Origin: Macrostomum lignano
Taxonomy: Eukaryota
Length of the DNA stretch: 34,455 nucleotides
Assembly: GCA_002269645.1 (NCBI GenBank)
Contig: NIVC01004812.1
Coordinates: 1-34,455 of the forward strand
Reading direction: 5' to 3'
Each line of letters begins with the position of its first letter. Within the stretch, counting starts at the first letter, position 1. The translations under genes were made by a program, and so were the position numbers. The notes beneath the pieces are model-generated. The model searched no databases, had not been told where the DNA came from, and saw nothing but the letters and a program-made list of their open reading frames with translations. Shown one piece after another: positions 1-34,455 of this stretch.

Positions 1-562
1 AAGACAGACTTGTATAGTTGTGTTGTATCATGTAACTAGGGCGATTTTTCGCAATTATTTTTTACTATATTAGTGGCGGTGACTCTCTCTAGTACTATTA
101 TAAGTTGATTCAAAACCTTTAAGTAAACATCAAAGAACTTAAATGAAAGCCCATTACATTACATTATCTATTATATAAACCTGGAGTCCTGGACTTGTGG
201 TTTTGAATTTGCATTTTTACTGCTATGCCTATTGGCTATTGCTTAAGCCCTATACAAAGACCTTATCGCTGATGCTTATTTCGATTATGTAAGGCCAGTT
301 TAGCCAAGTTTAGGTTACTTTTTTATTCCTAATTTTGAACTTAAATAAAGCCTCTTTATTGTCATTGATTATGCTTTATTGTTTTTTTCCAAATTTAGGC
401 TATGCCTCTAATTTAATATTTGTATTATGTTTTGGGAATAAATAAATTTGTTATTTTCCTTAAATAAATTAAATCTATAATTGTAAATGCTTTATAAATC
501 TAATATAAAAATCTAGGTTTAGAATCTAAGATAGGCCCTACTTACTAACCATAGTCATAGTC

Positions 563-1443
563 GGTTCCTGGACACTTCGTCATCTTACCACTTCGTCATC
601 CACTCATATTTCTAGACACTTCGTCATCTTACCACTTCGTCATCTACGATACTATTGTGGACACATCGTCATCTACTCCCTGGACACTTCGTCATCCACT
701 TTGTCTAAAAAACTTATTGAATAGGAATAGCTATATGTAACTTCGTCAGCTAAGTTGTATCGAGTAGTCATAAATATAGGTGGCTACACTGAGGATTAAC
801 TAACTGATTAACTAACTGATAATTAATGAGGATTAACTATGACGGGGGAAGAGCTGGAGAAGAAGAGAAGAGATTGCGATCGCGATTAGTACAAAGTAGT
901 AGTAGTAATTAGTAGTATTTTTTATTTCTTATTCAACAAAATTGAATTCTACTCGCAGTTTAAATCATACAATATCTTAGAATCATACACTAAAACAAAA
1001 ATAACAATAAATTGGAAATAAGCATACCTGAATAGCAAAATTAAATGCAACTTAAAAAACATAATAATAAATACACAAAAACACACTATTCATAAACATA
1101 TTTAAATCTACATCGTTACAACTCCACACATGTTTGTGGAAGCGAAGCTATAATAAAATTACAATGAACACTTGTACACATACAGCGTGCATTTAGATGC
1201 CAATTATAGCAAGAAGTTGAATCCCTAAACGTGTATTTAATCCTATATTTTACAGACTATTGATCGAATCGAATAACAATTTTACAGCTTTGCAAAATCT
1301 TGGGATGACGAAGTGTCCTCAAAATTTGGTCACTTCGTCATCTAGATTTCTAACAATTTCTTTGTATGATGAAGCGTCCTAAAACCATAGTCACTTTGTC
1401 ATCTGGATGACGAACTGGTAAGATGACGAAGTGTCCAGGAACC
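563..1443. mobile_element. Non-autonomous DNA transposon (MITE, MULE/Merlin-like), 881 bp
   Basis: 28-bp perfect TIR GGTTCCTGGACACTTCGTCATCTTACCA at 563-590 and its reverse complement ending at 1443; exact 9-bp TSD GTCATAGTC (554-562, 1444-1452); subterminal CACTTCGTCATC repeats; no ORF. Confidence 0.9.
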
Positions 1444-1732
1444 GTCATAGTCAGCCATATAGAATAACTAGTCTATCCATCTTAGGCATTGTTGGCATTA
1501 ATATGAACTATTCTTTATAGGCTTTAACCAGTAGTTAAATTAAATTATAATTAAAAATTAATTATTATCAAGGCTTTTTTTAGCTATTTTAGATAGAGCT
1601 AAGGCAAAAAGGTTTGTAGGATAATTGTTTATAATTTATCAAATGTTGCTTTGAAAATTTCTTTTATACATTCATTGTTTTTTCATTTTAAATCATTTTG
1701 CTTTTCTTTATCTTCATGCTCTGTTACTAACT

Positions 1733-2374
1733 ATGAATGCCCAGTCAACTAGCTTTGACCCACTGTCTGTCTCAGCTGACAGTGGCGCTTACCTTCTTGA
1801 AAGTGTTCTCAGCAGTCTTGACTGCTCAGCTGACTCGGCCAATAGCTCTGGCTTTTTTGATGGTGCTAGTAGCATCTCATCGCTAGAAGACCTAGCTGCC
1901 AAGGATGCTCTGCAGCATCAGCTTCAGCAGCTTCAGATTCAACAGCAGCAGCAACCTCAGCAGCAGCCACAACAAGTTCAAGTTAAAAGCCAGCCAGCGG
2001 CATCAACTTTTGACAGTGACAATGTTTGGCAACTGTTTTCCAATTGTGCCACGTCTAGTCCAATGAAGCCGCATCAAGTTTCTAAGCAGGCGTCGTGGCC
2101 GCCAACAAGTGACTGGTGCTCGCAGCAGCAGCAGCACAAGCAGCAGCCGCAGTATCAGCAGCGCCAAGCTGGCCAGCACCAGATTCGGCAGCCGATCATT
2201 GCCCAACGCCAGCTAAGCGCCGATCCCTGGCCCTTGGCGACCCGTTGCAGAGTCTGCGCAGCTGCCTAGGCGATGTTATGGCCACGGGCGGAATTACGCC
2301 GTCTAGCGGAGCTGGGCGCGAGTTGTACAGCCGCAAAGTCTTTGTTGGCGGCCTGCCGCCGGATGTTGACGAAG
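1733..2374 (+). CDS. CPEB: CPEB2/3/4-Orb2-like protein, coding exon 1 (Q-rich N-terminus and start of RRM1); apparent 1-nt frameshift near 2231
   Basis: Q-rich ORF 1733-2269; RRM1 start SRKVFVGGLPPDVDE is in another frame and ends at donor G|GTGAGC (2374/2375). TACTAAC (1725-1731) plus CCAG (1741-1744) suggests the exon may instead begin at 1745 with upstream exons outside the window. Confidence 0.8.
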
Positions 2375-4648
2375 GTGAGCTGTTTTGGCAATGAATTGTT
2401 CTCAAATTCGGCTTGTTATCGAAATCGTATAACCCATCACGACCCTCTAGCTGTAGCTTAGGTCTTTGTTATATTGTATCCTGCTCTATACTACTATTAT
2501 ATTTCTGTTTGCAGACCCTAAAATATGTATTCAGTCATTTGCAACTAAGATTATTATTATTACGGTATGATTCATCATCAGGCCCAGATATCGAATATAA
2601 GTCACTATGATTCCATGCTAGACTTTATTCCAACAAGCTTAGATAACCCCGGACGCGGAACCCTTGCTATTAGTTTAAACTATATAAGTCAAGTGACTTT
2701 ATTTATTGCTAACTGATGGCTGAATGTTTATTAAAGCAGTTTATTTTTAGTACAAGTCATCATTCATCCTGCTACTACTTTTAAAACGTATAGAGTATAT
2801 TATAGTAGAGTATAGTAATTTTAAGTTCAACGATTTCATAGATAACCGGGCGCCCTCAGCTGATTTAAAATTAGCCGGCCACCACATCCGCTTCTCAAAG
2901 CGCCCCACATTTATGAGTGAGCAAATGAATCAACCTTTACCCCTACCCTAATCCCTCCCTGCCGTGTCGGATTACAATAAATAAAGCACAGGACAGCAGT
3001 AAATTTATTTGACGGGGCTGTACTTAAGTTTGAACCCAGGGAGAGAGGGTCATGGGGGTCAGTTGACCCCCCCCCCGGGAAATTTCCTAGGCCCGTCCGT
3101 GTTTAGCTTCTGCCTCTTATTGTATTAAAGCTGTTGCTGTTAATGATTCACGGGGCCTCCCACGCGCACATGTGTTACTCAGCTTTTATAACTCTTCTTC
3201 GCTTGAGTGCTTGTCTGCGCTGTATTAGTCCTGTCTTATACGTGTAGTGCCGTGTGCGTGCTCAGGCACCGCCGCGACTAAAGCTGAAAGCTAAAGGCAA
3301 TAACAAACAGCTGTTACGCGTCTTTCTATATCATAATTGTAATACCTAATTAATATAAGCATATCGGTAGAATATAGCCGACTATATTGAGTCTAATTGT
3401 ATGATTGTGCGAATTTAGGAGTAGCTTGAATTGGAGAATGGAGGCCTCTCTTGTTGGTTTTTGGTTCTCTGTTTCTCTCTCTCTCTCTCGTCTCGTGCCA
3501 CCGCCTGTTTGAGACTCCCCCCAGTGCCCCAGTGTCCCCGCTGTTGGCCCCCATCTGCGCCGCAACCCGGCCCCAGAAATCTAAACTTAACTACTAAGAA
3601 GAGTTAGTTAAACCTGGCGCACAACACATACGCCACATGCGCAGGCAGCTAGAAGGTTTAGAACTGGAAAGAAAGAATGACTCATTCATGCACGCACCTA
3701 CGCGTGCGCCAACACTTTACTGTATATGTTACTATATGGTACTATTTATAACTATGTTTATTGCATGTATATATATAGGCTACGTGGAAAGGAAGTACTG
3801 GGCTTGGGATGTTAGCTGAGGGGTTTGTATTGTATCGGATCTAACTAAAGCATTCTGAACTGCGCTTCCCTATGGGCCCCCGTGACCGGGGTCTGGCGTG
3901 CTTGTGCACGCTAGAAATTGTGCTAAACTGTGTTTTTCTCCCCGTTTCTCTTTCTTCCCCTCTTCCCCCGTCCCGCACTGTGCTGAGTCAGGAGAAGGGG
4001 TCACGCGAGGTTTCTTCCCAGTTCTCCCCTCGTTCCCCTTCTCGTCGTCTACCCTTTGGTCCTGGCTGGAACGCGTGGGCACGCGAACAAAAAAAGCGAT
4101 GAGTAATGCTGCAGAGAGGGCAGAGAGGGATGAGGATCGGGGCTTTTGCCCCGGCGGTGACTCACTGTTTTCGTCTTTCTCTCGTCTCTCTCCCCCCTCT
4201 GCTTCTAGCTGTCCGTCTGGCCCTAATCTCCTTTCTCCGTACCCCTGCCCCCGAAGCCTCTCCACTAACTAGGCTTTGCCTCCTCGGGTTTTGCCCCAGC
4301 CAGCTCAGGTCAGGCTGGGGTCACGCCGAGGATAGGCATCGGCCTGGCTGCCTTATTTTTAGGCCTAAGAGCGACGCGAGGGAACGGGCGGTGCTACAGC
4401 TGGCCGCTGCCGAACCCTGGGAAGAGCGGACAGGGAGAGAAAAAGATGACTCGACTGAGGCGTCTCCTCCGCAGCCCCTACCCTGTCTCCTCAGTTTCTG
4501 GGGTCATGTCCCCTGGCCTTGGCTGCCTCTGCTTTTCTCACGTTTCAGTTTAGTAGAAACTGGGCGTTTTTTACAAATCCTGTAAATCAACTTTTCTAAT
4601 CGTCATATTAATTAATAAATCATTTCACCCTTCCTTTTTAACTTTCAG

Positions 4649-4738
4649 AGGAAATTGCCTGCGCGTTTCGTCGTTTCGGCAGCCTGACAGTCGATTGGCC
4701 GCACAAGCAGGAGAGCCAAGCTTATTTTCCTCCGAAAG
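4649..4738 (+). CDS. CPEB: CPEB coding exon 2 (RRM1)
   Basis: TTTCAG| acceptor and |GTAAAT donor; encodes (E)EIACAFRRFGSLTVDWPHKQESQAYFPPK(G), matching CPEB2-4 DEITASFRRFGPLIVDWPHKAESKSYFPPKG; phases fit neighbouring exons. Confidence 0.93.
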
Positions 4739-4850
4739 GTAAATGGAATTAATTATCTTTACCTGTTCGAGTGTTTGGGTCCATGGGGCTGGCCCTCGGG
4801 TCCTTTGAAACTTTACCACAGAAATCCGGCCTGCTCAAGCTTTGTGTCTC

Positions 4851-5110
4851 TTCTCAGCTCTCCTCTCCTCTCCACTCCTCTCCCCTCTTATCTCCTGTCT
4901 TCTCTCCTCTCCTCTCCCCTCTCCTCTCCTCTCCACTCCTCTCCCCTATTCTCTTCTCTCCTGTCTTCTCTCCTCTCCTCTCTCCTCTCCTCTCCCCATC
5001 TCTTCTCTCCTGTCTTCTCTCCTCTCCTCTCCTCCGTCTCCTCTCCTCTCCTCCCCTCCGTCTCCTCTCCTCTCCTTTATTCCCTCGCCTCTTATTTCTC
5101 TCTTTTAAAT
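4851..5110. repeat. CT-rich low-complexity tract (CTCCT/CTCT units) in CPEB intron 2
   Basis: Degenerate (CTCCT)n array; the leader TTTGTGTCTCTTCTCAGCTCTC recurs at ~5894-5915. Confidence 0.9.
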
Positions 5111-5392
5111 TCCCTCTTGTGTCTCTCCCCTGCCAAAAAAGTTTTCCGATCCTTGTTTCTTGGTTTTGTTTTAGAGGACCCCGACCTCGGCTTTAGTGCC
5201 GCCAACAACAACTTATCGAGTTTCTTTGGCCCTTGTTCATTTGCTTTTGTTTAAAAATCGGATCGATTTTCAGCGTTAGTTTACATCGGTGCGCCCAGGA
5301 AGTTTACTAATTAATTCACAGTAACTTCCGTATTGAGCGAATGGTAACGCGGTATATGTAAATCAAATTCATTAACCCTCCGTGTCTCGCAG

Positions 5393-5511
5393 GCTACTGT
5401 TTTATTCTATTTCACGACGAGCCAAGCGTTCAACGACTAATGGACGTCTGCATTGCCGAGGGTGACAAATTCTACTGGTGCGTCTCGTCACCGACTGTCA
5501 AGGACAAGCCG
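5393..5511 (+). CDS. CPEB: CPEB coding exon 3 (RRM1 end)
   Basis: CGCAG| acceptor and |GTGAGT donor; (G)YCFILFHDEPSVQRLMDVCIAEGDKFYWCVSSPTVKDKP. Confidence 0.93.
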
Positions 5512-6201
5512 GTGAGTAATACGCTGCTCTGTTCTCTTCTTGTAACAGTAAATATTGACTGTGGTGGCAGTCTGCCAGATTTTCTGACTCATTTTTTTCA
5601 TAATCATCCCCAATAGTCTACTGACCTCGATCAGCCTCCGTGATGCACTTTTCTCTATCTAATATTCCGTATCGTTTTTGAAGACCAACTAATTAATCAT
5701 TTATAGGTTTTGTTTATTGCAAGGGGGAGATCCAGTGGTGGCTGGATCTAAAAGAGGGTCAACTACCCCCAATCCACCTCAGTAGCCAAATCATCCAGTA
5801 CAAGGGGTCGGCTAACTCTATCGGCGAAGCCTCTCTATCCGGCTCTCGGGTCCTTTGCAACTTCACGATAGCAATGCGGCCTTCTTAAGGTTTTTTGTGT
5901 CTCTTCTCAGCTCTCTTCTCTCCTCTCTCCTCTCCTCTCATCTCCTTTCTTCTTTATTCCATTTTTAATTACTTTCTATGATTCAATATTGAGTCCATTT
6001 TGTAAATATCTGTAAATAAGATACCACAATGGTCTACAATGGTAGGGATTTAGTCATGTACATGTTGAATTCTTATCTTTGTCCTACCACCATAAAATCC
6101 ATGGCCCCTGGTACTAACCTCGACTATCTTCGCTTAACCTATAACGCTGTTTGCTAATAAAAGATTCTTACCAACACCCACCCAATCAACCACGCCCACA
6201 G

Positions 6202-6765
6202 GTGCAAGTCCGCCCCTGGCTACTGTCCGACTCCGACTTTGTGCTGGACTCTCGCCAACCTTTGGATCCGCGCAAAACTGTCTTTGTTGGCGGCGTGCCG
6301 CGCCCTCTGCGCGCGCGCGACCTGGCCGTAGCCATGGAGCGCCTATTCGGCGGCGTCTGCTACGCCGGCATCGACACCGACCCGGATCTGCGCTATCCCA
6401 AAGGTGCCGGTCGCGTCGCTTTCGCCAGCCAGCGCTCCTACGTGGCCGCGGTTAGCGCTCGATTTGTTCAACTGGCCGGCTTTGAAGCCGCTTGCGGAGC
6501 TACGCCTACTACTACTAATAGTAGTAGCAGCGGAAGTAGTACCAACAACGGCAACAAGCGCGTTGAAGTGAAGCCGTTCGTACTGGACGATCAGTCATGC
6601 GACCGCTGCCATCTGCGCAGCGCTCCGCTGTTCTGCGCCAGCCCAGCCTGTCTGCGCTATTTCTGCGACCAGTGCTGGCCAGAGGCCCACGCCGGGCCAG
6701 GCGGTAGGCAGTACCACCGGCCTACGGTCCGGGACGCCGGGTCCAGGATGACCTTCCTAGGCTAA
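6202..6765 (+). CDS. CPEB: CPEB coding exon 4 (RRM2 and ZZ-type zinc finger)
   Basis: ACAG|GTGCAA acceptor; VQVRPW, PRKTVFVGGVPRPL, YAGIDTDPDLRYPKGAGRVAF, KRVEVKPFVLDDQ, CDRC...FC...C..YFCDQCW...H; stop 6763-6765; AATAAA at 6778. Confidence 0.95.
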   Translation: MQVRPWLLSDSDFVLDSRQPLDPRKTVFVGGVPRPLRARDLAVAMERLFGGVCYAGIDTDPDLRYPKGAGRVAFASQRSYVAAVSARFVQLAGFEAACGATPTTTNSSSSGSSTNNGNKRVEVKPFVLDDQSCDRCHLRSAPLFCASPACLRYFCDQCWPEAHAGPGGRQYHRPTVRDAGSRMTFLG

Positions 6766-6851
6766 CTATAACAGCGCAATAAAGCGGACACTTGCTTTAG
6801 CTGGTGTGTTAATTATTACAATTCGCTTGTAAGCTTCTCTTGTCTCCCATT

Positions 6852-6854
<3 letters not shown>

Positions 6855-6906
<52 letters not shown>
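6855..6906. repeat. (CT)n microsatellite
   Basis: Perfect dinucleotide run downstream of the CPEB stop. Confidence 0.97.
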
Positions 6907-6910
<4 letters not shown>

Positions 6911-8918
6911 TGTTAAATTTTATCATTCTCGTTTCCTGTTATTCGCTGCTGTTGGCTGTTTTTATTAATTATAAAACAACAATTAGTTTATTACATTAAT
7001 TAGTACACATTTCTCTATACTGCGGACTGTTATATCATTAATTATAGGAATTCTTCTAGGAGATAAAAAGAAAGCTTTTCCTGTTTTTGGTTCTGTTAGC
7101 TTTTTTCTGTTATTCTTTTTTTAGCTTATTTGAATTCTGCTATTTTTCGCCTACTTTTTTCTACTATTGTTACTGTTAGTAGCGTGAAGTAGCACGCATT
7201 GTTTCTTTTCTTAGCTATCGTATTCATTTCCTGTTCGTTGTCACGGCCAAGGCAAACTACTTAATTGACCCCGTGACCGAATTTCAATCCAGTCTTAAAA
7301 TTGCCCCGTGGTTTTGTATTTTTTTTCTCAATCATTCATGAAACTGAACAAAAAACCACAAATGACTTTCTGCAAGATTTGTTAGCAAACTTTAAATTTA
7401 TAAAATATACTATTTTTGAGTAGTACATTGTGTTGCGCTTTTGTTAATATAATCTGTCCTTTTGTAAAGCTTTTGTTAGTTTTAATTAAAACAACGCCGC
7501 GTGCTTATCATCGCCACTTCGTCGCTGCAGCTAAAAAATAATTCTAATACTATTAATATTAAGTCTTTATAATGTTTTTAGCCACTTTTTTATTTATAGA
7601 CTAAACTGCAAAAGCATCTTCATTATTGAAACAGAATGCTTTTAATTTTGGTTTTGTTTAACAATTTATTTAGCCTAATTGTTGCATAAGTATTTAATCG
7701 TCTATTTTTGCTAATATTTTGTGCCATTTTTGTCTCTGTAATTATTCAACTGCGCTTGCTAGCAATACACACATTAATCTGTTGTTGTTGTTTCACGCTG
7801 TCTTAGGGTGTATTTACTTTGTTTTAATTGTTATTGTTATTTTTCCACAAAACAGCCATCGCACTCTGTCAATAGCCACCCAGTTGAGCAGTTTATATTT
7901 TCGTAAACCAGTTTTGTGTCGCACTCTACTCTGTTAGTAGCATATATTGCCGCTTTTTTCTCTTTTCATTTGTTTGTTGTTTACTTTGCTAAAATGACAG
8001 GCTTTTTAAATTGTTTTTGTTATAAAAAATGTAAGTTTGCTAATGTCATATAATAAACTACTTAACACTTGTTAATCATCTCAGTTCGCTCCTATTGTTG
8101 TGTTAACGAAAAATCACCAATATTTGATACAAGTTTATTTTTTCATAATTCTTATTTCCTGGTTTAGCTACAGTGGAAAGAGTTGTAATGAATCTGTTTA
8201 ATTTAAAAGCAAAAACCATCTTTAAGTCTCATTTAGCGGTTATTTTTCTAATCAGAATTCATTGAGAACAAACAGTTTTGATAGTTTTAATTTACACACA
8301 TTGTTCTCAGCGGCTGTTAACTCCTGTCAATAATACCTTTAATATATGCCTTTCAACTTTGGTGTTGCATATCCGCCCACACTTCATTAAATTTGTATTA
8401 TTATAAAATTGACTGGCAAGAAAATTGATATTTTTATTAATGAGCCAAGTTTTTCCAATAATTTTCATTTTCAAATCCGGAACTTTCTCCGTTTCACATT
8501 CAGGCCAGGTAAATATTAATTCGCTCTTTGTTTTACTAATTGCTGCCGTGTCTTTGTTTTTCTATTGCAAGCTGTATCTCCTTTCTCTCTTTCAATTCGC
8601 TGTACTCGCACATATAAAAAATTTCCCTGTGTGTTTCTGTTTTAGCCTGCTCTTATTTTTGTCATTATATTTAAACGAAATTGTTTTCTCTAGCCACCTT
8701 TTGTTTGTTTGTGCTCTTTTTTTCCTTGAAATAATAAAAATACACATTGGTTCCACGTTGTTATAATTTTTCTAATGACAGTTAACTAATTCAAATTGAT
8801 AGCCCCCATTGTTATATACAATTTTATCTGTAATATCTTGTTTGATTCAATTAATTTCATGCCTGTTTAACAGTCACCCTTCTACTTTTACTCTCGCCGA
8901 AAATCGCCCCTTGACCCT

Positions 8919-9775
8919 CCTTGAGAATCGATCCTTCACACTTGAGAATTGCCCTTTCACACTTGAGAATTGCCCTTTCACACTTGAGAATCGATCCTTC
9001 ACACTTGAGAATTGCCCTTTCACACTTGAGAATTGCCCTTTCACACTTGAGAATCGATCCTTCACACTTGAGAATTGCCCTTTCACACTTGAGAATTGCC
9101 CTTTCACACTTGAGAATTGCCCTTTTCACACTTGAGAATTTCCCTTTTACACTTGAGAATCGCCTCTTCACACTTGAGAATCGCCCCTTTCACCACACTT
9201 AAGATTCGCCCCTTTCACACTTGAGAATCGCCCTTTCACACTTGAGAATCGCCCTTTCACACTTGAGAATTGCCCTTTCACACTTGAGAATTTCCCTTTC
9301 ACACTTGAGAATTGCCCTTTTCACACTTGAGAATTGCCCCTTTCACACTTAAGAATCGCCCTTTCACACTTAAGAATTGCCCCTTTCACACTTAAGAATT
9401 GCCCTTTTCACACTTGAGAATGGCCCCTTTCACACTTAAGAATCGCCCTTTCACACTTGAGAATTGCCCTTTTCACACTTGAGAATTGCCCCTTTCACAC
9501 TTAAGAATCGCCCTTTCACACTTGAGAATTGCCCCTTTCACACTTAAGAATCGCCCTTTCACACTTGAGAATTGCCCCTTTCACACTTAAGAATCGCCCT
9601 TTCACACTTGAGAATTGCCCTTTTCACACTTGATAATTGCGGCTATTGCCCTTTCACACTTGATAATTGATCTTTCACACTTGAGAATCGACCCTTCACA
9701 CTTGAGGATCGGCCCTTTTAAACTTGAGAATCGACCCATCACACTTGAGAACCGACCCATCACACTTAAGCATCA
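8919..9775. repeat. ~21-22 bp minisatellite (CACACTTGAGAATTGCCCTTT)
   Basis: Roughly 40 head-to-tail copies with small variants and no unique spacers. Confidence 0.95.
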
Positions 9776-10575
9776 TCCCTTCAAACTACCTGAGAATCGC
9801 CCATCAACCTCCGAGTTGTCATTCTCTTATGCAAAAACACAAACAACAAAGCTGGTTTATAAATGAGAGTAGGATTTCATCAAAGTTGTTCTGTATTCAT
9901 TCCTTACTATGGTTGAATATATGATAAACTATGTATTGTTATAACTATACTATAATAGTGCTTGAACTAAAACGTACAAATTAATTAGACCTACAAACAC
10001 ACGTGTTGCCTGTATCTGTAAGAAGTGCTTCGTAAATTTTTTTGGGAAATCTAAAAATGACTATTCCTTACCTATCGAAATAGCATGATTTCGCAGATTT
10101 TCAAAACTGATTGCCAAAATAAATATAGCCTATTTGTCATCAAAGAGTCATTCAACTGATACATTTAAAATTAGGTGAGCCTAGTAGTTTCTAAAGCTCT
10201 TTAGTGAAAGTAGTTTTCTTAACATTATACATTATACATGTACATTTACATGGGTAGCAACTAGTGAGAATGGATCTAGTTTTAGGAAAGATTAGCTTTT
10301 GTGCTCAGGTTTCCAGACCTTCTATCTATAGGAACGGTCATGCTAAGTTTGATAACCGAGTTCTAAATGATATATGTCTCTAAGGCTTGGAAACAACCAC
10401 AGACACTAAAATAAGTAGATGGGCCACTCATAACATTTGCGTGTCAGCTACTTTCAGTTCAGTAGCAAGTTAAACCAAAGCATTTTAATGTATTTTTAAA
10501 GCCAAGGCTCACTTATTGGCTCTTACACCCCCAGCTGAGACCCTCCAACCGCGCCTTTCCACACTATCCCCCGCT

Positions 10576-11030
10576 CCGCCCCAATTTTTATTGCCTTTCC
10601 CGGAATTCTAGCCTAAAGCTGCCATGTACATTTCAGTGGACTGGCAAATGTACATTATGGCTGAACCAATTAGCAAGTTGTTTACGGCTGCAAGCTTGGG
10701 CTTCTAAGCTTATCAAAGCCCCCCTTGCCCCGCCCCAATTTTTATTACCTTTCTCGGATTCCAGCCTAAAGCTGCTATGTACATTTAGTGGACTGGCAAG
10801 TTTACATTATGGCAGAACCAATTAGCAAGTTGTTTACGGCTGCAAGCTTGGGCTTCTAAACTTATCAAAGCCCCCCCTCTTTTGACCCGCCCCAATTTTT
10901 ATTGCCTTTTCCGTAATTCCAGCCGAAAGCTGCCATGTACATTTCAGTGGACTGGCCAATGTACATTCTGGAATTTCTGGCTGAACCAATTAGTATACGC
11001 CTGCAAGCTTGGCTTATAAACTTATCAAAG
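10576..11030. repeat. ~155-bp tandem repeat, 3 copies
   Basis: Units start CCGCCCCAATTTTT at ~10576, ~10730 and ~10887 and share GCTGCCATGTACATTTCAGTGGACTGG...CTTATCAAAG. Confidence 0.9.
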
Positions 11031-11274
11031 TCATTTCAGCCGCCTTTGTTTTTATAAAATAGCTTATGCATTCTTCCTGCTACTGAGCTGAAAGTAGAAA
11101 GCTGTTTTGCTAAGTATATACGCCTGAGTGGCCCCATCTAGTTACTTTAGTATCTGTGGAAACCACCAAGAATTTACGATAGACATCACTTATAATGCAA
11201 CAGGCTCCCCTCTAAAAAGCATTGTCCTCTTATGTTTGAAGTTGAGAGCAGCTCGCCTGTACTGCAGGCTATGC

Positions 11275-11666
11275 TCAAAGTTCGACAGCAACAAACAAGC
11301 GCCCAGCTAGCAGAGCGGCCAGAATGAGGCCGACAGTGCTCAAAGCGCTTGGCGCCAAGCCGGCAGCCCCGGCCGAGAATGTCCGGTAGAGCGTCCTCGG
11401 CGTGCCTGGCCGGTTGCCCGGGTTCAGCGGCAGCGGTGGCCGGAAGTTGTTCACCATGCTACTGTTGTCGGAGTAGTGCAGGCGGCGTAGCATCTGCAGC
11501 TGTCTGGCGCTGATGGGTACAGCCTGGCGGTACACTGTCCACAGCACCGACTCGTAGCAGACTGGAGTCGTCAGGCTGCCGTCATAGCGGAAGAACTCGT
11601 CCTGGTTGCTCGGCAGGAATGTGCTGAACATGTTGAAATCGGTCCTGGCTGCTACCTCAGCGGCAC
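11275..11666 (-). CDS. Alpha carbonic anhydrase, exon 3 (YDGSLTTP, hydrophobic C-terminal GPI/TM signal)
   Basis: AAACAG|GT acceptor (phase 1); FFRYDGSLTTPVCYESVLWTV, NNFRPPLPLN; C-terminus LSTVGLILAALLAGRLFVAVEL. Confidence 0.92.
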
Positions 11667-11703
11667 CTGTTTAAGGGCGGATGGAATAATGTGAAATATT
11701 CTT

Positions 11704-11925
11704 GTTTTTATTAGAGGCAGGGGGCTGTCAACAGCACATTCCTGCCAAATTGCTGCCTATTCCGCCGAATACCTTGAGTCATACGCACAGGCACACACTC
11801 ACACAGGAGTGTACAGCAGCCCTAACTTTATTTATCGTTAGGCATGTACACCTCACTGTGCCTTGGGGGTTGGCCCTCAAGGGCCCCCACAAGCCGAGAA
11901 TCCAATTTAGCTTCAATAGATTACA
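11704..11925 (-). mobile_element. 5'-truncated copy of SINE family B
   Basis: Shares TTTATTAGAGGCAGGGGG and CAGGCACACACTCACACAGGAGTGTACAGC...GGCATGTACAC blocks with 12500-12780. Confidence 0.7.
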
Positions 11926-11931
11926 CCTGCC

Positions 11932-12211
11932 CTAATTGGGACAGATGTGCAACCGACAGCTCAGCCGCAGCTATTGCGCGGCGCATCTGAAGGCTGAGTA
12001 CGGCTGTTCAGTCCGCTGACTGGGGGGTCGCCACACACCCTCAATTACCCCAGCTAATGCTGGCACCCATTTTACAGCTGGGTGGACTGAAGCAATGCAG
12101 AGTTAAGTTCTTGCTCAAGAACACACATTATTGTTCCAGTGGGACCGGGAATCGAACCCACGACCTTCAAGTCGTAAGTCCGACGCTCTAAGCCACTAGG
12201 CTACGCCTCCC
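11932..12211 (-). mobile_element. tRNA-derived SINE (family A) in CA intron 2
   Basis: Minus-strand head GGGAGGCGTAGCCTAGTGG (A box)...GGTTCGATTCC (B box), followed by CTTGAGCAAGAACTTAACTC...CCACCCAGCTGTAAAATGGGT, which resembles the conserved central domain of widespread metazoan SINEs. Confidence 0.8.
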
Positions 12212-12494
12212 TTACATGTATGTCTGTACAGTTGCTAATTAAACTAATCGAATATCATATCATTTTCTGAGGTCTGTGGGCAAACTGCATGCTTCAACGC
12301 CTTCGGAGACCTCCTCCTCCCACAACCAGCAGCGCTGGGGCAATTCTGCCCATTCCACTGACTCCATGTCCTTGTCCATGTCCATGATAAATCATAAAAA
12401 GCAATTCACCAAAAGTTTTTAATAATTTGCACGCATTCTAATGCATACAGTCGGCACCAAAAACTCGGAGAAAAGTCTATTTCCTAGAAGCAAT

Positions 12495-12858
12495 TATTAT
12501 TTTTTTATTAGAGGCAGGGGGGTTGTGTGCACCCTGGCGCACTTTAAGCGACATAGGCACACAACCGGCGAGAGGCATTACTGCCCATTCCGCCGACTTC
12601 CCTGAGCAGGCATACAAGCGCGCGGATACGTACGCAGGCACACACTCACACAGGAGTGTACAGCGGCCCTAACTTTATTTTATCGTTAGGCATGTACACT
12701 TCACTGCGCCTTGGGGGGTTTGGCTCTCAAGGCCGTTAATTGCACGAGCAGAGCCAAGCCGAGATTCCAATTCAGCCCAAATTAATGTGACTGCACTTGG
12801 AATCGAGCCTGGGTCGCTGGCACACCAGACAGCAGCGCTACCGCTGGGCTACGCCCCC
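12495..12858 (-). mobile_element. tRNA-derived SINE (family B), near full length
   Basis: Head GGGGCGTAGCCCAGCGG...GGCTCGATTCC, A-rich tail; body is shared with the truncated copy at ~11704-11925. Confidence 0.7.
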
Positions 12859-13084
12859 CCCCCCCTACGCAATTAACTGCTTTCCTGTCCCCTATTCGCT
12901 TGGTCAGGAAATTGAAGAAGTTTGCGAATTTTCTTTGTTGCTTTCTGTATGCCTCACTTAGCAGAGGAATGTTAGCCTGCCGTTGATGGCTGGGAAACAA
13001 AGTCCGCTTCTAACTTCTTTTTTGGCACCAAGGAAATGCTTTGAGTCTTCGCGCTTTTTCTATGCCCATGCTTGTCCTATGCTG

Positions 13085-13928
13085 CAGATTGACATTCCCC
13101 AACCCTATCCTATGGTGCAGATAGACATTCCCCAACCCTATCCTATGGCACAGATAGACATTCCCCAACCCTATCCTATGGTACAGATAGACATTCCCCA
13201 ACCCTATCCTATGGCACAGATAGACATTCCCCAACCCTACCCTATGGCACAGATAGACATTCCCCAACCCTATCCTATGGTACAGATAGACATTCCCCAA
13301 CCCTATCCTATGGCACAGATAGACATTCCCCAACCCTACCCTATGGCACAGATAGACATTCCCCAACCCTATCCTATGGCACAGATAGACATTCCCCAAC
13401 CCTACCCTATGGCACAGATAGACATTCCCCAACCCTATCCTATGGCACAGATAGACATTCCCCAACCCTATCCTATGGCACAGATAGACATTCCCCAACC
13501 CTACCCTATGGCACAGATAGACATTCCCCAACCCTATCCTATGGTACAGATAGACATTCCCCAACCCTATCCTATGGCACAGATAGACATTCCCCAACCC
13601 TACCCTATGGCACAGATAGACATTCCCCAACCCTATCCTATGGCACAGATAGACATTCCCCAACCCTACCCTATGGCACAGATAGACATTCCCCAACCCT
13701 ATCCTATGGCACAGATAGACATTCCCCAACCCTACCCTATGGCACAGATAGACATTCCCCAACCCTACCCTATGGCACAGATAGACATTCCCCAACCCTA
13801 TCCTATGGCACAGATAGACATTCCCCAACCCTACCCTATGGCACAGATAGACATTCCCCAACCCTATCCTATGGCACAGATAGACATTCCCCAACCCTAC
13901 CCTATGGCACAGATAGACATTCCCCAAA
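13085..13928. repeat. 33-bp minisatellite, ~25 copies, at the 5' end of CA intron 2
   Basis: Unit CAGATAGACATTCCCCAACCCTA(T/C)CCTATGG(C/T)A; begins ~16 nt past the GTGAGT donor. Confidence 0.97.
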
Positions 13929-13944
13929 TGACACGCAGACTCAC

Positions 13945-14296
13945 CGCCCATATTAATCAGCGTGTCATTTGCCAGAGCCTTTTCAAGGTCTTTAAACAGA
14001 GGATTATCGGTGGCCGACACTTCGTAGAAAACGCCCAGCACCGCCAGGCCATTGGGCCGACTGGCTGCCATGCTGATATTGGCATAATCTTTGGAATTGT
14101 AGAACACCAGGTGACCTTCGGCTGCGTAAGATTTCTTATCCAAGGTGTGCTCGGAACCCTGCTGATCAGAGCTGCCCCAGTGCCAGTGCAGCTGAGCAGC
14201 TGTGTACATCTGGTCCGCGGCAGTCTGGCCCATTGTGATTGATAGCTCGGGCGACCAGTTCAATTCGATTTTGTGACCGTCGTTTTTCAGCGTGAA
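13945..14296 (-). CDS. Alpha carbonic anhydrase, exon 2 (zinc ligands)
   Basis: CTCCAG|TTC acceptor and G|GTGAGT donor; NDGHK (His64-like), QLHWHWG (His94/96), GSEH, EGHLVF (His119). Confidence 0.93.
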
Positions 14297-14331
14297 CTGG
14301 AGTTGATATTGAATTATAGATTTAATAGAAA

Positions 14332-15000
14332 ATAGGAGAGGAGAGGGGAGAGAAGAGGGGGAGGAGAGGGGGAGAGAAGAGGGGGAGAGAAGAGGAGGAG
14401 AGAAGAGGGGGAGAAGAGAGGGAGAGGGGGAGAAGAGAGGGAGAGGGGGAGAAGAGGGGGAGAGAAGAGGAGGAGAGAAGAGGGGGAGAAGAGAGGGAGA
14501 GGGGGAGAAGAGAGGGAGAGGGGGAGAAGAGAGGGGGAGAAGAAGGGAAGAAGAGGGGAAGAAGAGGGGGAGAAGAGAGGGAGAGGGGAAGAGAGGGAGA
14601 GGGGGAGAAGAGGGGGAGAAGAGAGGGAGAAGGGGAGAAGAGGGGGAGAAGAGGGGGGAGAAGAGGGGAGAAGAGAGGGAGAGAAGAGGGGGAGAAAAGA
14701 AGGAAACAATAGGGGAAGAACGGGGAGAGAAGAGGGGGAGAGAAGAGGGGGAGAAGAGAGGGAGAGGGGGAGAAGATAGGGAGAAGAGAGGGAGAAGAAG
14801 GGGAGAAGAGGGGGAGAAGAAGGGGAGAAGAGAGGGAGAAGAGGGGAGAAGAGGGGAAGATAAGAGAAGGAGATAAGAGGGGGAGAAGAAATAGAAAAGG
14901 GGGGAGAAAATGGGGAGAAGAGAAGAGAGAAGAGGGGAAGAAGAGAAGAGGGGGGAAGAGAGGAGAGAAGAGGGGTAGAAGAGGGAGAGAAGAGAGGGAG
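14332..15000. repeat. GA-rich low-complexity tract in CA intron 1
   Basis: Degenerate GAGAAGAGGGG array. Confidence 0.95.
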
Positions 15001-15070
15001 AATAGATTATGCATGCATAAATACATAATCAATAGATCGGCCCAGCCCCCAGTATCCCGCTCCGCTCCAC

Positions 15071-15322
15071 CTTAACGCCAGCCGCAATGGATGACTGGTG
15101 GAACACGTATTTCCTAATCAGCGAGCTCTGCAGCGCAGTCTGCGTGCTCAAATCGATGGGGCTCTGTTTGTCTCCGGCGCAGAATTCCGGAAACAACTCG
15201 GCCCATCGGTTCGGTCCGTTCTTGCCGTAATCCCAGCCGCCAGCCGCCAAACTCGCTTGCAGTTGGGCAGCAACCAACAGCGACAGCATGGTGACCCAGG
15301 ATTTGCTTCCAGCAGATGCCAT
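15071..15322 (-). CDS. Alpha carbonic anhydrase, exon 1 (signal peptide, WDYG..GP..W, C...QSPIDL)
   Basis: ATG at 15322; phase-0 donor AAG|GTGGAG; the three exons total 996 nt = 331 aa with canonical active-site residues (CA IV-like architecture). Confidence 0.88.
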
Positions 15323-16174
15323 TGTCTGCAAATAAGTGAGACAGACTACTGGATGAATATTATAAATCAACAGAAAAACCACAAGTGACTTCATTAACAA
15401 CAACAGTCACTGCTGTGTGTAAGGAGCTGCGTGTAAGGGTTAAAAAAATCTAGTACGAAGCGACCTGCTTTATTGTGTTCACCATTACTTGGTAAGTATT
15501 TTTCTAGAGTTTTTAAAAAATCTGCCGATGTCAAGCTCCACAATCAGTAAATTATTTAATTAGCATTAATTGCATGGCGAAAGGGGTCTAAACAAGTCAT
15601 GATTTTTATCCAAGGACCATTGATATTTTAAGCTAGGGTCGTTGCACTATTACATGCATGTTATGTATAGTGTATTATATAATTTTTGTGACAGTTTATT
15701 GTATAAATTCGTGTGCATAGCCTAGAATTGGAAACAATTTATAGTGTTAAATAAATAGAAAGTAAGTTACACATAGTAATAGAAAAGTATAACTAAAAAA
15801 CAGTAAGAAATACAGATAGGCGACAAATTTATGTCTTTTCAAATTGTAGAAAATAATTTTAGTTCTTGGTGTAGCCACAGTTGGAGTAAAGCCGAGAGAA
15901 AATTTGTGGCAGAATGTCCATAGACTTTCGTGCCATGAGAGTCTAAAACACTGCATGACATGAGAAGCCTTGCTGTGAAGTTTCAGGGGTTGATTTGTCT
16001 ATGACCAGACCTCAAAATAGAGAGCTCCAACTGTAACCTCACCAAAAATTAAACAAAAAACCTGAATTTGTCCCCCATTTGTCAAAACAAGAATTCTGGT
16101 GCACCAATCGGTTTTAAAGTAACTCGGATATTATTGCACCTTCAACAGAACTGCTTACAGCACAGTAGCCCATT

Positions 16175-17867
16175 TTACAGATGCCGCGAGCTGTACACCG
16201 TGATGCACCTGAGCAAACGCCGAGCATACTCCGGATGAGTTGCATCCACCTTGAAGCGTTGACTCCACATGTCGCTGAAGTCGCGATGTGCCGACTCCAT
16301 CGCCTGCTCAGACCAAAACCCAAGGCCTCGGCGACACCCATATTGTACTGCCATCGCTTCCAAAAACTGCGGCACGTGGTCAATGAGGGCATGGGCCTTC
16401 GGAGTGATGTTGATGGCCAGAGCGTGGTATGCCGCCTCGAACTCTTTGACTGCTGTATCGTAGCCTTCAAGCAGTTGTTGGCCGAAGCACTTCTGCTGGA
16501 CAGCTCGCAGGCAGCTGAATGCATGGGCGACAGGCACTCCGCTGAAGGCAGCGTGGTCAGCGAGGATCTGGCGCAGGCTGTCGACTCCACCAAGCAGTCG
16601 GTCGCACTCATTGCCATTGAACTGGCTGCCATGATACGGTGAGCGCCGTACGTGAAGAGCCTCAGCCCACTGTGCAGCACGGACTCCGTCGGGACCCAAT
16701 GCTGTCAGGCGCTGCTCAAGCTCGTCGTACAGCCTGTTGACAAGGCCTAGCAGCAGGTGGAGCTCCATGGGTGGCACGGCTTCTAGCGTGTTTGAACTGT
16801 CTGGCCAATTCAGCAGTGGTTGCCTGATGCAGTTGTGGAATGGCTCTCCTGATGGCTTTGAGCTTCGTTGCCCCTCGATGCGCTGATACTGGGCAGCTTG
16901 GCTGCGAATAGAGCCAAAAGTCCGCAATCTGACACTGCGATGGGGATTGGCGAACTCTTTTCGAGGCGTCTCGCACCACGGGCAGGGATGGGCGCTGCTG
17001 GCGCTCTGCAGTCCAAGAAGCACATTTGCAAGTTTCATGTCCACGGAGCTGCAGAAAGACACGTCTTCTAGGTTCAGCAGATTTAGCACAGTTTGCACGT
17101 TCTCATAGTACTCCGGTACTTTTTCAACTGCTGCGATAATTAATAGCTTCTTTACACCACCTTCGGCAAAAGGGCTGCTGCCGGCCTCGGTGACACCGCC
17201 TAGTAGAACAGATGACTGCTCCCCGGACCGGACCAATGTCATGCAAACTTTAAAAAAGCCGCGTCCTCCATCAATACCAATCTTAAGTAGGAAGCTGCCA
17301 GGATCAGGATCCATTCTCCGCCGTGCCAGCACGTAGCCCACCAAGCCAGAGACGTTGGAGCAGAACACAACAGTCCGCGTTTCAAATTCGCCCGTGCTGC
17401 AACGGACTTGGACTGACTCTGTTGCATAAAATGGATCCAACTCGCTATTCAATTCTGCCAGGCGATGCAGGAGGTTTGGCTCGATCGAACTGCGACCCTT
17501 CCACTCACGGAAGAACTGGGCCGCCTGTCTGGTTTGCCGACCACTCAAACCGATCGCATCCTGCATCCTGGCAATCTCACTAGCCGGCACTGATATGTCA
17601 CCACCCGCGGAGCACCTGCTACTCTGAGCGGACACGCTTAGCGTGATTGGGCGGCCTCGAGTTGCCAGCCGAATAGGCGAATCGCCACCTGCGTCTGTTA
17701 ACTTGGCTTTGAGGACGTCACTAGCATGAATTTCTGAACCACGCGGATCACGTGACAGCTCAGAGCAGATGTTATTTAGCCAGCGAGATTGCGTACAGGT
17801 GTGGCTAAGACCCCTGCCAATGGTGGAGTGACATCTCTGGCAGATGGTGATGGGACGAGCAGGTGGC
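16175..17867 (-). mobile_element. Chapaev/Transib-related (CMC) DDE transposase ORF, 5' part cut off by the Polinton
   Basis: Motifs IGIDGG, VDMKL..LLGLQ....HPCPWC, PPMELHLLLG, TPKAH...H, GFWSEQAMESAH. By my translation the frame stays open upstream of 17635 (C..C..H.C cluster CQRCHSTIGRGLSHTC) up to the junction at 17867. Confidence 0.75.
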
Positions 17868-18137
17868 AGTAGTATATAAAAAGACGCTTCTAGACCCAGA
17901 GCACTTTTTTAATGACCGTTTTAAGGGTCTAGAGGGGGGACACGGGGGGTAAATAAAAAAACACATCTAAACACCATTAATACATCTAATCACCCATAAT
18001 CACCCCTAACAATAAAAATCATTCCCAACACTTCCAAACACTCCCCAACACCCCCCTCGCGTCCCCCCTCTTAAGACCTTAAAAACGGCCATTAAAATAA
18101 GGTCTGATCTGTAAGCGTCTTTTTCTATACTACTACT
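17868..18137. repeat. Imperfect inverted repeat at the Polinton left terminus
   Basis: 17868-~17950 (AGTAGTATATAAAAGACGCTT...) pairs with ~18048-18134 (...AAGCGTCTTTTTCTATACTACT), about 80% identity by eye. Confidence 0.85.
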
Positions 18138-18191
18138 CTATAACCCCTTGCCCGCGCCGCAGGCGCGAAGGGTCTTTTTCTGTTACTAAAA

Positions 18192-18506
18192 ATGACCCGA
18201 GTTTACACCTTTTCTGTTAGTGATACTTTTGAGACTGTTGCTAAAAATGCAGAGATAATAAAACAACATATTTTGAATGGAATAATTGATGAAGTTTATT
18301 TAAAATATGACGACAAGCATGACCTAAAGCTTTATCCATTAGAGCTAGATGAGATGTATGATTTAGAACAAGAGGGTGAGTTAATATTTCAACTTGGAGA
18401 TTATTTAAATTCGGATGATTGGGAGGTTAGATCAACAGATTCCGAATCAACAAATAGTTCATATGAAACCAGTGATTCAGAGAATGAAAGTGAAATTTTT
18501 ATGTGA
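18192..18506 (+). CDS. Polinton hypothetical acidic protein (104 aa)
   Basis: AT-rich ORF with the AAAAATG start context typical of the element; no motif recognised. Confidence 0.6.
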   Translation: MTRVYTFSVSDTFETVAKNAEIIKQHILNGIIDEVYLKYDDKHDLKLYPLELDEMYDLEQEGELIFQLGDYLNSDDWEVRSTDSESTNSSYETSDSENESEIFM

Positions 18507-18522
18507 AAAAAATATTTAAAAA

Positions 18523-18747
18523 ATGAACTATTATTCTATAACAGAAACGACGTTTATTATGAAAAATATATATAAAAAAATGAAGGTAAATTATTCCTAC
18601 ATCGGAAATGTTCCAATTAATGAACTTAATGAAAATTTAAGTTTGATAACAGTTGAACAAATGTCAATAATAATATTAGTAACAATAATAGTAATAATAT
18701 TGTTTTTGTTTGTAATAAAAAATTTACTACCATGTTGTCTTAAGTAA
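18523..18747 (+). CDS. Small single-pass membrane protein
   Basis: Hydrophobic IIILVTIIVIILFLFVI followed by KNLLPCCLK; converges on the restored integrase stop. Confidence 0.55.
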   Translation: MNYYSITETTFIMKNIYKKMKVNYSYIGNVPINELNENLSLITVEQMSIIILVTIIVIILFLFVIKNLLPCCLK

Positions 18748-18757
18748 CTGTTTGAAC

Positions 18758-21700
18758 TTAGTTCGCAGACATTATCTGGTTCCAGTGCTGGGCGTTAACT
18801 AGTTAATTGTTTAACTAGTTAATTAACTAGTTAAATTTTTTTTAAAATCGTTAAATTTTCGTTAAATTTTTTATGTATTAACTAGTTAACAAAAATCGTT
18901 AATTTTTTTCTGTAAGTTAAAGTTAAATGACAAAAGTTAATAATTCCGGGAAATGGAGTTCCCCGGGTTCAAAATCCGCGGGTTTCAACAGCTTGTATGC
19001 ATTAAAAAGTAAAATTAATACATACATAAAATAACTTCGCCTTTCTAAGCATTATTTAACGCGTCACAAACTACTATTACATGTATATAATTTCAGTTAC
19101 AAGTTATAATGTATTGAATATTCCGGAAGATTCTGGAATCTTCAACTATTATCTATTGATATTCTACCCAAGGACTACTAGAAGTTATCGTTGTACATAG
19201 GGATGTCGATTCCCCGGGGAATTTTCTTATCGGGGACCCGAGTAATTTACTGTCATTCCCCGGGGACCCCGGGGACTCCGGGGAAAAATAAGTAAAAAAC
19301 GGCGGATAACTTAGATCTTAAGTCACTAAGTGGCAATTCTTAAACTTTGATTAAAGCTTTGGATGGACTACATGTTCAAGGCGCAAGGGTAAAAACTTAA
19401 GGCAATGTTTGTTTAAAACTGTATTTGACAACGTGGCATCACCAAAACGTGCGCGCACCTTTATCAGAAAGGGTCCAGACTCCGGAGGCGGAAAATGCAT
19501 ACTCAGCAGCTGCACTCGAGGGAGGATAATTAATGAATGAGACTGTTTTTATAATCGGAATTTTAATTTCTTGCAGATACATGTAAATCACAATTTTGTC
19601 CTGTCTAATAGGGAGTATTTTGTTATTGTATGACACCCCCCTATGCGTTAGTGACTGACGCAGGATATGGCGCTGTGCCTGCGTCAAATGCGTCAAGCCG
19701 TCAACGCAGACCAACACAATAGTCAGTAAGGCTTCTTTTTCCTGACGGCTTTCTACGCTCGTACGTTCAATTTGCTTGATTGAAAGACTCATAGTGAAAA
19801 AAAACATTCAAACGGGTCGCTAACTTCATAAGACCGAAATTTCACAACGCCGAAAATTCTGCATGCAATACAATCCTTATTGTAAGGTTTTCTACGATGT
19901 GAAATTTCGATCTTATGAAGTTTCGGTCTTGTGAAGTATGGTGTTTCGGCGTTGTGAAATTTCGGTCTTATGAACCCCCCCCCATTCAAACGTGTGTTGT
20001 GTTTGAAATAATACATTGAAATAAGCAGTTTTGCGGTAAAAAAAGCATAGACAGAGTTTCAATCAGCTTTCTGTGAATGATTTTCTTATTTAAATGGCAA
20101 AAATTTAGTTAAAAATGCTTTTTTTCTCCCCGGGGTCCCCGGTCTAATTCCCCGGGGAGTATTCCCCGACAAGCTCCCCGGGGCCCCGGGGAGCCCTCCC
20201 GGGGTCGACATCCCTAGTTGTATACATGTAGTTGTAATTCTGCCTTCCCTGCTGCGCTGCTCCGCGTCGCGCTGCATAGATATTTCCTTGTCGCGTTGCA
20301 CCATTCTGCGCCATGTCGCGCCGCCGCGCGACTTCCCGCGCCGCCGAACGACCTCCTGCGCTGCGTCGCGCCACCGCGGCGCGCCGCGCCGCACCGCGAC
20401 CTGGCCACAGCCGCGCCGCGCCGACCTGAAATTTAAAAAACGCGCCGGACGCATGTCCGGGAAAATGTCACTTTTTCCGTTAGAGAATTATTAACTTTAA
20501 CTTTTAACTTTTCAGAAGTTAAATTTTGGGCAAAAGTTCAATAATTAACTAGTTACAGTTAATTTTTTTGGAGCAATTAAATTAACTTTTTAACTTTTAA
20601 CGAGTTAAAAAAATTGATTAACTTGCCCAGCACTGTCTGGTTCTCATAAAAAGAACCCAATATTTCTTCACCATCCTTATCAGCAATTATATAGGTTGTA
20701 GGATTTGTATTTAAAACTTTACTGATGGTAAATTTCTCACTTATTTTCCAATATCCTTTTCTTCCCTTTTCAAACTTATCTTTCCATTTATAGATATAAA
20801 CAGAATCACCAACCTTAAAACCTTTAGTTTTCTTTTTTTCAAAATCTCCAAAAGTAACCCTAACATTTTCAGGATTGTTATAAGCTTGTTGAGGAGTCAT
20901 CTTTATCGCCGAATGATATGAATTGTTATAATCTTTCACTACGTCTGGTAATATTTTTACCCATTTTTGGTTACCATTAAGACTAAACTGAAACCATAAT
21001 TTCTTACCTAAAGTTCTATTAAATCTTTCTATTAATGCGTTTTTACTCTCTCCATAAATAGAATAAATTTTATTAATATACTCCCCATTCGCGTCCTTTT
21101 TCCTTTCTTGTCCTTTTTCAAAATGGTACAATTTATACATGTGAGGATTGTAAAATTCTTTTCCTTCGTCAACACACAACCTTTCACTTTTTTCTCCAAG
21201 ACTTCTAAAAGCAGCAGCAACCTCCTTTCCCTTTTTGGATTTTAAAGGAACAGCCCACGCGTATCGAGTAAAACCATCTAATATGGTTAAGATATATTTA
21301 TATCCTCTTTCGTTCGGCATCGACATTAAATCAGCATACCAAATTTCATTCTTTTTGAAGTTCATGATTTTTCTATAAAATTTAGGTTTTCGATATTCTT
21401 TATGAAGAATCTTTGCCTCATCAGAACTTAACCCGCCGCCACTTAACAACAAACACTCAACACAATTATTTCCATGTTGATTATAATTAATTCCCAAACC
21501 AAATTTAACTTTAGACTGCAAGATCTTTTTAACCATCCACCTAGTTAATTTTTGACCTACCGATAATCCCTGCAAGTTATCTAATCCTTGAATCATTTTT
21601 TGATCGGCTTCATGTTTTAATCTTAATGCTTCCTCGGGTGTGTTCTTATCAGCATCTCTGTATGCTAAGTCATGATAGTATGCTAACCAATCAATTCCAT

Positions 21701-22226
21701 TTATGGGAATTGAATCGGCTTTTGGGGTGTCATCAGGATTTAATCTCAAATCTAAGCGAGTGCCGGGTAGTTTACCCTCAATCTTTCGAAAGAGGCTGGA
21801 GCACACCTTAAGCGGCGATAATTACCGCCCATCTCCGTCTGCTCTCTGAACCTTCTCCTTATATTTAAAATACTTAGGAGCTTGGCTGCGCATTGCCACC
21901 GTGTCTTCAAGCTTTTTACCATCGAACCATAGGTTCGCGGACGAAGTCCGATTGGGAAGAGGAGTTACCTCTGTTCCTTCAAAAGATTTCTCAATTGAAG
22001 TGGTACTTGAAGCTGTATGACGGGTTTCACGCAATTTGGAGATGTCGCCACAAATAGTGACTAGCAAGGACATTGCCTTCCTCACTCAGGCCACGGGTTA
22101 ACCTGTGAAGTTCATTGATGGTAGGTGTAGCTCACCCGTATACCTCCCAGTAGTAAATATTGGTGGTAAGCTTGTTAATCCTTTTTGAACATCTAAAAAT
22201 CCTCCTTCAAATACTATTTGGTTCAT
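18758..22226 (-). CDS. PLA2-like domain fused to retroviral-type (rve) integrase; split by a group I intron and by a hAT insertion (exons 22226-22101, 21767-20636, 18774-18758; 424 aa restored)
   Basis: ELHLPSMNFTG^PGTRL...PINGIDWLAYYHDLAY...HEADQKM...KVKFGLG is a parvovirus VP1u-like PLA2. Integrase motifs IWYADL (D), ILDGFTRYAW, VDEGKEF (D), IERFNRTL (E). Removing the hAT restores GSFYENQIMSAN*. Confidence 0.85.
19198..20216 (-). mobile_element. Second hAT-derived element nested in the first, with a remnant of the hAT dimerization domain
   Basis: TIR TAGGGATGTCGA / TCGACATCCCTA; 8-bp TSD GTTGTACA/GTTGTATA (7/8); CCCCGGGG subterminal repeats; PPSSAAAEYAFSASG (~19439-19528, -) resembles the hATC PASSA.SER.FS..G motif. 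Confidence 0.8.
19814..19982. mobile_element. 169-bp MITE (MULE-like) nested in the second hAT
   Basis: 9-bp TSD CATTCAAAC (19805-19813, 19983-19991); perfect 31-bp inverted repeat 19825-19855 / 19944-19974. Confidence 0.85.
21768..22100 (-). ncRNA. Group I self-splicing intron (IC1-like, with P5abc), 333 nt, no internal ORF
   Basis: P1 exon CAGGU / GCCUG with U-G at the splice site; P3 CAUCUCC (22044-22038) / GGAGAUG (21836-21830); P4 UGCGU/GCGCA; P6 GCC/GGU; P6a CUCCU/AGGAG; P7 GAGAGCA (21846-21840) / UGCUCC (21803-21798); core P AAAUUGCG, Q AAUGCGCAGCC, R UCAGAGAGCA, S AAGGUGUGCUC; P8 GGCG/CGCC; P9 with GAAA loop; P9.0 AG/CU; removal restores the frame and the PLA2 motif. Confidence 0.92.
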
Positions 22227-22734
22227 TTTTAATGTTTAAAAAACATGTTTCTATCAATTTAATAATTTCTAAATATTGGTCACCATATAAAAAATTTAAA
22301 GCAAATTCCCCAGTTAACAAGGTAACTCCATTATCAAATACTTTTTGTACGGGGTTTTTAGTAGTATTATTAATGCAAATATAATATAAATCAAATTCGG
22401 GATTAACATATTTAAATTCTAATAACTTTTGAATATTTCTAAATCGACTTGATGAATTATCTGTGTTATCAGAAGATTTTAACTCTAACGCAACTTTTCT
22501 TTCTGTATGAATTAAATCAATTTTATTTACTTTTTCAAAACCAAAATGTTTAATAGCTAATAATTCATAAAGAGATCCAAGTCTCATTTGTATTGTTTTA
22601 ATACGGTTTGCAATTATTAATTCATCTTGAAATATTTTATTTAGTATTCTGTCAGAACCAACTTTATCATAAATAGGCTTACAAAGGTGGTCTTTTATTG
22701 TTTCATCCATTTTATAAAAAAATAAATTTAACAA
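22207..22734 (-). CDS. PD-(D/E)xK nuclease-like protein (type II restriction endonuclease-like)
   Basis: E...IDLIHTERKVALELK...NTDNS pattern recalls Eco47II-like enzymes of large DNA viruses; likely start MDETIKD at ~22710; overlaps the PLA2 start by 20 nt. Confidence 0.55.
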   Translation of the reverse strand: MLNLFFYKMDETIKDHLCKPIYDKVGSDRILNKIFQDELIIANRIKTIQMRLGSLYELLAIKHFGFEKVNKIDLIHTERKVALELKSSDNTDNSSSRFRNIQKLLEFKYVNPEFDLYYICINNTTKNPVQKVFDNGVTLLTGEFALNFLYGDQYLEIIKLIETCFLNIKNEPNSI

Positions 22735-22738
22735 TTAA

Positions 22739-23410
22739 TTAAACTCCAGTATGTCCAGCAGCTTTCGCAGCAGCCAAAACAAGTTCTCGCGGTGTTTTAA
22801 ATCCATCACCAACAGCTGGTTTGTTATTTATAGAATTAACAATCCATTTATACAAGCTGGTATTTTTAACAGCTCCTCCTAACTCATCATAAAAAATTCT
22901 AGCACTTATTGATTTATCCCTAGTATATAAATCGGGGTTAAATTTTACCCTAGGGTTCGTAATAATATTAAATGCTCCGCCCAATTCTCTATATAGTTCA
23001 TTTCGATCTTTAACAACGTTACCAATTCGATAATTACCACCACCTAAATCTGTCACAGCAATACTAGTTGGTGCAGGTCTCGGATATTGTTCAACTCCAC
23101 CCCTAATCTCTTCACGTCTAATTTCTGCAACTCTAAATATTGCTTGATCAGTCTCATAAGCAGGCGGCTCATCCAAAATTTCATCCTCTTTTGGCTCCGT
23201 ATTTTTAGCAATTTTTTCCAGAAGATCTTTATCTGTTTTTTCTAGTTCACTAATTTTCCCAGTAATAGGATTAACAAAAGGAGCAGCAAATCTTTCGCCA
23301 GCTAATTGTATTCCTAACTTTCTTTTTTGTAAATTTCTAACAAAATCAGAATATCTTTGCTTCTCTTTATAAATCGCTAACTCTCCATCAACGTCCATAA
23401 ATTGACTCAT
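22739..23410 (-). CDS. Polinton hypothetical protein (223 aa), possible virion core precursor
   Basis: Intact ORF with AAAAAATG start; several xxGG motifs. Confidence 0.6.
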   Translation of the reverse strand: MSQFMDVDGELAIYKEKQRYSDFVRNLQKRKLGIQLAGERFAAPFVNPITGKISELEKTDKDLLEKIAKNTEPKEDEILDEPPAYETDQAIFRVAEIRREEIRGGVEQYPRPAPTSIAVTDLGGGNYRIGNVVKDRNELYRELGGAFNIITNPRVKFNPDLYTRDKSISARIFYDELGGAVKNTSLYKWIVNSINNKPAVGDGFKTPRELVLAAAKAAGHTGV

Positions 23411-23444
23411 TTTTTAACATAAAAAACTTTTTTAACTTAAAAAA

Positions 23445-24917
23445 ATGGCTGAAACAAAAACTATGTGGAGTGATAAATTTCATTTCAAAAAGCACCGACA
23501 GTATATTAATGAGGTCAGAGCAAGAGATTTAAATTATACCCTACCAACAAGTGATAATTCAAATAACTTTACTACTGGAACGGTAACTTTTGACATCGGC
23601 GCAACCAACACTATATTGGATATGAAAAATGCGTTTTTCCGCGTTAGATGGTTGTATACTAGAAATGATGGAACTGCTCTTGCAGCCGGAGATATCGCAG
23701 ATCGATCCGGAATAATAATAGAAAATGATTGGTTTTATAAATGTTTTTCCCAAGCTCAACTAACTGTTAATGGTGCTGAGGTTGAGACATCATCAAACCC
23801 CGCAGAGATTAATGGAGTTTTGAAACATTTAAATTATACTTATTTATCAAAACAAGTTGGTGATAATGTTGGGTGGATGCCGGATAAAGGTAACGGTCAA
23901 GCAGTAGTTTTCCCTAATGTACAAAACGCAGCTGGTGCAGATACTGCAGCTCTAATTGCTTACCTTAATACAAACATAGTTCCAGTTGTAACCACTATGA
24001 CTAATACAAAAGATATTAACACCGGCTTTATAGATCGTCAGAAAAAATTCCCAGTTGCAGTTTTAACCACGGCAACGGCATATGAGCAGGACTTTTCAAT
24101 CTTCCCGCTATTTGGGTTCTTCTCACCAAATCGGGTATGGAAAGGATTAAAATTTGGGATACAGTTGCAAATATCTGGTGGATATCAGCCTAGGATACTT
24201 TATGGAACCTCAATTTCAACCGATATAGCAGTTCGTATAGATTCAATTCAATTAGTCGTACCAACTATTGAGGTAACAGCCCCACTTTTAAAACACATCG
24301 ATAATCAGTTAACGCATGATCAGGAAATATTTTATTTGAATCGTCGACATTTTATGCGAACCATTAATAATAACCAGGATTCATTCCAGTGGCAAATACT
24401 GACATCAAAACGTCGGGTGAGATATATTTTTGTTTGGTTTAAGATAACAAATAGAAGGAGTAAAAGAGCAAATGGGGATTTATATTGGCTTCAATCCGGT
24501 GCCATAGCAGAACAAGCAGCCACCGCAACAGACAATGCGGCTGCAGCTATTAACGAGTTTAATGTTCAGAATATCCGCCTGCAGGTTGATGATCAATATT
24601 ATCCGGTTAAAGACCCCCTAAATTTAAATATAGCAAATAATAATGTTAATGATTTTATAAAATATTATCAAGATTATGCTAAAAATGAAGCGTATGCCGT
24701 CCCTCAGTACACACCCACAGAGTTTCTAAACATTCATCCAGTGGTTGTTTATGATCTAACGGCACAGAAAGAAAACGTAGCCAATATTGGACTTAATTAT
24801 ATGTTAGAGATTAATAAAACCGGTAATCAGGCACTTGACGCCCACGTATTGTTTCTAGAGGAATATATGTCAATTGCTAAAGCTGATGGCACGATTGTTC
24901 GGGACGCGCCACTTTAG
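23445..24917 (+). CDS. Major capsid protein (double jelly-roll, Polinton PY)
   Basis: FSQAQLTVNGAEVE, RYIFVWFK, NVQNIRLQVDDQYYP..PLNL, PVVVYDLTAQKE match Polinton MCP patterns; 490 aa, intact. Confidence 0.85.
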   Translation: MAETKTMWSDKFHFKKHRQYINEVRARDLNYTLPTSDNSNNFTTGTVTFDIGATNTILDMKNAFFRVRWLYTRNDGTALAAGDIADRSGIIIENDWFYKCFSQAQLTVNGAEVETSSNPAEINGVLKHLNYTYLSKQVGDNVGWMPDKGNGQAVVFPNVQNAAGADTAALIAYLNTNIVPVVTTMTNTKDINTGFIDRQKKFPVAVLTTATAYEQDFSIFPLFGFFSPNRVWKGLKFGIQLQISGGYQPRILYGTSISTDIAVRIDSIQLVVPTIEVTAPLLKHIDNQLTHDQEIFYLNRRHFMRTINNNQDSFQWQILTSKRRVRYIFVWFKITNRRSKRANGDLYWLQSGAIAEQAATATDNAAAAINEFNVQNIRLQVDDQYYPVKDPLNLNIANNNVNDFIKYYQDYAKNEAYAVPQYTPTEFLNIHPVVVYDLTAQKENVANIGLNYMLEINKTGNQALDAHVLFLEEYMSIAKADGTIVRDAPL

Positions 24918-25000
24918 TGTCGCAGTGCAAAGCACGTCGCCCCCGCTGTAAGCGGTGCAGGTCTCCGACCGTCGCGCCTATTTAAATTATTTCTTTAAAA

Positions 25001-25755
25001 ATGGTAAAGGCAAAACACGATAAGATATTTCCAAATGATCCTTTTCTTTGTTTAGTAATCGGAGGATCAGGTAAAGGAAAAACACACTTTGTTTACGATT
25101 TATTAACAACAGATGGAATGTTAGACTATAATAATTTAATAATTTATACTAACAAACCTAGAAAAAATATTATGAATTTCTTAAACATGGATTAAAAAAC
25201 AAATTAAAAAAAGATGTCTTGTTTAGAATGTTAGGAGCATATGAGCAATATGAGGATGATGACGAACCGCGATTTACACTCGATGACATTGAGGATTTAT
25301 GTAAAACAATGGCACAACAACCAGAAAACATCACCGAACGAGCCCCAACTGTTAGAGTATCAACCCGATTAGCCTATGATCAAATTCCAAAACATGATAA
25401 AACACTAATTATTTTTGATGATTGTATTAATGACGGTGATCAAGAATTGCAAAAGGAAATTTTTGTTAGTGGTAGAGGAGATGGAATTGGAGCTTTTTAT
25501 CTAACACAGTCCTTTAGAGAATTAGAATCGATTATAAAAAAGAATGCAAGTTGTTGTGTAATGTTTGATTTAGATAATTATGATTTACAAAATATACACG
25601 CTAGATTTAATCCTGGGTTGGATACAAAACAATTTAAAAGCTTGTGTAAAAAAATTTGGGATGATAGCCAATACAAACATATATATATCAACCCAAGGTT
25701 AGAAAGGAAAAATCGAATCTTAAAAGATCTGATGAAAGAGGACGATGAGGATTAA
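25001..25755 (+). CDS. FtsK/A32-like packaging ATPase, one frameshift near 25155-25165
   Basis: Walker A GGSGKGKT, Walker B LIIFDD, SGR...IGAFYLTQS; the two ORFs join via EKYYEFLKHGLKNK in the second frame. Confidence 0.88.
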
Positions 25756-25770
25756 TTTCCCACTATAAAA

Positions 25771-26556
25771 ATGACTACAAATTTAAATACTATAAAACAA
25801 TTGGTAGATCGAACTAATTCAAAATTTAGTACAACCTTACAGTTTATAATGACAACCAGTGAACAACGTATTCAATTGCGCGACCCGTTACAACTTGATC
25901 AAAGCCTAAGTTATCAAATAGGTTTGATACTATTTTCGGTTTTTAACATGCCTCAATTAATTAATGCAACAAATAATCAATTTAGATATTCTAAAGATTC
26001 CGGAGCCAATTGGACAACATTTAGCGTTAACCCAGGAGCGTATTCCTATACCGATTTGAATGCTTATATAGAAGGAGAATTAACAACTAATGGAGATTGG
26101 GTATCAGGCGCAATTGTTATAGGGGTTGATTTACCATCTGGCAGATTCACACTATCACTAGGATCCGGATATCAGGTTGATTTCACAATTGCAAATTCAC
26201 TCAGAACCATACTCGGATTTAATTCCCGAATCGTTACCACATCAAGCACCGGCGATACTGTTGGAAATATTGAGGGTGGTGTTAATACAATTAATATTAC
26301 AACCGACATATCAAACGGCGGTTATATAACAGATAATAATGGAGTTTTGGTTCAACGTGGAATTATTTATTCAATCCCATTTCTTGCTGTTCCAATTGGA
26401 GAGAAAATGATTGTTTCACCCCAAACCCCAATATATTATCCTTTAAATCAATATAGTGTTCAATCAATTTATATTAGGATTGTAGATGAAAGCGATAGAT
26501 TAATAAGTTTTGGTGGGCAGTCAATAACAATAATTTTACGTATAAAACAGGTTTAA
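25771..26556 (+). CDS. Minor capsid protein (penton, single jelly-roll; PX)
   Basis: beta-rich; INITTDISNGGY...GIIYS....P.GEK..V.P..PIYYPL....VQSIYIRIVDESDRLISFGGQSITIILRIK is typical of Polinton mCP. Confidence 0.8.
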   Translation: MTTNLNTIKQLVDRTNSKFSTTLQFIMTTSEQRIQLRDPLQLDQSLSYQIGLILFSVFNMPQLINATNNQFRYSKDSGANWTTFSVNPGAYSYTDLNAYIEGELTTNGDWVSGAIVIGVDLPSGRFTLSLGSGYQVDFTIANSLRTILGFNSRIVTTSSTGDTVGNIEGGVNTINITTDISNGGYITDNNGVLVQRGIIYSIPFLAVPIGEKMIVSPQTPIYYPLNQYSVQSIYIRIVDESDRLISFGGQSITIILRIKQV

Positions 26557-26566
26557 TATTGTAAAA

Positions 26567-26737
26567 ATGGGTAACAATAGTTTAAAAAAACAAACGGAAA
26601 AAGTTCAAAATGCAAAGGATAATTATGAAATCGAACTAACAAAATTGAAACAACTGCAAGCAGAAAAAATCCGAAAGGAACTGTTAAAATCCAAACCAAC
26701 GAAACTAACCAAAACCAAGAGTTTTTCAGGAACATAA
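26567..26737 (+). CDS. Small basic protein (56 aa, MGNNSLKKQ...), below the ORF-track cutoff
   Basis: AAAAATGG start; fills the penton-protease gap exactly; Lys-rich. Confidence 0.5.
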   Translation: MGNNSLKKQTEKVQNAKDNYEIELTKLKQLQAEKIRKELLKSKPTKLTKTKSFSGT

Positions 26738-26738
26738 A

Positions 26739-27176
26739 ATGACTATGAATTGGCAGTTGTTCAAACAAAGATATGGAACAGACACAACAAGCAATATTGA
26801 ATTAACAAATTGGGCGCGACAACTAAAAATAAAACCATTCAGATGTGTTATGCGAGATGAGATCAAAGACTTACCACAATATGGATCTTTCATTGTTAAT
26901 ATTGAAACAACAAAAGAAAACGGGGTTCATTGGTCAGCAGTTTATTCAAAACCTAAACTTGTTTATTTTTTTGATTCATACGCGCTTCCTCCGTTACAGG
27001 AAATAAAAGATAAATTTAATCATACTAAAAATCGTTTATGTGGAGATCATCATGAACAATTTCAAACATTTGACAAAAGTTATTGCGGGCAAGCGGCGTT
27101 GTATTTTTTATATAAAATTAATAACTCTAAGGAAAGACCCGAAGCATTTAAAGCAATTTTAGATTCTATAAAATAG
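26739..27176 (+). CDS. Adenain-like cysteine maturation protease
   Basis: GVHWSAV (His), YFFDSY (Asp), QTFDKSYCG (Gln, Cys). Confidence 0.9.
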   Translation: MTMNWQLFKQRYGTDTTSNIELTNWARQLKIKPFRCVMRDEIKDLPQYGSFIVNIETTKENGVHWSAVYSKPKLVYFFDSYALPPLQEIKDKFNHTKNRLCGDHHEQFQTFDKSYCGQAALYFLYKINNSKERPEAFKAILDSIK

Positions 27177-27186
27177 ACAGTAAAAA

Positions 27187-29232
27187 ATGTTATTTTCTGG
27201 AACACCCTCATGGAACGGAACAACAAGTACTGGTGGAGGCGCATCTGGTGGAATAAGTGTTACATTCGGAGATAACCGATATATTAATGAAGATGAAGGT
27301 TATAAAAAAACTGAAATTGATAATAAACTAAATTTGAAACGGAATGTTGCAGATTCCTATACCAAAACTCAAATAGATGATTCATTAAATTTAAAACGCA
27401 ATACAGCCGATTCTTATACCAAAACCGAAGTTGATAATTCCCTAAATTTAAAACGGAATGTTGCCGATTCTTATACCAAAACTGAAGTTGATAATTCCCT
27501 AAATTTAAAAAGAAATATAACTGATTCTTATACCAAAACTGAAGTTGATAATTCCCTAAATTTAAAAAGAAATATAACTGATTCTTATACCAAAACTGAG
27601 GTTGATAATTCATTAAATTTAAAACGGAATGTTGCAGATTCTTATACCAAAACCGAAGTTGATAATTCCCTAAATTTAAAAAGAGATATAACTGATTCTT
27701 ATACCAAAACTGAGGTTGATAATTCCCTAAATTTAAAACGGAATGTTGCCGATTCTTATACCAAAACCGAAGTTGATAATTTAGTTGGAGGTGGAGCCCC
27801 AAAACAGGATCGATTCCAAACGGTTGAAACCGGACACGTACCAACTATGGCAGCTTGGAGTGGAAATGGTTTTGCAATATCCGCAAGCACAGCATTTAAT
27901 ACAACCGATTTTGCAAGTTGGAAAGCGTTTGATGGTAATGATTCAACAGATTGGGCAACAAATAATACTCAAACTGATTATTGGATTCAAGTCCAATGTC
28001 CATCCGCGATAATGTGTTATAAAATTGATTTACGTGGGAGACCATCACCATCAACCGAACACCCAGCATCATGGCGATTTGAGGGCAGTAATGACAATAC
28101 GAGCTGGGATGTTTTAATACCGGCTGGCAGTTCTGTAGAAATAAATAACTCAACTCAAACAATTAATGTCACACAAAATTTTGATAAAACATATTCATAT
28201 TTCAGATTGTTCTGTCTTACATCAACATCGGGTTCTACCAACCCCGGCTTATCAACTTTTCAGATTTATAGACAGACTTTTACAATTCTTGATTTAAATT
28301 TGGGAGTTGTTAATCAATCAATTGATATGGGTGGTAACACAATTACTAACATATCTACTATAAACAATAACAGTTCTGTTGTTACTAAAGGTTATGTTGA
28401 TACGCGAGTAACCCAAACGGCAGATGGCCGAATGTCTTTTAACGATAAAATAAAATTGGATGGCATACCGGCAATTGATGCCGCTTTGTACGAACCCGTA
28501 ATTTGCAATTGGACTGGGTATCAAAATCCAACCACTGCCGGCGATATTTTTCCAACAGGAAGTTTCGTTGGCGACGCTTCTTATATCGATTATCAAAATG
28601 GAGCTAGAATTACTCGTGAAACCTCAGGTGTAAGTGGTGCTTTACAATTTAATTTCACCCATTTTCGTAATATATCCGCCTCCTTCTATTTCCGAGTTGC
28701 TAATGCTACAGGAGATGGTGCTGACGCTGTTTGGTTTTATGCATACTGTCATGAACGACCAACAAGTGAATTTGGAACTGGATTAACAACCGACGCCGGC
28801 TTGATAGTGTTTGCGAGTGAATGGCATGACAGAGTTGGGGTTCTTTGGAGTAATAAAAAATCAGACGGAGCAACAGTTCGTAATGATGTTCTTAATGACG
28901 CCGATCAAACGATAACTTATGCAAATATTGATAATGGCGATTGGCATTTATTTGAAATTAATATTTTAAATCAAAGAGTTTGGTATCAATTAAGATCATA
29001 CAATGTTTCAACCAAAGTTTATACACTAATTGGGCAAAACTTTTTTACATATGATAGCGGAACTTGGGGAGAGTTGGATAAAACAGGAACTCTTATGGGG
29101 TTTGGTGCTCGAACTGGAGGATCGGATGCTGCACATTTTATTCGTGGTGCCGCCGTTTGTGGTAGCACATCAGCAGGCTATGATTTTGCTGCGACCGCAT
29201 ATTTGGAACAACCACCCACACAGATCAGCTAA
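27187..29232 (+). CDS. Fibre/receptor-binding protein: 19-aa YTKTEVD repeat stalk, discoidin (F5/8C)-like domain and lectin-like domain
   Basis: ~8.5 x 57-bp repeats (27301-27780); KAFDG...W...YWIQV...W.FEGSND...W...YSYFRL; VVTKGYVD; GDGADAVWF...GDWH...GFGARTGG. Confidence 0.75.
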   Translation: MLFSGTPSWNGTTSTGGGASGGISVTFGDNRYINEDEGYKKTEIDNKLNLKRNVADSYTKTQIDDSLNLKRNTADSYTKTEVDNSLNLKRNVADSYTKTEVDNSLNLKRNITDSYTKTEVDNSLNLKRNITDSYTKTEVDNSLNLKRNVADSYTKTEVDNSLNLKRDITDSYTKTEVDNSLNLKRNVADSYTKTEVDNLVGGGAPKQDRFQTVETGHVPTMAAWSGNGFAISASTAFNTTDFASWKAFDGNDSTDWATNNTQTDYWIQVQCPSAIMCYKIDLRGRPSPSTEHPASWRFEGSNDNTSWDVLIPAGSSVEINNSTQTINVTQNFDKTYSYFRLFCLTSTSGSTNPGLSTFQIYRQTFTILDLNLGVVNQSIDMGGNTITNISTINNNSSVVTKGYVDTRVTQTADGRMSFNDKIKLDGIPAIDAALYEPVICNWTGYQNPTTAGDIFPTGSFVGDASYIDYQNGARITRETSGVSGALQFNFTHFRNISASFYFRVANATGDGADAVWFYAYCHERPTSEFGTGLTTDAGLIVFASEWHDRVGVLWSNKKSDGATVRNDVLNDADQTITYANIDNGDWHLFEINILNQRVWYQLRSYNVSTKVYTLIGQNFFTYDSGTWGELDKTGTLMGFGARTGGSDAAHFIRGAAVCGSTSAGYDFAATAYLEQPPTQIS

Positions 29233-29302
29233 TGCTGCGACCCTACGGGGCGATCGCCTAAGGCGCGGACTTCGTCCGATCAGTTAAATATTTCTATATA
29301 AA

Positions 29303-29629
29303 ATGGCTTTTAGTAGAACTCCATCGATGCGGCAAAATAATGTTATTATTCCTATTCCTAAACAAGAATCAAATATAAAAACATTCAAATCTCATACCAA
29401 ATTTTTATTTAGTACTGTAAATGTTCAGGATAATAAGAAGCTTCAAGAATTAATTAAGTTATTAAAAAATCATATTATACTTCAAGAGTTTTGGAAAATA
29501 GGATTTAAATGGGAGAAAAAAGAAAGAATCACTCCAATACAATACCTATTGAGCTCGGGACAAATCCCCAAAGAGCGCGGGGAATTCATTTTGGTGCTAT
29601 TAAAAATAGACGAGAATGTCGGTATCTGA
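29303..29629 (+). CDS. Polinton hypothetical protein (108 aa)
   Basis: Intact ORF with TAAAATGG start; overlaps the next gene. Confidence 0.55.
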   Translation: MAFSRTPSMRQNNVIIPIPKQESNIKTFKSHTKFLFSTVNVQDNKKLQELIKLLKNHIILQEFWKIGFKWEKKERITPIQYLLSSGQIPKERGEFILVLLKIDENVGI

Positions 29630-30272
29630 AGCAGATAAATGGGAACGCGACCGGTTCAACCAACGTAAAGGTCAGATGTTAAGTAATGTTGATCGTATTA
29701 ACTATGATTATGATTTATATACTAAAAAAGTAAGAAGAGTTTCAAACCATATAAGAAATATGGACTTTTTCAATATTGGATTTGGAAGCTTATCAATGTT
29801 ATGTGTAATCGTTTTAGGTATTTTACAATCTATTCCAACTCTTAATTTATCTCAATTATTTTTAGGTATTTCAATTGGCTCAATATCAGGTTTTGAATTG
29901 ATCAGAAACTTATCAATACTTTTAGCAATTAAATTATATCTTAAAAAAAGAAAGGAAAAATATAAATCATTAAGAGATGTTGCCAAGCAATATAAAAATC
30001 AGTTATATTTATATGTGCAAAAAATATTGGATGACGGAGAGATAACGATTCATGAATTATCAACCGCGGTTGAGTTATATGAAAAATATTTAAAAGATAG
30101 AAATAGAATTTTAGATGTTGAAACTTTTACCGATATGGAATTAAAAGAGTTGAGACTCGATAAACCCAAAGCTCCACCGATAGAAACATTAGGCATTTAC
30201 GAACCTGAAACTATTGCTACTGGGGCACAAAGCCCGCGGTCAGGAAGTGCGGTAGAACTTCAGGTTGTTTAG
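29616..30272 (+). CDS. Two-TM protein of a type common in Polintons
   Basis: Two hydrophobic segments followed by KKRKEKYKSL and KILDDGEITIHE pattern. Confidence 0.65.
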   Translation: MSVSEADKWERDRFNQRKGQMLSNVDRINYDYDLYTKKVRRVSNHIRNMDFFNIGFGSLSMLCVIVLGILQSIPTLNLSQLFLGISIGSISGFELIRNLSILLAIKLYLKKRKEKYKSLRDVAKQYKNQLYLYVQKILDDGEITIHELSTAVELYEKYLKDRNRILDVETFTDMELKELRLDKPKAPPIETLGIYEPETIATGAQSPRSGSAVELQVV

Positions 30273-30752
30273 TTTTTCTAATGCATATGTTATATATTCT
30301 TCCCAAAGTGGTAACTCTCTTCTGATCCTAGGTTTAAATTTTTTATCAATACATAAAAATTCCAATGACTTTTTCAGTAACATTTCGTTAGGTATGTTAC
30401 CTATCCTTATAAACTTTGTATTCTCTCGAATAAGAAAATTGAAATAATATCCAACTAAAATTAAAATCCTTTCGGAGTCTTTCGAACTTAATCCCTTTCC
30501 TTTATTTAAATGGAAAAAGTTATTATATAAATAAACATTATTTCCGGGAATTAAAATTGGATCAGAAATGTCTCTTGTAAGATTTCTTAAAATTGTATTT
30601 TTAAAATAGTAATATGAGTTTTCAATCTTTTTTGTTTTTTCAAATTGATATATTTTAGAACATGAATAACACATATGATATATATCTCCGTTTGCTGTTT
30701 GCCCTCTGTGCATAGTCACATTACATTTATTACATTCGTAAATGTCTTTCAT
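30240..30752 (-). CDS. Hypothetical protein with N-terminal Zn ribbon
   Basis: CNKC...CYSC; AAAAAATG start. Confidence 0.6.
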   Translation of the reverse strand: MKDIYECNKCNVTMHRGQTANGDIYHMCYSCSKIYQFEKTKKIENSYYYFKNTILRNLTRDISDPILIPGNNVYLYNNFFHLNKGKGLSSKDSERILILVGYYFNFLIRENTKFIRIGNIPNEMLLKKSLEFLCIDKKFKPRIRRELPLWEEYITYALEKLNNLKFYRTS

Positions 30753-30778
30753 TTTTTTGTTATTTTTTTAGATTAAAA

Positions 30779-31111
30779 ATGGAGAGCTGGTTCAAAACCG
30801 ATTCTAATGTGATTAATTATCTCACACCCAATATGTTGGAGAATAAAGAATATAATATTATATGTTTGAGACAGGTTAAATTTATTGGGCTTCAATCAAT
30901 ATTTTTACAATTAGATGGGCAAAAAATTTTATGTCTAAGCGGAGATGATGTTAAAAATTTTCCTGTTTTAGTTATTAATAAACCTAAAGCGTTTGTTATG
31001 AAATACTGCAACGAGGGTGGATTGCAATTTAAACTAAAACAAACAAATAATAAAAAGAGTGATAGGACTGTAAAATTGGCGGCTGTTTGGGAGGATGACG
31101 ACGAAGACTAA
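30779..31111 (+). CDS. Polinton hypothetical protein (110 aa)
   Basis: TAAAAATGG start, acidic tail. Confidence 0.55.
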   Translation: MESWFKTDSNVINYLTPNMLENKEYNIICLRQVKFIGLQSIFLQLDGQKILCLSGDDVKNFPVLVINKPKAFVMKYCNEGGLQFKLKQTNNKKSDRTVKLAAVWEDDDED

Positions 31112-31126
31112 ATTTTTTATAAGAAA

Positions 31127-31375
31127 ATGGATACGATAAAAATCCTTATCACTAAAGAGCGTGAACTTAATGATATTAATAAAAAAATAAATATAATTAT
31201 ATCTCAGAAATATCATGAGTATGGGGACGATATGTTTCCCATCCGATATGAAATGGATAAAAGAAAACGTTTTATTAAATCTGCAATTGCTTATGCTGAA
31301 ACAGTAATTGAAATCGAAATAGATAGGTTGGTTAGAAAAATAAAAAAACTTAGGAAAAAAATAAAGATTGTTTAA
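31127..31375 (+). CDS. Small coiled-coil/basic protein (82 aa)
   Basis: GAAAATGG start; K/I-rich helical sequence. Confidence 0.5.
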   Translation: MDTIKILITKERELNDINKKINIIISQKYHEYGDDMFPIRYEMDKRKRFIKSAIAYAETVIEIEIDRLVRKIKKLRKKIKIV

Positions 31376-31491
31376 GTTACCCTGACGACTGCGAGGAAAA
31401 TTGGCCTTCAATATTATATGAAATCGAAATGGATATTATGCTTAAACAATTACATGCTTTAGTTTTTTTCCGCCCCGAAGGGTCGCGGATT

Positions 31492-31740
31492 TTATCCGAT
31501 AAGTAATTTTTCTGTTAATCTCTTCCAGTTATTCAAGACTTTTTCCTTATTTAATTTTTTAAGTTCTTTTGGAAATGTTGAATAATAATTATCTATATCT
31601 TTTTCATATTCTAGAAATGTATTATATTCACAATCACATTCGGATTCACAATCACAATCGTAATAATAATTATTTATTGCCGCTTTGTATTCATTATATT
31701 TACTTATTATATCTTCTTTTTGTTTTTTATCTTTTATCAT
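31492..31740 (-). CDS. Small hypothetical protein (82 aa, CDCESECDCE)
   Basis: ATGA overlap with the PolB stop. Confidence 0.5.
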   Translation of the reverse strand: MIKDKKQKEDIISKYNEYKAAINNYYYDCDCESECDCEYNTFLEYEKDIDNYYSTFPKELKKLNKEKVLNNWKRLTEKLLIG

Positions 31741-34455
31741 ATTTTTATCTCTTCTTTTAAACCAAATGGATATGTTTTAATTTTATCATCTAAATATCTT
31801 TTATCATCAAATGGACTTAATGTTTTTTTATCTGTCTCGATGACAAACATCTGATGCTTATCTGAATTTAATCGATATTGTGGAGCATGATAATTTTCAA
31901 TTGTATTAAGGTAATCTAAAAGTACGTTTTTATAATCATCAAATGTTATCTTTTTAACTGCTGCCCTTGATACCCCTTTTATTTTTTTTACCTCTCCCTC
32001 CTGTCCTAAAACTTTAAATGCATAGCATTTGATCTTATTGCTATAAACTCGGTTATGATTTTGCTATTTAATTCATCTTTCATTTTAAGTACAACTTTTT
32101 TATTTTGATCTGATTTTAAAGGATGGTTATCCGGATAGTCGGAGGTATCCAATGTATCCTTAATTTTTTCCATATCTTTATAGACATCGAACCTTTGGTT
32201 CGCGGGCTTTGCCCGATCCTCTGTTTCAACCTTAAATACCAAACTGTCGGTGTCTGCATATATTGGATAGTTATCTGGCCATGTTTTATTTATAACATCA
32301 TAATAATATTCATACATTACCAGCTTTGCATAATCTAAAACAACCATTCCAATAAATATTGGTTTAAGAAATTTTGTTGTTTTATTTCTCATATGAATAC
32401 CCATAAAGTTATCATCAAATTTTATAAAGTCTTTAAAGTTAGGTTTTGAGAAATATTTCTTTGCTTTATCAATATCCTTTTCTAAATGGAATTGGGTTCT
32501 ATCTCTAATATTTTCAACCGTTTTTCCATAAAAAGCATTATTCATTAATTTCCAATAATCTTTCTCAAAATTTGTTTTTGACATCTGTCTCTGATTTGAA
32601 TTAAAATCAATATATTTAGCTAACCAATCTTCCTCAATAAACGATATTGTTCGATGTACTTTAGACACTTTTAATCCCTGCTTTTCATAAAATTGTAGAA
32701 GCTTATAATGCACTACATAGTTTTTCTTATCATGTAAATTTAATATTAATTTTTTGTTGCTAGATGTTTTGCATTATCTACTTTAAGATAATCTTTTTGT
32801 GTTTGTGATAAATCATCTTCATTAACTGAACAATGCTCTGGAGCTAAAGGATATTTATATGTTTTTGCTTTTGCTTCCCGAGTATATTGCAAATCCACCT
32901 CTACAATACAGCCCCTTCCTTCGGGAATATTTTTGTAATAATCGGGGTCATCTTCCCATTGGAAATCAGCTATTGGTAATTTTTGTTTCATACAACCACC
33001 GTATAAATTGTTTGCATCTAGATATAATACATATGATGATTTTTCTTTTTTATTATAATTTGGTAAGATATTTATTATTTACTTTAGTATATCTATCTCC
33101 TAGTACACCCGAGAATCCGCCGCGAATTCCTCTCTCAATCATTAACAACATATCATGATCAGTTAGTAAATCAATCTTAACATCTGTATGTTTCAAACCA
33201 CAAGCCCATGTTAATCCCGGTGCACTGAAACAATATGCGGGATCAATTTTAAAATTCTCATATGTATGATTCCTAAAGTTTTCAAATGCATCAGCTAATA
33301 GGAGAACATCTGCTTTAAGATATAGATTATGATAATCTTTAAATGTTTTACAATTAAAGTATTTCCATACTTTTTGAGCGTGTTCATAATCCGATTCACT
33401 TATATTTGATTGTGATAATGTGGAATAAAACTTTTCTATGGGCGGTAATTCGGTATGAAAAAATACGTCTTCAGATGTTACATATTCATATGGATAGATG
33501 CCCTTACGAGTTAATAGCATTAGTTCTTCCTCGGATAGTTTTTCTTTTTTGAAACGATTCAATAGTATTGGAAAGTTTTTCTTTACTATTTCTAAATCCC
33601 ATGGTTTGGAACTAATGATGAAACAACATTTGCAAAGATGTTGATAAGAATCTCAAGGAATCTAGAAAAACTAGATGGGAGTATTTCTTACCATATGTTA
33701 TTGATATGTAATTTTCTGATGTTTTAGGTAATATATTTATTTCATATTCATCCTTTCCTAAATGAAGCAATTCTCGAACTAAGAAATGAAAATCATATCC
33801 GGAACCATTATGAAAAAATACTGGTATTTCCTTACATCCTTTTCCTTCTTTGCATTACATGATCTACATGCTGCCCCTCGATAATTTCCTGTTAGATGAC
33901 AATGTTCTCGTATCTTATTATTCTTACTTAAATGTCTTTTGCACATAAAACAATTTGTTGCATTTTTATAATTGTCTCTATCCTTATTTGTCATATTAAT
34001 ATTTTTTGATAATTTATCATATTGATTTTGAATATATTCAAATACATTTACTAATGATTCTGCCATGTGCTTAGCTGCATCATTACCGTGGTAAGTAATC
34101 ATCCTTGATTTAAATATATGATCAGCTACAGAGTGTACATATATACAATAACTATCGGAAACTGTTGTGCCAATTTTTTTTGTGCATTCGTCCCGTAGGG
34201 TCGCGTGCTTTGCACGATCCCCATCATCAGATGCCGTCTGTGATTCTTTTAAGGGAACATTTGTTGCTTCAAAATCAGCATATATTACTATTGGTTTTTT
34301 AACTGCCATATAATGTTGTTGGAACTTTAGGGTTTGCATCTTCAGATGCTGGCATTATAGCATTAGTAAATTTGTGATCTAAACAAAATCGTTGGTGGTT
34401 TTAAGAGCTGTTTCATCCTTTTTTAAATGTAAAACAATTTCTACATAGTGGATAT
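31737..34455 (-). pseudogene. polB: Protein-primed family B DNA polymerase with endonuclease VII-like insert; about 10 single-base frameshifts; 5' end outside window
   Basis: ExoI PIVIYADFE; EHCHLTGNYRGAACRSCN; FHNGSGYDFH; GIYPYEY; YLKADVLLLADAFENFR; YLDANNLYG; KLMNNAFYGK; YADTDS; LSPFDDKRY. Confidence 0.92.

Follow-up and report, generated by a model that had tools for sequence, protein, structure and literature searches.

Probable weapon and shield, with homing, in two Polinton families: a nuclease resembling restriction enzymes, paired with a group I intron

Among the closest described counterparts of the locus analyzed here is the collaborative homing of mobile group I introns in phages, in which a free-standing endonuclease gene lies beside an intron without an open reading frame (ORF) (available sections of PMC3984707). 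In both settings, a conserved codon pair carries the intron, with a nuclease gene in or next to it, alleles with and without the intron coexist, and divergence peaks near the insertion site. The present locus differs in that it belongs to an animal Polinton and that its predicted 5-bp target would be made unique by an element-wide purge. Introns of protist Polinton-like viruses, like the one studied here, match RF00028 and are short (309 to 376 bp). As described in the available part of PMC12220804, they are confined to a few groups of protists and lie in a short gene preceding that of the capsid, and no nuclease is assigned to them, whereas ours lies in an animal genome, interrupts a PLA2-integrase gene, and is accompanied by a nuclease. 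Mirusviruses are nuclear DNA viruses with nuclease genes inside introns, 15 of them of the PD-(D/E)XK type, but these introns are spliceosomal and found in protist viruses, and the available text mentions no site purge (PMC12768974).

Individual proteins of the locus also have known relatives. Its nuclease has the PD-(D/E)XK fold and catalytic residues of the type II restriction enzymes Eco47II, EcoO109I, and AvaII, and its carrier lacks the target word; unlike those enzymes, it resides in a eukaryotic nuclear element in which a simple scan found no methyltransferase motif set. PLA2X of Alpha adintoviruses likewise combines a parvovirus-type PLA2 domain with a Gly-rich basic motif after it in an integrase-bearing Polinton, but PLA2X is a gene of its own, whereas here the open frame runs on into the integrase; the main text of PMC8502044, as available, uses neither "fused" nor "fusion". 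Mavirus has a clan CE protease, and its virions contain integrase and a cleaved hydrolase, but hydrolase and integrase are separate genes (available sections of PMC6048507); here PLA2 and integrase are fused, and cleavage of the fusion is predicted. A literature search of mostly open-access scope returned no account of the intron, the fusion, or the purge, so an earlier report or Repbase note is possible. The PLA2-integrase precursor is common in databases and was absent from the literature searched.

The window, that is, the whole stretch of DNA that was analyzed, is a 34,455-nucleotide contig of Macrostomum lignano. About half of it belongs to one element, itself interrupted by another:

17868..34455 (no strand): Polinton/Maverick copy, family A; left end AGTAGT, right end beyond the contig end
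18783..20635 (no strand): nested DNA transposon of 1,853 bp with terminal inverted repeats and an 8-bp target duplication (18775-18782 and 20636-20643)

We take AGTAGT at 17868 to be the Polinton left-end motif. Two hallmarks of Polinton/Maverick elements, an rve integrase and a protein-primed DNA polymerase (PolB), were found; the PolB gene is broken into pieces in this copy, one of which matches PF03175 (E = 1e-5). A packaging ATPase candidate matches Pox_A32 (E = 0.007), and the capsid ORFs were named from size and position only. We compared this family with a second nuclease-encoding Polinton family (B) and with an unrelated control family from the same genome (C). The capsid proteins of families A and B are only about 23% identical.

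The integrase of the element is the distal part of a split gene:

22101..22226 (minus strand): exon 1, 42 codons, ATG at 22226, ending NFTG, with TAA directly after it
21513..21767 (minus strand): exon 2, PLA2-like domain, starting PGT at 21767, with HD in YYHDLAY
20636..21431 (minus strand): exon 2, rve integrase part, with D146, D200, and E247 (protein P0001)

Pfam analysis of exon 2 alone matched rve (E = 2e-7) and PLA2-like (E = 0.008), and the DDE triad and HD dyad named in the original prediction were both located there. That prediction had also proposed a search for PLA2-integrase fusions in other elements. The PLA2 His and the integrase occur in one chain in 77 of the 120 best homologs, a search biased toward fused proteins by its query and by length, so the fusion is not a lost stop; these sequences support it as family-wide. 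Its predicted length of 424 amino acids fits sister copies and not this one: exon 2 has 396 codons here and 382 in 18 of 29 mapped loci, because the nested transposon interrupts the last codons of the gene. The split falls between Gly and Pro of the PLA2 calcium loop. The GPGT motif is found in 49 of 69 homologs, and Gly-Pro is missing in 5 (Gly-Ala in 4 of these), indicating that the pair is not strictly essential. Taken as a whole, the original observation largely holds and is partly confirmed, and the interpretation given with it is supported in part.

The exons are separated by a predicted ribozyme:

21768..22100 (minus strand): ORF-less group I intron, 333 nt, splitting GGT|CC, the sole Gly-Pro of the element's long ORFs
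21822..22073 (minus strand): 83-codon frame inside the intron

The intron scores 61.1 bits against RF00028, above the gathering score of 50 (E = 5e-15), a match that a fast whole-window scan missed, and its P1 and P7 helices could be found; a ribozyme intron had been proposed, and its sequence agrees, with splicing itself predicted. Four sets of assembled contigs of uncertain type, compared with the region, gave no listed junction across the intron, which counts for neither side because contigs are unable to show absence. In P1, the last five bases of exon 1 pair with an internal guide at 22091-22087 (CAGGU/GCCUG), leaving U.G at the splice site; locus L092 has the compensatory pair CGGGU/GCCCG. 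P7, formed by strands 21846-21840 and 21803-21798 (GAGCA/UGCUC), keeps the G-C guanosine-binding pair and reads GACUU/AAGUC in family B, GACUA/UAGUC in the metagenome contig L109, and GACUG/CAGUC in L092. P9.0 joins 21797-21796 with 21770-21769. A search of IMG/VR with the intron core motif gave no exact match, and a looser motif gave 80 loci with neither the nuclease nor the exon 2 gene nearby.

The last base of the intron is A (21768) and not G, departing from the group I terminal G. The terminal base is A in 36 and G in 6 of 42 family A introns; in family B, it is G in 28 of 30, and 2 were not parsed. Terminal A may weaken splicing in most family A introns. A coral intron without terminal G splices in vivo, according to the available part of PMC6545197. 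We rejected a 3' splice site at G21777, where the Rfam match ends: this base is paired in P9, its use would insert GKL into the GPGT motif, and copies ending in G place that G at the position of 21768. A spliceosomal reading, for which one GT/AG pair was tried at the intron ends, gave an in-frame stop. The in-frame TAA predicted after 42 codons is present in the window copy but is not conserved, with TAT or TAC in its place in 8 of 42 family A introns and in the introns of family B. By sequence reading, unspliced RNA meets a stop at the splice site or within five codons of it. The 83-codon frame matches the C-terminal tails of intron-encoded nuclease homologs and is likely the remnant of an earlier in-intron ORF. 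Such a tail in family A suggests that the nuclease moved out of the intron, counter to the direction of the published scenario.

The gene that would have made this move lies directly upstream:

22207..22710 (minus strand): free-standing Eco47II-like PD-(D/E)XK nuclease ORF, 167 amino acids, its 3' end overlapping the exon 1 ATG

The Eco47II Pfam family was matched by 92 of 103 aligned relatives of this protein. The D...E-x-K catalytic pattern is present, with D65, E76, and K78 nearly invariant. A structure model reached pLDDT 95 (a single-sequence fold gave 37 and was not usable), and its top fold match was EcoO109I (Z = 9.8, rmsd 3.7, 164 residues aligned; next row, 6.3); Foldseek ranks 2 to 6 include EcoO109I and AvaII. 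EcoO109I cuts RGGNCCY, and AvaII cuts GGWCC. In the available portion of PMC10305163, an Eco47II homolog is given, in hedged terms, as a GGNCC cutter. By this relationship, we infer that the 167-amino-acid nuclease is a GGNCC cutter. Searches with the nuclease alignment against PDB sequences and a phage collection gave no matches, and IMG/VR contained no relatives of either the nuclease or exon 2. In three element stretches, including the window element without its right end, a simple scan for methyltransferase motifs found isolated ENV matches only.

Both nuclease-encoding families have lost nearly all GGNCC sites. Once the nested transposon, which holds all 6 GGNCC to the right of 17868, is set aside, the window element has none against 13.8 expected (P = 1e-6). 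Family B has 0 against 16.4 (P = 8e-8). GGNCC ranks lowest among 256 gapped words in both families and is removed whatever its flanking context. All seven intron-bearing family A stretches have 0, with 6.5 to 9.3 expected in each; L109 (0 against 0.4) is too short to count. The long ORFs of the window element contain neither GGNCC nor Gly-Pro codon pairs, every such pair except the one split by the intron being gone. Synonymous shuffles of these ORFs gave a mean of 4.7 GGNCC (1 of 300 reached 0), and codon permutation gave 11.6. In family C, whose examined stretches had no nuclease match, observed and expected counts were 16 and 16.1, 16 and 16.2, and 14 and 16.0. Because element copies are related, these counts amount to about two independent lineages, not dozens. 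The word counts point to a 5-bp target of the nuclease.

The purge has exceptions and partial parallels. Intron-free family A stretches with 2 and 4 GGNCC were found, as were family B stretches with 1 (the intron-bearing L163), 2, and 5, and a distal stretch with 3; one GGNCC was also seen in a span of L120 that falls outside the shared element. CCNGG and CANTG are also underused in family A (0.3 to 0.5), and PolB frames of family C show a mild GGNCC deficit (1 against 3 to 6 shuffled in three frames, 2 against 5.8, and 6 against 6.2). Among unrelated viral loci, 6 of 62 show a GGNCC deficit with no such nuclease nearby. We did not rely on the Gly-Pro tally across homologous proteins (15 against 61.6), whose rows are related and in which Pro-Gly is likewise low.

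Comparison of alleles connects the word with the intron. Among 92 same-genome loci, 74 have the fusion with the intron and 18 without it; intron-free alleles occur in both families, and most PLA2-integrase homologs outside the genome are intron-free. Each of the 18 intron-free junctions is a GGNCC; of 8 ten-kb stretches containing such a junction, 4 have no other GGNCC. The nuclease is present at 45 of 74 intron-bearing loci and at 0 of 18 intron-free loci. In family B and in L109, the intron occupies the same site and contains the nuclease gene, and every nuclease gene that was located lies within the intron or immediately next to it. In 28 of 44 intron-bearing family A loci, the slot holds another nuclease-like gene instead, which is endonuclease VII-like, the motif also named for F-CphI. 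In family B, intron-bearing and intron-free copies diverge by 9 to 14% over the 120 nt that precede the site but by only 2 to 3% more than 400 nt past it, a peak of the kind that co-conversion would give.

These observations are probably best explained by a weapon, the restriction-like nuclease, and a shield, the group I intron, which also homes, in the two Polinton families. The nuclease would cut the 5-bp palindrome GGNCC. The purged families retain one site, at the Gly-Pro in the calcium loop of PLA2, because GGN-CCN codons always spell GGNCC, and the intron splits it in the DNA. Self-splicing would rebuild the codons in RNA only, so that the PLA2-integrase precursor would still be made and probably cut at a GxG in its linker. 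Site loss plus the intron would provide the protection, making a methyltransferase dispensable. The nuclease would also cut intron-free relatives at the junction, with repair from an intron-bearing copy spreading the intron, and would travel with it, from within in family B and as a neighbor in family A. Since such relatives have in effect one site, a 5-bp cutter could act as a site-specific homing enzyme. Against this explanation, the host flank in the window has 44 GGNCC in 17.6 kb, so that an unguarded 5-bp cutter should harm the host. We lean, by a modest degree, toward the fuller version, in which an animal DNA virus encodes active restriction but no modification, is immune through the purge and an intron-hidden last site, and uses its nuclease as a homing drive and as a weapon against relatives, other viruses, or host chromatin, the nuclease having moved between in-intron and free-standing positions.

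The purge and the site would be equally expected if the nuclease degraded host, helper-virus, or competitor DNA, with the intron merely a shield and gene conversion incidental. There is precedent in the chlorovirus restriction enzymes, which degrade the DNA of their hosts. Wholesale degradation is a task fit for a 5-bp cutter, and the host is rich in GGNCC. We nevertheless consider a weapon without homing unlikely, as the position of the nuclease in or beside the intron everywhere it was located and the divergence peak at the site are marks of homing. Still less probable is an ordinary homing intron whose nuclease recognizes a long target centered on the junction, the purge reflecting off-target pressure or an outside GGNCC cutter. 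Homing enzymes usually have long targets (14 to 40 bp), host toxicity would no longer be a problem, nuclease-free copies are purged too, and the deficit in some unrelated viral loci would fit. Against it, the purge is independent of context, absent from family C, and coincides with the recognition word of the nuclease's own family, and the model of the 167-residue protein has no additional DNA-binding domain. The switch put forward in the original prediction, with splicing efficiency gating an entry and integration precursor, is very improbable: the early stops in unspliced RNA, a terminal A that could slow splicing, and a regulated group I intron in Clostridium (available part of PMC3984707) are compatible with it, but some fused alleles in both families and most outside homologs dispense with the intron, the opening TAA is not conserved, an aptamer family search of the intron region gave no match, and the nuclease target, which that prediction overlooked, accounts for the intron position.

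The intron and nuclease thus look like a device for self-protection and spread rather than a regulatory switch. Weapon, shield, and homing together would give a concrete reason for the position of a group I intron, at the single point where the nuclease target is imposed by the protein, and a route from restriction enzyme to homing endonuclease that needs a purged genome, not a longer target. The locus also places group I introns in a protein-coding gene of an animal nuclear genome. Nuclear group I introns have been described only in rRNA genes of microbes (PMC3679873), and group I introns as absent from metazoans except non-bilaterian lineages and some sharks (PMC10964413). Homing requires that two elements share a nucleus and so implies that animal Polintons, whose viral life has so far largely been inferred, replicate together and are in conflict.

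The linker of the precursor contains two candidate cleavage sites, and the element encodes a candidate protease:

21492..21512 (minus strand): KVKFGLG, GxG motif after the PLA2 domain, family-wide candidate protease site
21432..21446 (minus strand): LSGGG, following an H-x-N-N-C-x-x-C stretch; the second candidate protease site, lineage-restricted
26739..27176 (plus strand): adenain-like cysteine protease ORF, with His, Asp, Gln, and Cys motifs read from the sequence

The LSGG site of the original prediction is present at 21446-21432, but what is conserved is GxG. The site varies (LSGGG, LSGSG, IYGKG, and IYGNG): 88 of the 93 loci in this genome fit [LI]xGxG, and a clear counterpart is seen in just 4 of the 77 fused outside homologs; (M/I/L)xGG|x or (M/I/L)xGx|G occurs anywhere in the linker in 13 of them, and 6.9% of shuffled 46-residue stretches match the adenain consensus by chance. 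GxG or GG directly follows the PLA2 domain in 70 of the 77. The related mavirus protease cleaves GG|X and GX|G (available sections of PMC6048507), and cleavage of the precursor at GxG sites is plausible. The adenain that had been proposed gave no match in Pfam, PHROGs, or PDB sequence searches, but its ORF groups by features with Peptidase_C5 clusters with very high confidence, the family being annotated on 13 to 62% of their members.

The window element belongs to a Polinton family, here family A, and its copy is damaged. The Polinton/Maverick starts with AGTAGT at 17868, runs to the end of the contig (34455), and carries PolB, an A32-like ATPase, a protease-like ORF, and an integrase. The PolB gene is in pieces, and a 1,853-bp transposon interrupts the integrase gene within its final codons:

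18783-20635, nested non-coding DNA transposon with an 8-bp target duplication and many genome copies

The left end of this insertion gave 40 scored copies at 97 to 100% identity; with its 8-bp target duplication, the transposon is hAT-like. Its inner palindromes and repeats may be further nested elements.

The PLA2-integrase gene lies on the minus strand and is interrupted by a group I intron (22100-21768). The original prediction held that splicing produces a 424-aa fusion of PLA2 and an rve integrase. Exon 1 (22226-22101) indeed comprises 42 codons, ending in NFTG and followed by TAA, and exon 2 contains the HD pair and the DDE triad. The predicted length fits sister copies, in which exon 2 has 382 codons at 18 of the 29 mapped loci, but not the window copy, which has 396. 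The fusion is real and plainly no lost stop: among the best 120 of 475 homologs, from a search biased towards fused proteins, the PLA2 His and the integrase share one chain in 77, and 68 (hand count) contain both Pfam domains. The genome also has a large further PLA2 family (150 PF08398 matches in frames of 128 to 337 aa, too short for an integrase), so fused and separate forms both exist. PLA2X, in contrast, is described as a gene of its own (PMC8502044).

An adenain cleavage site, LSGG|G (21446-21432), had been proposed in the linker. GxG or GG follows the PLA2 domain in 70 of the 77 fused homologs, and the linker contains the strict adenain consensus in 13 of 77, against a chance rate of 6.9%. 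The LSGG position fits [LI]xGxG in 88 of 93 genome loci from two families; among the outside homologs, 4 have an evident equivalent. In mavirus, the protease cleaves at GG|X and GX|G, and the virions contain integrase and a cleaved hydrolase (PMC6048507). We consider protease cleavage somewhere in the linker probable; for LSGG|G as the predicted site, the case is evenly balanced. Between the two GxG sites, an H-x-N-N-C-x-x-C stretch (21447-21491, minus strand) is kept in both families, and cleavage at both sites would release it as a short Cys/His peptide. Two adenain-consensus sites (IRGG and LGGG) also occur in a 223-aa ORF (22739-23410, minus strand), a candidate core protein.

The structure and position of the intron are established. 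It matches RF00028 of Rfam (61.1 bits, E = 5e-15); P1 pairs CAGGU with GCCUG, with a U.G pair at the splice site, and P7 (GAGCA/UGCUC) is a compensatory variant of the GACUU/AAGUC and GACUA/UAGUC of relatives. Three features place the 3' end at 21768, an A: P9.0, the GPGT motif present in 49 of 69 homologs, and the position of the terminal G in those sister copies that end in G. The terminal base is A in 36 and G in 6 of 42 family A loci, and G in 28 of 30 loci of family B, a second Polinton family of the same genome. A terminal A does not imply a dead intron, since a coral mitochondrial intron without a terminal G is reported to splice in vivo (PMC6545197). At loci L092 and L093, a different insert of ~330 nt occupies the 5' splice site used by the family A intron. 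It has P2 and the P5 extension in common with that intron but a core of its own (P7 GACUG/CAGUC), and Rfam does not detect it. An exchange of cores between introns is the apparent origin, and the insert's signature is present in 13 of 113 rows of one genome search table.

The genome search gave 40 scored copies of family A, and all 28 scored Rfam matches lay in family B. Both families have intron-free alleles, and the intron is missing from 18 of the 92 distinct loci tabulated. The opening TAA differs in 8 of 42 family A introns and is TAC or TAT in family B. Such variation points to a mobile intron rather than a required switch, which makes the proposed ribozyme switch unlikely.

A 167-aa Eco47II-like PD-(D/E)XK nuclease ORF (22710-22207, minus strand) terminates on the ATG of exon 1. 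In family B, an ORF 55 to 70% identical to it is contained in the intron, and in metagenome contig L109, where LSGG is absent, a 54% identical ORF lies in an intron that ends in G; both introns occupy the position of the family A intron. Because the tails of 6 of 28 homologs checked read into the intron core, and the window intron still contains a frame resembling such tails, the family A intron probably once housed the nuclease gene. The fold is clear: Pfam RE_Eco47II matches 92 of 103 aligned relatives, and the model (pLDDT 95) matches EcoO109I best (Z 9.8, rmsd 3.7, 164 aligned; next row 6.3), AvaII being another high-ranking match. EcoO109I recognizes RGGNCCY and AvaII GGWCC. An Eco47II homolog is stated, with a hedge, to cut GGNCC (PMC10305163). 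The slot before exon 1 holds this nuclease at 16 of 47 family A loci and an endonuclease VII-like gene at 31 (PHROG E = 9e-7):

L012:2311-2877, minus strand, endonuclease VII/HNH-like slot gene of ~189 aa, equivalent to window 22207-22710

The two slot genes have their first and last residues in common. Family A, not B, under-uses CCNGG, CANTG, CANGG, and CCNTG (0.3 to 0.5), which perhaps reflects the target of the endonuclease VII-like gene.

The intron interrupts GGT|CC, and a Gly-Pro codon pair is necessarily GGNCC. This word is purged from both families: it occurs 0 times in 14.7 kb of the window element (13.8 expected) and 0 times in 16.3 kb of family B (16.4 expected), the lowest of 256 gapped words in each, and the two share its loss despite capsid proteins only ~23% identical. 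GGNCC occurs 44 times in the host flank (17.6 kb) and 6 times in the nested transposon (1.85 kb). Neither GGNCC nor Gly-Pro is present in the 15 long ORFs of the window; synonymous shuffles averaged 4.7 and reached zero once in 300. In family C, an unrelated control Polinton family of the same genome, observed and expected counts agree (16/16.1, 16/16.2, and 14/16.0), and a nuclease search of its stretches gave no match. GGNCC is absent from 7 of 7 intron-bearing family A stretches and from the common part of 4 of 5 intron-bearing family B downstream stretches, the fifth having 1. Intron-free junctions have GGNCC in 18 of 18 cases, and of 8 ten-kb stretches containing such a junction, 4 have no further occurrence (the others have 2, 2, 4, and 5 in all). 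The nuclease is linked to the intron, being found within flanks of 1.5 to 2 kb at 0 of 18 intron-free versus 45 of 74 intron-bearing loci; longer intron-free stretches of families A and B yielded none either. Divergence between intron-bearing and intron-free family B copies falls from 9 to 14% just before the site to 2 to 3% more than 400 nt after it.

We regard it as rather probable that the core feature is a nuclease in a GGNCC-purged genome with the intron on the last site. The nuclease would cut GGNCC; the intron would splice, restoring Gly-Pro in RNA only; and intron-free relatives would be cut at a near-unique GGNCC and then converted. A difficulty is that host DNA is full of GGNCC sites; the activity of the nuclease may be limited to late stages of a lytic phase, to a replication compartment, or to attack on other viruses. 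Also counting against this reading, the evidence comes from about two independent lineages and includes several exceptions. In addition, 4 of 69 homologs have Gly-Ala in place of Gly-Pro, a mild GGNCC deficit is present in some PolB frames of family C, family A under-uses further words, and 6 of 62 unrelated viral loci are low in GGNCC without such a nuclease nearby.

The arrangement works like mobile group I introns with a linked or collaborating endonuclease (PMC3984707) and resembles a restriction system without a methylase, as judged by a simple motif scan. We do not class the nuclease as a classical homing endonuclease, because word counts point to a 5-bp target, whereas such enzymes have long ones. 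Group I introns have been described in Polinton-like viruses of protists (PMC12220804), for which homing nucleases have also been proposed (PMC11296320; 10.64898/2026.10.13.758929), and mirusviruses are reported to have spliceosomal homing introns (PMC12768974). Two reviews, in the parts available, list no group I introns in nuclear protein genes of animals (PMC3679873, PMC10964413), and the available portions of 10.1101/2023.08.22.554363, PMC11071296, 10.64898/2026.06.19.733378, and PMC3671162 do not mention the intron or the fusion. We found no report of a purge-and-shield arrangement in a search of mainly open-access literature.

A 30-nt double-hairpin motif, which looks like a small mobile palindromic element, occurs inside the intron (21923-21952) and at 31471-31500, 32188-32217, and 34189-34218; its settings include intergenic DNA and PolB frames (DRAKPANQRF, DRAKHATLRD). 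Some intron variants are shorter by 30 nt (303 nt), and 29 nt are missing at 21923 in one contig set. At L120:1399-7713, another Polinton-like element, whose ATPase is distant, has ORFs that surround or adjoin a family B copy. Host DNA, containing CPEB and carbonic anhydrase exons, makes up the left half of the window. Wnt and Prospero genes elsewhere in the genome identify the host as an animal, and Prospero points to a bilaterian. Between the carbonic anhydrase exons lies a 33-nt tandem array (12933-14057; 26 overlapping copies reported), open for >400 codons in both directions, and elsewhere in the host flank a 463-aa single-exon ORF (16175-17566, minus strand) without a Pfam match is possibly transposon-derived. 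Within the Polinton, a 681-aa ORF (27187-29232, plus strand) with seven 19-aa repeats and an F5/8 type C domain is probably a fibre or attachment protein.

Follow-up and report, generated by a model that had tools for sequence, protein, structure and literature searches.

Does a group I ribozyme splice itself out of an mRNA in an animal nucleus? Such self-splicing-type introns normally occur in fungi, protists and giant viruses. An intron present in many copies in the laboratory flatworm Macrostomum lignano makes this question testable. Nuclear group I introns are described as restricted to rDNA in the consulted portions of two papers (PMC3679873, PMC10964413), and the available part of a 2025 database report places animal group I introns only in placozoans, corals and sponges, mostly in mitochondria (PMC11835236); putative group I introns in five sharks are cited in a review, of which excerpts were at hand (PMC10964413). 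A sequence-only reading of the window, by which we mean the whole 34,455-nt stretch of contig NIVC01004812.1 analysed here, had proposed that 333 nt of its minus strand form a group I intron of subgroup IC1 inside a gene of an endogenized Polinton/adintovirus. That reading overlooked the terminal A of the intron, a neighbouring Eco47II-like nuclease, nuclease-bearing sister introns and the avoidance of GGNCC.

The insert (21768..22100, minus strand) is an ORF-less, 333-nt, IC1-like group I-type intron with A as its last base (21768), identified by Rfam RF00028 and by intron-less alleles. In a search of 701 bases it matches RF00028 (Intron_gpI) at 61.1 bits, above the gathering score of 50, with an E value of 5.3e-15 and over model positions 1-253, so that the proposed group I core was borne out over the full model. 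A fast gathering-mode Rfam scan of the whole window gave no match, which is a filter miss, and a genome-wide RF00028 search scored 28 places with the window copy not among them; the case suggests that Rfam fast filters hide such introns in animal genomes. The GC content of the insert is 47%, versus 29% and 36% in its flanks, which read AAC TTC ACA GGT upstream and CCC GGC ACT downstream on the minus strand.

All of the helices named in the earlier reading can be drawn: P1, P2 with its GCAA loop, P2.1, P3–P9, P9.0 and P5abc, together with four of the five P10 pairs. P1 (22087..22105, minus strand) joins exon CAGGU (22105-22101) to the guide strand GCCUG (22091-22087) and places a U-G wobble at the 5′ splice site; the P10 strand sits immediately before this guide strand. 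The P4-P5-P5abc domain (21887..22033, minus strand) comprises UACC (22005-22002), GGUA (21920-21917), the A-rich bulge AAAAG (21916-21912), a GAAA L5b loop and P5c, plus two small extra hairpins, within about 30 nt, that are missing from many copies. P7 (21798..21846, minus strand) is formed by 21846-21840 and 21803-21798 and has the G-C guanosine-binding pair and the bulged A. Compared with the sister family described below, three P7 pairs are changed on both sides (GAGCA/UGCUC here, GACUU/AAGUC in family B), with the G-C binding pair kept. P5abc with an A-rich bulge, P2.1 and IC1-type joining segments are hallmarks of subgroup IC1. By inspection the intron has the first two and IC1-type J3/4 and J6/7, so the peripheral parts of the IC1 proposal stand; membership itself is assigned by inspection, with scoring only against the general RF00028 model, and we accordingly use the term IC1-like.

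Comparison of copies indicates that this structure is under selection. Covariation was assessed over 46 of 56 distinct introns, the other 10 being dropped with the core anchor motif unmatched. Across this set, 96% of cells are paired, versus 38-51% in slid controls. Two-sided changes occur at 22 of 73 pairs as run, versus 4-8 such pairs in slid controls, or at 20 of 65 with P8 and one mis-assigned helix left out; four fall in P7, three in P3 and one in P4, and all are drawn from three or four lineages and so represent few independent events. The UACC/GGUA pairing, checked sequence by sequence, is present in 41 of the 46. The minimum-energy fold gives a modest signal relative to shuffles (z = -2.47, with 2 of 100 shuffles equally good).

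The interrupted gene encodes a fusion of PLA2 and integrase. Exon 1 (22101..22226, minus strand) has 42 codons, ends in N-F-T-G and has homologous N-termini in intron-less copies; exon 2 (20633..21767, minus strand) holds the remainder of PLA2 in frame with an rve integrase (Pfam PF08398 and PF00665), its 3′ end broken by a transposon. The PLA2 match reaches 34.4 bits on the intron-less copy L059, and a sequence search of the PDB with PLA2 gave no match. Ten of the 13 longer homologues from other sources share the PLA2+rve fusion. As the interrupted gene is such a fusion, splicing would be needed for the full product. The motifs FEGG, FGLG and LSGG flank the PLA2 part (20633-22226, minus strand) and resemble adenain cleavage sites, whose consensus we take them to fit; from these motifs, PLA2-integrase may be a processed polyprotein.

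The boundaries of the intron are set by natural alleles. Other copies in the genome include both intron-bearing and intron-less alleles, in the register GGT|CCC, and all 12 intron-less junctions (L059-L061, L039-L045, L047, L048) read Gly|Pro with no insert, exactly the N-F-T-G/P-G-T loop that excision had been proposed to rebuild. Twelve of the 13 longer homologues are likewise uninterrupted at Gly|Pro, the thirteenth beginning downstream of the motif. Removal of the insert by the host spliceosome, between the AG|GT located just within exon 1 and an AG further downstream, could draw on the CAG|GT at the end of exon 1 and on an in-frame AG a few codons into exon 2 of the window copy. Its product would miss the conserved G-P-G-T loop, however, the downstream AG is not conserved throughout (L062, L065), and a full ribozyme core with a compensated P7 would not be maintained, all of which makes this route very improbable. 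One intron-less locus, L045 (G000:C1874), has an intact intron-less exon 1 that is preceded by a remnant of exon 1 and 43 nt from the start of the intron, an arrangement that reads as a rearranged or recombined copy.

The gene belongs to an integrated Polinton/Maverick (adintovirus, PLA2X-type). The left terminal inverted repeat (17868..18174, plus strand) starts AGTAGT and is the only element end that the window contains. The Polinton core (23445..34339) comprises a predicted major capsid gene (23445..24917), an A32-like ATPase (25228..25755), a frameshifted pPolB (32006..34339) and, within the same span, a likely minor capsid and a likely protease, both assigned by position and motifs, and a fibre-like protein. 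Together, pPolB, the rve integrase, the A32-like ATPase, the predicted capsid and PLA2 fit the description of adintoviruses in the consulted part of PMC8502044. The capsid has look-alikes at 0.97-0.98, including Preplasmiviricota clusters. The pPolB (PF03175, E = 1e-5) and rve (PF00665, E = 2e-7) matches come from partial frames and lie just under their curated cut-offs, the ATPase match is weak (E = 0.007), and the candidate protease gave no Pfam match. The window copy is damaged: besides the frameshift in pPolB, an unrelated 1.85-kb repeat (18783..20632) with short terminal inverted repeats, an 8-bp duplication and dozens of genome copies is inserted in the 3′ end of the integrase. We take this repeat to be hAT-like. 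An imperfect inverted copy of the first 82 bases of the terminal repeat recurs within it (both in 17868-18134), which allows a long hairpin at either end of the element. Beyond the Polinton end, and close to it, is a 463-aa ORF (16175-17566, minus strand) with no Pfam match, probably from another transposon.

The closest ribozyme relatives are found in giant-virus and metagenome contigs, as they would be if the element came from a protist or fungal passenger through contamination or an assembly chimera. Against such a source stand several observations. First, we scored 150 exon-2 matches of 508 candidates, on contigs up to 1.5 Mb. Second, the seven left ends looked at have seven different flanks; both element ends were found in four copies, 17.7-23.2 kb apart, and three of these four have 6-bp target duplications. 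Third, flatworm genes lie alongside: the intron's contig carries a carbonic anhydrase exon 100% identical to a Macrostomum lignano protein and a CPEB domain. Fourth, the stretch is present in 20 runs of 6 studies with a single organism label. The contamination reading is thus largely refuted and we give it next to no probability; endogenization of a Polinton/adintovirus in an animal genome, as first proposed, holds on the same flanks, duplications and animal genes. Long ORFs on both strands at 13010-14233, in the region of the carbonic anhydrase gene, are artefacts of a tandem repeat with a unit of about 33 nt.

How is the intron distributed among copies? The genome contains no fewer than 40 nearly identical copies, the number scored among 196 candidates, and the exon-2 matches form family A, which includes the window copy, and family B, at about 60% protein identity in exon 2. 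In a sample of 64 distinct family-A places, picked by score and diversity and so non-random, 49 have the IC1-like intron, 10 have a second intron type, three are intron-less and two are without exon 1. Family-B loci were picked partly through their nuclease; of the 33 places with a junction, 24 have an intron with an ORF inside and nine are intron-less. Trees from 270 nt of exon 2 and from ribozyme cores have weak support and yield no count of homing events, and intron states are interleaved on them.

The second group I-type intron occupies the same 5′ site at its 10 family-A places (L049-L058; for example, L051:870-1194) and scores 33 bits against Rfam (E = 7e-7). It shares P2, P2.1 and P5abc with the first, at 76-81% identity over 115 nt, and differs in its core (P4 UCACUC/GAGUGA, J6/7 GCA, P7 GACUG/CAGUC), with a compensated P1. 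Its end, placed by homology to the metagenome contig L109, is a G three bases earlier, and the next codons are A-G-L-T rather than P-G-T. From this pattern of shared and differing segments, the second intron looks like a domain-swapped chimera.

Upstream of the intron-bearing gene is a free-standing ORF of 167 aa (22207..22710, minus strand) that overlaps the start of exon 1 by 20 nt and encodes an Eco47II-like PD-(D/E)XK nuclease. Its match to Pfam PF09553 has an E value of 4e-4, the family-B sister ORF scores above the cut-off, and Eco47II matches are weak overall (E from 4e-4 to 1e-7). The predicted model (pLDDT 89.8) has EcoO109I as its best fold match (TM 0.63, Z 9.9, rmsd 3.6 over 166 residues), and D65, E76 and K78 are invariant in 11 nuclease sequences. 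The free-standing protein shares about 65% identity with the one encoded within sister introns; in family B that ORF lies between P2 and P3 (24 places). The metagenome contig L109 has a nuclease in an intron at the same PLA2 site, likewise between P2 and P3, and this intron ends in G. Six of nine close nuclease homologues run on into intron-core sequence, and contigs of three other runs have matching nuclease-intron junction pieces as loose ends. A nuclease profile search returned 294 representatives at E <= 0.001, one of them fused to a C5 methylase. In the genome, C5 methylase (PF00145) has 12 matches, none on the window or on the contigs of the four full-length copies, and an IMG/VR search gave no relatives of the nuclease. 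Within family A the nuclease lies upstream at 25 of 59 intron-bearing places; across both families it lies beside none of the 12 intron-less junctions, which represent few independent cases, and the nuclease-intron association within family A, with only three intron-less copies, is non-significant.

The likely target of this nuclease is suggested by a word that the element lacks. Homologues of Eco47II are given the site GGNCC in the consulted part of PMC10305163, and Gly-Pro codons (GGN|CCN) always spell GGNCC; the intron splits that forced site in the PLA2 loop. No GGNCC is present in the element over 14,738 bp, where 8 sites are expected from a Markov model and 17.9 from simulation, with 0 of 200 simulations reaching 0. 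It is equally missing from the element ORFs, for which codon shuffles have a mean of 13.1 and 0 of 1000 reach 0. Among all 1024 5-mers, the only ones absent from the element are the four GGNCC words. The host side of the window is undepleted (44 sites versus 43.5 expected), and the unrelated insertion has 6. Over 159 kb of family-A loci there are 6 GGNCC sites, 3 of which are intron-less junctions; family B has 20, in 11 of 25 loci with a nuclease-bearing intron, some of them near locus ends or in decayed copies. Between 17868 and 34455, CANTG is also depleted, though not absent (23 versus 47.5 expected), and CCNGG is under-represented (7 versus 14.9). Whole-element avoidance of a 5-bp word fits a short-site cutter better than a long-site homing enzyme. 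With the specificity carried over from Eco47II homologues, we consider it highly probable that the nuclease cuts GGNCC, and the intron splits the one site that the element's neighbouring nuclease very probably cuts. With one intron site tied to element-wide loss of a restriction site, a new nuclease family gains a predicted target that is precise enough to test.

We consider it likely that the mobile group I intron and the restriction-enzyme-derived nuclease form one selfish module in the flatworm Polinton. The nuclease would cut GGNCC, and the element would escape its own nuclease in two ways: GGNCC would be purged wherever possible, and the intron would hide the single site forced by the Gly-Pro codons. 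Rival elements lacking the intron would be cut at the junction and then either lost or repaired from an intron-bearing copy, that is, by homing. The nuclease would come from inside the intron in the sister family, and from next door or in trans in family A, that of the window. Guanosine-dependent splicing would remove the intron from RNA to give the message for the PLA2-integrase polyprotein. Against such a module stand, among other points, the A at the omega position, at the end of the intron, which departs from the group I rule, and the danger that an unrestrained 5-bp cutter would pose to the host genome. A possible escape for the host is restricted expression of the nuclease or a longer preferred site.

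The same avoidance also fits a different emphasis, in which the nuclease acts as an orphan restriction enzyme directed mainly at rival elements or at large DNA viruses infecting the same host, and the intron is kept for removing the last self site, with homing as a side effect. In its favour, the total lack of a 5-bp word is what one would expect of an enzyme with a short site, type II restriction enzymes are the nearest families, and intron nucleases have been proposed as anti-competitor weapons (PMC5871332, in the part consulted). Nevertheless, L109 and 24 family-B places have the ORF within the intron, the arrangement of intron-encoded homing enzymes, and several metagenomic homologues continue into intron-core sequence. 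We regard this emphasis, which overlaps the selfish-module explanation and differs in nothing else, as a tentative possibility and somewhat doubtful.

Does the window intron splice? Its last base, directly after the CU strand of P9.0, is A, and the canonical omega-G is absent from the window copy. Among ORF-less places the last base is A in 43 of 49 and G in 6; among ORF-bearing sisters it is G in all 23 resolved places. We class the family at this site as group I introns, with the window copy as an omega-A variant. One reading is that the introns are real and that the A-ending lineage, including the window copy, has lost splicing and spread by nuclease-driven copying, with integrase supplied in trans from G-ending or intron-less elements. 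The A in place of G, the Rfam scores (61 bits for the window copy and 51 for L064, versus 72-91 for G-ending sisters, the nuclease-bearing sister scoring 85) and the broken integrase end and pPolB of the window copy would fit such a loss. Most of these diverged copies, however, end in A (43 of 49 places), the A-ending copies include a P2 variant in which four pairs have changed on both sides, and genome-wide there are only three intron-less family-A alleles. The exons of A-ending copies are also under purifying selection, with pN/pS of 0.07 in exon 2 (27 distinct) and 0.35 in exon 1 (20 distinct), which suggests that the PLA2-integrase protein is still made. Loss of splicing therefore seems unlikely, and the A-ending copies can with good probability be expected still to splice. 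Because of the A at the omega position, the second splicing step of the window intron is probably slower or leans on the four-pair P10. A natural precedent for a terminal A is the group I intron Cbu.L1917 of Coxiella burnetii, which shares this base with the window intron and whose host gene is bacterial 23S rRNA. Compensation of the omega-A by the altered P7 was considered and rejected, as 5 distinct cores here, and also the giant-virus contig L118, combine this P7 with a terminal G. No RNA run is among those listed as containing the stretch. Assembled contigs carry no weight either way on splicing: in four runs (three guessed to be RNA, one of unknown kind), they cross each splice site unspliced with no joint listed, and the X11 contig spans exon 2 and not the intron.

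In its strongest form, our proposal is that an active omega-A ribozyme splices a protein-coding transcript in a bilaterian nucleus and supplies the immunity in a restriction system that has no methylase. The purged GGNCC sites and the nuclease inside and beside the intron would then be a live snapshot of mobile-intron formation, with a second ribozyme core competing for the same site. For this combination we see the chances as evenly balanced.

Parts of this arrangement have precedents, all cited here from partial texts. RF00028 introns are reported from the Polinton-like viruses of protists (Rhodomonas lacustris cluster C3, Paulinella, Desmodesmus; PMC12220804). Like the window intron, these group I introns lack an ORF, are short (309-376 bp) and lie in small dsDNA viruses that are integrated in nuclear genomes; as described in that text they are known from few protist groups, in a short gene upstream of MCP, whereas the window intron has a bilaterian host, lies in a PLA2-integrase gene, has boundaries set by intron-less alleles and is linked to a nuclease. 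The polr2a/b introns of Bodo saltans virus similarly pair nuclease-bearing parents with ORF-less offspring in essential viral genes (PMC5871332); in giant viruses, however, HNH or GIY-YIG nucleases are involved, and these large viruses infect protists and are not integrated. Collaborative homing has been described in phages (PMC3984707, PMC11296320), where an ORF-less intron occupies the presumed target of an adjacent free-standing nuclease and, in a composite form, the ORF lies in the intron (PMC3984707). The Polinton case differs in having both states in one eukaryotic genome, an Eco47II-like enzyme, an apparent 5-bp site and element-wide avoidance. I-Ssp6803I shares the PD-(D/E)XK fold with Eco47II, EcoO109I and the Polinton nuclease, but reads a 17-bp site (PMC3424549) and is not among the fold matches listed for the Polinton nuclease. 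Eco47II homologues come with a methylase; for the Polinton nuclease, no C5 methylase was found on the contigs checked. Nuclear rDNA IC1 introns share P2.1, P5abc and IC1-type joining segments with the Polinton intron. They are given as exclusive to microbial-eukaryote rRNA genes in the consulted part of PMC3679873, whereas the Polinton intron is in a protein-coding gene.

A literature search limited to the main texts of openly available papers found no report of a group I intron in animal Polintons or animal nuclear elements. A nematode Polinton preprint, in the excerpt available, merely speculates on an intron source for its HNH domain (10.1101/2023.08.22.554363). The earlier statement that no description was known holds, as far as this search reaches, for animal nuclear Polintons and needs qualifying in two respects, by the reported introns of protist Polinton-like viruses (PMC12220804) and by the putative shark introns (PMC10964413), both taken from partial texts. 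Group I introns in Polinton-like viruses are already known, and what is new is the animal nuclear host, the PLA2-integrase host gene and the link to a nuclease. What makes the case interesting is that the intron sits in a protein-coding gene in a bilaterian nucleus and is closely tied to a restriction-type nuclease; its function is predicted from sequence.

Where might the intron have come from? IMG/VR searches gave no match for PLA2, for a long IC1 core pattern or for the second intron core, and no relatives were found among phages. An exact 23-nt P6/P7 stretch of the window intron is also present in two giant-virus contigs, L117 and L118, one match lying in an RPB1 intron and the other near a capsid gene that has its own intron with a similar P5abc. 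Both contigs have the same P7 variant, and the L118 intron ends in G. This shared stretch suggests exchange with giant-virus introns and gene flow between giant viruses and animal Polintons. The giant-virus capsid gene in L117 (1-3100) contains a group I intron; after it come a large nuclease-like ORF and a second, weaker group I core with the P7 variant of the window.

What the first reader, a model, noticed from the sequence alone, without database searches (positions are those of the whole stretch)
21921..34219. Mobile ~28-bp double-hairpin elements that insert in frame into viral genes
Seen: two adjacent GC stems with 3-nt loops, CG ends and AT flanks. Copies: AT-CGAACC ATA GGTTCG CGGAC GAA GTCCG-AT (21921-21952, in a peripheral intron region after P5c); AT-CGAACC TTT GGTTCG CGGGC TTT GCCCG-AT (32186-32217); CGTCCC GTA GGGTCG CGTGC TTT GCACG-AT (34189-34218); CGCCCC GAA GGGTCG CGGAT TTT ATCCG-AT (31471-31500); AT-CGCC TAA GGCG CGGAC TTC GTCCG-AT (29253-29280). 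Stems covary while loops vary. 28+2 = 30 bp keeps frame, adding RAKPANQRFD into the usual ETED-VYKDM stretch of PolB and RAKHATLRDE near exo I. Several loops are c-GNA-g, the hyperstable ssDNA mini-hairpin. They recall mitochondrial double-hairpin elements/GC clusters and Rickettsia palindromic elements. Inference: a micro-parasite or ssDNA signal of a strand-displacing protein-primed genome.
Basis: partly seen in the sequence, partly recalled or inferred. Interest (0 to 1): 0.75.

Follow-up and report, generated by a model that had tools for sequence, protein, structure and literature searches.

The report
Tiny hairpin parasites inside animal Polintons
A 28-base piece of DNA made of two tiny hairpins has copied itself to dozens of places, often in frame inside essential genes, in the virus-like Polinton elements of one animal genome, and every copy inspected lay in Polinton DNA, which suggests it spreads during the virus's own DNA copying.

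Summary
Confirmed and much larger than reported. All five double hairpins are in the window, inside a Polinton (17868 to contig end) of an animal genome. A pattern with no stem constraint gives 294 genome hits against 0 for the control; all 55 contexts inspected touch Polinton DNA. Sister copies show 36 solo sites plus tandem arrays. Of 27 sites with a close empty allele, 14 show an exact 2-bp duplication (mostly AT), 5 a one-sided match and 8 neither. The PolB insert adds 10 residues to a loop, against 93 of 96 measurable homologues. Units are a 15-bp plus a 13-bp hairpin; modules swap and loops invert at one site, and loops are of the DNA mini-hairpin type. Coding alleles keep frame (25 of 26, against 28 of 43 elsewhere). 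Best reading: a non-autonomous DNA micro-element copied by microhomology-guided template switching or break repair among recombining Polintons (0.6); a nuclease-driven route is the main rival (0.25). It works like mitochondrial double-hairpin elements and GC clusters but is not a member. No such element in a Polinton turned up in my paper searches; this scan's notes record similar ones in bacteria, a phage and giant viruses.

The parts
21921..21952 (.). 28-bp double hairpin with AT on both sides, in the P5 extension of the group I intron
   Evidence: 14 filled and 13 empty of 27 loci (12 empties read TT, 1 reads AT), two different second hairpins; 30-base gap in a short-read contig
29226..29280 (.). 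small array of four hairpins at the end of the 681-aa gene; the first TAA loop is that gene's stop codon
   Evidence: empty, partial and rearranged forms among 25 loci
31471..31500 (.). 28-bp double hairpin, left flank TC, right flank AT, between genes
32186..32217 (.). 28-bp double hairpin plus AT, in frame in PolB just after the DTDS motif (+10 aa)
   Evidence: present in 30 of 30 sister loci with several second-hairpin variants, doubled to +60 in three loci; no empty allele found
34189..34218 (.). 28-bp double hairpin plus AT, in frame in PolB near the first exonuclease motif
   Evidence: exact 30-bp presence/absence; a variant sits 3 bases away with AC on both sides
24906..24970 (.). older, more degenerate hairpin cluster at the end of the major capsid gene, sharing one 13-bp core
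   Evidence: 31-87 bases, modules exchanged among 29 loci
18153..18167 (.). single 15-bp hairpin of the same grammar inside the terminal inverted repeat; possible source of the 15-bp module
   Evidence: at both ends; in C273 and C1391 a covarying version is followed by a 13-bp module
18590..18591 (.). empty AT site; filled in frame in sister copies
25337..25338 (.). empty site in the packaging ATPase gene; filled in frame in 23 of 42 loci
29659..29660 (.). empty AC site; filled in frame with AC on both sides in sister copies
31416..31417 (.). empty AT site; filled in L024, L029, L121, L135
21768..22100 (-). group I intron in the phospholipase-A2-like part of the integrase gene; host of one copy
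   Evidence: 3' end not settled (21768 or 21777)
22207..22710 (-). Eco47II-like nuclease ORF; sister copies hold an HNH-type gene in this slot; candidate helper only
   Evidence: (E 4e-4, below the Pfam cut-off)
17868..34455 (.). Polinton/Maverick copy that hosts the elements (cut by the contig end; PolB broken by frameshifts; interrupted at 18783-20635 by an unrelated transposon)

Best explanation
The unit is a selfish, non-coding DNA micro-element: a 15-bp and a 13-bp mini-hairpin in inverted orientation, usually travelling with an AT, so that an insertion adds 30 bases. It has no enzyme of its own. It spreads among Polinton genomes, most likely while they replicate and recombine. Inferred steps: strand-displacement copying exposes single strands; the mini-hairpins fold; a nascent or broken 3' end ending in (G)AT anneals to the CGAT border of an existing unit or array, copies 28 bases plus AT, and returns to its own template. 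Once a site is filled, short-tract conversion between copies spreads, swaps or removes it. Selection on the virus keeps 30-base units in loops of proteins, and any length between genes. Shown: polymorphism, identical units at unrelated sites, 2-bp borders, arrays, module swaps, loop inversions, frame bias, Polinton context. Not shown: single-strand folding in vivo, template switching, the enzyme.
For: Polinton context: 376 hits against 0, 294 against 0 without stem constraint with 100 of 100 listed being hairpin pairs; 55 of 55 distinct contexts have a Polinton flank, 47 on both sides. Copying: the same 28-mer stands at unrelated flanks, one of them at four. Borders: 14 exact duplications, 5 one-sided and 8 neither among 27 sites; G at -3 in 17 of 36 and C at +3 in 14 of 36 solo sites against 18% background, i.e. 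likeness to the CGATCG junction of arrays. Arrays up to 118 bases joined by AT, and a 41-base form with a chimeric hairpin, as a deletion between two similar modules would give. Complementary loops (AAA/TTT, GAA/TTC) and different modules at one site. 14 of 17 loop triplets are purine-N-A or its complement; GNA loops form very stable DNA hairpins, and the RNA counterpart measured was far less stable (PMC3201870 abstract start; PMC13037366 passages). Only one G-T pair at each of two positions among 21 distinct stems, so no RNA-like wobble pattern. Copies are mosaics: 38-57% of SNP pairs under 100 bases apart show four gametes.
Against: Insertions are very precise in length, with a clean 2-bp duplication at about half the sites, including AC...AC at three positions, which a staggered cut explains as well. 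The flank bias could be a nuclease's site preference. An AT-only allele can be a precise loss and not the pre-insertion state. At 25339 the element is linked to near SNPs (r2 0.64, 6 SNPs), as plain inheritance gives; the low linkage at 34189 and 21923 rests on 4 and 2 near SNPs. Only 55 contexts of 376 hits were inspected. No excised or intermediate form was seen.
Confidence: 0.6

Rival explanations
1. A Polinton enzyme moves or seeds the unit: a staggered 2-base cut at (G)AT(C) by the endonuclease VII-like domain of PolB, the Eco47II-like or HNH nuclease, or the integrase, followed by ligation of a unit released from an array or by repair from a filled copy.
For: Exact 2-bp duplications at 14 of 27 sites, AC as well as AT. 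PolB has an endonuclease VII domain (E 3e-6) with His and Asn at the expected places (residue roles recalled). Nuclease genes alternate beside the intron and lie inside it in the second family. The 5' hairpin on either strand tends to carry the purine-N-A loop (36 against 14, and 45 against 9), a two-fold symmetry that suits a dimeric enzyme. Intron endonucleases have been proposed for yeast GC clusters (PMC4478555 passages).
Against: 13 of 27 sites are not clean duplications; chimeric modules, inverted loops and three-hairpin forms need recombination anyway. The second family has the nuclease yet showed units only in its intron within the stretches read. No transposase of the HUH kind in the Pfam scans of 30 ORFs.
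Confidence: 0.25
2. The hairpins are working cis-signals of the virus (transcript 3' end, pausing or origin signals) kept by selection, with in-frame copies as spill-over.
For: Arrays cluster at gene ends (25755, 26558, 27174, 29226); a hairpin of the same grammar is kept in the terminal repeat; an older cluster stands at the capsid gene end in 28 of 29 loci; mini-hairpins serve in phage origins and promoters (PMC13037366 passages).
Against: Nearly every site is empty in some near-identical copies; the window itself lacks the arrays at 25755 and 26558; both orientations occur; about half the sites are inside genes; gene ends are also the only free space in a compact genome.
Confidence: 0.1
3. 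RNA-mediated spread (retroposition, or carriage by the group I intron).
For: Units sit at two places in the intron and crossed to a second family with an intron patch. An RNA route was suggested for Allomyces elements (PMC2800124 passage).
Against: Triloops of DNA type, no wobble pattern, both orientations, no A-tails; intron carriage explains 2 sites, not 36.
Confidence: 0.04
4. Assembly artefact or chance hairpins.
For: The assembly has many single-base indels.
Against: 30-base gaps at 21923 and 25339, and gaps of 35-38 in total over the 34189 region, in short-read contigs of three other runs; controls at 0.
Confidence: 0.01

Closest known systems
GC clusters of yeast mitochondrial DNA (GC42; PMC4478555, passages read)
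   Same: Short GC-rich palindromic units in AT-rich DNA, flanked by 2-3-base direct repeats, present or absent among close relatives, stems more conserved than loops, merger and shuffling of units, no enzyme known.
   Different: Mitochondrial; 42 bases; AG or ACT repeats. Here 28 bases, AT (or AC), two triloop mini-hairpins, in a nuclear endogenous virus of an animal; no sequence relation tested.
Double-hairpin elements (DHEs) of Allomyces and Schizosaccharomyces mitochondria (PMC10085805 and PMC2800124 passages; the original Paquin 2000 paper not read)
   Same: Two adjacent GC-rich hairpins, conserved by shape, in intergenic DNA and RNA genes, presumed mobile.
   Different: Mitochondrial; Allomyces elements are said to lack flanking duplications; mostly outside protein genes. 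Here about half the sites are in frame in genes.
Cyanobacterial small dispersed repeats, SDR5 (one passage in PMC4390886; Elhai 2008 itself not held)
   Same: Tiny repeat inserted precisely into a site containing CGATCG; here targets and array junctions resemble CGATCG.
   Different: Bacterial chromosome with a fixed octamer target; here the target is mostly just AT.
REPINs (PMC3116915 passages)
   Same: Doublet of palindromes in inverted orientation, non-autonomous, forming clusters.
   Different: Extragenic, longer, tied to a RAYT transposase; none found here.
Rickettsia palindromic elements (recalled, no call)
   Same: In-frame insertion into surface loops of proteins.
   Different: Several times longer and bacterial.

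Membership tests
Mitochondrial double-hairpin elements (DHE) | two adjacent GC-rich stem-loops, stems covary and loops vary | tested here: met
   four different standard pairs at one stem position, 17 loop triplets
Mitochondrial double-hairpin elements (DHE) | presence/absence among close relatives | tested here: met
Mitochondrial double-hairpin elements (DHE) | located in mitochondrial DNA | tested here: not met
   inside Polintons on nuclear contigs of a 764-Mb animal assembly
Mitochondrial double-hairpin elements (DHE) | no duplication of the flanks (Allomyces, per PMC2800124) | tested here: not met
   14 of 27 sites show an exact 2-bp duplication
Yeast GC clusters | short direct repeat on both sides, single copy at empty sites | tested here: inconclusive
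   met at 14 of 27 sites, one-sided at 5, neither at 8; the repeat is AT or AC, not AG/ACT
Yeast GC clusters | merger and shuffling of units | tested here: met
   arrays and module swaps
Yeast GC clusters | sequence homology to a described class, mitochondrial location | tested here: not met
   location not met; sequence not compared
REPINs | inverted doublet of palindromes | tested here: met
   loop classes are complementary between the two hairpins
REPINs | cognate RAYT transposase nearby | tested here: not met
   no such family in Pfam scans of 21 + 9 ORFs; the rest of the genome was not searched for it
Cyanobacterial SDR5 | precise insertion into the HIP1 octamer | tested here: not met
   targets are mostly AT with partial likeness to CGATCG
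MITE / class II transposon | terminal inverted repeats plus an invariant target duplication | tested here: not met
   ends share only CG...CG; duplication not invariant
Polinton/Maverick (host element) | protein-primed PolB, retroviral-type integrase, A32-like ATPase, terminal inverted repeats with AGT ends | tested here: met
   (PolB and integrase hits just under their Pfam cut-offs, ATPase weak); capsid and protease genes named from order and resemblance, not from a family hit
any of the above | demonstrated de novo movement and its enzyme | not testable with these tools
   needs biochemistry or time-series data

The most novel reading that the evidence does not exclude
A 30-base hyperparasite specific to an animal DNA virus, born from the hairpin in the virus's own terminal repeat and propagated only by the virus's protein-primed, strand-displacing replication (perhaps with its PolB-embedded endonuclease VII domain), whose length has been selected to keep frame so that it can colonise the polymerase, integrase, ATPase and protease genes, and which crosses between Polinton families on a group I intron.
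Probability: 0.3. Interest if true: 0.8.

Novelty: new variant of a known kind. Interest (0 to 1): 0.6.

Why it matters
How enzyme-less hairpin elements of 30-50 bases move is an old open question for mitochondrial DHEs and GC clusters. Here one assembly holds hundreds of copies with filled and empty alleles, arrays and chimeras, and the inspected copies are all in Polinton DNA within a 764-Mb genome. That points to the virus's own replication or recombination as the motor and shortens the list of candidate enzymes to a handful. It also maps loops in Polinton PolB, ATPase, protease and integrase that tolerate 10 extra residues, and shows that integrated animal Polintons exchange short DNA tracts within and between families.

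Tried and rejected
Elsewhere: 0 hits in viral contigs for the strict pattern; 46 for the loose pattern, 1 with at most one stem mismatch, none near Polinton genes; 120 metagenome hits (scan stopped at its limit), 19 with at most one mismatch against 12.5% expected by chance, all in GC-rich DNA and none near Polinton genes. I read these as chance; they do not show absence, as animal genomes are not in these collections. No related Polinton locus in viral contigs, so other animals' Polintons were not scanned at DNA level. No empty allele at 32188 in 30 loci. No intron-less allele by a peptide search of loci L001-L170. No RNA holder listed, and the intron joint was not among the 15 of 43 joints shown: no evidence either way on expression or splicing. 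A Helitron-like blunt insertion between A and T was considered; it does not fit the AC...AC sites. My first host control (1-18700) wrongly included the Polinton's left end; redone. In one search nine of 36 solo sites had no close empty allele and were left out of the 27; two sites scored 'neither' (21923, 25339) also have a rarer AT allele. In one search two rows labelled mCP are pieces of an intergenic array; moving them gives 23 of 24 against 30 of 45, p 0.006; rows whose flanks did not map within 60 bases were dropped. Literature: searches listed no paper on such elements in Polintons; subscription journals are largely not covered, and no supplements were read.
Full report
SETTING. The window is contig C4812 of a 764-Mb assembly. 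Bases 1-17867 are host DNA with animal-type exons. A Polinton/Maverick begins at 17868 with an AGTAGT end and runs to the contig end. It encodes an integrase with a phospholipase-A2-like domain, an A32-like ATPase and a PolB with an endonuclease VII domain; capsid and protease genes are named from order and resemblance. The best PolB relatives are 50-56% identical, some annotated in bivalves. Searches of the own genome list dozens of sister copies at 82-100% identity, from 181-349 candidates of which 31-40 were scored each time.

OBSERVATION. A strict scan finds these five and no other in the window; shuffles give 0.19 on average and 2 at most. Host DNA has none. Only three of the five have AT on both sides, and the 29255 copy belongs to a four-hairpin array whose first TAA loop ends the upstream gene. 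The 21923 copy is in the P5 extension of a group I intron.

GENOME-WIDE. A degenerate pattern gives 376 matches against 0 for the reversed control. A looser pattern that fixes only the CG, AT and loop-closing bases gives 294 against 0, and all 100 listed are hairpin pairs by inspection. I read the context of the first 30 listed hits and of 22 further stretches, mostly chosen as likely outliers. Of 55 distinct contexts, 47 match Polinton DNA on both sides and 8 on one. The remaining hits were not inspected. A second family, 66-70% alike, carries units in its intron: one came with a recent recombination patch, another is an insertion with AT on both sides at a place that is empty in L110 and L140. 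About 9.5 kb of that family's other genes showed no doublet. Public viral and metagenome collections gave only chance-level matches.

POLYMORPHISM. At 21923, 14 of 27 loci are filled and 13 empty; at 25339, 23 of 42 are filled; at 34189, 16 of 26. Short-read contigs of other runs show 30-base gaps at 21923 and 25339 and gaps of 35-38 in total over the 34189 region, so this is not an assembly effect. Over loci L001-L170 there are 36 solo sites plus arrays and 54 distinct 28-mers. Counts are of loci, and a few contigs are present in more than one locus. The same 28-mer occurs at unrelated flanks, one at four, which shows copying.

IN-FRAME INSERTIONS. From DTDS to the next conserved motif the window's PolB has 35 residues; 93 of 96 measurable homologues have 25 or 26 and three have 27-29. 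Of 120, 14 lacked the motif and 10 could not be measured; one of those ten has an unrelated 10-residue insert in the same loop. In the model (mean pLDDT 79) the insert lies in a less confident loop between a strand and a helix. No empty allele was found at this site in 30 loci. Alleles inside genes keep frame in 25 of 26 cases, against 28 of 43 between genes or at gene ends (Fisher p 0.003, or 0.006 after moving two mislabelled rows; alleles are not independent). Filled alleles occur in PolB, integrase, ATPase, protease and several small genes and near the start of the major capsid gene.

ANATOMY. A unit is a 15-bp hairpin abutting a 13-bp hairpin, each CG...CG. Twelve and nine stems occur, in 23 combinations, with compensatory pairs at the middle positions; the outer CG pairs were fixed by my search and prove nothing. 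One common stem keeps a mismatch. Of 17 loop triplets, 14 are purine-N-A or its complement. The 15-mer mostly has the first class (36 against 14) and the 13-mer the second (45 against 9), so each strand tends to start with the stable loop. d(GNA) triloops are very stable in DNA (PMC3201870, abstract start), and the RNA counterpart of the mini-hairpin melts far lower (PMC13037366, passages). This points to a DNA-level constraint. The terminal repeat holds a single hairpin of the same grammar, and in two copies a covarying version is followed by a 13-bp module. It may be the source of the family or a place it invaded; I cannot order the events.

BORDERS. For 27 solo sites with a close empty allele, 14 show an exact 2-bp duplication, 5 match on one side with the other side usually AT, and 8 match on neither; two of the eight also have a rarer AT allele. 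G precedes the left dinucleotide in 17 of 36 and C follows the right one in 14 of 36 sites, against 18% around AT in the Polinton (p 7e-5 and 3e-3). Arrays are joined by AT, giving CGATCG junctions, up to 118 bases, with chimeric and three-hairpin forms. At single sites the modules are exchanged and loops appear in both orientations. Copies recombine heavily, and at two of three sites the unit is nearly unlinked to the few nearest SNPs.

MECHANISM. These features fit copying from an existing unit or array guided by 2-6 bases of likeness, followed by short-tract conversion (0.6). Strand-displacement replication by protein-primed polymerases (established for adenovirus and phi29; recalled, inferred for this element) would supply the single strands and explain the Polinton context. 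A staggered cut by a Polinton nuclease is the main rival (0.25); the two are not exclusive. A viral function (0.1) is undercut by polymorphism. RNA routes and artefact are unlikely.

COMPARISON. It works like yeast GC clusters (short direct repeats, merger and shuffling; PMC4478555 passages) and fungal mitochondrial DHEs (PMC10085805 and PMC2800124 passages), and echoes REPINs (PMC3116915 passages) and SDR5 (one passage). It fails membership on location, on the flank rule, or on the missing transposase. HNH domains in Polinton PolBs are known (PMC10748475 passages). Paper searches listed nothing on such elements in Polintons. This scan's own unchecked notes describe similar but unlinked elements in bacteria, a phage and giant viruses; none matched this sequence or genome.

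VERDICT. Real, mobile in the evolutionary sense, and a new variant of a known kind in a new setting. Interest 0.6: the class is known and seems to recur widely, but the apparent confinement to a virus within an animal genome and the wealth of alleles make the mechanism unusually testable.

Noticed in passing
window 21768-22100 (-); L110, L140, L123, L116: A group I intron interrupts the phospholipase-A2-like motif of the integrase gene, at the same place in two Polinton families of an animal genome (Rfam 61-89 bits). PMC12220804 (section 16) lists such introns only in Polinton-like viruses of a few protist groups. In 23 of 24 copies the last base under one reading is A, not the usual G; Rfam ends it 9 bases earlier at a G, also in frame. 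This may deserve its own follow-up.
   Followed up: partly
window 22207-22710 (-); L140:2346-2822, L110, L123:3123-3488: The Eco47II-like nuclease is free-standing upstream of exon 1 in the window's family but lies inside the intron in the second family, like an intron homing endonuclease. About half the sister copies carry an HNH-type gene in the upstream slot instead. Nine homologues at 51-63% identity, unnamed.
   Followed up: partly
window 21900-22010 against L110 and L140: About 110 bases of the intron's P5 extension, unit included, are roughly 90% alike between families that are otherwise 66-70% alike: a recent recombination patch.
   Followed up: yes
window 18783-20635: A 1.85-kb non-autonomous transposon with short terminal inverted repeats and an 8-bp target duplication (hAT-like by that length; recalled) interrupts the 3' end of the integrase gene in this copy and not in the sister copies aligned.
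   Followed up: partly
window 17868-18134: The Polinton's terminal repeat is itself an imperfect inverted repeat (first 80 bases recur inverted about 190 bases in, 81% alike) and is followed by the 15-bp hairpin.
   Followed up: no
window 31737-34455 (-): PolB is broken by several frameshifts in this copy; it carries an endonuclease VII-like domain. Some homologues carry intein/LAGLIDADG domains by precomputed Pfam (P0044, P0051, P0055).
   Followed up: no
window 27243-27812: Ten or so 57-base tandem repeats (19 aa) in the 681-aa gene, which also has an F5/8 type C domain; this gene is the most variable among copies.
   Followed up: no
L041, L042 (window 21762-21952): The 3' half of the intron does not align in these copies and gave no Rfam hit in L041; possibly a different or decayed intron.
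   Followed up: no
L118 / L138:4998-5180: A 180-base PolB fragment ending inside a hairpin array is stranded beside a simple repeat in host DNA; the break falls within a unit.
   Followed up: no
window 1-17869: Host DNA: exons with a CPEB ZZ domain (6334-6762) and carbonic anhydrase (11278-11631), a 33-base tandem array (12933-14057), GA-rich repeats and an unannotated 463-aa ORF (16175-17566, -).
   Followed up: no
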